This document shows, piece by piece, positions 1 to 64,000 of a stretch of 64,000 nucleotides of DNA. The stretch is taken from the NCBI GenBank assembly GCA_051313645.2, contig JBNRSN020000003.1:557752001-557816000 (forward strand). Direction: 5' to 3'. The stretch is from Centroscyllium fabricii (lineage: Eukaryota). Within the stretch, counting starts at the first letter, position 1, and the number at the start of each line of letters is the position of its first letter. The position numbers were made by a program, and so were the translations under genes. The notes beneath the pieces were generated by a model. That model was not told the origin of the DNA. It ran no database searches and saw only the letters and a program-made list of their open reading frames with translations.

Positions 1-689
1 GGACAGGTTCTCTTTAGGGCAGCGCTTGGGACTGGACTTAGCAGACAATGATGTTAGCAAAGTGTTTCGTTTAGCTGTCAAAGAGAAAATATCAGTATTT
101 GAACAAGTGCATTGTAAAATTTATCATCAGCTGGGTTACTGCACTTTCCAGGAAAAGGACAGCAGCTGGGAGGCATTACAGATACTAGTGCGAACATTTT
201 TAAATGCCATTTTATTCTGCTAAATTATTTCCCAACTTCAGTCCCCAAGTATCTGCTGCTGACAGGGAAGCCAAGTGGCCGGTTTCCAGACTGCTAATAT
301 GTCCTACAGCTGGAGGCCAAGAGATACACCATTGACTTCGCTGATGTGGCTTTCCCAGCCCACTGCAGGGAGACACCACACTCTCTGTCACTACCTAGCA
401 CGGCTCAAGAGCTGGAATCGGGCCCATGTTCACCCCTCACTCCATCGCTCACTGCACTGCAGGACAAATTTTCAACAAAGTTTCAGACGTCATTACCATG
501 TTACAGTTAACCTCATCATGAAATCTAATTCTAGCAAGGCTTACTGAGGCAAATCCTAACTGTAAAGTCATATATTAGGACAATAAATTGGATGAAGATT
601 TTATTTTTCAGATTACTGATTCCATGACGAAGGAGGCCAAGATTTCATAATGTCCTAGTTTTTGCTGATTTTTTTATTTTATATAACTT

Positions 690-1385
690 ATATTTATATA
701 GTGCCTTTAACGTAGTAAAACGTCCCAAGGCACTTCATAGGAGTATTAAAAGACAAAAAAAGACACCGAGCCACATAAGGAGAAATTAGGGCAAGTGACC
801 AAAAGCTTGGTCAAAGGGGTAGGTTTTAAGGAGGAAAGTGAGGGAGCGAGGCGGAGAGGGAGCGAGGCGGAGAGGGAGCGAGCGCGAGGCGGAGAGGGTG
901 CGAGGCGGAGAGGGAGCGAGGCGGAGAGGGCGCGAGGCGGAGAGGGAGCGAGGCGGAGAGGGAGCGAGGCGGAGAGCGAGCGAGGCGGAGAGGGAGCGAG
1001 GCGGAGAGGGAGCGAGGCGGAGAGGGAGCGAGGCGGAGAGGGAGCGAGGCGGAGATGGCGCGAGGCGGAGATGGAGCGAGGCGGAGATGGAGCGAGGCGG
1101 AGAGGGAGCGAGGCGGAGAGGGAGCGAGGCGGAGAGGGCGCGAGGCGGAGAGGGAGCGAGGCGGAGAGGGAGCGAGGCGGAGAGGGAGCGAGGCGGAGAG
1201 GGCGCGAGGCGGAGAGGGCGCGAGGCGGAGAGGGAGCGAGGCGGAGAGGGAGCGAGGCGGAGAGGTTTAGGGAGGGAATTCCAGAGCTTAGGGCTCAGGC
1301 AACAGAAGACACGCCCACCAATGGTTGAGCGATTGTAATCAGGGTTGCTCAAGAGCGCAGAATTAGAGGAGCGCAGATATCTCGG
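690..1385 (-). mobile_element. L2-type LINE 3' fragment with an internal tandem expansion
   Basis: Minus-strand translation GGRVF...PKLWNSLP...LLKTY.FDQAF is the typical L2 ORF2 C-terminus. Confidence 0.7.
840..1264. repeat. 16-bp minisatellite (GAGGCGGAGAGGGAGC)n, about 26 copies
   Basis: Directly visible tandem unit with occasional point variants. Confidence 0.95.
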
Positions 1386-1677
1386 GGGGGGTATATAAAT
1401 ATAGTTGTCAACTCTGGTGACTGCAGTTGTATTTCATCCATCGGTAATACAATAGCAATGTCATGCAGTGTTCCAGAGTTTATTTGTGAAAACATCTAAG
1501 ATTCTCGTGGGAGTTGCACACCCACAGACAAGCAAGGCATGTTCATGCTGTTCTTTCATAAATGCACAAACTCCGAACAAAACCCATGAACACCCAAGCA
1601 AGTAATGCACTCATCTTTGTTTAAACTACTGTCATCATTACTGCCAACAGGGAAGCAGAAAATAAAATTAAAAAAAA

Positions 1678-2105
1678 GACTTGCATTTATACAGAGCCTT
1701 TCACGACCACCGGACGTCTCAAAGTGCTTTACAGCCAATGAAGTACTATTTGAAGCGGAGTCACTGTTGTAATGTAGGAAATGCGGCAGCCAATTTGCGC
1801 TCAGCAAGGTCCCACAAATAGTAATGTGATCATGACCAGATAATCTGTTTTAGTGATGTTGATTGAGGGATAAATATTGGCCAGGACACCGGGGAGAACT
1901 CCCCGGCTCTTCTTCAAATAGTGGCAGTGGGATCTTTTACGTCCACCTGAGAGAGCAGACGGGACCTTGGTTTAATGTCTCATCCAAAAGACAGCACCTC
2001 CGACAGTGCAGCACTCCCTCAGGACTGCACTGGAGTGTCAGCCTAGCTTTATGTGCTCAAGTCCCTGGAGTGGGACTTGAACCCACAACCTTCTGACTCA
2101 GAGAC
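1678..2105 (-). mobile_element. tRNA-derived DeuSINE (SacSINE1-like)
   Basis: B-box-like GGTTCAAGTCCC on the minus strand near 2075; Deu core GGTTTAATGTCTCATCCAAAAGACAGCACCTCC; L2-like tail. Confidence 0.7.
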
Positions 2106-2151
2106 GGTGTGCTCCTCATTCTTTGAATATCAGAGATTCACTCCATATATC

Positions 2152-2417
2152 TGTGATGAAATAATTGTGTTCTGGCCTTTGTATTGCTTGTTTGTACTTG
2201 TTAATATTCTGGAATGGTCTGCAGGTGTAACCACTGATGCTCCGCCCTAGCCCCACCCTTCTGGATTCCCCAGATGGGTGTGAGTCTTGCTCATAAGGGC
2301 TGGGTCGGTGACGAATGAAGGTTGCTCTGTGTTAACTCAATGCCATGTTCTAACTCAATAAAAGTCTTTAGTTTTAAGTTTAAACCTCTTGAATCCGGGT
2401 AGTCATTTGACACATCA
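2152..2417 (+). mobile_element. Solo LTR (266 bp)
   Basis: TG...CA termini, 5-bp TSD ATATC (2147-2151 and 2418-2422), AATAAA near 2358. Confidence 0.65.
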
Positions 2418-2953
2418 ATATCCCAAACATCTTTCTACACATTCTATCAGAGTGCATCTTGACCAAGTAAGTTCGGTACCAAGTGTGGAACTCAAACACA
2501 GGATTTCACTTTTCCCCCCCACTAGGAACCCTGGTTCTGGCTAGGCAAACAGCAGAAAGCTCACAAGGGCTCTTTGTCCTCAAAATAATCATTCCTGCAG
2601 CTGCCTCCACCTCCTTCCCACAGCCCTTAACCTCCCTAATTCTCCCACCAGCTCAGACTCAGGAACCTTTTTTTTGGCAGTTTCTCACCTATCTTGCCTC
2701 CTGTCCTCTCCAAGCTATCTCATCAATTGAGAAATACTTCATGCTCATTCCCATCCCCCTCAATTCCTGATCACAACTCCCTTTACTGACCCCCCCATTT
2801 TAGCTGATATTAATGATTTCCTTTCCCAAAACTTCCATCACCCCCTCTCATCTCCAACCTCCCTTTCCTTCCAAGATCCTTGAATGCATTGTCGTCTCCC
2901 AGCTTGTTGCTCTTCTCTGCTGAAGCACCTCCAGTCCAGCTTCCACCCTGCTC

Positions 2954-4150
2954 ACATAAGAACATAAGAAATAGGAGCAGGAGTCGGCCAATCGGCCCCT
3001 CGAGCCTGCTCCACCATTCAACAAGATCATGGCTGATCTGATCCTAACCTCAATTTTATTTTTACTCTCCACCCCGCCCAGACCAATGTGATCACCTGGG
3101 AGAGGTGAAAAACCAGATTAAAAAAACCAGTAGCCAATTTTGGAGAAAAAAAAAATCAGGAAAATTCCTCTCCGACCCATCTAGGCGATCGAAAACTGGT
3201 CCAGGAGATCACATGGCCGATCTGAACCTAGCCTCACGTCCACTTACCAGCCCGTTCACCATAACCCCTAATTCCCTTTAATTCCAGGAAATGGTCTATC
3301 TCAGTTTTAAATTTATTCAATGTAGTAGCTTCTACAGCTCTCTGGGGCAGCAAATTCCACAGCCGCACCACCCTCTGAGTAAAGAAGTTCCCCCTCATCT
3401 CAGTTTTGAAATGGGAGCCCCTTATTTTAAGATTATGCCCCCTAGTCCTAGTCTCACCCACCATTGGGAACATCCTCACCGCATCCACCCGATCCAGCCC
3501 TCTCACAATCTTATATATTTCAATAAGATCGCCTCTCATTCTTCTGAACTCCAATGAGTAGAGGCCCAATCCACTCAGCCTCTCGTCATATGTTAGCCCC
3601 CTCATCCCTGGAATTAACCTAGTGAACCTTCTCTGCACTGCCTCGAGAGCAAGTATGTCCTTTCTTAAATAGGGACACCAGAACTGCACGCAGTATTCCA
3701 GGTGTGGTCTCACCAATACCCTGTACAACTGCAGCAAGACCTCCCTGCTTTTATACTCAATCCCCTTAGCAATAAAAGCCAACATTCCGTTGGCCTTCCT
3801 TACCACCTGCTGCACCTGCACATTAACTTTCTGTGTCCCCTGCACCAGGACCCCCAGATCCCTTTGCACTGAAGTACTTTCCAGTTCCTTTCCATTTAGA
3901 TAATAACTCGCTCTATTATTTTTCCTGCCAAAGTGCATAACTTCACATTTTCCAGTATTATACTCCATCTGCCAAATCTCTGCCCACTCACTTAGCCTAT
4001 CTATGTCCTTTTGCAGGTTTTTAATGTCCTCCTCATTCATCACCCTCCCTCCCATTTTTGTGTCATCCGCAAACTTTGATATGTTGCACTTGGTCCCTTC
4101 TTCCAAATCGTTAACATAGATTGTAAAGAGTTGGGGTCCCAGCACCGACC
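2954..4150 (-). mobile_element. CR1 LINE, 5'-truncated (RT C-terminal half plus 3' UTR)
   Basis: ORF 3234-4145 with KFADDTK and RPHLEYCVQFW; ends in the shark CR1 tail (TTCTTATG repeats). Confidence 0.92.
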
Positions 4151-4980
4151 ATCACTGAAATGCAACAGCAAAAGTCACAAATGACATCCTTTTGTGACAG
4201 TGACCATGGTTAATTGTCCCTCCTTCACCCTTCTGCAATATTTAATGAGGTTGACTCTATCATCCTCTTCCAATGGCTCTCCTACATGTGTCTGTTCTTA
4301 TATTCCTATCTGAACATAAGAATGCATTTCCAGCAAATATTCTCTTCCCCGCCCTGCACCATGACCTTGGGAGTCTCTCAGCATCTCTGCCCCCTCCTCC
4401 TCCTTATCTGCATGTTGCCCCTTGGTGATATAATCTGCAGGCATGGGTCAGCTTTCATATGTACACGGAGGATACCCACCTCTACCTTGTCACCCCCTCT
4501 CCTGACTTGTTGATGGACTCCGTGCTATCAAACTGCTGGTCCATCATCAAATCCTGCATGAGTCACAGCTTCCCCAGCTCAACAGTGGGAAGACTGTAGC
4601 CATTGCCTTCGACTCAACACCACAAGCTCCACTCTCTTCCATTGACTCCATCTCCCTCCCAATTCCCAGATTGAACCATACTGTTAGCAATATTGACATC
4701 TTGCTCAACGCTGAGCTGAACTTTAAACCCATTTTTCATTCAACACCAAGACTACTTACCTCCACAACACAGCCCACTTCCCTTTGCCATTTGAAACCCT
4801 AGTACATGGTCTTGAGACTTCACCACTCTAACTCTTCACTTGCTGCCCTCCCATCCACCACTCTCCATAAAATCCAACTTGCCAAAACTGTGCAGCACAT
4901 ATTCTATCCACACACCCATCACCCTTATCCCTGCTGACCTACACTGGCTTCCTAGCCACATGCTTTAAATTAGCGTTCCA
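4150..4980 (+). mobile_element. Degraded L2 LINE RT fragment
   Basis: Degenerate L2 RT-like translation (VTNDIL, LPLGDIICRHG). Confidence 0.55.
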
Positions 4981-4999
4981 GATTTCTTTGTGGTTTGAA

Positions 5000-5225
5000 G
5001 CGCCAGCTTGGCTCAGTGGTCGCACTCTCAGCTTTGCGTCAGAACGTTGTGGGTTTAAGCTACATTATCTCATTCTAGTTTCTGGGATCTTACTGTGCAC
5101 AAACTGGATCTGCGTTCGCTTACACAACATGTGATTACACTTCAAAAGTAATTGATTGGCTGTGAAGCACTTTGAGACATCCTGAGGATGTGAAAGGCAC
5201 TATATAAACACAAGTTTTCTTCTTT
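5000..5225 (+). mobile_element. tRNA-derived SINE, internally deleted
   Basis: TGGCTCAGTGG A-box; tail shared with the 1678-2105 SINE. Confidence 0.6.
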
Positions 5226-5699
5226 CTTTCATTTACATTCTAATTCACACAAGTGGGTAATTATAATATATTAATTTTAGTATAATGCATTCTGAGGTCC
5301 ATGCAACATACACTCAGCTTTGGCCAATTTAAACATAGGAATTACGAGACGTAAAATGACCAAGGTCCAAAAAGTTAGTCTTCCACCATCCTGGTAGTCA
5401 CATGATACGAAATGGAGTTGTTACACAAGTTGTGCAGCATTAATAAGAAATTTGAGGTAAGGATTGTATTTAGGTGAGGACTACTATTGTGAAATTACAT
5501 TACATGTAAATCAACATTAAGATTTTATTAAAAAAATACACAATCAATCTTGAATTTTGCTCTTTGCCACTGTACTTTTGCCACGACTGACAGAAGCCAA
5601 TATGGGAAAAGTTGCTAGATAGGTTAACAAAAATGGAGAAGAACTGGTCAACAATCAAGTTTTTAAACATTTTCGAAGGGTTCACAGAAACATTCTTAC

Positions 5700-5873
5700 T
5701 TGGTGTAGAGGTGGGTGTCGACCTCCTATTTGAAGGGGGTACAGAAGACGATCTTTGTCCTGGGGGAGAACTACTGCCTTTTGATCTGGTTCGATCCTTA
5801 TACGAGTCCATAGACTGGCCTCGACTGTAGGTGGAGTCCACAAATTCTATAGTCTGTCTGCGATTCAAGAATT
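5700..5873 (-). CDS. MPHOSPH9: MPHOSPH9 exon (FLNRRQT...QRSSSVPPSNRRSTPTSTP)
   Basis: aaacag acceptor, gtaaga donor; 174 nt, phase 1-1; matches QRSSSLPPSNRKSSTP. Confidence 0.92.
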
Positions 5874-5992
5874 CTGTTTAAAACAAACAAATGAATGACG
5901 TTTCTATGTTTATCAGAGGGAATTTCATTTTTGAACCACTTTTTACAGCTTCCTCAATGACTGAGTTGTGAAACTGAGCCACACTGACCAGG

Positions 5993-6218
5993 AAGAACAT
6001 AAGAAATAGGAGCAGGAGTAGGCCAATCAGCCCCTCGAGCCTGCTCCGCCATTCAACAAGATCATGGCTGATCTGATCCTAACCTCAATTTTATTTTTAC
6101 TCTCCATCCCACCCAAACCCATGTGATCACCCGGGAGAGGCGAAAAACCAGATAAAAAACCCAGTGGCCAATTTGGGAGAAAAAATCTGGGAAATTCCTC
6201 TCCGACCCATCTAGGTGA
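5993..6218 (-). mobile_element. CR1 3' UTR fragment
   Basis: Closely similar to 2958-3190. Confidence 0.85.
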
Positions 6219-6884
6219 TGTTGTAGGTTTGGTCTCTGGTCTGTGTTCAGTTAGTAATCGTAGTCAGGTCACTACAGCGGACCTCTCTATTCCTGGATTA
6301 ACACTGTTCCTACCTACTACTCAGTTACCCTTGCTGGTAAGTGTGTGTACAGTATATGGACAATAACTAAGGAGAAGATCAGCTGTAATGCCCCCCACAT
6401 TTGAAAAGCCTGCCAAAATTTATTAGACACTCACTATCTAATCTTATAAGTGAATATTCAAAAGCAAGATTCCAGAGAGTTGGCAAAGCCGATGGAACTA
6501 TACCTCTACCCAGGGCGTGACAGAACCGCTTGCCTGGGGCAAGTAAAATGCGCCGCTGGGCAAGTAAATCAAAATCTTACTTGCCCGACTGGGCAAGTGA
6601 TCGAGGCCATGGGACCGGGTAGGTGGCCCCCTGCCCTGGAGGCGGGTGCGGATTGGCGGGGGGCCGGGCGCACCACGGCCAATGGGTTTTCAAATCTGCC
6701 CCGCCTGAGCTTGGCCAATCACAGCCCGGCAGTTTTCTCGTGCTCTGCCCTGCTCATGCTCGGCCAATCATAGCTCGCTCCGGCCACCCGCCGCCGCAAC
6801 ACCTCAGCGTCTCGCAGCAGTTCGAACCAGCAGTGAAGTGAGGCCAGCGTTTCCCTGGATTCGATCCCTCTTTCACGTAGGGGA

Positions 6885-7225
6885 GCCGGGGGGACTCGGC
6901 GGGCCGGGCAGCATCGGGGTGGGGGCGGCTCGGCGGGCCCGGCAGCATCGGGGCGACTCGGCGGGACCAGCAGCATTGGAGGGCGACTTGGCGGGATCGG
7001 TGGGGGTGACTCGGCAGGCCCAGCAGCATCGGGGGGGGGGGGGGGGGGGACACTCAGCGGGCCCGGCAGCATGGGGGGGGGAGGGGCTCGGCGGGCCCGG
7101 CAGCATCGAGGTGGGGGGGGGACTCAGCGGGCCCGGCAGCATCGGGGTTGGGGGGTGACTCGGCGACCCCGGCAGCATCGGGGGGGGCGGGGGGGTTGCT
7201 CGACCGGCTGGGCAGCATCGGGGGA
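6885..7225. repeat. GC-rich tandem repeat (GACTCGGCGGGCCCGGCAGCATCGGGGG...)
   Basis: About 10 variable units visible inside the hAT-like element. Confidence 0.85.
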
Positions 7226-7339
7226 GAGAGGTGTGGAGTCGACGTTTCGGGTTGGGATCCTTTGAGAGGCGCTGGTGTTCCCGCTCCTCCAGGCAGCTGG
7301 GAGTGTCCGAGCGCCGGGTTCAATCCCTTTGTGAGGTTC

Positions 7340-7550
7340 AGGGACACTGACACCCACAGACCGAACCCAACGACGCTGACACCCACAGAACGAATCCAGG
7401 GATGCTGACACCCAGAGACCGAATCCAGGGATACTGGCACCCAGAGATCAAATCCAGGGATGCTGACACCCAGAGACCGAATCCAGGGACACTGGCACCC
7501 AGAGATCGAATCCAGGGATGCTGACACCCAGAGACCGAATTCAGGGACAG
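7340..7550. repeat. 29-bp tandem repeat (CACCCAGAGACCGAATCCAGGGATGCTGA)
   Basis: About 6-7 copies visible. Confidence 0.85.
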
Positions 7551-8269
7551 TCCAGGGCACGACAAAACCGCTTGCCCACTCGATGATTGAGGCCACGGGC
7601 ACAGGTGGGTGGATCCCGCCCTGGAGGCGGGTGCGGAATGGCCGGCGGGGCTGGGCGGTGCGGCGGCGATTGTAGGAGGCGGTGTGTCAATCAGGGGACG
7701 GGGCAGCAGTCGGGTTAGGTGGAGCGGGCTGGTGGCGCATGGCAAGAGTGGGTCAATGCTGCCGACCCGCTGAGGGCGAAAAAAAAACCCGGAGTGGCTG
7801 CTGGACAAAGGTAGTCGGAGAGAGAGAGTGAGGGAGCCCGCGGCCTGCGGAGGCTTCACAGAAAGTTTGGTAAATGAGGGAAGAATGTTCAGAGTAGAGA
7901 GAGAGAGAGAGAGAGACCCTGGCAGAGAGGGGCAGAAACCGGGCCAATGCAACTAAAGGCACAATCACAATCTATGGCTTTATATTGAAGCATTTTAATA
8001 AAAATGTAAAAGCTTTATTTATTTCTTTAAAAATTTCAGGCAAGTGAAATTTGTGTTCGGGCAAGTGTTTTAAGTGAAAAACAATTTTTTTGTAGCACCC
8101 TGCTCTACCCCTAGCACAAGTCAATGCTTTCAGGAAGGAAGGAAGACAGTGAGAGAGTCAGAAAGCAAGAGCCTGTATACAAGAAACAGAGTGCGTAAGA
8201 GAGAACACAAGATATAGTCACTTCATACGGTATATTAAACAAAACAAACAGCCACATACAAAAATGTTA

Positions 8270-9065
8270 CACACAGAAATACACAGAAGTTATAACATGG
8301 AAACAGGCCAGTCGGCCTAACCAGTCCATGTTGGTACTTACCCTCCACACAGGCAAATAGTCCGAATCACATTTACCCACCTTATTCATATATCCCTTCA
8401 ACCCCTTTTCCTTCATCCAGCTCTCCAATCGAAACTTGAATGTTGACTGTTTCTGCCTCAGACACTAACCCTGGAAGTGAATTCCTCACAACTCTCTGTG
8501 TGAGGAAGTTTCTCGTGCCCTCTGTTCTAAATCTCTTACATTTAATCTTGTATCTATGGCCCCTTGTTCTTGACCCCTCAACTACTGGAAACAGTCTGCT
8601 TCTATCTACCCTGTTCCATCCTTTAAAACACTTCGATCATATTTCCCTGTAATGTATTTTTCCAACAAAAAAAGACCAAATTTTTCCAAGTCTTTCGTCA
8701 TATTTGTATTCCCTAATTCCAGGCAGCATCCTGGTGAATCTGCATTGTAATTTCCCTAAAGCTTCAACATCCTTCCTAGTGTGGAGCCGAAACGGCACAC
8801 AATACTCTAACTGAGAGCTCATTACAGTTTTATATATTCTCATTACCTCTTGCCTTTTATATTCTGTACGTCAAGACAAAACCTAGCTTTTTTACAGCTT
8901 TATCAACCCGAGGTGTTACCTTTAATGTCCTGTGAACCTGTCCCCACCAAATCATTCTGCTCTTCCACAACACCAAGCCTACTTCCATTCAGAGTATAAT
9001 TACTGCTGTGTTTTTACCAAAATGCATCATCTCAAACTTACTGACATTGAATTCCATCTGCTACT
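8270..9065 (-). mobile_element. Degraded CR1 3' fragment
   Basis: QLEYCV...RFTRMLPG translation; CR1 3' UTR motifs. Confidence 0.7.
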
Positions 9066-9405
9066 TTTTAGTCTATTTTGTATAATACACGGACAGAATA
9101 TTTAAGCTGCAACCAATGTGTTTATTATTACAATAGTGCTGTTCCAAATAATTTCCAAGGAATACTAAAAGCATCTCTCACAATGAGAGTAGGATATATT
9201 GACATGCATCAGGGGAAAGAATTCACACAGTAGTGTAAAAAAAAATAGAAATCCAAGTTATTGTAATATAATGACGTCCCAAGAAATCAAAGTTTTTTTT
9301 ATTGACCCTTAATGGATTTAGTTTTCAATCCAAATGTAGTTGGCCAAACAGCAACTAAAGTGCAGCAAGATGAGCAGAATAAAACAACAAAACAATGGGC
9401 CTTAC

Positions 9406-9584
9406 TTGTCCCATCACCTGCTTCTGAGGCATCATGTAATGGTGTTTGTACTCCCCAGCTTTCAGACACTTTTCTGGCATCAAGCTTTTTTAATGCTTTC
9501 AGAATGGGAGGAATTGGTTCCTCCAAACCATTTGAAGGGTCTTTCTGACTGCAGGGGCGATCCTTCTCTGGGGGAGAATGGTAC
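9406..9584 (-). CDS. MPHOSPH9: MPHOSPH9 exon (YHSPPEKD...PILKALKKLDARKVSESWGVQT...)
   Basis: cctag acceptor, gtaagg donor; 179 nt, phase 2-1; matches SPLEKD...PIMRALKELDEGKIFKNWGTQT. Confidence 0.92.
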
Positions 9585-10084
9585 CTAGGCAAAACAGCAA
9601 GAGAAAAAAGGGAGAAACAGAGTTAATGTTTCAGGTAGAAAAGGGGAGGTGAGGGGAAGATGTGTTTGGTGGTGGAATCACGTTGGAGGTGGTGGAAATG
9701 GTGGAGGATGATCCATTGAATGTGGAGGCTGGTGGGGTGAAAGGTAAGGACAAGGGGAACCCTATCGTGGTTCCGGGAGGGAGGGGCAGGGGTGAGCGCA
9801 GAAGTGCGGAAGATAGAACGGACATGATCAAGGGCCGTGTCAACCGCAGTAGAGGGGAATCCTCGGTTGAGGAAAAAGGAAGACACGTCAGAAGCACTGC
9901 TATGGAAGGTGGCATCGTCAGAGCAGATGCGATAGAGAGGGAGAAACTGGGAGAATAGGAATAGAGTCCCCTTTCAGCATTCCGAAGGGACCGCTCCCTC
10001 TGCAACACCCTGGTCCACTCCTTTCTCACCCCCAACACCCCTTCACCGGCACCTTCCCGCGCAAGCGCAGGAGATGCAACACAT

Positions 10085-13000
10085 TGTGGCGGCACGCCCA
10101 CTGGGACATCGAATCCGCCACGGGAACTCCACGGAGCAAAGCCCCGCTCATCCGGGTGACGCGACGACGTCACCACGTTGGCCGACGCGATGACGTCACC
10201 AACCGCGGGACTGTTTAAATACGATTGTTGCGAGTGGTTCACTCTCTTTCTTGTTTTGTTTAGTTGATTAAAGCTGTGTTTTCTCTAGCTCTGGCTCACG
10301 TGTGGTTCCTAGGCCCTGCCGGCGCTACAGTGGTGACCCCGAACTGGAACGACTTCCAGAGAAGAAAAGCTGCCGCAGGATCTGGGACCACCAGCCAAAG
10401 AACTTTTTAAATAAGAAAACATGGTAAACCCAAGGAACCAAGCTCCACGAACGCAAGGACTTGGCCAGAACGCCGGACGTGGACTAACTCTACCCGAGTT
10501 CTGGGAGCAACGGCCAGCGGCCTGGTTTATGTGCATCGAGACCAGCTGCCGCACACATGGCATCCAGGGGGACGACCGCTATGACCTGGTGTTCTCAGCC
10601 CTACCACAGACGACGATCGATCGGATGTGGTCAAAAATACAGCGTGTGCCCATCGCAGGCAGGTATGAATCACTTAAGGCCGCGCTCATAATTTTTTTTA
10701 CCCCCTCCCAATTTGAGCGCGACTGCCAGCTCCTCGACCTCCCCGAACTCTGAGACGCAGACCCATCGGACCTCTTAGGTCAGATGCAAGCGCTCACACC
10801 CAACCCGGCCTCCCTCTTCCGCACCGTCTTCCTCCTTAAGCTGCCCCGCGCCATCAGACCGGCCTTGGCGGCCCTTGGCCAACGGAGCGATGACGAGCTC
10901 GGAGAGGAAGCCGACAGGCTCATGGAGGCGCAGCGCACCCGCTCAACGTTCGACCCTAACTCCGCATCGGTAGAGCGCAGCCAATCACCCCCCAGGCATA
11001 ACTTTACGCCTGAACCTAGGGCCCCGCGCCCACCTAGGCAACCGCGTCCCTCTAGCACCGGCTGGTGCTACTACCACACGCGGTTTGATCATAAAGCGCA
11101 CCGCTGCGTCCAGCCATGCGCGTTCAAGCCACGGCCCAACTCAGCCCCCACCATGTCTGTAGGCCACACAGCACTGCTCTTTGCCACAGACAGCGGCACA
11201 GGCCTCAGGTTCCTCTGCGACACAGGCGCGCAGCACAGCATCGTGCCAGCCTCCCCTGCAGAAACCAAACAAGGCACCCGGGGCCCGCCACTAGCGGCGG
11301 CCAACGGCTCCAATATAAAAACGTACGGCACCCGCAAGCTTACAATTACCCTTGCAAGCCACGCGTACACCTGGGATTTTGTAACGGCCCAGGTCACATC
11401 GCCCCTCCTCGGGGCAGATTTCCTCTGCGCCTACGGCCTACTAGTCGACGTAACCCGGCGCCGCTTGGTCAACATAAATACTATGACGACCATCCCATGC
11501 TCCACAGGGCCCGCACTCCTGGCCCACGCGGCAGCCCAATGCCGCTCCCGGGACTCCGATGCCTACGGCACACTCCTGGCAGAGTTCCCCGCCCTAACCA
11601 ACCCCACGTTCACCGCCCGCCAGGCCAAACACGGGGTGGAGCATTTTATAACGACCACAGGCCCTCCCGTCCATGCCCACGCCCGTAGGCTCGACCCGGC
11701 CAAGCAGGAGATCGCGCGCACCGAGTTCCGCACCATGGAGCAACTCGGTATAATTCGCCACTCCAGCAGCCCCTGGTCCTCTCCGCTCCACATAGCCCCC
11801 AAGCCCGACGGAGGTTGGCGCCCCTGCGGCGACTACCGCCGCCTAAACAACGCCACCACCCCGGATAGGTACCCCGTACCCCACATCCAGGATTTTTCCG
11901 CCAGATTAGCGGGCTGTACGATCTTTTCCAAGATCGACCTGGTGCGTGGCTACCACCAGGTGCCGGTACACCCGGCGGACATTCCCAAAACGGCCGTTAT
12001 TACCCCCTTCGGGCTCTTCGAGTTCCTTAGGATGCCCTTCGGCCTTAAAAACGCGGCCCAGGCCTTCCAGCGCCTCATGGACTCAGTCCTACGGGACTTG
12101 AAGTTCATTTTCATCTATTCAGACGACATCCTCGTGGCCAGCACCTCCCCCCAGGAACACCTCCTGCACCTCAGGACCCTGTTCCAGCGCCTTACCGAAC
12201 ACGGCCTTATCCTAAGCCCCACCGAGTGCAAATTCGGCCTCGAGACCATTGACTTCCTCGGCTACCGCATTCCCCAAACAGGGGCCATACCCCTGCCCTC
12301 CAAGGTGCAGGCGGTACAGGAATTCCCCCGCCCGCACTCCATTAAAGGGCTGCAGGAATTTTTAGGCATGGTTAATTTTTATAACCGCTTTATCCCGGGA
12401 GCAGCCGCTCTCATGGCCCCCTTATACCAGGCCACCCGCGGGCAGTCCAACAAGGCTGCGGTCGAGTGGACGGCCGACGCCGCCACCGCCTTCACCGCAA
12501 CTAAAACCGCCCTGGCAAACGCCACCCTCCTAGCCCACCCTAGGCCCAACGCCAGAGTAGCCCTCACCACCGACGCCTCCGACCATGCGGTCGGGGCCGT
12601 ATTTGAGCAGTGGACCGGCAACTCGTGGCAGCCCCTGGCCTTTTTCAGCCGGCAACTCCGGCCCCCAGAGGTTAAATACAGCGCCTTCGATAGGGAGCTA
12701 CTCGCTCTCCATCTGGCAGTGCGACACTTTCGTTTCCTCTTGGAGGGCCGCCACTTCACAGCCTTCAGCGACCATAAGCCACTCACGTTTGCGATGGCTA
12801 AGGTCGCCGAACCCTGGTCGGCCAGGCAGCAGCGCCAACTCGTGGCCGTGTCGGAATTTACAACCGACATCCAGCACATTTCCGGCCGCGACAACGTGGT
12901 CGCTGACTGCCTCTCACGCCCCACCATTAACGCCGCCCAAATGGCGGTCGATTACGCCCAGCTGGCCGCGGACCAGCTGGCCGACCCCGACCTGCTCAAC

Positions 13001-14213
13001 GCAGCAGCTAATCTCCCCGGCCTCCACTTGGCCAATATCGCGCACGGCCCCGCTGCCACCGTCGTCTGCTGCGACGTATCCTTGCCGCAACCCAGGCCAG
13101 TCGTACCCCACGCTTGGAGGCGACGCATATTTAGGACCCTCCATGACCTGTCCCACCCCGGCGCCCGCGCGTCCATCAAATTAATCTCGGCCCGATTCGT
13201 ATGGCGCGGCCTGCGCAAGGACGTCCGCGCCTGGGCCAGCTCCTGCATAGCCTGCCAGCGCTCCAAAGTGCATAAGCACATCAGGGCACCGCTGGAAACT
13301 TTTAAAGTGCCGGCCAGACGCTTTGACCACGTCCATATCGATCTCGTCGGGCCACTACCGCCATCCCGAGGCCACACGCACCTAATGACTATGGTCGACC
13401 GCAACACTCGCTGGCCAGAAGCAGTCCCCCTCACTGCCACCGGCACCACGGACTTGGCCAGGGCGTTCATCGCCACCTGGGTCGCCCGCTTCGGCGTGCC
13501 CACAGACATCACCTCCGACAGAGGACCCCAGTTTACGTCAGCATTATGGGCGGCCATCGCCCGCGACCTCGGGGTGACACTACATCGAACCACCGCATAC
13601 CACCCACAGGCGAACGGGCTATGCGAACGGTTCCACCGCTTGATGAAGGCATCACTACGAGCCACACTAAAGGACGCATCGTGGACCGACCGCCTTCCAT
13701 GGGTTCTCCTCGGGCTGCGCTCGGCAGTCAAGGAAGACCTAAACGCCTCGGCAGCAGAGCTCGTCTACGGCCAAACTTTAACGGTGCCGGGCGAGTTCCT
13801 GGCTGAGCCCAACGCTCCCTGGTCAGCCGACCAGTATTTAAAAGACTTCGCCAACCCGGCACGAGCTTTCCAGCCACTACCAGTGGCCCGGCACGGAGAG
13901 CCGGCAGCTCGGGTGCCGGACGACATTAAAAAAGCTAAATTTGTGTTCGTCCGGCGCGACGGACACCGATCTCCACTACAGCCACCGTACGATGGCCCCT
14001 ACAGAGTGCTTCGGGCGGGAGCTAAAACTTTTGAATTACAAATGGGCAACAGGACTGACACTGTGACAATAGACCGGCTCAAGCCGGCACACGTTATAGC
14101 GGGTGAGACTACGGTCCCCGCACAACCACCACAACGCGGTCGCCCTCCCACAACAAAACCCGCCCACACTCCACCGCAGAACCAGGAGCAACAGACAACA
14201 CGGTCCGGCCGCA
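10085..14213 (+). mobile_element. Gypsy LTR retrotransposon, CsRn1/Kabuki-like, 3' end deleted
   Basis: 5' LTR TGTGG...CTACA (10085-10329); PBS TGGTGACCCCG (tRNA-Trp type); Gag CHCC knuckle CYYH-x9-C-x3-C; PR-RT-RNH-IN order; no 3' LTR. Confidence 0.9.
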
Positions 14214-14575
14214 CTGAAGCTCAATGTAAACTCCAGGAACAACACCTCATCTTTCGATTAGGCATTTTACAGCCTTCTGGACTCAACATAGAGTTCAACA
14301 ATTTTCAGATCATAACCTCGGCCCCTATCATATATATTTATTTTTTTCCCACTTTTTCTCTTCTCTCCCACGTGGCAGCTGTCTTTCATTCTGCCAGCAC
14401 CATTTACACTTCATCTCCAGCCATCCTTTGTTTCTTAACTTGTCCCATCACCATCTCCTTTTACCTTGAATATCTCTTAATGTCTCTTAACCTTTCCTGC
14501 CTTCTATCCTATCACAGGCCTGCCCGTTTGTTCTTTCATCCACTCCCCCCTTTCCCAGCTCCCACACTTGCTTAA
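10421..14575 (+). pseudogene. Single-frame gag-pol with one in-frame TGA (10751-10753); C-terminus runs into Penelope sequence
   Basis: ORFs 10421-10753 and 10784-14575 share a frame; protease LCDTGA, RT LRMPFGL..YSDD, RNase H TDAS, integrase HHCC/DDE and a GPY motif. Confidence 0.88.
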
Positions 14576-14602
14576 AAATCTGTTCCATTTCCTGCGTTTT
14601 TC

Positions 14603-14641
14603 CAGTTCTGACGAAAGGTCATTGACCTGAAATGTTAACTG
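14603..14641 (+). ncRNA. Minimal type I hammerhead ribozyme motif in the Penelope pLTR
   Basis: CAGTT-CTGACGA-A-AGGTCA-T-TGACCT-GAAA-TGTT-AACTG: core boxes, stem II and stem I are present; GAAAC is mutated to GAAAT. Confidence 0.65.
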
Positions 14642-16189
14642 TTTCTCTCTTCACAGACGCTGCCTGACCTGCTGAGTTTCTTCAGCATTTTCTGTTTTTA
14701 TTTCAGATTTCCAACATCTGCAGTATTTTCTTTTTGTAAGAAAAAAGGTCAATTTTCAAGTACCACCAGTGGTTCGGCAACTCCTCTCACATATATGGAA
14801 ATTATAAGTAACACAAATACCTTAAACTTTATTTTAAATCACTGCAATAATATTTATACCAAAATGAAGTTGCCCCGAGAAATAGTTTTCCTGGAGATAG
14901 TGTCATAATTGAGAATAAAAGACAAAACAAGTTTCAGTGAAGTCACTGCAGCCAAGCAGTTTAGTTCCCTTCATACACACATTAAAAATGTTAAAGCCAT
15001 GTTCACTTTTACCATTATAAATGCCTACATCCACATTTATGCTGGAAACTGTCTGTGTAAATTTACAATGCTGTAATGACATGCTCCCCCCAGTGGAGGG
15101 GGAGGGGGCAACCCCAGCGCCACTAACAGGAGGGTGTTCGAACAGCAAGGTAAGTTTGCACAGACAGTTTCCATTATAATTGTGGACACGGGAATTTATA
15201 ATAGAAATACAAAATGTATGACTGAAAAATAGGAACTAAATTATATCTACGCACACTGGTATAATTATCCATTCTCTAATCTCTATTCTCTAATCTCCCT
15301 TTACCTGAAGACTACGATTTATCTGAGCTCCCCATATGCAATGTAACAGGAAATGAAATAGCTTAGAATAAAATTTTATATCCAATTTGCAGCATTTCAA
15401 TTACTTACCTCGCACTTGCATCATCAGATTTTATGATGAGCAGCCAGGAAATGCAATCTGTTTCCCTTCACAGCACCAAGTGTAACTCACTTGTGACTTT
15501 ATCACTTGTAAGTTATGAAGTGTTATGGAACAGAAATCATATCCCAGGGCTCCATCATATATCTTCTATAACACAAGGAGTCATTTTTGGCAATCAATAA
15601 ACCAGTGAGTAGTTGGTTTCTCTGGTTTATGCAGGGTAAATGAGAAGTCTCCCGTCTGTGGCAAGTCACAGTGCTCCTTACCAACACCCACATCTCGCTC
15701 CACTGCAATACATAGTTTTGTAAACTTCAATTCCAAAACAAAAACTTGCTGCAGTTACTTTTGTTCAATTTTCATTTACTAAAGTAAAACTTTAAAATCC
15801 TGCTACTCAGCAACAGGAAGGATTATTATTTACACAATTTATACAGATGTTTGGTTTAACACTACACCCGATTAGGAATGCATTTTAAAAAACTAACATG
15901 TGCCTGCTTGCAAGAGATCCTGAACGGTTGTTGGTGCTTCTATAAATACCACATCCATTATTAATTGTCAGTTCTTTTCAAGGAACTGAACCCAAGATAG
16001 CAGTTAGAATAAAAACAGCAGAATTAAAATGAACTCCTGAAAAGCAGGATGACAGGTCCATCTATAACAGTGCCAGAGAAGCTTTGGCGGATTGGACTGA
16101 ATTTTATTGCTTTCCCGTCTAAGTTAGGTCTTCAATTTGCATTATTAAAGTAAAATCCTAAATTACTGGGACCCAATATTGATTTTTTT

Positions 16190-16803
16190 TCTTTATTCAT
16201 TCTTGGGGTGTGGGCGTTGCTGGCAAGGCCGGCATTTATTGTCCATCCCTAATTGCCCTCAAGAAGGTGGTGAGCTGCCTTCTTGAACCGCTGCAGTCCG
16301 TGTGGTGAAGGTGCTCCCATAGTGCTGTGAGGGAGGGAGTTCCAGGATTTTGACCCAGTGACGATGAAGGATCGGCCGATATATTTCCAAGTCAGGACGG
16401 TGTGTGACTTGGAGGGGAACTTGGAGGTGATGGTGTTCCTAGGCGCCTGCTGCCCATGTTCTTCCAGGTGGTAGAGGTCGCGGGTTTGTGATGTGCTGCC
16501 AAAGAAGCCTTGGCAAGCTGCTGCAGTGCATCTTGAAGACGGTACACACTGCAGCCGTGGTGCGCCGGTGGTGCAGGAAGTGAATGTTTAAGGTGGTGGA
16601 TGGGGTGCCAATCAAGTGGGCTGCTTTGTCCTCAATGGTGTCGAGTTTCTTGAGTGTTGTTGGAGCTGCACTCATCCAGGCAAGTGGAGAGTATTCCATC
16701 ACACTCCTGACTTATGCCTTGTAGATGGTGGAAAGGGGAGTCAGGAGGTGAAACACTCGCCGCAGAATATCTAGCCTCTGACCTGCTCGTGTAGCCACAG
16801 TAT
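16190..16803 (-). mobile_element. Non-LTR retrotransposon 3' fragment (clade not resolved)
   Basis: MEYSPLAWMSAAPTTLKKLDTI translation; the same family recurs at 33490-34680. Confidence 0.7.
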
Positions 16804-16988
16804 TAAAGCTGAACATAACTACCCACGATTTCCAAACCACAAATAGTTAATCAGATCCAGAGTACAGTACAAAAACACTAGCAGATGATGCAATTCACAC
16901 TTCTTCCAGAGGGACAGAGCCAATGATTAGCGGATGCAGTAATCTTTGTTATGACCCTTAATACAGGAAGGGAATAACAGAATGCAAT

Positions 16989-17711
16989 GGCCCAGAAATT
17001 CAGGTTGGAGGCTTCCCGCGGGTGTAAGCCGTTGAGCTGTGGGCCCGCGTGGAATTCCGTTCCTATGCCTCCTCCAACTGCCGGCGTGCTGTGCTTGCGT
17101 GTCCCAGCGGCGCAATTAGTGTGATATGTCCTCTGGGATCATGTGGGCCATGGAGAGCCAATCGGAGCAGAGAATGCTCCATTCATAAGTTTGACAGGAA
17201 ATGCTGTCAAAACTATGAAACCTACAAGCCCCAAAACATCACTAAAACTTCAAATACATTTTTTTAAAACATCACATTTTAAAAATAACTATAAATTACA
17301 TGAAATAACTATTTTAAACAATAATTTAAATTTTTGAAAAAATTAATTATTTTTTCGAACAGGGCTGAAAATAAACTTACCTTTCTTTAAAGTATTTAAA
17401 AATAATAAACCTGTGGAAAAAATGTTTTAATTTGAATTAATTCAGCACTTACCTTGTTAAAAGCAGGCCTTACGCCTGCTTTTTACATGTTTAAGTTTAT
17501 CACACTTACCCAGACAGAAAAACCTGTAAAAAAAAACGTAAGTGCACTGCGCACGCGCTGCCGCGCTTCACCTCTTAACCCTTTAGTTCGGGGGAACGGA
17601 AGTGCCGGTTTCCCGCGCATGCGCAGTGCATGCATGAAACCGACACTTTTGTGGGGCCTACGGGTGAGTACCCCGTGCGTACTCACCCGTGGAGAGCCCA
17701 ATTTCCAGACC
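16989..17711. mobile_element. MITE with GGCCCAGAAATT TIR (Harbinger-like)
   Basis: TIR at both ends; paralogous to 35209-35954. Confidence 0.75.
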
Positions 17712-17865
17712 ATTATAATTGGTACAGAACAATCTATTTCACTTTCACTCTAAAGTTGTAAAGTATACACAGAAGGGGTACGATAGCATAGCGGTTATGT
17801 TACTGCACTAATGACCCAAAAACACGAGTTCAAATCTCACCTGGGGAATTTAAATTCAGTTAATT

Positions 17866-19182
17866 CAGTGACCAGCGGGGTACCGCAAGGTTCGGTGCTG
17901 GGGCCCCATTGTTTACATTATATATTAATGATTTGGACGAAGGGATTAAATGTTGTATCTCCAAATTTGCAGATGACACTAAATTGGGAGGCAGTATGAG
18001 CTGCGAGGAGGATGCTAAGAGGCTACAGAGTGACTTGGACAGGTTAGGTGAATGGGCAAATATATGGCAGATGAAGTACAATGTGGATAAATGTGAGGTT
18101 ATCCACTTTGGTGGTAAAAATAGAAAGACAGACTATTATCTGAATGGTGACGGATTAGGGAAAGGGGAGTTGCAACGAGACCTGGGCGTCATGGTACATC
18201 AGTCACTGAAGGTGGAAATGCAGGTACAGCAGGCAGTTAAGAAAGCAAATGGCATGTTGGCCTTCATAGCGAGGGGATTTGAGTACAGGAGTAGGCAGGT
18301 GTTCCTGGGACTAGGGACAGGGTCACTGGCAAGGCTTGGAAGCTAAGCAGGGCCAGGCCTGGTTAGTACTTGGATGGGTGACCACCAGGGAATACCAGGT
18401 GTAGAAGGTCACGAAAGGAGCCCCGGGGAGGGGCGGTTGGCTGAAGATTGTCGGAATGATGGAAAGATGGAATGGCGGCGCGCACAGACGCAGCGGCTTT
18501 GCTGGACTCTTGGGAGCTTGCAAGACCACATTTCGTTGTTCATGTACATTGTATAATGACAATAAAGTTGAATTATTATTATTATTGTGTTGCTACAGTT
18601 GTACAGAGCCTTGGTGAGACCACACTTGGAGTATTGTGTGCAGTTTTGGTCTCCTAAGTTGAGGAAGGACATTCTTGCTATTGAGGGAGTGCAGCGAAGG
18701 TTTACTAGATTGATTCCCGGGATGGCCGGACTGACATATCAAGAAAGACTGGATCAACTGAACATGTACTCTCTGGAGTTCAGAAGAATGAGGGGGGATC
18801 TCATAGAAACGTTTAAAATACTGACGGGTTTAGACAGGTTAGATGCGGACAGAATGTTCCCAATGTTGGGGAAGTCCAGAACCAGGGGGCACAGATTAAG
18901 GATAAGGGGTAAGCCATTTAGGACCGAAATGAGGAGAAACTTCTTCACCCAGAGAGTGGTGAACCTGTGGAATTCTCTACCATAGAAAGTTGTTGAGGCC
19001 AGTTCACTAAATATATTCAAAAGGGAGTTAGATGTAATACTTACAACTAGGGTGATCAAGGGGTATGGCGAGAAAGCAGGAATGGGGTACTGATGTAGCA
19101 TGTTTAGCCATGAACGTGTTGAATGGCGGTGCAGGCTCGAAGGGCCGAATGGTCTACTCCTGCACCTATTTTCTATGTTTCT
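17866..19182 (+). mobile_element. CR1 LINE, 5'-truncated, interrupted by a 5S-derived SINE
   Basis: ORFs 17909-18303 and 18587-18985 (SGVPQGSVLGP, KFADDTK, RPHLEYCVQFW); TTTCTATG tail. Confidence 0.92.
18304..18586 (+). mobile_element. 5S rRNA-derived SINE (SINE3-like) with (ATT)n tail
   Basis: GAAGCTAAGCAGGGCCAGGCCTGGTTAGTACTTGGATGGG...GGGAATACCAGGTG matches the 5S internal control region; TSD GTGTT (18299-18303 and 18587-18591). Confidence 0.85.
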
Positions 19183-21127
19183 AATTAAATAAATCTGGAG
19201 TAAAAAGCTAGTATCATAATGGTGACCATGAAACTACCGGATTATTGTAAAAACCCATCTGGTTCACTAATAACGAAGGAAATAAATACTTAGTGAAGGA
19301 AATCTGACGTCCTTACCTCGTCTGGCCCATATATGACTCCAGACCCAGTGTAGAGGACTCTTAACTGCGCTCTGAAATGGCCTACCAAACCACTCAGTTG
19401 TACCAAACCGCTACAAAGAAGCATCATGGACTGCAGCGGATCAAGACGATGGTTCACCACTACCCTCTCAAGGGCACTATTGGGATGGTAAGTATAGATG
19501 AAAGAAGTGTGAATTGGCATCATCTGCAAATGCTGGCCTTGCCAGCGATGCCCACATCCCATGAACGAATAAATAAAACCGGAGGTTTGGGAAAAAAAGA
19601 AAAAACTTCCATTTCTGCAGCGTCTTTCACAACGTCAGGACGCCTCAAAATGCTTTACAGCTAATGAAGTACTTTTGAAGTGAAGTCGCTGTTGTAATGT
19701 AGGAAACGCGACAAGATTGAAAGGCTACCTGCAACTCTAGTACATAAGATGCAGAAGTGGACAATTTTTTAAGAAGTTCTGCAAAACAAGCTTTTAAATA
19801 CCATAAATGTCCAAAGAAAATAAAGTGCACTGCAGTTCTGCAAGTTACTATAAAAAGGTGTCAATTAAATATAGTCCTTGTGACTAAAAAGTGGCCACTG
19901 CACTGGAGTATTCGTCTCTCCGAGGGCTACTATACTTAGGTTGCACTGTGCTGCAGGCGGTTATTAGAACTGTAAACTATAATTATTTCATATTCACTCA
20001 AGGTCGGTATTTATTTCCCATCCCCAATTGCCCTGAGAAGGTGGTGGTGGGCCTTTTTCTTGGACCACTGCAGTCAGTGTGGTGAAGGTACTCCCACAGT
20101 GCTGTGAGGTCATACAGTCAGAGTCATAATGGCACAGGAGGCCGCCATTCGGCCCATCGAGTCCGTGCCGTTCTCTGTAGAGCAATCCAATCAGTCCCAT
20201 TCCCCTGCTCTATCCCCGTAGCCCTGCAAGTTTATTTCCCTCAAGTGCCTATCCAGTCTCCCCTTGAAAACATTGAGTGTCTCCGCTTCCACCAGTACCG
20301 CCGGCAGCGAATTCCAAGTCCTTACCACTCACTGCGTAAAAACGTTTTTCCTCACATCCCTCCTATATCTCTTGCCCAAAACCTTAAATCTGTGTCCCCT
20401 AGTCCTTGTACCATCAACTAGTGGGAACAGCCTTTCCCCGTCGAGCCTATTCAAACCCGTCATAATCTTGTACACCTCTATCAAATCACCCCTCAACCTC
20501 CTTTGCTCTAATGAAAATAATTCCACCTTCTCTAACCTGTCCTTGTAGAGAAGATACCCCATCCCCGGAACCATTCTGGTAAATCTCCTCTGCACCCTCT
20601 CAAGGGCCTTCACATCCTTCCTAAAGTGTGGTGACCAGAACTGGACGCAATACTCTAGTTGCGGCCTAACCAGCGCTTTATAAAGGTTCAGCATAATTTC
20701 TCTACTTTTGTACTCAATACCTCTATTTATGAAGCCCAAGATCCCATATTCTTTGCTAACCACTCTCTCAATATGTCCTGCCACCTTCAGGGACCGATGC
20801 ACATTAACTCCCAGGTCCCTCTGTCCCTGCACACTCTTTAAAACTGTGCCATTAAGTGTATATTGCCTCTCCCTGTTCCTTCTGCCAAAATGCATCATCT
20901 CACACTTGTCTGTATTAAATTCCATCTGCCACTTGTCTGCCCATTCTGCGAGCCTTTCTATGTCCTGATGTAGTCGATTGAGATCAACCTTACTGTTTGC
21001 CACACACCCAAGTTTGGTGCCATCGGCAAATTTAGAAATTCTACTCTGTACTCCAATAAGCATATCATATATATAAAAAGCAGTGACCCCAGCACTGACC
21101 CTTGGGGAACACCACTGTCTACCATCC

Positions 21128-24100
21128 GATAGCAAAATACTGCAGATGCTGGAAATCTGAAATAACAGAAAACGCTGGAGAAACTCAGCAGGCCAGGCAG
21201 CATCGGTGGAGAGAGGAGCAGAGTTGACGTTTCAGGTCGATGACCTTTTTTCAAAACTAGAGAGGCCAGGAGGGGGGTTAGATTTTAAAGCTTGTGGGGG
21301 CTGGGGAAAGGGCGGGGGGGGGGGGGGTGGGCTAGAAGGCGGGGAGATAAGAGATATGCAGAGAAATTGAAGCAACACAGGATGGCTCAGAATAGGTGTG
21401 AACAGCTTTAGCATAGTAAAGAACAAAGCCCAGATGAAAGTGTGGATTGAAAAAAGAGAGAAAATATATATCTGTAAAAAAGTGTAGTGGGGGCCGAGGT
21501 TATAATCTAACATTGTTGAACTCTATTCAATCCACACTTTCGTCTGGGCTTTTTTCTTTACTATGCTAAAGCTGTTCACACCTATTCTGAGCCATCCTGT
21601 GTTTCTTCAATTTCTCAATTCAATTTAATTCAATTCAAGTTTTATTGTCATTGCAGAGTACTAGTGCAATACAACGAGACGAAGACTCGACTCTCCCGAG
21701 AGTAGTGCAAATAAAATAAATAAATTACATGCAGATTGCATACAGTAAAGTACATTATCAGGCGTGCAGGTACCAGAGTTTATTTTTAGAGTTCAGGAGG
21801 CTGACAGCCCTGGGGAAGAAGCTGTTCTGAAATCTAGTCGTGCGGGTGCAAATTGCTCTGTAGCGTCTCCCGGAGGGCAGGGGGGCGAACAGACTGTGGC
21901 TGGGGTGTGTGGGGTCTTTAATAATGTTCATAGACCTCCGTAAGCAGCGTTTGAGGTAGATGCTTTCCATTGACGGTAGCTGTGTACCGGTAATTCGTTG
22001 GGCAGTTTTGACTACCCGCTGCAGGGTTTTCAGGTCCGAGATAGTGCAATTTCCATACCAGATAGTGATGCAGCTTGTCAGTATGCTTTCTATTGTGCAG
22101 CGGTAGAAGTTGGAGAGGATGCCGGATGACAGCCTGGCTTTCTTCAGCTTCCTTAGGAAGTACAGGCGCTGTTGGGCCTTCTTAACCAGAGAGGAGGTGT
22201 TTAGTGACCAGGAGAGATCTTCCGAGATGTGGACCCCGAGGAACTTGAAGCTGGACACCCTTTCCACCTCAGCCCCTTGGATGAAGATGGGGGTGTGTCT
22301 TCTGCTTCCAGTCCTCCGGAAGTCCACTATGATCTCCTTGGTTTTCTTGGTGTTCAGTGCCAGGTTGTTGTCGGCACACCAACCCACAAGGCGCTGGATC
22401 TCATCCCTGTAGGCTGACTCGTCGTTGTTGGTGATCTGGCCAACCACCGTGGTGTCATCCGCGAACTTGATGATCGTGTTGGAGCCATGGACAGCCGCAC
22501 AGTCGTGAGTGAAGAGGGAGTAGAGGAGGGGGCTGAGCACACAACCTTGTGGGGCCCCCGTGTTCAGGGTAAGGGTGGGGGGGGGAGGTGAGGTTGCCTA
22601 ACTTCACAGACTGTGGTCTGTTGGTTAGGAAGTCCAGGGTCCAGTTGCAGAGGGAGGTGTTCAGGCCGAGGGTGAGGAGTTTGGTAGACAATTTGTTGGG
22701 GACGATGGTGTTGAATGCTGAGCTGTAGTCAATAAACAGCATTCTGATATATGTATCTTTGCTATCCAGGTGGTTTAGTGCAGAGTGAAGAGCCGTAGTG
22801 ATAGCATCCTCTGTAGATCTGTTCCCACGGTAGGCGAACTGGTATTGGTCCAGGGCGGCGGGGATGCTGGCTTTGATGTGGGCCAGGACCAGCCGCTCGA
22901 AACACTTCATGATAATGGGTGTAAGTGCAACAGGGCGGTCGTCGTTCAGGCACGTCACAGCCGTTTTCTTGGGCACAGGGATGATGGTGGCAGTTTTGAA
23001 GCAGGTAGGGACAGCTGCCTTCGCCAGTGACAGGTTGAAGATGTCAGTGAAGACTTCAGCCAGTTGGTCGGCACATTCTTTGAGTGCCCGGCCGGGGATG
23101 CCATCAGGACCCGCGGCCTTCCGTGCGTTCACTCTACGTAGAGCACCTCTAACATCGGAACAGGACAGTGTTAATGGCTGGTCTTCCGGGGATTGCAGGA
23201 CTTTGGTGGCTGGCTCCTTGTTGTCCCTGTCGAAGCGAACGTAGAAGTTGTTGAGTTCCTTCGGTAGGGAGGCATCGCCGGTCGGGGGGCTGGTGTTTCT
23301 GCACTTGTAGTCCGTGATGGACTGTATGCCTTGCCACATACGTCGAGGGTCCGAGTTGTTGTGAAAGTGTTCCTCTATCTTCAGTGTCTGGTTTTGTTTG
23401 GCATACCTGATACCCCTCTTTAGGTTGGCCCTGGCTGTGCTGTATGCCGCCACATCCCCAGATTTGAATGCTGTGTCACGCGCCTTCAGCAGCGAGCGGA
23501 CCTCCCCGTTCATCCAGGGTTTCTGGTTGGGGAATGACTTGATGTTTTTTTGGGTAGTGACCACCTCGACACAGCTGTTGATGTAAAAAAGCACTGTGGA
23601 TGCGTATTCCTCGATGTCCGTGTGAGCGAACATGCTCCATTCAGTGCGTTCGAAGCAGTCTTGTAGCTCTGAGACTGCCCCTTCTGGCCATACCCTGACT
23701 GTTTTGGTTGATGCTTTCACCCTTTTGATGAGTGGTTTGTATGCTGGGGCGAGGAACAGTGAAAGGTGGTCGGAATTCCCGAGGTGGGGGCACGGGATGG
23801 CTTTGTAAGCCTCTGTGATGTTGGTGTAGACCTGGTCCAGCGTGTTCTCGCCCCTCGTGGGGCAGGAGACATTCTTGTGAAATTTTGGTAGCACCGATTT
23901 GAGGTTAGCGTGGTTGAAGTCCCCCGCCACGATAAAGGCTCCCTCCGGATGCGCGGTCTGCTGCTCGCTGATGGCCCTGTGGAGATCTTTGAGTGCCAGT
24001 TTGGCATTTGCGTGTGGAGGGATGTAGACCGCAGTGAAGATGACGGCCGTAAATTCCCGAGGCAGGTAGAAGGGTCTGCACTTTACAGTGAGGAATTACA

Positions 24101-24522
24101 GATCGGCGGAGCAGGAACTTTCGATCAGTTCCGCGTTCGTGCCCCAGGCGTTGTTTGTGTAGATGCACAGGCCGCCTCCCTTGCTCTTACCGGAGTCGGC
24201 GGTTCTGTCGGCGCGGAAGACCGTGTGACCCGCCAGCTGGATGGCGGAGTCAGGAATGCTGTCGTTCAGCCAGGTCTCCGTGAAGATCATGGCGCAGCAT
24301 TCCTTGATCCTGGTCTGAGTGGAGAGGCCAAGTCTCTGCATATTTCTTATCTCCCCGCCTTCTAGCCCACCACCCCCGCTTTCCCCAGCCCCCACAAGCT
24401 TTAAAATCTATCGCCCCTCCCGGCCTCTCTAGTTTTGAAAAAAGGTCATCGACCTGAAACGTCAACTCTGCTCCTCTCTCCACTGATGCTGCCTGGCCTG
24501 CTGAGTTTCTCCAGTGTTTTCT
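21128..24522. mobile_element. Palindromic Penelope pLTR-derived non-autonomous element (contains Rex1 copy 1)
   Basis: Left arm (about 21160-21452) is the inverse of 21527-21616 plus 24333-24522; 14-bp TSD ACTGTCTACCATCC (21114-21127 and 24523-24536); degenerate hammerhead motif in both arms. Confidence 0.8.
21617..24332 (-). mobile_element. Rex1/Babar-clade LINE, copy 1 (APE-RT, 5'-truncated)
   Basis: CRPFYLPREF, AGDFNHANL, RPVALTPIIMKCFE, DYSSAFNTI, KFADDTTVVG, KKAQQRLYFLR; 3' (TTGAA)n tail. Confidence 0.92.
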
Positions 24523-26121
24523 ACTGTCTACCATCCTCCAGTCTGAAAAACAGCCATTTACCACAACTCGCTGATTTCTGTCCTTAAACCAATTCTTTAT
24601 CGAAGCTGCCACTGACCCACCCATTCCACAAGCCTTAATTTTGTTAACCAGCTTTCCATGTGATACTTTGTCAAACGCATTCCTAAAATCCATGTAGACA
24701 ACATCCATTGCATTCTCTTCATCAATCCTCCCTGTTACTTCATCAATAAATTCAATTAGATTAGTCAAACACAATCTGCCTTTTACAAACCCATGTTGGC
24801 TCTCCTTAATTAGCTTAAACCTCTCCAAGTGCCCGTTAATTTTTTCCTTGATTATTGTTTCTAAAACTTTACCCACCACTGATGTTAACTGACCGGCCTG
24901 GAGTTACTAGGATTATCCTTAAACCCTTTCTTGAACAATGGTGTCATATTTGCCACTTTCCAATCCTCAGGCACCTCTAGGGAAGATTGGAAAATTATGG
25001 TAAGCCCTTCCGCTGTCTCCTCCCCCAATCCCATAGCAACCTGGGATGCAAGCCATCTGGACCAGGTGACTTACCCAGTCTTTCTAGTACATCCTGTCCA
25101 TCAATTTTCACCCCTTCAATTGCTTCTACCTTTTCCACTGCTATCGATATTTTGTCAGCATCGACCGATACAAAGTACTCATTGAGTATTCTAGCCTTGC
25201 CCTGTGCCTCTAAGCATAGATCACCTTCTTTGTCTCTAATAGGCCCCTCCCCACCTCTTACTACTCAGTTACTGTTTACATGCCGGTGGAAGATTTTTGG
25301 GTTCCCTTTTATGTTAACCACCATTCTACTCTCATATTCTCTCTTTGCCAATCTTATTTTCATCTTCACATCCCCTCTCAACTTATCGTATTTGGTCTGG
25401 TTCTCCCTTGAAGAATTCACCTGACGTGCATCATACTCCCTCTTTTTTTGTTTCATCATCTTCTCTATCTCCCTCATCATCCAAGGAGCCCTTGCTTTGG
25501 TTCCCTTACCCTTCCCTCTTGTTGGAATGTACCTCGCTTGTACTTGGAACATCTCCTCCTTAAAGATCTCCCATTGTTCCATTACAGCTTTCCCTGTCAG
25601 TCTTTGGTTCCATTTTACCTTGGCTAGATCCTTTCACATCACATTGAAGTTAGCCCTATTCCAGTTTAGAAGTTCCATTCTAGATTGTTCCTTGCACCTC
25701 TCCATTGCTAATCTAAATCTTATGATACGATGATCACTCGTACCCAAGTGTTCTCCCACAGACACTTGGTCGACCTGGCCCACCTCATTACCCAGCACCA
25801 ATGCCTCCTTCCTAGTTGGGCCAAGAACATACTGGTCAAGGAAATTCTCCCGAGCACATTTCAGAAATTCCTCCTCCGGCTTTCCCTTTACCCTAGCATT
25901 ATCCCAATCGATATTTGGGTAATTAAAGTCCCCTAATATCACCACTCTATAGCTCTTGCATATCTCTGTGATTCCCCTGCAGATTTGTTCCTCTACCTCC
26001 CTCTCACTATTTGGAGGCCTGTAGAATACCCCAATAGTGTGATCAGACCCTTTTTGCTCCTCAACTCTAACCAAATGGATTCTGTCCTTGTTCCCTCAAG
26101 AACATTCTCCCTTTCTAACAC

Positions 26122-28594
26122 AATTCAATTCAATTCAAGTTTTATTGTCATTGCAGAGTACTAGTACAATACAACGAGACGAAGACTCGACTCTCCCGAG
26201 AGTAGTGCAAACAAAATAAATAAATTACATGAAAATTGCATACAGTAAAGTTCATTATCAGGCGTGCAGGTACCGGAGTTTCTTTTTAGAGTTCAGGAGG
26301 CTGACAGCCCTGGGGAAGAAGCTGTTCTGAAATCTAGTCGTGCGGGTGCAAATTGCTCTGTAGCGTCTCCCGGAGGGCAGAGGGGTGAACAGACTGTGGC
26401 TGGGGTGTGTGGGGTCTTTAATAATGTTCATAGACCTCCGTAAGCAGCGTTTGAGGTAGATGCTTTCCATTGACGGTAGCTGTGTACCGGTAATTCGTTG
26501 GGCAGTTTTGACTACCCGCTGCAGGGTTTTCCGGTCCGAGATAGTGCAATTACCATACCAGACAGTGATGCAGCTTGTCAGTATGCTTTCTATTGTGCAG
26601 CGGTAGAAGTTGGAGAGGATGCCGGATGACAGCCTGGCTTTCTTCAGCTTCCTAAGGAAGTACAGGCGCTGTTGGGCCTTCTTAACCAGAGAGGAGGTGT
26701 TTAGTGACCAGGAGAGATCTTCCGAGATGTGGACCCCGAGGAACTTGAAGCTGGACACCCTTTCCACCTCAGCCCCTTGGATGAAGATGGGGGTGTGTCT
26801 TCTGCTTCCAGTCCTCCGGAAGTCCACTATGATCTCCTTGGTTTTCTTGGTGTTCAGTGCCAGGTTGTTGTCGGCACACCAACCCACAAGGCGCTGGATC
26901 TCATCCCTGTAGGCTGACTCGTCGTTGTTGGTGATCTGGCCAACCACCGTGGTGTCATCCGCGAACTTGATAATCGTGTTGGAGCCATGGACAGCCGCAC
27001 AGTCGTGAGTGAAGAGGGAGTAGAGGAGGGGGCTGAGCACACAACCTTGTGGGGCCCCCGTGTTCAGGGTAAGGGGGGGGGAAGGTGAGGTTGCCTAACT
27101 TCACAGACTGTGGTCTGTTGGTTAGGAAGTCCAGGGTCCAGTTGCAGAGGGAGGTGTTCAGGCCGAGGGTGAGGAGTTTGGTAGACAATTTGCTGGGGAC
27201 GATGGTGTTGAATGCTGAGCTGTAGTCAATAAACAGCATTCTGATATATGTTTCTTTGCTATCCAGGTGGTTTAGTGCAGAGTGAAGAGCCGTAGTGATA
27301 GCATCCTCTGTAGATCTGTTCCCACGGTAGGCAAACTGGTATTGGTCCAGGGTGGCGGGGATGCTGGCTTTGATGTGGGCCAGGACCAGCCGCTCGAAAC
27401 ACTTCATGATAATGGGTGTAAGTGCAACAGGGCAGTAGTCATTCAGGCACGTCACGGCCGTTTTCTTGGGCACAGGGATGATGGTGGCGGTTTTGAAGCA
27501 GGTAGGGATAGCTGCCTTCGCCAGTGACAGGTTGAAGATGTCAGTGAAGACTTCAGCCAGTTGGTCGGCACATTCTTTGAGTGCCCGGTCGGGGATGCCA
27601 TCAGGACCCGCGGCCTTCCGTGCGTTCACTCTACGTAGAGCACCTCTAACGTCGGAACAGGACAGTGTTAATGGCTGGTCTTCTGGTGATTGCAGGACTT
27701 TGGTGGCTGGCTCCTTGTTGTCCCTGTCGAAGCGAGCGTAGAAGTTGTTGAGTTCCTCCGGTAGGGAGGCATCGCCGGTCGGGGGGCTGGTGTTTCTGCA
27801 CTTGTAGTCCGTGATGGACTGTATGCCTTGCCACATACGTCGAGGGTCCGAGTTGTTGAGAAAGTGTTCCTCTATCTTCAGTGTCTGGTTTTGTTTGGCA
27901 TACCTGATACCCCTCTTTAGGTTGGCCCTGGCTGTGCTGTAAGCCGCCACATCCCCAGATTTGAAAGCTGTGTCACGCGCCTTCAGCAGCGAGCGGACCT
28001 CACCGTTCATCCAGGGTTTCTGGTTGGGGAATGTCTTGATGTTTTTTTGGGTAGTGACCACCTCGACACAGCTGTTGATGTAAAAAAGCACTGTGGATGC
28101 GTATTCCTCGATGTCCGTGTGAGCGAACATGCTCCATTCAGTGCGTTTGAAGCAGTCTTGTAGCTCCGAGACTGCCCCTTCTGGCCATACCCTGACTGTT
28201 TTGGTTGAAGCTTTCACCCTTTTGATGAGTGGTTTGTATGCTGGGGCGAGGAACAGTGAAAGGTGGTCGGAATTCCCGAGGTGGGGGCACGGGATGGCTT
28301 TGTAAGCCTCTGCAATGTTGGTGTAGACCTGGTCCAGCGTGTTCTCGCCCCTCGTGGGGCAGGAGACATTCTTGTAAAATTTTGGTAGCACCGATTTGAG
28401 GTTAGCGTGGTTGAAGTCCCCCGCCACGATAAAGGCTCCCTCCGGATGCGCGGTCTGCTGCTCACTGATGGCCCTGTGGAGATCTTTGAGTGCCAGTTTG
28501 GCATTTGCGTGTGGAGGGATGTAGACCGCAGTGAAGATGACGGCCGTAAATTCCCGAGGCAGGTAGAAGGGTCTGCACTTTACAGTGAGGAATT
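26122..28594 (-). mobile_element. Rex1/Babar-clade LINE, copy 2
   Basis: Near-identical to copy 1, with a different 5' truncation point and different flanks. Confidence 0.92.
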
Positions 28595-28919
28595 GTCTTC
28601 CTTAACCAGCACTGCCACCTCACCCCCCTTTTTTCCTTCCCTATCTTTTCTGAACACCTTGTAGCCTTGAATATTAAGTGCCCAGTCCTTACCGTTTTTA
28701 AGCCACGTTTCCATTATTGCCACATTGCTAATTTTGTTTGTTGCTCACCAACCTTATTCACCACATTTTGTGCGTTTACGTACATGCATTCTAAACCCAT
28801 TTATGAATTTTTCATAGTCTTTCTTAGTTTTCTCCTAATATGGTACTACTTCCGCCTCTGGTACTACTTTCTTCTCTAGTACTATCCAACACATTCACTC
28901 TTCTATGCACCGTATTCCT

Positions 28920-31900
28920 TGTGGTAAACCACTGTGTTGTATATATATGTATTACATCTATAACCTGCTATGACCCTTTCTGTATGTATATAGTTCTCCC
29001 TGTACAGCTTGTCTGGGCATGCCCGTGCTGACTCCGCCTGTGGCTCCTCCTCCCTGGACCAGGTATAAAGGTGACTGTCTCCCTCCCCCCGATCATTCCG
29101 GGAGCAGTTGACTAGCTGGGGTATGCCCATGTCTTAGCGAATAAAAGCCTTTTATTCACCACGTAACTTCTCGTCTCCGAGGTTATTGATAAGGTATCAA
29201 TTTTATTCGCTAAATTTCATCATGGAGCTAATGCTAAAACCAGCGACGTTAGAACTGGATCCCCAAACACCAGGCTCATCTAATACGTTTACGCACTGGT
29301 TTAACTGCTTCGAGGCGTACCTCGAAGCCACCGCGTCTATCGTCCAGACGGACAGAGACAAGCTGCGCCTTCTCAACGCCCAGGTGGGCCCCCAGGTATA
29401 CTCAATAATCGCGGACGCCACGTCCTATACCGAGGTGGTCCGAATCCTGAAGGCCGAATACACCCGGGCACCGAACATCGTTTACGCCAGACACCTCCTG
29501 GCCACCAGAAAGCAGCAACCCGGGGAATCGGGCGTGGAATTCCTACGAGCGCGGAGAGTCCTCTGCCGGGCCTGCAACTGTAAGTCACAGACGGCCTTGG
29601 TGCACTCCGAAAGCCTCATCAGGGACGCTTATGTCACCGGCCTCAGGTCAGACTACATCAGGCAGAGACTGTTGGAGCAGAATGGCCTGGACCTGCAGGC
29701 GACAATTGAAATGGCAAATTCGCTGGACTTAGCGTCCCATAATATGGCCGCTTACTCCTCTGACCACGCGGGCACATCGCGGACGCCGCCATCTTGGACG
29801 CAGCCGGCCGCATTGCGACCAGCGGAGGAGATGACTGCAGCAACAACCCCCAAAGGCCCAAAGTGCTATTTCTGCGGTCAGGCTCAGCACCCCAGGCGAA
29901 ATTGCCCGGCAAGAGACGCGGCCTCCTCCAAGTGCGGAAAGAAGGGCCACTATGCGAAGGTATGCAGGGCGGCGGCACAATCGGCTTCCAAACCTGGCAG
30001 CGCCGCGTGTGGCCTGTGGGGGCAGCCATCTTGGGCACAGCCATCTTCAACACAGGCCGCCGCGTGGGAGCAGACGCCATCTTGGACACAGCCATCTTCC
30101 ACACAGCCTGCCGCGTGGCGGCAGCCATCGTGGGACCAGGCCCCAGACCTCTCAACCGACCCGATACTGGCCTCCATCACCCTCGACCAGAACAGGAGCC
30201 AGCCCCTCAGCAGATCGATGATGACGGTGCAGGTGAACGGGAAAAGCACGGACTGCCTTTTCGACAGTGGGAGTACGGCGAGCTTCATTCACCCAGATAC
30301 GGTAAAGCGCTTCTCCCTAACAGTCACTCCGGCTAGCCAAAAAATTTCGATGGCTTCTAAGTCCGAATCTGCGGTCGCTGCGTAGTGACCCTGACAGTGC
30401 GGGGAGCGCACTTTCAAAATTTTAAATTATTCGTGCTGCCGCAGCTCTGCTCTCCCTTACTGCTGGGCCTCGATTTTCAGTGTCACCTCCAGAGCGTGAC
30501 AATGGCGTACGGTGGGCCCCTTCCCCCGCTCACGGTCAGCAACCAGCGCTTCCCGCAGCACCCACAGCGCGCTACCTGTGGCCTCTCGACCCTTAAGGTC
30601 GCCCCTCCCTCACTCTTCGCCAACCTCACCCCGGACTGCAAGCCCGTCGCCACCAAAAGTAGGCGCTACAGTACTGGGGACAGGGACTTCATTAAGTCTG
30701 AGGTGAAACGGCTCCTGAAGGAAGGGGTCATCGAGGCCAGTAATAGCCCCTGGAGGGCGCAGGTAGTAGTGGTAAAGACCGGAGCCAAGCACCGAATGGT
30801 CGTTGACTACAGTCAGACCATTAATCGGTTTACGCAGCTAGATGCGTATCCCCTCCCCCGCATAGCGGATATGGTGAACCAGATCGCTCAGTATCGGGTC
30901 TTCTCGACCATCGATCTAAAGTCTGCGTACCGCCAGCTTCCCATCCCCCCAGAGGACCGCCACTACACTGCTTTCGAGGCAGACGGCCGCCTCTATCACT
31001 TCCTCAGGGTTCCGTTTGGTGTCACCAACGGGGTCTCGGTCTTCCAAAGGGAGATGGACCAAATGGTTGATCAGTACGGACTGCGGGCCACCTTTCCATA
31101 TCTTGATAATGTTACCATCTGCGGCCACGATCAGCAGGACCATGACACTAACCTCCAGAAATTTCTCCACACCGCCAAAAATTTGAACCTGACCTATAAC
31201 ATGGAAAAATGTGTGTTCAGGACAACCCGCCTCGCCATCCTCGGCAGTGTTGTGGAGAATGGGGTCATCGGTCCCGACCCAGACCGCATGCGCCCCCTCC
31301 TGGAGCTCCCCTTCCCCCACTCCCTCAAGGCCCTGAAAAGGTGCCTGGGGTTCTTTTCTTATTATGCCCAGTGGGTCCCCAACTATGCGGACAAGGCCCG
31401 CCCACTTATTAAATCAACCTCCTTTCCCCTGTCGGCAGAGGCCCGCACGGCCTTCTGCGGCATAAAACAAGACATTGCAAAGGCCGCGATGCACGCTGTG
31501 GACGAGTCCGCCCCGTTCCAGGTAGAGAGCGATGCGTCCGACTTTGCCCTGGCCGCCACCCTTAACCAGGCGGGCAGACCCGTGGCCTTCTTCTCGCGCA
31601 CCCTCCAGGGCCCCGAGACCCGACACTCTTCCATTGAGAAGGAGGCCCAGGCCACTGTTGAAGCAGTGCGACACTGGAAGCACTACCTGGCCGGCAAACG
31701 ATTTACCCTGCTGACTGACCAACGCTCAGTCGCTTTCATGTTCAACAACAAAGAGCGGGGTAAAATCAAGAACGACAAGATATTAAGGTGGAGAATTGAG
31801 CTCTCTGCTTTCAATTACGATATCTTGTACCGGCCCGGGAAATTCAATGAGCCCCCAGATGCCCTGTCCCGCGGTACATGTGCCAGCGCACAAGTGGACC

Positions 31901-33407
31901 GTCTCCAGACCCTGCACAACGACCTCTGCCACCCGGGGGTCACCAGGTTTGTCCCATTTATCAAGTCCCGCAACCTCCCTTACTCCATTGAGGAGGTCAA
32001 GACCATGACCAAGAACTGCCGGGTCTGTGCAGAGTGCAAGCCGCACTTCTTTCGGCCGGACCGGGCGCACCTGATCAAGGCCACCCGCCCTTTTGAGCGA
32101 CTCAGCGTCGACTTCAAAGGGCCCCTCCCCTCCTCCAACCGCAACGTTTACTTTCTGAACGTCATTGTCGAGTACTCGCGGTTCCCCTTTGCCATCCCCT
32201 GCCCGGACATGACCTCCTCCACGGTCATTAGGGCGCTGCACAGCATCTTCTCCCTGTTCGGGTATCCCAGCTACATCAATAGTGACCGGGGGGCCTCTTT
32301 CATGAGTGACGAGCTGCGTCAGTTCCTGCTCGCCAAGGGCATCGCCACGAGCAGGACTACCAGCTATAACCCCCGGGGGAACGGGCAGGTAGAGAGGGAG
32401 AACGCCATCGTCTGGAAGGCCATCCTATTAGCCCTGCGGTCTAAGGGCCTCCCAGTCTCCCGCTGGAAGGACGTCCTCCCCGAAGCGCTCCATTCCATTC
32501 GGTCACTCCTATGTACGGCCACTAACGCCACCCCTCACGAGCGACTTTTTGCCTTCCCTAGGAAGTCGGCTTCAGGGACCTCGCTGCCGTCTTGGCTATC
32601 GTCCCCAGGACCCGTCCTGCTCCGGAAGCACGTGAGGGGCCATAAGTCGGACCCCCTGGTCGAACGGGTCCACTTCCTGCACGCCAACCCCCAGTACGCC
32701 TACGTGGCGTACCCTGACGGGAGGGAGGATACGGTGTCCATCAAGGACCTGGCACCCTCGGACGCTCCCGAGATCAGTAGGACCCACCAGCCCGCACCCC
32801 CCCCCCGCCCACCGCCACCTTCGGGGCACCAACATCACGGTACGTCATACCCCTCGAGGCACCAGCACCACGGTACGCCCACCCAGCACCTGCAGGCAGC
32901 ACAGTATGGCCCCCTAACCTACGCACCCGCCAGCCGGATGACGAATGGGGGAGCGCGCCTGTGACAGTTACTGCAAGGGGCCCCGCATCGGAGCAAGCAC
33001 CATCGCCGACACCCCCACCGCCGACTGTGCGCCGCTCGACAAGGCAGACCAGGCCACCCGACAGACTGAACATTTAATGGTTGCACAGCATTTACCCCGC
33101 CGGACTTTATTTTAAACAAGGGGTGAATGTGGTAAACCACTGTGTTGTATATATATGTATCACATCTATAACCTGCTATGACCCTCTCTGTGTGTATATA
33201 GTTCTCCCTGTACAGCTTGTCTGGGCATGCCCGTGCTGACTCCGCCTGTGGCTCCTCCCCCCTGGACCAAGTATAAAGGTGACTGTCTCCCTCCCCCCGA
33301 TCATTCCGGGAGCAGTCGACTAGCTGGGGCATGCCCATGTCTTAGCGAATAAAAGCCTTTTATTCACCACGTAACTTCTCGTCTCCGAGGTTATTGATAA
33401 GGTATCA
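28920..33407 (+). mobile_element. Full-length Gypsy LTR retrotransposon (4488 bp)
   Basis: 280-bp LTRs at 28920-29199 and 33128-33407, TG...CA ends, TSD TTCCT, purine tract AAGGGGTGAA before the 3' LTR; 7 LTR differences counted by eye. Confidence 0.96.
29222..32964 (+). pseudogene. Gypsy gag-pol, frameshifted near 30380
   Basis: Gag with CCHC knuckles, protease LFDSGS, then a frame change to pol (RT RVPFGV..YLDN, RNase H SDAS, integrase HHCC/DDE). Confidence 0.88.
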
Positions 33408-33489
33408 TTCCTCTTTTGTACTCCTATACGCTGGTGCCCATCCCCCTGCCACGCTAATTTAAACCCTCCCCAACAAGCACTAGCACATT

Positions 33490-34680
33490 AAAAAAAATTT
33501 TTTTTAATGGGATGTGAGCGTCGCTGGCAAGGCCAGCATTTATTGCCTATCCCTAATTGCCCTCGAGAAGATGGTGGTGAGCCACCTTCAACCGCTGCCG
33601 TCCGTGTGGTGAAGGCACTCCCACAATTCTGTTAAGGAGGAGGTTCCAGGATTTTGACCCAGCGATGATGAAAGATCGGCGATATATTTCCAAGTCAGGA
33701 TGGTGTGTGACTTGGAGGTGGTGGTGTTCCCATGCGCCTGCTGCCCTTGTCCTTCTAGGTGGAAGAGGTGCTGCCGAAGAAGTCTTGGACGAGTTGCTGC
33801 GGCGCATATCGTAGATGGTTCGCACTGCAGCCACGGTACGCCGGTGGTGGTGGGAGTGAGTGTTTACAGTGGTGGATGAGGTGCCAATTAAACAGTTTGC
33901 TTTGTCGTGTATGGTGTCGAGCTTCTTGAGTGTTGTTGGAGCTGCACTCATTCAGGCAAGTGAAGAGTATTCCGTCACAGTGATGATGAAGGAACGGCGA
34001 TAGAAGTCCAAGTTAGGATGGTGTGAAGAATTGAAGGGGAACTAAGAGGTGATGATGTTCCCAGGCACCTACTGCCTTTGTCCTTCTAGGTGGTGGAGGT
34101 CACGGGTTTGGGAGGTGCTGCTGAAGAAGCCTTGGTGAGTTGCTGCAGTGAATCTTGTAGATAGTAGGCACTAGAGTCATGGTATGCCTGTGGTGGGGAG
34201 GTGAATTTTTAGGCTAATATATGTAGTATTGATCAAGCGGACTGCTTTGTCCTGGATGGTGTTGAGCTTTTTCAGTGTTGTTTCAGGTTCACCCAACCAA
34301 GCAAGTGGAGAGTATGCCATCCTTCCATCACTTCGCTGATGACTGAGTGTGGGGTGACAGGGTGGTATGTGGCTAGGTTGGATTTGTCCTGCTTTCTGTG
34401 GACTGGACACACCTGGGCAATTTTTCATGTTGTCAGGTAGATGCCAGTGCTGTGGGTGTACTGGAAATGCTTGGCTAGGTATGCGGCTAGTTCAGGAACA
34501 CAGGTCTTCAGCACTACTGCCGGGATATTGTTGAAGCCCCTAGCCTTTATTGTGTCCAGTGCACTCAATCATTTTTTGATGTCACGTGAAGGGAAACAAA
34601 TTGGCATTTGTCCTGTTGGAGACCCCAAAAGGAGGCAGAGAAGGATAATTCACTCAGCATTTCTGGCTGAAGATGGCATA
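33490..34680 (-). mobile_element. Non-LTR retrotransposon fragments (same family as 16190-16803)
   Basis: MSAAPTTLKKLDTI and YSPLAW translations, appearing twice. Confidence 0.65.
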
Positions 34681-34699
34681 TGTCTTCACAAAAACAGAT

Positions 34700-36320
34700 A
34701 CTGCCAATGTCACAGTAAAGGAGGAGGGGGTAGATCAATTGGATAGGATAAATAGATAAAGAGGAGGTACTTAAAAGATTGGTAGTGTTTAAAGCAGAAA
34801 AGTCTTCCATCCTAGGTGGCTGAGGGACGTATGGGTGGAAATAACAGAGGCTCTGGCCGCAATCTTTCAATTCTCTTTGTATATGGGAGTGGTGCCAGAG
34901 GACTGGAGGGTTGCAAATGTTATACCCCTGTTCAAAAAGGGAGAGGGATAAACCCAGTAACTACAAGCCTGTCAGCCAAACGTCAGTGGTGGGGGAAGCT
35001 TCTAGAGACAATAATCCTGGACAAAATTAACTGACACTTGGAAAAACATGGGTTAATTGACAGCCAACACAGACTTGTTAAAGGCAAGTCGTGTCTGAGA
35101 AACTTAATTGAGTTCTTCGATTAAATAACGGAGAGGGTCGATGAAGGTAATGTAGTTGATGTTGTGTATATGGACCTTCAAAAGGTGTTTGATAAAGTGC
35201 CAAATAATGGCCCAGAAATTCGGGTCGGAGGCTTCCCGCGAGTGTAAGCCTCCAACCTGCACTTACCCAGCGCTCCGGCCGTTGAGCTGTGGGCCTGCGT
35301 GGAATTCCGATGCGGGGCCCTCCTGAACTGCCGGAGCGCCGCGCTCCCGGATCCCAGCAGCGAAGATAGTGCAAAGGATCGCGCGGGATCACGTGGGCCA
35401 CGGAGAGCCAATTGGAGCACAGAATGCTCCATTCATAAGTTTGACAGGAAGACCTGTCAAACGTATGAAAACTACAAGCCCCAAAACATCACTAAATCTT
35501 CAAATACATTTTTTTTAAATCACATTTTTAAAAATAATTATCAATGACATTAAATAAACTATTTTAAACAATAATGTAAATTTTTGAAAAAATTAATTAG
35601 TTTTGAACGGGGCTAAAAATAAACTTACCTTTCTTTAAAGTATTTAAAAAGAAAAAACCTGTGGAAAAAATGTTTTAAATTGAATTAATTCACCACTTAC
35701 CTTCTGAAAACCAGTCTTTACACATGAAAATATCAGACGTATCTTTTTCCTTACTTACCCGCACACAGACCTGCAAAAAAAAAAAATCAGAAGTGCGTTG
35801 CGCACGCATTCCGACCCCTGACCCCTTCTGTCGGGTGATCGGAAGTGCCGGTTTCGCGCGCATGCACTGTGCATGCACGAAACTGACACTTCGGATGGGC
35901 CTATGGGTGAGTACCCCGCGTGTACTCATGCGTTGGGACTGGAATTTCTGGGCCATTGGACTTGTTAGCAAAATTGAAGCCTATTAGATGAAAGGGACAA
36001 TGGCGACATGGATATGAAATTGGCTGAGGGACAGAAAGCAGAGAGTAATGGTGAATGACTAGACTGGAGGGAAGCATGTAGTGGGATCGCCCAGTGGGCA
36101 GTATTAGAATCACTGCTCTTTTTGATATAATGAGCTGGACTTGGGGATAGGAGGCACAATTTCAAAGTTTGTAGGTGGCACAAAACTTGTAAATGTAGTA
36201 AACAGTGAGGAGGATAGTAGCAGTCTTCAGGAGGACATAGACTGGTGAAATGGGCAGATGATATTTAATGCAGAGAAGTGTGAAGTGATGCATTTTGGGA
36301 AGAAGAATTTTAAAGAGGAT
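34700..36320 (+). mobile_element. Degraded CR1 RT fragment interrupted by a MITE
   Basis: Frameshifted WRVANV, YMD.QK.FDKVP and KCEVMHFG motifs. Confidence 0.7.
35209..35954. mobile_element. MITE with perfect 13-bp TIR GGCCCAGAAATTC (Harbinger-like)
   Basis: TIRs read directly; interrupts CR1 coding sequence; paralog of 16989-17711. Confidence 0.85.
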
Positions 36321-36479
36321 GCAGGAACAAAGAGATCTGGAATTTCTCCCAAGCACTGCCACTATCAAAGGACTTTTGACAAGAGACCAAAGAGCAGATA
36401 CCCACCCAATGCTCTGAGGCACCGGGAAAAACAAGGAAAAAATTCCAAACGATATGTTTAGGCTGTGCCAAATGTTATA

Positions 36480-37375
36480 CAGGTTGTGCACCGTTAATCC
36501 GTTACCCGATAAGCCGGCAGCTTCAGTCTTCCGGAACAAATTGCCCCGACTGCCCTGCGCATGCGCAAAATGGCCGCCATGATTGATGCTTCAGTGAATG
36601 ATCTGCACATGCGCCGCCGAACGGCGAGCGCATGCGCAGATCATTCACAATGGCCGCCGAAGTTTTTAATGATCTGCACATGCACTGCCGAACGATCCCG
36701 GGCCGGGCCTTCCCGAGCCTTGCCTTACCGAGCCGGGGCTTCCAGAGCCGGGCCTCGCCAAGCCTTCCCGAGCCAGGCCGGGGCTTCCCGAGCCGGGGCT
36801 TCCCGAGCCGGGGCTTCCCGAGCCGGGCCTCACCAAGCCTTCCCGAGCCAGGCCGGGGCTTCCCGAGCCGGGCCTCGCTGGGGCTCCCCAAGCCGGGCCT
36901 TACCGAACGATAAGCGCATGCGCAGATTGTGACCGAAATAACGACCTCGTGGACGAGTAGTTAGAAGGGTGAAACAATGCGGCTTTTATTCACTAAATGG
37001 TGGACATGCACCAGGTAGTCGACCGTCTCCAGGAATGGCCGGGGGATGGGAGACGGCCTCTTATATACCTCCTCCTGGGAGGGAGGAGTCGCGGGCGGAG
37101 CCAGCCTGGGCATGTCCAGGTAATCTTACAACAGGTTATACAGGTTATGGATATAAGCATGATTACAGAGATACATCATAGGGTGGGTATATACAATGGA
37201 AACAGTGGGAAACAGTGGTTTATCACACAGACCACTCAAAATGGCCGCCGGCCTTTCGTGCTGGCCATTTTGAATGGTCTGCGCATGCGCTCGCCGAAGC
37301 TTCAATGGTTGGGGATTTTCACTTTCCCGGCACGGGCCTGGTCTCGCCCGTGCCGGATTAACGGTGCTCAGCCTG
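36480..37375. mobile_element. Tc1/mariner(pogo)-like MITE
   Basis: TA TSD; 22-bp TIR CAGGTTGTGCACCGTTAATCCG (20/22 match); internal GCCGGGGCTTCCCGA tandem repeat at 36700-36900. Confidence 0.85.
36928..37227 (-). mobile_element. Solo LTR related to the 28920 Gypsy LTR
   Basis: Minus strand starts TGTGATAAACCACTG and shares GACATGCCC and TAGTGAATAAAAGCC motifs; TSD CAGAT/CAGAC. Confidence 0.8.
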
Positions 37376-37585
37376 TAGTTCATTACAATCACAACACAAT
37401 CTGTTTTTCAGAAAGCCAGTGCTCAATGCTGGACGCCACTGATACTCAGCCTAAAACTTACAAGCATTCCAATCAGCAAATTTCTTGAACAATCAATTAA
37501 AGTGACCAAGACAAGCTTGTATTTATTTAACAATTAGACTTTGTAGCCCTGAAGGAATACAGTTCTAAATCAGTAGCAGACTATT

Positions 37586-40491
37586 GGGCCATAATTTGCG
37601 GTAGGAGTGACTCTTGCGGCATCTGCCGTTAGTTAGACTTGCCTGATTAATCTTGATGATATTTTGCGCCACAAGTTGCTGTAAGCGTGGGCTGAAAAAC
37701 TCGCAGCGAGGGAAACCAGGCATCTGGAATCGAGTGAAAGGGCAAGCGACTGCGTATCTCCTTAACCAATCAGATTGAAGGATTGTGAAATAAACATCCC
37801 AGGGACTGACAAGGAAGTGTAACATCGAGTGAGTGAATTCAATATCAAATCAAGTACAGAAAGAGAAATAGAGCGGGAGAGAAAGATTAGATTGAGGGAG
37901 AGAGAGAGAGAGAGAGAAAAGTAAAAAAAAGTTTTTAATTTAAAAATTTCACATTTTTAAAATATCCAACAACAATTAAAACCTGAAGGAATGAAGCTCC
38001 ACATTTGTAATAATTTATTTTCGGTGACAGAGAGGCTAATTGGCAGTAATTAACACTTACCACATTATTAAAAGAATCTCTGACAGCTAATCGAGGCTTA
38101 ATTAAATACGTGCAGATCCTAAATGGCTTCAAAACAGGTTCTTTATGACACATCAGACCAGTTCAAACATTCTGTGGCGAGTTTAGTTCGTATCTAACAC
38201 GCAAATACAGCAACTTCACACCACTTAATGCACTTCAACACTGAGCCAGGCAGCGAGATACCATTGTCACAAAGCTAACGGCGAGTGGCGCACCTTATCA
38301 TAGAATCATAGAAGATAGGAGCAGGAGTAGGCCATTCAGCCCTTCGAGCCTGCTCCGCCATTCAATGAGATCATGGCTGATCTTTAGCAAGCTAGTACCC
38401 TGTCCCCGCCTTTTCTCCGTAACCTTTAATCTCTTTAGCTTGAAGAAATATATCCAATTCCCTCTTGAATATGTTTAATGAACTGGCCTCCACCGCCCTC
38501 TGTGGCAAGGAATTCCACAGGCCCACCACTCTCTGAGTGAAGAAATTCTTCCTCATGTCTGTCCTAAATGGTTTACCCCTTATTCTTAGACTGTGGCCCC
38601 TGGTTCTGGACTCCCCCGCCATTGGAAACATTCTCTCTGAATCTAACCTGTCCAGACCTTTCAGAATTTTATACGTCTCAATGAGATCGCCTCTCAATCT
38701 TCTAAACTCCAACGAGTACAAGCCCAGACTACATAGTCTCTCCTCGTAGGTCATTCCTGCCATTCCAGGAATCAGCCTGGTGAAACGCCGCTGCACTCCT
38801 TCCATGGCAAGAACATCCTTCCTCAGGCGAGGCGACCAGAACTGTACACAATACTCGAGGTGTGGTCTCACCAGTGCCTTGTACAGCTGTAGCAAGGTAT
38901 CCTTATTCCTATACTCGAACCCTCTTGATATGAAGGCCAACACACTATTTGCCTTCCTAACCGCCTGCTGCACCTGCGTGCTCGCCTTCAGCGACTGGTG
39001 CACAAGAACACCCAGGTCTCTTTGCACCTCCCCATCTCTTGCCATTTAAGTAATAATCTACCCTCCTGTTTTTGCCCCCAAAGTGGATAACCTCACATTT
39101 ATCCACATTATAGTGCATCTGCCATCTATCTGCCCAGTCCCCCAACTTATCCAAATCGCCCTGTAACTTCCTGACACCCTCTTCAGAGCCTGCCCCCCCT
39201 CCTAGTTTGGTGTCATCTGCGAATTTGGAGATATTACATTCAATTCCCTGATCCAGATCATTAATATATATTGTAAACAGCTGGGGTCCCAGGCCAGACC
39301 CCTGCGGTACCCCACTAGTCACCGGCTGCCACTCAGAAAACGAGCCGTTAATTACAACTCTCTGTTTTCTATCTGCCAACCAGTTCTCTATCCACATCAA
39401 AACTTTGCCCCCAATCCCATGAGCCTTAATTTTACATGCTAATCTTTTATGTGGAACCTTATCGAAGGCTTTCTGGAAGTCAAGGTACACCACATCTACT
39501 GGCTCTCCCCCATCTATTTTCCGAGTTACTTCCTCAAAGAATTCCAATAGATTAGTTAAACACGATTTACCTTTTGTAAATCCATGTTGACTCTGTCCGA
39601 TCTCATCCCTAATTGTCAAATGCTCCGAGATTACATCCTTGATAATGGACTCGAGCATTTTGCCCACTACTGATGTAAGGCTTACTGGTCTATAATTCCC
39701 TGCTTTCTCTCTGCCCCACTTTTTAAATAGTGGGGTAACATTAGCCACCCTCCAATCCGTGGGTACTGATCCAGAGTCTATCGAGTTCTGGAAAATGATC
39801 CTTAAAGCACCCGCTATTTCCAGGGCCACCTCTTTAAGTACCCTAGGATGTAGATTATCAGGCCCTGGGGATTTGTCGGCCTTCAATCCCTTCAACTTCC
39901 CCAAAACCATCTCCTTAGAAATACTGATATCTGTCAGCTCCTCCCTTGCATTAGACCCTATGTTCGCTGCTATCCCTGGGAGGTTGCTTGTGTCCTCCTT
40001 TGTGAAGACAGAACCAAAATATGAATTTAGTTGGTCTGCCATTTCTTTATTCCCCATTATATATTCCCCTGCAAGGGACCGACTTGGGATTTTACCAATC
40101 TTTTCCTCTTGATGTACCTATAAAAGCTTTTGCAGTCAGTTTTTATGTTTGCCGCAAGCTTACATTCGTAATCTATCTTCCCCCTCCTGATTAATCCCTT
40201 TGTCTTCCTTTGCTGTATCCTGAACTGCTCCCAATCTTCCGGCCTGGTAGTTTTTTTGGCCAATTGATATGCCCATTTTTTGGATTTAATGTTGTCCCTT
40301 ATTTCCCTTGTTATCCACGGTTGAGTCACCTTTCACAAAGCTAACGGCGAGTGGCGCACCTTGGACAGCAACTTTTGAATTTCCGCATTTAACTGCGCAG
40401 GTGCCCTTGCCTGAAGTTGCTGTAGCATTTGTGCATAAATAAAGGCGAGTATTATTAACCTTGCCATTCTTTTGACAGCAAATTATGGGCC
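37586..40491. mobile_element. Harbinger-like MITE (TIR GG(G/C)CCATAATTTGC) split by a CR1
   Basis: TIR-like ends at 37586 and 40478-40491. Confidence 0.6.
38297..40332 (-). mobile_element. Young CR1 LINE, 5'-truncated, with small internal deletions
   Basis: RT ORFs 38392-39045, 38957-40057 and 40057-40329; 30-bp flanking duplication. Confidence 0.93.
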
Positions 40492-40802
40492 AACACATTG
40501 TGTATTACATGGCATAACACTGCTGTCCTTGTATCATCCAACTTACTTTGAGCTACACCACGAGAGATCTACTCGTCCACATGGACTGCAGCGGTTCAAG
40601 AAGGTGGCTCACCACCACCTTCTCAAGAGCAAGAAGGGATGGGCAATAAATGCTGACCTTGTCAGCGATGCCCAGATCCCATGAATGAATAAAAAAGACA
40701 GGTAAAGTAACACAACATACCATATTTTAAAATGTTCTTTGGGTTATATGGTAATAGCACATGAAGCTGAAAGGATGACTGATATAAGGATGTTGGGCTG
40801 AC

Positions 40803-40976
40803 CTTCTGGGCTGCAGGTGGGTCTCAAATCCATTCCTTGATGCACTGCAGTTACTTTCTAAGGGTTGTCCTGTGAAGATGGAATAGTCAGAACCTGGAGT
40901 CAGCCACTTCCGTCTTGTAACGTCATCAGTTGGAGTTTTTGTAGGAGAATGATATGCATCAGGATGATGGAAAAGG
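40803..40976 (-). CDS. MPHOSPH9: MPHOSPH9 exon (...DVTRRKWLTPGSDYSIFTGQPLE...)
   Basis: 174 nt, phase 2-2, gtcagc donor; matches DVSRRKWLIPGAEYSIFTGQPLD. Confidence 0.92.
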
Positions 40977-41639
40977 CTGTTTTTGATAACACAAGAGAAT
41001 GTTTATCCATATTTTCAGTTCAGACTGGTCTGCTTTAAGCTCTCTAAATGTGGCATAAACAAAAGTTATTCTTCCTGTAACAAGAACATAAGAAATAGGA
41101 GCAGGAGTCGGCCACTTAGCCCCTCGAGCCTGCTCCACCATTCAATGAGATCATGGCTGATCTTCTACCTCATCTCCCCTTTCCTGCACTATCCCCATAT
41201 CCCTGGATTCCCTTAGTATCCAAAACTCTCATCAATCTCTGTCTTGTATATGTCTCTGCATAATAAAGGTTATGCTTAAATATTTTATATCACTTGCATA
41301 CAAAATATTCTCCACTAAACAGGATATTACAATACTTCACTTTCCCTCTTAAATATAAGGCTCCCGCTGGGAGGTGCTTTGGAATGCCAGACTAACTCAT
41401 TTACCACTATACACATTTTAAAGTAAAACTTAAATTACAGAGATTGTTTCTTGGAATGCTGACAGAACACTTTGAAATAATTGTAGATTTTGTCCTTAAC
41501 ACAAGCAAACCGAGTAAAGTCAACTCTTCTTTATCCTTACACACAGAAAGCGAGGAGCATGAAGTTCATAAAAATAATGACAGTGGCATTTGCAGCAGCC
41601 ACACTGTTCATTTGGAGTAGTTGTGATTTTGTGAATGAT

Positions 41640-43065
41640 TAGAATTTACAGAAAAAATTAAAGGAAAATCCTAAGCTGTTTTCTAAGTATATTAAGGGCA
41701 AGTGGATAACCAGGGAAAGATTAGGGCCCATTAGGGACCAAAGTGGCAATCTGTGTGTAGAGCCAGAAGATGTAGGTGAGGTTTTAAATGAATATTTTGC
41801 ATCTGTGTTCACTATGGAGAAGGACAATGGAAACAGAGAAATCAGGCAGAGGGACTATGATTTACTTGAACAAATTAGTATTGAAAGGGAGGAGGTACTA
41901 GTGGTTTTAGCAGGCTTAAAAGTGGATAAATCCCCAGGCTCAGATGAGATGTATCGCAGGCTGCTGTGCGAGGCAAAGGAGGAGATTGCAGGGGCTTGGA
42001 CACAAATTTTCAGAACCTCTCTGGCCACAGGGGATTTACCGGAGGACTGGAGAACAGCTAGCGTAGTACCATTATTCAAAAAGTGTAGCAGGGATAAACC
42101 GGGGAACTATAGGCCAGTGAGCCTAACATCAGTGGTAGGGAAATTATTGGAAAAAATTCTGAGGGACACGATTAGTCTCCACTTGGAGAGGCAAGGAGTA
42201 ATCAAGGATCGTCAGCATGGCTTTGTCAAAGGAAGATCATGTCTGACCAATTTGATTAAATTTTTTGCAGGAATGACTCGGTGTGTGGACGAGGGTAGTG
42301 CAGTGGATGTGGTATACATGGATTTCAGTAAGGCTTTTGATAAAGTCCCGCATAGGAGACTGGTCAAGAAGGTAAGAGCCCATGGGATTCAGGGCACCTT
42401 GGCGCATTGGATTCAAAACTGGCTTAGTGGCAGGAGGCAGAGGGTGATGGTCGATGGTTGTTTTTGTGACTGGAAGCCTGTGTCCAGTGGTGTACTGCAA
42501 GGATCGGTGCTGGGTCCTTTGCTGTTTGTAGTGTACGTTAATGACTTAGATATGAATGTAGGAGGTATGATCAGTAAGTTCGCAGATGACACGAAAATTA
42601 GTGGAGTGGTAAATAGTGAGGAGGGAAGCCTCAGGCTACAGGACGATATAGATGGGTTGGTTAGATGGGCAGAACAGTGGCAAATGGAATTTAACCCTGA
42701 AAAGTGTGAGGTGATGCATTTTCGGAGGACTAACATGGCAAGGGAATACACAATAAATGGTAGGACCCTAGGAAGGACAGAGGATCAGAGGAACCTTGGT
42801 GTGCATGTACATAGATCCCTGAAGACAGCAGGACAGGTAGATAAGGTGGTTAAAAAGGCATATGGGATACTTGCCTTCATTAGCCGAGTCACAGAATATA
42901 AGAGCAGGGAGATTATGATGGAGCTGCACAAAACGCTAGTTAGGCCACAGCTGGAATACTGTGTGCAGTTCTAGTCGCCACACTACAGGAGGGATTTGAT
43001 TGCATTGGAGAGGGTGCAGAGGAGATTCACCAGGATGTTACCTGGGAAGGAGCACTTCAGCTATG
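41640..43065 (+). mobile_element. CR1 LINE RT fragment
   Basis: ORF 41805-42974 (NYRPVSLTS, DFSKAFDKVPH, KFADDTK). Confidence 0.9.
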
Positions 43066-43780
43066 AAAATAGATAAGGCCATCTTAGACTGGGTATTATG
43101 TAATGAGAAAGGATTAATTAGCAATCTTGTTGTGCAGGGCCCCTTGGGTCGGAGCGATCATAATATGATGGAATTCTTCATTAAGATGGAGAGTGAAGTA
43201 GTTGACTCAGAGACTCGGGTCCTGAATTTAAATAAAGGAAACTACGATGGTATGAGACGCGAGTTGGGTAGGATTGATTGGGGAATGTTACTCAAAGGGT
43301 TGACGGTGGATAGGCAATGGCAAACATTCAAAGATCGCATGGATGAACTACAGAATTTGTTCATCCTTGTTTAGCATAAAAATAAAACAAAAAAGGTGAC
43401 TCAACCGTGGCTAACAAGGAAAATTAGGGATAGCATAAGATCCAAGGACAGGACATATAAATTGGCCAGAAAAAGCAGTAAACCTGAGGATTGGGAGCAG
43501 TTTAGGATTCAGCAAAGGAGGACAAAAGGATTAATTAAGAGGGGCAAAATAAAGTACGAGAATAAGCTTTCAGGGAACATAAAAACTGACTGTAAAAGCT
43601 TTTATAGATACGTGAAGAGAAAAAGATTGGTTAAGTCAAGCGTAGGTCCCTTGCAGTCAGAATCAGGGGAATTTATAATGGGGAACAAAGACATTGCAGA
43701 CCAATTAAATACATACTTTGGCTCGGTCTTCACAAAGGAGGACACAAATAACCTCCCAGAGATGTCGGGAAACATGAGTG
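43066..43780 (+). mobile_element. Second CR1 fragment (endonuclease-to-RT linker) joined to the previous copy
   Basis: ILDWVLCNE..LGRSDHN, QPWLTRKIRDSI. Confidence 0.8.
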
Positions 43781-43830
43781 GATGTGATACATTGTTTTAA
43801 GTTTGATTTAGAAAATAAATTTGCATTTAC

Positions 43831-43935
43831 CTGCTGCTTGATGTCCGTGAACAGCTATCTGCACCAGGCCGGAGCTTCAAATAGTTTCGCTCATGTTCTA
43901 CTTGTCTAATCTGGGCCTCAAGTTTTGAAATAACT
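43831..43935 (-). CDS. MPHOSPH9: MPHOSPH9 exon (VISKLEAQIRQVEHERNYLKLRPGADSCSRTSS)
   Basis: tttcag acceptor, gtaaat donor; 105 nt, phase 2-2; matches ISKLEAQVKQVEHE. Confidence 0.93.
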
Positions 43936-43976
43936 CTGAAATGCAAGAATAAGCAATTTCATGACTGTTAAGACAT

Positions 43977-44646
43977 GGGGGCTAAATTGGTCAGTGCACA
44001 AAAAGTGGCGCTGACCTGGGCAATGCGCTATTTTTAGCGGCAGCTCATCGCTGGCGCTAAAAATGCCGATATTCGCTGCATCGTCCATTCCGTTTGGGCG
44101 GCCGCTAAATCGGGCGGGCCACCTCACTCTTCGTGCGAGGCAGCCGAATACCTGGGTGCCGCACGAGGGAGACCTCAGTGGCGGCCCGCGGAACGGCAGG
44201 CCGGCCTCCCCCATTAAAGGGGAGGGGCCTAGCGCGGCAGCAGCGAGAGCCCCACGGGGCCACCGAGGGACTGGGAGACGCCTAACGAGCCTGGCACTCG
44301 GGGGAAGTGCCGGGCTCAGCTGAGGGAAGGCCGGGGGAAACCGAGGGGGAAGGTGCTGGCGGTCGGCCAGCAATAAAAATGGCCGACCGCCGCACTTGCC
44401 TTTAAGCAGCACTCGGGCTGTTTACACAGAAAAGAGCTGGCGCGGGCAGAGCGCCGCGATAAAACGGCGGCCGCTGCCCAATTTCGGACACGCAGTGCCT
44501 CCCAGGCGCTGCGCGGCCTGATGACGTCATTCAGGACGTCCAGCTGGGTGCTAAATTCGTTGGGGCGCTAACAGTTAGCGCCCAGCTGAATTTAGTGCAA
44601 GGCGCTATTTTTGGCGCTAATTCGGCGCTGGCCCAATTTCGCGCCC
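43977..44646. mobile_element. GC-rich MITE (Harbinger-like TIR GGGG/CGC.AAATTGG)
   Basis: GGGGCTAAATTGG ... CCAATTTCGCGCCC with repeated GGCGCTAA subterminal motifs. Confidence 0.6.
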
Positions 44647-44672
44647 AATGACTACTTAAAATTTAGGTTATA

Positions 44673-45352
44673 CAGGTTGTGCACCATTAATCCGCCACGG
44701 GCGGGACCAGGCCCGTGCCGGGAAACTGAAAAAACCGGGAGAACGAAGTTGGACACTGCGCATGCGCACCATTCAAAATGGCCGCGCGCATGCGCACAAC
44801 ATTGGGATTGGCTGGCGCGCGCATGCGCAGATCAACCAATAATGGCTGCCACGAAGTTTTTTGAGGGGCTCAGGCTTGTGTGGCGTTCCGTTTGGTTTTT
44901 AGGGCTGTCGGGCAGCAGTGAAAGGCTGGTCTTGCAGGGGGGGAAGGAGGGTTGTGCGGGCGCGGGTCGGGCCCAGTAGGTCCGCCTTCCCTCTCCATCG
45001 CCTTTCGGGTTGCTGCTGCCGCCGAGCCGGACTCAGGCTGACAGCTGTTGCCTAGTGACTGTCCGCCTCAGTCACGGGGCTCAGCTGTCGAGAAAATAAC
45101 CGGCGGCCGTATTGAATTATCTGCGCATGCGCTAGCCGTCCGGCGACGCATGCGCAGATCATTCAAAACACCCGGCAGCCATTTTGAATGATCTGCGCAT
45201 GCGCTCGCTGTTCAGTGGCGCATGCGCAGATCATTCGCTGAAGCCGCGATGGCGGCTGCCATCTTGCGCATGTGCAGTGCAGTCGGGGCAATTTGTGGCG
45301 GCAGACTGAAGCTGCCGGTTTTTCGGGACACGGATTTTCGGTGCACAACCTG
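44673..45352. mobile_element. Tc1/mariner(pogo)-like MITE, same family as 36480-37375, opposite orientation
   Basis: TA TSD; TIR CAGGTTGTGCACC at both ends. Confidence 0.85.
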
Positions 45353-46381
45353 TATTAATATTCAATTAAACAAAACCCACCCTCAGAAGTTACATATTCA
45401 AATGCAGGCAAGTCCATAAGGGAATGATTATTAAATAGTCAATGGACTGAACATTAGAAGCTGCTCCAAAGGGATAAGGAACTTGTCCTGATGTTCCCCC
45501 CAAGTGGGAGATGATTGACATCTGTCCCACCTCTTGATCCACAGCCAAGATTGGGACTTCACTGATGGGGAACCTGCATGCTACCAAGCAGTGAGACACA
45601 GCGCTGTGCTGCATCAGCAACCTATCGTATTAAAATTCCACAATTTTAAGTAAAACAAAATAAATGGAAGTTTGGGGCAAAGTGCTGGAAAAGTAATGGC
45701 AATACGCATCATTAACAGGGAGGACTGCGAAACCAGGAGGATCAAGCAAATACACATGTCATTGTATTTGTTTTTATGTTTCAAATATTTGCCTGTAAAG
45801 TATGTTTGAAAATGTAACTGCTTGTGTATATTTATAGTTATTTATGACCGCGCCATCTGTCACTGAACACACAAAAGTAGGACCAATGGTGAAATCACGA
45901 CTGCAGGTGTGTTAAGATGCAAGCTGCAGCTGGTTGATTGAACCATAAAAGTTTACAGCACTGGAGGAGGCTGCTTGGCCCATTGCTCCTGTCACAACTC
46001 TTTAGTACAGCAATCGAAAAGAATTCCACTGCCCAGTTACACATTTCCAGCTCTAAAATATTAAAAAGGGCTATGAGCTAGACTCTGTATGCTTATTTTG
46101 TAAAAAAACATTAGAATTATGAATATTACGTTTGTAAAGAATACAATGGTAACCATGGAAACATGAAAAGAATCAATGAGGCTGAACACCAAGGGGCATC
46201 TGTGATGATCATGAATTCTTTGGCCTGATCTTATTCAAATGTGAATGTTCCATGCATCATTGCTGCCAAGTGTATACTCACTTTCAAAACTGCATAAAAA
46301 TAACCAATTTGTCTGAATTAAGCATGCTTCCCAAGAAGCTTTACAGCATTATGTAACAAAAGCAAGATCCGATCATCTCAC

Positions 46382-46446
46382 CTTTTCAGCTCGGAGATCT
46401 GAGAATTTGCATCAAATAGTTTATCTTCTGTCGTGTTCAAAGTCTC
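46382..46446 (-). CDS. MPHOSPH9: MPHOSPH9 exon (ETLNTTEDKLFDANSQISELKR)
   Basis: 65 nt, phase 0-2, gtgaga donor; matches DALNTTENKLLDAYTQISDLKR. Confidence 0.93.
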
Positions 46447-46599
46447 CTAGTCAAAAAAGAAAAACAACAATTACTGACAGTACAAAGAGACTGTCCACAT
46501 TTATATGTTCCATGTGGGAAAAATCATCAGGGTTTATGGCAATAAACAGTAACCTTCAGATTACAGCCTCCCAAACTCTGCAAAAGAATGCAGAATTAC

Positions 46600-46647
46600 C
46601 TTTACTCGTTCGTGCTCTTTTCCTAGTGACTCATATTCTGTAAGCAG
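46600..46647 (-). CDS. MPHOSPH9: MPHOSPH9 exon (LLTEYESLGKEHERVK)
   Basis: ttgcag acceptor, gtaatt donor; 48 nt; matches LLGEYESLGKEHRRVK. Confidence 0.93.
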
Positions 46648-46842
46648 CTGCAATAGAAAAGGGAGGTTAGCTTTTACATTTGAACCAAAAATTAAATACT
46701 GCATTTACAAATTCTGTTAATTGAAGAATAGTGAACTCCAGCAAAAACTCTGTATAAAGGCAAGAGAAATAGATCAGTACAAATGCTGGCTCAGTCACTC
46801 TCTCAAGCCAGCTTAATCCCAATAAATGAATGTGTGACTCAC

Positions 46843-47058
46843 ATCCTGTAGTTTTTTGTGCTCTTGCTTCATTCTGGAGTCTTTATTATCAGAGTGTTTG
46901 TAAGCTTTTTCAAAAGCTTCTTCTAGGCCTTTCAGCCTGCTATTGAGTTTGTAGACCATGTTATCTTTCTCCTTGTTCGCTTTTCGCATTTCATCAAGAC
47001 GTTGTTGTAAAGCCTGGGCCACGGAACAAACTGCATCATAGTGTCCAGGCCAGTCAGC
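46843..47058 (-). CDS. MPHOSPH9: MPHOSPH9 coiled-coil exon (ADWPGHYDAVCSVAQALQQRLDEMRKANKEKDN...KLQD)
   Basis: 216 nt, phase 0-0, gtgagt donor; EKDN...LEEAFE.AYK.SD.K motif. Confidence 0.93.
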
Positions 47059-47461
47059 CTAACCAAAAGTACAAGAATAATCTTCAACAGTTGGAAAATA
47101 AATGACTTGAAATAAATAAACTAGCAAGTTATTATTGGCTTTTTTGTGGATGCTACAAGCTGTTTCAATACTCTACAGGCTCTATTCACTGTACAAATAC
47201 TTTCTAAGCTATTATAGTCTTCACTTAGGACTGAAGGGATTAGCTTCCTCAGACTACAGTACTAGCTCAAAATTATGCACAAATTTCATAAGAACGTAAG
47301 TAGTAGGAGCAGGAGTAGGCCATACGGCCCTTCTTGCCTGCACCGCCATTTAATAGGATCATGGCTGATCCGAACTTAGATTTACGTCCACTTCCCTGCC
47401 CGTTCCCAGATAATAACTGCTAGAGGTAATGCTGATGTTCTGTTCAAGGACTTCTACCCAC

Positions 47462-47549
47462 CAGCTGCATTTCCATTAAGTAGTTCTTGTTCTCTAGGTC
47501 GCTAATACGATTGCCAGCTTCAGATAAAGCTCCTTCTAGTTGTTCACAT
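47462..47549 (-). CDS. MPHOSPH9: MPHOSPH9 coiled-coil exon (CEQLEGALSEAGNRISDLENKNYLMEMQL)
   Basis: ttttcag acceptor, gtgggt donor; 88 nt, phase 2-0; matches CGQLDSALHEATSRVRTLENKN. Confidence 0.92.
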
Positions 47550-48192
47550 CTGAAAATTCAAAGTGACTGTTAGAACTATTACAAAGTTTACACAAAGTTA
47601 ACAATGCTCATTAAAATATTACGCACAAGGTATGTATTTTGGGTAATCAAATTTGGCACAGTGTCCCTAAACTAGGGATGTGGGGATATGTGTTAATTGT
47701 GTTTGCCATTATCTCTTAAAGGTTGTGATCAAGTTTTCAGCAATTTATTTGCTCTCCAAGTTCACTGAGACTCCAGACTGCGGCAGAGTTTGCCTCAGCT
47801 AATACTGAAACCAGATATTGTTTGAGCCCCATGTTAGCAAATTCTGCAGCCCTTTTCATACCACAGTAATCTATACCTACAGCAACAGCAATCTGATCAC
47901 CTCACTGACAGAATCCAAACTCTGGCGGTCCCATAACACACAAATCTGTAGGTGCCCCGTAACGCACTTTGACAGCACTAGTGTACTGTGCTGTAGCAGG
48001 TCCAAATTCACTTGTGCTTTTGGGGGCTTTAAATCTCGGATTTCAATGTTGATTATTTTAAGCAAGGTCTTTGTAATTTGCATGGAGTATAAGAAATAAT
48101 TTTCTATGATCTTCAGTTATGATTAATCACGCTAGAAAAAATATATTTTTGTTATATATTTGAACACTTCAAATATATGTATGTAAAATCAC

Positions 48193-48348
48193 CTTTTTAA
48201 AAGATTCTTGTGTTTCTCTGCTTCAAATATTGCAGAAGGTCTATTTACGGTTTCCAGTTTTTCCTTCAGGCTGTTGATTTCTGCCTCATAATAGGCTCTA
48301 ATATCAGCCACATGACGCGCATGCTTCTCACGTAGGTTTAGGCGAGCT
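48193..48348 (-). CDS. MPHOSPH9: MPHOSPH9 exon (ARLNLREKHARHVADIRAYYEAEINSLKEKLE...)
   Basis: Near-identical to the diagnostic LKEKHARHIADLRAYYESEINSLKQKLE; ttttcag acceptor, gtgatt donor; 156 nt, phase 2-2. Confidence 0.95.
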
Positions 48349-48708
48349 CTGAAAATAAAATTCCATTTAAAAAAAGAATCTGAATTTAAGTTTACTGTGC
48401 AGAAGTAAATTGGATTGACTGTACAGTACTGTATCATCACATTTAGCATTTGAAATATTATATGTTTATGCAAACAATATCTAGCAAATTTCAAGTTCTG
48501 CAACTATGTACTGGGCAACCATGCTGAAGTCTGGATTCAGCATCCGCTGAAAATAGCTGACACCATGACACGGCACATTAAAGTGCTGTTACACATCAAA
48601 AACTGTCTAAAAGCAGTTGGGAGATCCAAATAGATTAATAGCAATATAAAAATTAAAAGTTTCTTAAATTTTGAAGTATTTTCTTATAAAGTGTTAAAAG
48701 TCACTTAC

Positions 48709-49196
48709 ATGGATAACATGATAGGATCTTCAAGATTTGATGCAGATATATTATGGTCCAATGATCCACTTACACTATTTGTAATCCCTGACTGCCCAAT
48801 ACAGGGCACAGATGGTGGGGTCAATGTGGAACTGCTGTCCTCCCCTTGCTCATGTGATGAGCTTGCATTCCTAGTTTGCTTTAAGGTTACAGAATGTTGA
48901 CCATGCACAGCAGAGGGAGCCCGAGAAGCAGGGTGGAGATTCCAGTTCTGCAATGGTGACGAGCTTTTCTGCGGGGAACATCTGGAAGTACTGGTCAATT
49001 CTGGTCCTGGAGCAGTACCTACACGTGAATCTGAATCAGGATCCGTATAGCTGTGTATGGTTACACCCACTATAGAGTCAGGGCTAACTGAAGACCGGGT
49101 ATCAGGTTCTGAAATTGCTACTGGAGTACTGAATTGATAACGTGGAGAAAATGCTGCAGTTGGCTTCATATGAAGAGTGGGATCGAGTGTTAAAAC
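48709..49196 (-). CDS. MPHOSPH9: MPHOSPH9 large Ser/Pro-rich exon (VLTLDPTLHMKP...LEDPIMLS)
   Basis: AG acceptor after a pyrimidine tract, gtaagt donor, 488 nt, phase 0-2; VLTLDPTLHMKP and LEDP motifs as in MPHOSPH9. Confidence 0.92.
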
Positions 49197-50258
49197 CTTA
49201 TTTAGGGGAAGAGAAAAATTGAAAGATTTATTTTTAAAAGTAAACTCTCATTCTGTACCAACACAGGAGTTAAATCAGGAGTTAAATTTCTGAAAAGCAA
49301 ATTTCAAAATGCCCTAATCTCGCTCAGACAGGCCAAAGGATGGCTGGTGTAGAAAATGGATAAATATCACACAGGGGATGTGCTTCTGATTTTGGGGTGA
49401 TGGTTGAGACAGAGTAATTTTGCATTGGGCTGTGCAGAGTGTGCTCGATATCAACACTGGGTGCCTGAAATGGGAAGTATTCAATTTCCCAGCACCAACA
49501 TCCCCCACCCTGATGAGCAAAAAATAAACCCACTGACCTCTTACTGGTGAGCCAGCTTTGTTTAGTGAGCAAGTGTGGGATCACACATGTGGGTGACAGC
49601 CCAGTATCATGACATCATCACTTCACAACAGCTAGTGACTTTTTTCTAACTAACCAGGAGTGTGAACCCCAGCTGATTTTTCACCACCCTCGAATGGGGA
49701 TGTTGATATCAACTGTGGGACCCAGAAAGCAAAATAAGCAACTAACTCAGCACAGACTAGAAGTTAAACATGGGACCTTTAGTATATACATTCAGAGTTA
49801 TACCACAAGCTGGAGAATCCACGAAGCCAAATCAGCGAGATCCAGCATTGCTTTTTTCAAGTTTTAATAATACAAAATGTGCCAATTTAAATGGAATTTG
49901 GTATCTCCAATAAATAACAGTCGTAACATATTTAAACATCTGAGTTCTGGAGAGTGGCTTTATTTTAAATAGACGGAAGATATTTAAAGCTCAGTTCAGG
50001 ACCTGATGGTGCTAAGATCACCTTTTATACCTCCTTTAACACTGAGTCCATACCTCATCCTCACTGCCAGTAAAACCCTCATTCACACCTTCATCACCTC
50101 CAGGTTTGACTTTTCAAACACTCTCCATGTCAGCCTCCCAGGTTTCTCCCTACTTAAGCTCAAGCTACTTGAAAAGCTCAGCCCCTCATATCCAATCCAG
50201 TACTGAGTACTCCTCACCATGCCCACGCCGACCTCCACTGGCTTTACCATTGATGTCA

Positions 50259-50652
50259 AACATAGAAACATAGAAACTAGGAGCAGGAGTAGGCCATTCG
50301 GCCCTTTGAGCCTGCTCCGCCATTCAATGAGATCATGGCTGATCATCCAAACCCAGCACCCCGCCCCTGCCCTCTCCCCATATCCCTATCGAGCCTCCAT
50401 CGACACATATCCCACCCTATCCCCGTAACCCCACATATTCAAACCCCCTAACACTAAGGGTCAATTTATCATGGCCAATCAACCTAACCCGCACATCTTT
50501 GGACTGTGGGAGGAAACCGGAGCACCCGGAGGAAACCCACGCAGACACGGGGAGAATGTGCAAACTCCACACAGATAGTACCCGAGGCTGGATTTAAACC
50601 CGGGTCTCCAGTGCTGTGAGACAACAGTGCTAACCACTGTGCCACCGTGCCG
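50259..50652 (-). mobile_element. HE1-like V-SINE with CR1 tail
   Basis: tRNA head GGTGGCACAGTGGTTAGC; V-domain GTGGGTTTCCTCCGGGTGCTCCGGTTTCCTCCCAC; CR1 3' tail. Confidence 0.88.
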
Positions 50653-50937
50653 TCAAGTCTTGTCCTGATCTATAAATCCCCCCCCTCCACCATCCCTACA
50701 ATGGTCTTGCCCCACACCAGTTCAGCCCTGCGTCCCAATTTACACCCTCCACTCTTCTGGTTCTGACCTGCTGTATATCCCATCTCCTTCTGCTCCAGAG
50801 CTTTTAATAATCTACTTTCTGCAATTCTGTTCCTAAACCCATCCACCTTGCTACACTTACCCCACCTTCAAAGCCATAAAACCCAGTTCTTTAAATGTAC
50901 CTCCACTCTTGTAACTCATGCTCGTTAATAATTCAGC

Positions 50938-51014
50938 ACACCACCGCCGCCGCCACCACCACCACCACCGCCGCTGCCACCACCACCACCACCACCACCA
51001 CCACCACCGCGCCA
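50938..51014. repeat. (CCA/CCG)n microsatellite
   Basis: Directly visible. Confidence 0.9.
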
Positions 51015-51098
51015 CTCTTCGATGAAGTGCTTTTGGATGTGTTGCTATGTTGAAGGCACTATACAAGTGCAAATTGCTGTTGCCTGGAACAGTCTTAC

Positions 51099-51224
51099 CT
51101 GTGGAGGAGACTGATGAAGTGGAGGAGAACCCAATTCCCAGCCAGGTAGACTCTTTTTGTCCTTCTGCTTCAGACAATAAATCTCCTTCAGCGAAGGGGC
51201 CTGCCACTGGGACTCTGTCGGAAG
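51099..51224 (-). CDS. MPHOSPH9: MPHOSPH9 exon (LPTESQWQAPSLKEIYCLKQKDKKSLPGWELGSPPLHQSPPQ)
   Basis: tatttag acceptor, CAG|gtaaga donor, 126 nt, phase 0-0; matches the recalled PSLKDIYYKKQRENKQLP motif. This is a different frame from the ORF-track entry 50857..51267. Confidence 0.85.
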
Positions 51225-51497
51225 CTAAATACAAATTTGATTTTTTATTCCCCCACAGTTGTAACATCGTCCGGCTCTGCCAGCTTGTTAGATTGCTTTA
51301 AGATGATTTAAATGGTCAATCTATACCAGCGTCCTTTTGCTTAGGTTTTTCGTGTTATAGTAATAGTGGAGGAAAGGGAAAATCTTAATCTTGTCTCTAT
51401 GTATGAATAACGGACAGTTTGGAAACGCAAGGGCAGAGAATGATAAACACCCAGGTTAGGAAAAGGCTCATACCCTGATATGAGACTAGTTGCCAAG

Positions 51498-51872
51498 ACA
51501 CGGTGGCGCAGTGGTTAGCACTGCTGCCTTGCAATAAGGAGCACCTGGGTTTGAATCTTGCTTGGTCCGGGACCTCTGCGAGGAGTTTGCATGTTCTCCC
51601 CATGTTCATGTGGGTTTCCTCCGGGTACTCCGGTTTCCTCCCACCACCCAAAGACATGCAGGTTAGGTGAATTGGAGATACTAAAAATTGCCCATGAGTA
51701 TGTGTGTGAGATATAGTTCTTCGAGTTGGGGGTGTTGGGGGATATGGGGAGAGGGTAGGAGGGGGGTGCTGGGTTTGGATGATCGGCCACGATCTCATCA
51801 AAATGGCGGAGCAGGCTCGAAGGGCTGAATGGCCTACTCCTGCTCCTATCTTCTGTGATCTGTGATCTGTGA
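51498..51872 (+). mobile_element. HE1-like V-SINE with CR1 tail
   Basis: Same head, V-domain and tail as the 50259 copy, in the opposite orientation. Confidence 0.88.
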
Positions 51873-52561
51873 CACCAAATACCACAACAAAAGATAAAAG
51901 ATTTGGCCTACGCACTTAGAGTGTAAAAAAAACAAAGCTTGCGGACTGGATGGGCCGAATGGCCTTTATCCGCACTGTAGAGTTTCTATGATTCTATGAT
52001 TCTATGAAAGGCTAAGGCTGAAAAGATTAGAAGCTGGGCAGTGTTCTCTGTGCGGCTGCTCGCTGGCATTTCAATGTAATGAGATCAGCCATGATCTCAT
52101 TAAATGGCGGAGCAGGCTCGAGGGGCCGAATGGCCTACTCCTGCTCCTATCTTCTATGTTTCTATGTAAAAAACGCATATGCGTGGTATTTTGAAGGGGC
52201 CGCGCAAGCCCAAAAACAATTACAGGGAACAGAGAAGCTGGGTAAACACCCAAAAATGCAGTCTCAGCTAAATGTGTAACTACATATTACGTAGGCACAG
52301 GCCAAGTTTGTATTATAATATGAGAATAGAACCAGTTTCACTCCCCAAGGCAGAGTGTTCTCGGGGTGGTCAGGGACCAGGCAGCCACGTGGATGGCCTG
52401 GAAGGCTGGAGCAGGTTGCAAGCCTTGGAAACACGGGATGTGTGGTTCTCTTGGGGGTCAGAGCGTTCTCAGGGTCAGTCGGAACCACGCAGCCACATAG
52501 GCAGCCTAGACAACCGAAAGTGATCACTACGGGCCTGGGAACCAGCTTGTATTATTTGCAT

Positions 52562-54574
52562 TAACAACAGAAAATGCCGGAAATACTCAGCAGGCCAGGC
52601 AGCAACCGTGGAGAGAGAAACAGAGTTATCGTTTCAGGTCTGGGATCCTTCATCGGAACTGGAAAAAGCTGGAAATGCAACAGATATTAAGCAGGTGCAG
52701 AGACAGTTGGGGAGGGCGGGACGGTTTGGAGGGGGGTGCAGTTTGGAGGGGAGGAAGGAATTGAAAGAACAAACTGTGAAAATGTAGCAAATGGGAATGG
52801 CAAAATCATACAGCATGAAAACTGGGGGCAGGGATTATTATCTGAAATTGTTAAAACTCGCTGTAAAGTGCCTAATCAGAAGATGAGGTGCTGTTCCTCG
52901 AGTTTACGTTGAGTTTATGTTGAGCTTCATTGGAACAGTGTAATAGGCCGAGGACAGAGAGATCAGAGTGGGAGAGAAGCGGAGAATTAAAGTGACAGGC
53001 GACCGGAAGCTCATGGTCACCCTTACGGACTGAACGGAGGTGTTCCGCAAAGCGGTCGCTCAATTTGCATTTGGTCTCCCCAATGTAGAGGAGGCCGCAT
53101 CGTGAGCAGCGACTACAATATATTAAATTGCAAGAAGTACAAGTAAATCGCTGTTTCACCTGGAAGGGGTGTTTGGGGCCCTGGAGAGTGGGAAGGGAGA
53201 AGGTAAAAGGGCAGGTGTTGCATCTCCTGCGCTTGCACGGGAAGGTGCCAGGTGAAGGAGAAGGTGATTGAGGAGTGGACCAGGGTGCCGTGGAGGAAGC
53301 GGTCCCTTCGGAATGCTGAAAGGGGAGGTGAGGGGAAGATGTGTTTGGTGGTGGGATCACGTTGGAGGTGGCAGAAATGGCGGAGGATGATCTGTTGAAG
53401 GTGGAGGCTGGTGGGGTGAAAGGTGAGAACAAGGGGAACCCTATCGTGGTTCTGGGAGGGAGGGGAAGGGGTGAGAGCAGAAGTGCGGGAAATGGAACGG
53501 ACACGGTCGAGGGCCATGTCAACCACAGTAGAGGGGAATCCTTGGTTGAGGAAAAAGGAAGAATTATCAGAAGCACTGATATGGAAGGTGGCATCGTCAG
53601 AACAGATGTGGTGGAGACGGAGAAACCCCTAACAGCCCTTCGCCTTCACCTGGCACCTTCCTGTGCAAGCGCAGGAGATGCAACACATGCTCTTTTACCT
53701 CCCTTCCCACTCTCCGGGGCCCCAAACACCCTGATGTAATAAACGAGTCTTATACATCAATAACTCTAAAGTAAAGTTTTAATCCACTATATTGTCACTA
53801 TTTAAAAAGGTAGGTTTTACCATACTTTCAGATGAAGCATTCCCCCATACTGAGCAGATCCAGTATTTATACTATCTGGGCACAGGAAGTGACATGTACA
53901 TAGTTCACCGTTCAACCTTCCCCCGGAAGTTGTTCAATATCACACCCCGTCTAGGTGAAACAGCGATTTACTTGTATTTCTTGCAATCTAGTATACTGTA
54001 TTCGCTGCTCACGATGCAGCCTCCTCTACATTGGGGAGACCAAATGCAGATTGAGCGACTGCTTTGCGGAACACCTCTGTTCAGTCCGTAAGGGTGACCC
54101 TGAGCTTCCGGTCGCTTGTCACTTTAATTCTTCGCTTCACTCCCACTCTGATCTCTCTGTCCTCGGCCTCTTCCATTGTTCCAAAGAAGCTCAACGTAAG
54201 CTCGAGGAACAGCACCTCATCTTTTGATTAGGCACTCAAAAGCCTTCTGGACTCAATATCGAGTTCAACAATTTCAGATAATAATCACCGCCCCCATTTT
54301 TCATGCTGTATGATTTTGCCATTCCCATTTGCTACATTTTCACAGCATATTCTTTCAATTCCTTCCTCCCCTCCAAACTGCAGCCCCCTCTCCCCTCAAC
54401 TGTCTCTGCACCTGCTTAATATGTTACATTTCCAGCTTTTTCCACTTCCGATGAAGGGTCCCAGACCTGAAACATTAACTGTTTCTCTCTCCACGGATGC
54501 TGCCTGGCCCGCTGAGTATTTCCAGCATTTTCTGTTGTTATTTCAGATTTCCAGCATCAACAGTATTTTGCTAC
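52562..54574. mobile_element. Penelope-like element with inverted arms (GIY-YIG endonuclease remnants)
   Basis: Minus arm 52562-53625 and plus arm 53650-54574 both encode C..C.LLYIGETK...RFAEH; 14-bp TSD TGTATTATTTGCAT (52548-52561 and 54575-54588). Confidence 0.88.
53732..53942 (-). mobile_element. Solo LTR (211 bp) inside the Penelope element
   Basis: TGA...TCA termini, TSD CACCC, minus-strand TATAAATA and ATTAAA. Confidence 0.65.
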
Positions 54575-54611
54575 TGTATTATTTGCATGTCACTTATCAT
54601 TTAAGCGTGCT

Positions 54612-55876
54612 TGACTAATCTACTAGAATTTTTTGAGGATGTAACTGGTAAAATAGATAGGGGAGAACCATAGACGTGGTGTATTTGGACTTTCAGAAAG
54701 CTTTCGATAAGGTCCCTCATAAAAGATTAGTGTGCAAAATTAAGGCTCATGGGATTGGGGTAAGGTATTGACTTGGATAGAGAACTGGTTGGCAGATAGA
54801 AAACAGAGAGCTGGAATAAACGGGTCGTTTTCCGAGTGGCAGGCAGTGACTAGTGGGGTACCGCAAGGATCGGTCCTAGGACCCCAGCTGTTCACAATAT
54901 ATATTAATGATCTGGACGAGGGAATTAGATGTAATATCTCCAAATTTGCAGACGACACAAAGCTGGGTGGGAGGGTATGCTGTGAGGAGGATGTCGAGAA
55001 ACTCCAATGCGATTTGGACAGGTTGGGGGAGTGGGCAGATACATGGCAAATGCACTACAATGTGGATAAATGTGAGGTTATCCACTTTGGTGGCAAAAAC
55101 AGGAGGGCAGATTATTATTTGAATGGCAATAGACTGGGAGATGGGGAAGTGCAAAGAGACCTGGGTGTTCTTGTGCACCAGTCACTGAAGGTAAGCATGC
55201 AGGTGCAACAGGTGGTTAAGAAGGCAAATGGTATGTTGGCCTTCGTAGCAAGAGGGTTCGAATATAAGAACAAGGATGTCGTGCTGCAGCTCTACAGGAC
55301 CTTGGTGAGACCACACCTCGAGTATTGTGTGCAGTTTTGGTCGCCTCATCTGAGGAAGGATGTTCTTGCCATTGAAGGAGTGCAGCGAAGATTCACCAGG
55401 CTGATACCTGGGATGGCAGGAATGACGTATGGGGAGAGATTGAGTCGATTGGGCTTATACTCACTGGAGTTCAGACGATTGAGAGGGGATCTCATCGAAA
55501 CCTATAAAATTCTTGCAGGTCTGGACAGCCTGGATGCAGGAAGGATGTTTCCGATGAAAGGGGAGTCCAGAACCAGGGGCCATAGTCTAAGGATAAGGGG
55601 AAAGCCATTTAGGACTGAGATGGAGGAGGAATTTCTTCACCCAGAGAGTGGTGAATCTGTGGAATTCTCTGCCACAGAGGATGGTGGAGGCTGGTTCATT
55701 AAATATATTCAAAAAGGAGTTGGATATATTTCTTCAGGCTGAAGGGATCAAGGGATATGGGGAGAAGGCAGGGACAGGGGACTGAATCTGAAAGATCAGT
55801 CATGGTCTAATTGAATGGCGGAGCAGGCTCAAAGGGCCGAATGGCCGACTCCTACTCCTATCTTCTATGTTTCTAT
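54612..55876 (+). mobile_element. CR1 LINE, 5'-truncated
   Basis: ORF 54768-55742 (RT); CR1 tail. Confidence 0.92.
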
Positions 55877-55999
55877 ATAACACTGCACAACAGTAATACT
55901 AAATCTAATACTGTTGTTAGTCAGTGTAATAAAGCTTTAAACCACGCAGGCATGAATCAAGAGTGGAGTTATTGTGGCCGGACTAACAACCGGGCAAGA

Positions 56000-57763
56000 G
56001 GATGACCAGGGAAAGAGCAGGGCCCATTAGGGACCAAAGTGGCAATCTGTGTGTAGAGCCAGAGGATGTAGGTGAAGTTTTAAATGAATATTTTGCATCT
56101 GTGTTCACTAAGGAGAAGGACAATGTAGGCTTCGAAATCAGGCAGGGGGATTGAGATATATTTGAACAAATTAGTATTGAGAGGGTTTAGGTACTAGCGG
56201 TTTTAGCGGGCTTAAAAGTGGATAAATCCCCAGGCTCGGACGGGATGTGTGAGGCAAAGGAGGAGATTGCAGGGGCTCCGACACAAATTTTCAGAACCTC
56301 TCTGGCCACAGGGGATGTGCCAGAGGACTGGCAAACAGCTAACATAGTACCATTATTCAAGAAGGGTAGTAGGGATAAACCAGGGAATTACAGGCCAGTG
56401 AGCATAACATCAGTGGTAGGGAGATTATCGGAAAACGTTCTGAGGGACAGAATTAGTCTCCACTTGGAGAGGCAGGGATTGTCAGCATGTCTTTGTCAGG
56501 GGGAGAGCATGTCTGACCAACTTGACTGAATTTTTTGAGGGGGTGACTAGGTGTGTGGATGAGGGTAGTGCAGTTGATGTAGTATACATTTTCAGTAAGG
56601 CTTTTGACAAAGTTCCACATGGGAGACTGGTCAAGAAGGTAAGAGCCCATGGGATCCAGGACAATTTTGCACATTGGATCCAAAATTGTCTTCGTGGCAG
56701 GAGACAGAGGGTGATGGCCGGTGGTTGTTTTTGTGATTGGAAGCCTGTGTCCAGTGGTGTACCGCAGGGATTGGCGCTGGGTCGTTTGCTGTTTGTAGTG
56801 TACATAAATGATTCAGATATGAACGTAGGAGGTATGATCAGGAAGTTCACAGATGACTCAAAAATTGGTGGCGTGGTAAATAGCGAGGAGGGAAGCCTCA
56901 GGCTACAGGACAATACAGATGGGATGGTTAGATGGGCAGAACAATGGCAAATGGAATTTAACCCTGAATAGTGTGAGGTGATGCATTTTGGGAGGACAAA
57001 CAAGGCAAGAGAATACACAATGAACAGTAAGACGCTAGGAAGGACAGAGGATCAGAGGGACCTTGGTGTGCATGTACATAGATCCCTGAAGGCAGCAGGA
57101 CAGGTAGATAAGGTGGTTAAAAAGCCATATGGCATACTTCCTTCATTAGCCGAGGCACAGAATATAAGAGCAGGGAGGTTATGATGGAGCTGTACAAAAC
57201 GCTAGTTAGGCCACAGCTGGAGTACTGTGTGCAGTTCTGGTCACCACACTATAGGAAGGATGTGATTGCCTTGGAGAGGGTGCAGAGGAGATTCACCAGG
57301 ATGTTACCTGGGCTGGAATGCTTCAGCTATGAAGAGAGACTGGACAGGCTGGGGTTGTTTTCCTTGGAACAGAGAAGGCTGAGGGTGGACCTGATTGAGG
57401 TGTACAAAATTATGAGGGGCATAGATAGGGTAAATAGAAAGGAACTTTCCCCCTTAGTAGAGGGGTCAATAACAAGGGGACATAGTTTCAAGGTAAGGGG
57501 CAGGAGGTTTAGAGGAGATTTGAGGAGGAACTTTTTCACCCAGAGGGTGGTTGGAATCTGGAACTCACTGCCTGAAAGGGTGGTAGAGGCAGGAACCCTC
57601 ACAACATTCAAGAAGCAATTAGATGAGCACTTGAAATGCCATAGCATACAAGGCTACGGACCAAATGCAGGAAAATGGGATTAGAATAGACTGGGCTTGA
57701 TGGCCGGCATGGACATGATGGGCCGAAGGGCCTCTTTCTGTGCTGTATTACTCTGTGACTCTA
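56000..57763 (+). mobile_element. CR1 LINE (same family as 41640-43065) whose 3' end seeds a satellite
   Basis: Broken RT ORFs 56218-57684 ending GYGPNAGKWD. Confidence 0.9.
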
Positions 57764-60700
57764 GGACACGATGAGCCGAAGGGCCTCTTTCTGTGCTGTA
57801 TTACTCTGTGACTCTAGGACACGATGAGCTGAAGGGCCTCTTTCTGTGCTGTATTACTCTGTGACTCTAGGACACGATGAGCTGAAGGGCCTCTTTCTGT
57901 GCTGTATTACTCTGTGACTCTAGGACACGATGGGCCGAAGGGCCTCTTTCTGTGCTGTATTACTGTGACTCTAGGACACGATGGGCCGAAGGGCCTCTTT
58001 CTGTGCTGTATTACTCTGTGACTCTAGGACATGATGAGCCGAAGGGCCTCTTTCTGTGCTGTATTACTGTGACTCTAGGACACGATGGGCCGAAGGGCCT
58101 CTTTCTGTGCTGTATTACTCTGTGACTCTAGGACACGATGAGCCGAAGGGCCTCTTTCTGTGCTGTATTACTCTGTGACTCTAGGACACGATGGGCCGAA
58201 GGGCCAACTCTAGGACATGATGGGCTGAAGGGCCTCTTTCTGTGCTGGATTACTCTCTGACTCTAGGACACGATGAGCCGAAGGGCCAACTCTAGGACAT
58301 GATGGGCTGAAGGGCCTCTTTCTGTGCTGGATTACTCTCTGACTCTAGGACACGATGGGCCGAAGGGCCAACTCTAGGACATGATGGGCCAAAGGACCTC
58401 TTTATGTGCTGTATTACTCTGTGACTCTAGGACACGATGAGCCAAAGGGCCTCTTTATGTGATGTATTACTCTATGACTCTAGGACACGATGAGCCGAAG
58501 GGCCAACTCTAGGACATGATGGGCTGAAGGGCCTCTTTCTGTGCTGGATTACTCTCTGACTCTAGGACACGATGAGCCGAAGGGCCAACTCTAGGACACG
58601 ATGGGCCGAAGGGCCTCTTTATGTGCTGTATTACTCTCTGACTCTAGGACACGATGGGCCGAAGGGCCAACTCTAGGACATGATGGGCCAAAGGGCCTCT
58701 TTATGTGCTGTATTACTCTGTGACTCTAGGACACGATGAGCCAAAGGGCCTCTTTATGTGCTGTATTACTCTATGACTCTAGGACACGATGAGCCGAAGG
58801 GCCAACTCTAGGACATGATGGGCCGAAGGGCCTCTTTCTGTGCTGTATTACTCTGTGACTCTAGGACACGATGGGCCGAAGGGCCAACTCTAGGACATGA
58901 TGGGCTGAAGGGCCTCTTTCTGTGCTGGATTACTCTCTGACTCTAGGACACGATGAGCCGAAGGGCCAACTCTAGGACATGATGGGCTGAAGGGCCTCTT
59001 TCTGTGCTGGATTACTCTCTGACTCTAGGACACGATGAGCCGAAGGGCCAACTCTAGGACACGATGGGCCGAAGGGCCTCTTTATGTGCTGTATTACTCT
59101 CTGACTCTAGGACACGATGGGCCGAAGGGCCAACTCTAGGACATGATGGGCCAAAGGGCCTCTTTATGTGCTGTATTACTCTGTGACTCTAGGACACGAT
59201 GAGCCGAAGGGCCTCTTTATGTGCTGTATTACTCTATGACTCTAGGACACGATGAGCCGAAGGGCCAACTCTAGGACATGATGGGCCGAAGGGCCTCTTT
59301 CTGTGCTGTATTACTCTATGACTCTAGGACACGATGGGCCGTAGGGCCTCTTTCTGTGCTGTATTACTCTGTGACTCTGGGACATGATGGGCCGAAGGGC
59401 CTCTTTCTGTGCTGTATTACTCTGTGACTCTAGGACACGATGGGCCAAAGGGCCTCTTTCTGTGCTGTATTACTCTGTGACTCTAGGATACGATGGGCCG
59501 AAGGGCCTCTTTCTGTGCTGTATTACTGTGACTCTAGGACACGATGGGCCGAAGGGCCTCTTTCTGTGCTGTATTACTCTGTGACTCTAGGACACGATGA
59601 GCCAAAGGGCCTCTTTCTGTGCTGTATTACTCTGTGACTCTAGGACACGATGAGCCGAAGGGCAAACTCTAGGACACGATGGGCTGAAGGGCCTCTTTCT
59701 GTGCTGTATTACTCTATTACTCTATGACTCTAGGACACGATGAACCGAAGGGCCAACTCTAGGACATGATGGGCCGAAGGGCCTCTTTCTGTGCTGGATT
59801 ACTCTGTGACTCTAGGACACGATAAGCCGATGGGCCTCTTTCTGTGCTGTATTACTCGATGACTCTAGGACACGATGGGCCGAAGGGCCTCTTTCTGTGC
59901 TGTATTACTCTGTGACTCTAGGACATGATGAGCCGAAGGGCCTCTTTCTGTGCTGTATTACTCTGTGACTCTAGGACACGATGGGCCGAAGGGCCTCTTT
60001 CTGTGCTGTATAACTCTGTGACTCTAGGACACGATGGGCCGAAGGGCCTCTTTCTGTGCTGTATAACTCTATGACTCTAGGACACGATGGGCTGAAGGCC
60101 CTCTTTCTGTGCTGTATAACTCTGTGACTCTAGGACACGATGGGCCGAAGGGCCTCTTTCTGTGCTGTATTACTCTGTGACTCTAGGACACGATGGGCCG
60201 AAGGGCCTCTTTCTGTGCTGTATAACTCTGTGACTCTAGGACACGATGGGCCTCTTTCTGTGCTGTATAACTCTGTGACTCTAGGACACGATGGGCCGAA
60301 GGGCCTCTTTCTGTGCTGTATGTGACTCTAGGACACGATGGGCCGAAGGGCCTCTTTCTGTGCTGTATTACTCTGTGACTCTAGGACACGATGGGCCGAA
60401 GGGCCAACTCTAGGACATGATGGGCCAAAGGGCCTCTTTATGTGCTGGATTACTCTCTGACTCTAGGACACGATGAGCCGAAGGGCCAACTCTAGGACAC
60501 GATGGGCCGAAGGGCCTCTTTATGTGCTGTATTACTCTATGACTCTAGGACACGATGAACCGAAGGGCCAACTCTAGGACATGATGGGCCGAAGGGCCTC
60601 TTTCTGTGCTGGATTACACTGTGACTCTAGGACACGATGAGCCGAAGGGCCTCTTTCTGTGCTGTATTACTCGATGACTCTAGGACACGATGGGCCGAAG

Positions 60701-61105
60701 GGCCTCTTTCTGTGCTGTATTACTCTGTGACTCTAGGACATGATGAGCCGAAGGGCCTCTTTCTGTGCTGTATTACTCTGTGACTCTAGGACACGATGAG
60801 CCGAAGGGCCTCTTTCTGTGCTGTATTACTCTGTGACTCTAGGACACGATGGGCCGAAGGGCCTCTTTCTGTGCTGTATTACTCTGTGACTCTAGGACAC
60901 GATGGGCCGAAGGGCCTCTTTCTGTGCTGTAAAACTCTGTGACTCTAGGACACGATGGGCCGAAGGGCCTCTTTCTGTGCTGTAAAACTCTGTGACTCTA
61001 GGACACGATGGGCCGAAGGGCCTCTTTCTGTGCTGTATAACTCTATGACTCTAGGACACGATGGGCTGAAGGGCCTCTTTCTGTGCTGTATTACTCTCTG
61101 ACTCT
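57711..61105 (+). repeat. Tandem array of the CR1 3'-terminal 53-mer with a 29-bp deletion variant
   Basis: Unit GGACACGATGGGCCGAAGGGCCTCTTTCTGTGCTGTATTACTCTGTGACTCTA; variant GGACACGATGGGCCGAAGGGCCAACTCTA. Confidence 0.97.
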
Positions 61106-61945
61106 GTTCCTTTGTTGCAATGGAAACCTCAAGTCAAAATTCTCCAACAGTTAATTTATGATTTTTACCTTGCCAATTATCTTCTATCTCCACTATCTGA
61201 CTGATGCCCACTGGTGCACTCTCTATGATGGGAAGTTTGCAAGTTAAGCCATTAAACTGCATGATTTAATAATCATAGAATGATGCAGCACAGGAGACAC
61301 CACCCCAATTTTGAAAAAAACAATTAATCCAAACCAAAAGTTTTAAGAGTTGCATCACCACACTCACCAGTTACATTCAGTCATCAGGGTTTATCAGATA
61401 CAGTAAATAATTATATTCTTCCGCATCTGACTTAACATTATCATGACAATAGCAATCAGGATGGAGTAAAAATTGTTTTCTTTACTCTGTACCTGATCCT
61501 GTTTCAACACTTCAATTTGTTACCGATTCTCATTTCCCCTTGTGGTTTCCCGTTTATCTCCACCTACACAATAGATCCTATGCCCACTCTTTATTTTTCA
61601 ATTCTATGTCAGTACATTCACACTTCTGTTTATGCTCAAGAGGAAGAAAAAAATTAAACCATGAAAGAAAGGCAAAATTATTTATGTAAATCACAGAAGG
61701 CAAATAATGCCAGGAGACCTGGATCTATCAATGCATTCCCACTGCAAAATATACAATAGTTTCATAAAATATATGTGAATGCACTGAGAATTCAAGGCAT
61801 ACAAGAAGAAATAGTTGTAAAGAAAACAACTTATTTGGGAGAATTAGCAGTCTTTACAATTTCTTGCTTTTCTTGAGGTACACAGACCTCCCATTTCACA
61901 TACCTGAACAACATTTGACTAAATAATAAAAACTTTCCTACATAC

Positions 61946-62058
61946 CTGACATCTGTTGGCAGCTTTGGAGGGAGAGAATATGTCAGCAAGATCAGCCTCC
62001 TTGTTCTTGGGTAAAGAGTGGTACAGCTCCCCTTCATCCAGCCTCCAATAAGACAGTC
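61946..62058 (-). CDS. MPHOSPH9: MPHOSPH9 internal exon (GLSYWRLDEGELYHSLPKNKEADLADIFSPSKAANRCQ)
   Basis: ttttattttag acceptor, CAG|gtatgt donor, 113 nt, ends in phase 0; resembles the recalled GLTYWKLEEEDMY segment of vertebrate MPHOSPH9. Confidence 0.8.
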
Positions 62059-62114
62059 CTAAAATAAAAGCAAAACAAACTAAACATAAACACAGGGGGT
62101 TTGAGGTTCCAACA

Positions 62115-62933
62115 ATCATAGAATCATAGAAGATAGGAGCAGGAGTAGGCCATTCAGCCCTTCGAGCCTGCTCCGCCATTCAACGAGATCATGGCTGATC
62201 TTTAGCAAGCTAGTACCCCGTCCCCGCCTTTTCTCCATAACCTTTAATCCCTTTAGCTTGAAGAAATATATCCAATTCCCTCTTGAATATGTTTAATGAA
62301 CTGGCCTCCACCGCCCTCTGTGGCAGGGAATTCCACAGGCCCACCACTCTCTGAGTGAAGAAATTCTTCCTCATGTCTGTCCTAAATGGTTTACCCCTTA
62401 TCCTTAGACTGTGGCCCCTGGTTCTGGACTCCCCCGCCATTGGAAACATTCTCGCTGAATCTAACCTGTCCAGACCTTTCAGAATTTTATACGTCTCAAT
62501 GAGATCGCCTCTCAATCTTCTAAACTCCAACGAGTACAAGCCCAGACTACACAATCTCTCTTCGTAGGTCATTCCTGCCATTCCAGGAATCAGCCTGGTG
62601 AAACGCCGCTGCACTCCTTCCATGGCAAGAACATCCTTCCTCAGGCGAGGCGACCAGAACTGTACACAATACTCGAGGTGTGGTCTCACCAGTGCCTTGT
62701 ACAGCTGCAGTAAGGTATCCTTATTCCTATACTCGAACCCTCTTGATATGAAGGCCAACATACCATTTGCCTTCCCAACCGCCTGCTGCACCTGCGTGCT
62801 CGCCTTCAGCGACTGGTGCACAAGAACACCCAGGTCTCTCTGCACCTCCCCATCTCCCAATCTATTGCCATTTAAGTAGTAATCTACCCTCCTGTTTTTG
62901 CCCCCAAAGTGGATAACCTCACATTTATCCACC
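62115..62933 (-). mobile_element. Young CR1 3' fragment, near-identical to 38297-39105
   Basis: ORF 62210-62930 is almost the same protein as 38392-39045. Confidence 0.92.
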
Positions 62934-63644
62934 AATATCCAACAATAACTAATCAAAGCTAGTCCTTCGCCTCCTCCTTCAGCCAAAGGATCAGTGGTGC
63001 AGCCGGTAGCTTCTCCTTGACCTACTGCTCTAGAATCAGCCAGCAGGAGACCCCTGGAATGAAGCTTGAGCTTGCCTCAAAATCTTACGAGTAAAGCATT
63101 CAGCTTGAGGGAGTTTCTATCCAGTGATCCCAACACCCAAATAGTTTCAATTAGCAGTCACCATTTGACAAAATAAGATTTAGAGGTTGGCAGAGATCAA
63201 TCATGTTAATTTGGTTTAACTTTAGCTCACAAGCTTAACAATTCAGTAATAAGCATACAAATAATTGCTTCCTAAATATTCAATGCTTATTTCACAAAAC
63301 GCACATTAAAATATAGACCTTTAAAAGGACAAATATCTACTGGTATCTGATAAGAGCCATAGCTTAATTTGTGCCAATAATAAATGATGATTTACCAACA
63401 CAAATAGCTCAATTACTGGATAAAACATGTTTTGTAATTTAGTATCAATAGCACATGTTGCTACATTTAATTTTATTTTTATACAAATATATTCATAATG
63501 ATTGGTGAAGATGTCTGCACACTTCTAAACAATATACATAATTTATCTATATTCTGCCATTGCCAGCACCCAAATGCCACATAACAGAGGCCCACATTAG
63601 GAATGTGCAGATTTCCCTTTGCTTATTTTAAAATAAATATAGCA

Positions 63645-64000
63645 TTGCATCGAGTCTACAGCACAGAAACAGGCCATTCTGCCCAACGCCGATAGGTATG
63701 CTCCACACGAGCCTCCTCCCACCCTTCGATTCCTTTCTCCCTCACGTACCAATCAACCTTCCCCTGAAATGTATCTCTGCTATTCGCCTCAGCCTCATCT
63801 TGTGGGAGTGAGTTCCACATTCTCAGCATTCGCTGGGTAAAGTAGTTTCTCCTGAATTCCCCATTGGATACATGAGTGACTCTCTTATATTTATGGCCCC
63901 TGGTTCTGGTCTCCCCACAAGTGGAAACATCTTCTCTGTGTCGACCCTATCGACCCCTTCATAATTTTGAAGACCTCGATCAGGTCTCCCCTCAGCCTTC
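63645..64000 (-). mobile_element. Degraded CR1 3' end (runs off the window)
   Basis: Typical CR1 3' region (TATGGCCCCTGGTTCTGGTCTCCCC). Confidence 0.7.

Follow-up and report, generated by a model that had tools for sequence, protein, structure and literature searches.

A young, abundant 5S-headed SINE of Centroscyllium fabricii with sequences matching both ends of Rex1 LINEs

In the genome of Centroscyllium fabricii a fragment of a LINE reverse transcriptase (RT) is interrupted by a short insert, and the locus raises the question of what this insert is composed of and which enzymes may have placed it there. The locus lies in a stretch of 64,000 nucleotides (contig JBNRSN020000003.1, positions 557,752,001 to 557,816,000), hereafter called the window. 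The original prediction described a 283-bp insertion between GTGTT target site duplications (TSDs), with a promoter region derived from 5S rRNA and a tail resembling the Rex1/Babar LINEs of the window, and proposed a SINE3 family that is mobilised by such a LINE and possibly undescribed in sharks. The features of the locus are listed below; the CR1 clade of the host fragment is our assumption, and the boxes of the 5S part are named after the 5S promoter layout as we take it to be.

17864..19185, + strand: host LINE fragment, CR1-type (3′ half of the RT and tail)
18299..18303, + strand: left repeat of the 5-bp target duplication, ending in 4 nt that are identical to consensus nt 5-8 (microhomology at the 5′ junction)
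18300..18334, + strand: non-5S leader without the first 4 consensus nt; it opens with a perfect 5′ hairpin, and the strand behind this is predicted to base-pair with the beginning of the 5S part
18335..18408, + strand: 5S rRNA nt 44-117 with A box, intermediate element and C box, without the 5S terminator
18409..18471, + strand: 63-nt spacer containing a small GC hairpin and, at its end adjoining the Rex1 piece, an apparent ATGG duplication
18472..18501, + strand: first 30 nt of Rex1 LINEs, including the ATG that opens their single ORF
18502..18507, + strand: 6-nt linker joining the two Rex1 pieces
18508..18574, + strand: Rex1-C-type LINE 3′ end with a predicted stem (18533-18539 / 18553-18559)
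18575..18586, + strand: (ATT)4 terminal repeat
18587..18591, + strand: right copy of the 5-bp target duplication

When searching the genome of C. fabricii itself by BLAST, all 40 scored matches (from 804 candidates) were full length and 96-100% identical, so that the insert belongs to a multi-copy family with a 5S head. Exact patterns matched 11,743 times for the head and 10,334 times for the junction, and the reversed patterns used as controls did not match at all; these more than 10,000 exact matches rule out the single-copy chimera that had been named as a possible refutation. Contig C1 has 58 junction and 100 head matches in its first 79 Mb, and 22 of these junction matches overlap a head match. 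The union of both patterns corresponds to at least ~18,000 copies, and capture-recapture, which assumes independence, gave an estimate of 31,000-47,000; a total of 30,000-47,000 is likely. The 3′ two thirds of the SINE were also found in contigs from two runs (358 and 377 pieces), which speaks for presence, not transcription; small shares of the SINE in other runs (X3-X9), and just 34 nt of the tail in a further one (X15), are no evidence for it.

From 90 sampled loci 6 duplicates were removed (84), after which 7 loci without a head were dropped to give 77 copies, and 2 interrupted copies were dropped to give 75 for a consensus of ~294 nt. Copies differ from this consensus by 1-6%. Mean divergence was 1.3% for copies picked by BLAST, a biased sample, 2.3% for junction-picked and 3.1% for head-picked copies, and by site it was 6.7% at CpG and 1.8% elsewhere. 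Among 30 head-picked copies 28 share the body of the SINE, which distinguishes the family from a 5S pseudogene, and the remaining two are broken by other insertions; the leader is retained in 24 of 30 junction-picked copies, while the other six end at varied points. SINEBase asks for a short interspersed repeat with at least 100 copies (PMC3531059), and with ~294 nt, dispersed locations and the head count given above the element falls within this definition. It is a young and abundant SINE3 family. In one subfamily (7 of 75 aligned copies; L120, L125, L128, L131, L138, L140, L094, L100) 10 nt are deleted from the C-box region; if this subfamily is a source lineage, it was amplified with a shortened promoter. 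In two copies (L180, L195) a tail segment is inverted between the arms of a palindromic stem, and another copy lies directly behind the tail repeat of a Rex1-A element (L016:1784-1830).

The insert (~18300-18586) is indeed one SINE3-family copy inside the CR1-type RT fragment, whose frame it interrupts. The host frame gives ..RGFEYRSRQV up to the insert and continues with VLLQLYRAL.. behind it, and GTGTT occurs once more than in the empty site; the duplication is therefore real. The start that had been set at 18304 did not hold, however, in the comparison of 77 copies. Upstream of 18304 the copies have GCCCTGTT in common, which is whole in 31 of the 77, with random sequence beyond it, and whose last positions T, G, T and T are kept in 72, 72, 76 and 76 of the 77. 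The 5′ boundary of the family is thus 8 nt upstream of 18304, and the window copy begins at consensus nt 5. Therefore the TGTT of the left repeat is element sequence as well: the GTGTT is duplicated relative to the empty site, but four of its five bases also belong to the element's own 5′ sequence. TSDs of at least 5 nt were present in 13 of 77 copies compared to 5.9% of 2000 mismatched pairs, with some 3′ ends called imprecisely, and TSDs of at least 7 nt in 2 of 77, so long TSDs are absent family-wide. Look-alikes of the empty site were available for 31 of the 77 copies and revealed on visual inspection short duplications or small deletions with microhomology. In three loci (L015, L086, L078) the first 10-20 nt of the leader are duplicated directly upstream of the SINE, which suggests template jumps at the 5′ hairpin.

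The Rfam 5S_rRNA model matched the insert with 31.4 bits (E 1.3e-4), below its gathering score of 38, and no match at the gathering score was obtained in the window. Compared to nt 44-117 of the host 5S, the window copy is identical at 66 of 74 positions and the consensus at 68 of 74, within the range of at least 60% identity over at least 60 nt by which SINE3s are recognised. The predicted region from A box to C box was thus confirmed, as was the non-5S character of the first ~33 nt, since 62% of 1000 shuffles scored as well against 5S nt 1-45. Such a leader is ordinary, because other SINE3s also have diverged upstream regions (Kojima 2024, PMC10886601). A search of the window and the sampled loci for the origin of leader and spacer yielded three short, chance-level matches among 106 for the leader and no non-SINE match among 105 for the spacer.

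The head is predicted to fold strongly (-59.8 kcal/mol, z -5.0 in copy L123) into the 5′ hairpin, a stem between the leader and the first nucleotides of the 5S part, and an arm which we take to be helix IV/V of 5S. The differences of the consensus from 5S leave the pairing in this arm intact or improve it, and the GNRA loop persists in the common variants. A ribozyme in leader or spacer was considered and rejected: Rfam gave no match there, and by eye the stems do not fit the hammerhead and HDV layouts as we assume them. The distance from the 5′ end of the SINE to the A-box region is 42 nt, compared to 46 in 5S, and the body has no T4 run. Both the spacing and the lack of T4 are consistent with Pol III transcription from the 5S control region. 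Elsewhere in the genome, a dispersed full-length 5S copy is followed by a tRNA-like SINE head in place of the 5S spacer (L113:1500-1660).

To name the clade of the candidate partner LINEs, homologue names were of no help, as they pointed to no clade. Two 5′-truncated copies of one family, Rex1-A, lie in the window:

21611..24097, - strand: 5′-truncated Rex1-A copy, the earlier comparison sequence, not the tail donor
26112..28594, - strand: second 5′-truncated Rex1-A copy, 98% identical to the first

The RT of the partner LINEs carries PF00078 and PF09004, and their 5′ end and N-terminus resemble labelled Rex1 consensuses. The 12-nt start of their 5′ motif had ten matches in the supplement of PMC13343379, where the first ~400 letters were compared, and all ten were 5′ ends of Rex1-labelled consensuses, three of them from skate. 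The published RTX1 primers lie ~550 bp apart in the Rex1 RT (PMC4635592). At the nucleotide level they match the partner LINEs poorly (11-14 of 21-24), but the peptides underneath are 572-576 bp apart in Rex1-A and Rex1-B and absent in three CR1 controls; of three decayed C/C2 copies, two have the second motif alone. The 3′ UTR of Rex1/Babar is reported to be followed by 5-7-nt tandem repeats (PMC4635592), and we found (GAATT)n in Rex1-A, C and C2 and a 3-nt repeat in Rex1-B. Judged by their 5′ ends and 3′ repeats, the partner LINEs are of Rex1 type. In all three families the ORF has a hydrophobic, signal-peptide-like stretch at residues 16-30 (13-residue hydropathy 2.1-3.3; first 35 codons; L064, L068, L146, L165, L287, L296, L297). 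This stretch, which goes unmentioned in the excerpt of PMC3708506, may bear on the frequent horizontal transfer of Rex1.

The SINE tail was expected to resemble the Rex1 copies of the window, and it does, with scores of 45-49 against shuffle maxima of 31-33. AATGACAATAAA is found exactly at the insert end and at both Rex1 ends in the window, and with at most one mismatch it has four matches in the window compared to 0.34 expected. However, the best match is another family, Rex1-C. The 73-nt consensus tail is identical to Rex1-C at 64-67 of 73 positions (5 copies), to C2 at 55-59/73, to the headless families described below at 48/61-57/73, to Rex1-A at 51-52/74 and to Rex1-B at 43-45/64-66. Three non-Rex LINE ends from the window, presumably two of CR1 type and one L2-like, scored at or below the shuffle means, so that none of these controls provides a better match. 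The assignment of the tail to a Rex1-clade LINE therefore stands. In Rex1-C copies a Rex RT lies upstream of the tail, and one copy, L298, has both the 5′ motif and the tail. A 6-nt stretch of the tail, which 50 of 75 aligned copies possess, is missing from the window copy. All 13 tails compared across families retain a 7-bp stem; its eight one-sided changes and one two-sided change are consistent with a stem, although the covariation is weak.

The terminal repeat of the SINE is (ATT)n as in Rex1-B, while Rex1-C has (GAATT)n. Rex1-B was considered as tail donor on account of this ATT tail and was displaced by the far better match to Rex1-C. In best-hit samples, divergence from the own majority was 3.5% in Rex1-C (n=30), 2.1% in Rex1-B (n=15) and 0.2% in Rex1-A (n=10), and the 2.3-3.1% of the SINE overlaps the first two ages. 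SINE copies at the young end of the range (0-2%) seem to be of more recent origin than the Rex1-C copies in the sample (1-6%).

The link to Rex1 through the tail, as first proposed, was incomplete: the Rex1 5′ terminus at 18472-18501 had been missed, and the 3′ half of the SINE carries both Rex1 ends. The 30-nt piece matches the 5′ ends of Rex1-A at 26-27 of 30 positions (4 of 10 loci are complete at the 5′ end), those of Rex1-B at 25-27/30 (15 of 15 loci) and those of Rex1-C/C2 at 24-27/30 (22 of 30 loci), whereas its best match elsewhere in the window is 18/30. The flanks of the LINEs diverge directly or shortly upstream of the motif, and several Rex1-B loci share a longer upstream stretch. 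Its ATG opens the single ORF of the partner LINEs, which runs into the endonuclease, in line with the reported absence of ORF1 in Rex1 (PMC13343379). On the basis of these alignments the SINE is bipartite, both its 5′ and its 3′ piece stemming from a single LINE clade, Rex1.

The closest matches to the 30-nt piece (29-30/30) are found in headless elements. A degenerate form of the 5′ motif had 7,064 exact matches genome-wide, and 28 of 30 sampled loci were non-coding elements ~450-1050 bp long, in which a GC-rich tandem middle is followed by a Rex1-type tail (e.g. L013:2060-2630, L031-L060); the other two were one autonomous Rex1-B and one truncated SINE. The headless elements, about 7,000 in the genome, form several families which all keep both Rex1 ends and differ in their middles. 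The exact 5′-linker-3′ junction of the SINE was present in none of the headless elements among these 30 loci. Likewise, no headless element with the junction occurred among 30 junction-picked and 18 further loci (13 headless by 5′ sequence, 4 deletion variants of the SINE, 1 truncated copy), apart from one truncated copy in both sets. This copy (L049/L085), a candidate for a headless precursor, turned out to be a truncated SINE fused to a Gypsy repeat via microhomology. Within the window itself there are also a Gypsy-type LTR element (28920-33410), whose LTRs are 97.5% identical and whose gag and pol frames are long, and a 3.4-kb tandem array of 53/29/82-bp units resembling a LINE 3′ end (57711-61105).

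As the SINE joins part of the 5S promoter to the first and last bases of Rex1, it is likely copied by Rex1 enzymes. Our reading, to which we assign a probability of roughly 85%, is that of a young SINE with a 5S-derived head and two Rex1 LINE ends, likely transcribed by Pol III and likely inserted by the Rex1 RT via its tail. By analogy, transcription from the 5S control region would start at the first G of the leader and, given the lack of a T4 run in the body, may read through to the end of the SINE. The Rex1 protein would then bind the 3′ stem and prime at the target (target-primed reverse transcription), and the 5′ end would be joined to the target by microhomology. The enzyme at any given time may be from Rex1-C, -B or -A; since the (ATT)n end matches Rex1-B, it may have changed over time. 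Most likely the SINE arose by Kojima's route of internal deletion followed by head capture, in which a Rex1 derivative reduced to 30 nt of the 5′ end and 73 nt of the 3′ end would have gained the 5S head via template switch or recombination.

With the 5′ piece closest to the headless elements and the tail closest to Rex1-C, no sampled single donor explains both, which makes a later swap of the tail a real alternative. The 5′ piece would then come from a headless family and the tail would have been replaced by that of Rex1-C, without there ever having been one bipartite precursor. The matches of 29-30/30 to headless elements compared to 24-27/30 to Rex1-C for the 5′ piece, and of 64-67/73 to Rex1-C compared to 48/61-57/73 to headless elements for the tail, fit such a history, and tail exchange is a known route (Kojima 2018, PMC5786205). 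We nevertheless hold it only tentatively, with the balance somewhat against it: the differences in the 5′ piece amount to just 1-3 nt, the Rex1-C copies are decayed, the headless sample comprises 30 of 7,064 loci, and the swap would alter the history, not the mechanism. The Rex1 5′ piece is probably a relic by now. That it is instead functional, needed in cis by the Rex1 protein or serving as a second (Pol II) promoter, appears doubtful to us, even though all headless families keep both ends despite differing middles, nucleotide sequence conservation of the motif extends from teleosts to skate, and its start resembles what we take to be a YY1 site. This YY1-like start is interrupted in the SINE, copy L124 lacks most of the piece, and its non-CpG divergence of 1.3% is similar to the 1.5-1.9% of the other modules. 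Moreover, only one of the 30 junction-picked copies begins at the motif, and there the SINE is joined through microhomology to a Gypsy repeat.

The first 40 nt are not 5S, and Pol III transcription of the SINE is predicted only, so one could also imagine a non-autonomous Rex1 derivative that is driven by Pol II and merely carries a captured 5S fragment. This is very improbable given a complete control region at nearly the same distance from the 5′ end as in 5S, a body without a T4 run, and the diverged upstream regions reported in other SINE3s (Kojima 2024, PMC10886601). The location inside a CR1 fragment, and nothing else, would favour a single-copy chimera, a 5S pseudogene or a SINE3 with a CR1/L2 tail; with more than 10,000 exact matches, a uniform body and non-Rex tail controls at chance, the odds of this are negligible.

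A SINE of 5S head and Rex1 ends, as we propose, extends a known SINE design and is not a new mechanism. CoeSINE5, SINE-1_Pmo, HaSE3 and Ped-1 likewise have a 5S head, both ends of one LINE clade and a microsatellite end, but their donor is RTE, whereas here it is Rex1, the 5′ piece comprises the outermost terminus, start codon included, and a hairpin replaces the leader (PMC5786205, PMC3747384). Zebrafish SINE3, AmnSINE1 and OS-SINE1 share the 5S control region as promoter and a vertebrate host, but have tails of the CR1/L2 group and a Deu domain in contrast to the Rex1 tail (PMC3747384, PMC7245038). In our SINE the unexplained part amounts to just the 63-nt spacer. The shark and chimaera SINEs HE1, SacSINE1 and the CmiSINEs differ by their tRNA heads and CR1 or L2 tails (PMC3747384, PMC5499810). 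A Rex1 partner is listed for SINE2-5_NV of the sea anemone (Rex1-24_NV), the one such tRNA SINE in the excerpt of Ohshima 2013; it has a tRNA head and no reported 5′ Rex1 piece (PMC3747384). As a precedent it is uncertain, because its 3′ region is similar to HaSE1, an element with a 3′ half that stems from RTE (Kojima 2018, PMC5786205). The headless elements keep just both LINE ends, as do RIME, NARTc, Bov-A, RTESINE1/2 and the Vingi-1_EE derivatives, but Rex1 is outside the clades listed for these (PMC5786205), and the headless middles are GC-rich tandem repeats, not LINE sequence.

In the excerpt of Kojima 2018 (PMC5786205), RTE and Vingi are the sole donors of 5′ ends to SINEs, ORF-less bipartite LINEs derive from RTE, Ingi, Vingi and R2 only, and 'rex' is absent from the text; our motifs had no match in its supplement, where alignments in picture form would be missed. 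For SINE3 the partners CR1, I and RTE are given (Kojima 2020, PMC7245038), and the excerpts of the SINEBase paper (PMC3531059), the C. milii SINE paper (PMC5499810) and a Rex review (PMC6274825) contain no such case. The suggestion that the family is possibly undescribed thus holds for the open literature searched, in which we found no report of a Rex1-tailed SINE3 or a bipartite Rex1, and is limited to it; Repbase, Dfam, Repbase Reports, the SINEBase sequences and subscription journals were outside this search, so a catalogue entry may already exist.

We see even chances that Rex1 is a so far unreported bipartite donor, with thousands of ORF-less derivatives, one of which became a 5S-headed SINE, and that the 30-nt motif may be a cis signal. 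As the SINE keeps the extreme 5′ terminus inside its putative Pol III transcript, the motif may be a signal needed by the Rex1 protein. Whether the restriction of donors reflects sampling bias or is tied to 5′ ribozymes and transcription was left open by Kojima 2018 (PMC5786205), and autonomous LINEs, headless derivatives and a headed SINE in one genome bear on this question. In addition, the SINE offers a minimal 100-nt Rex1 substrate for studying what this often horizontally transferred clade recognises.
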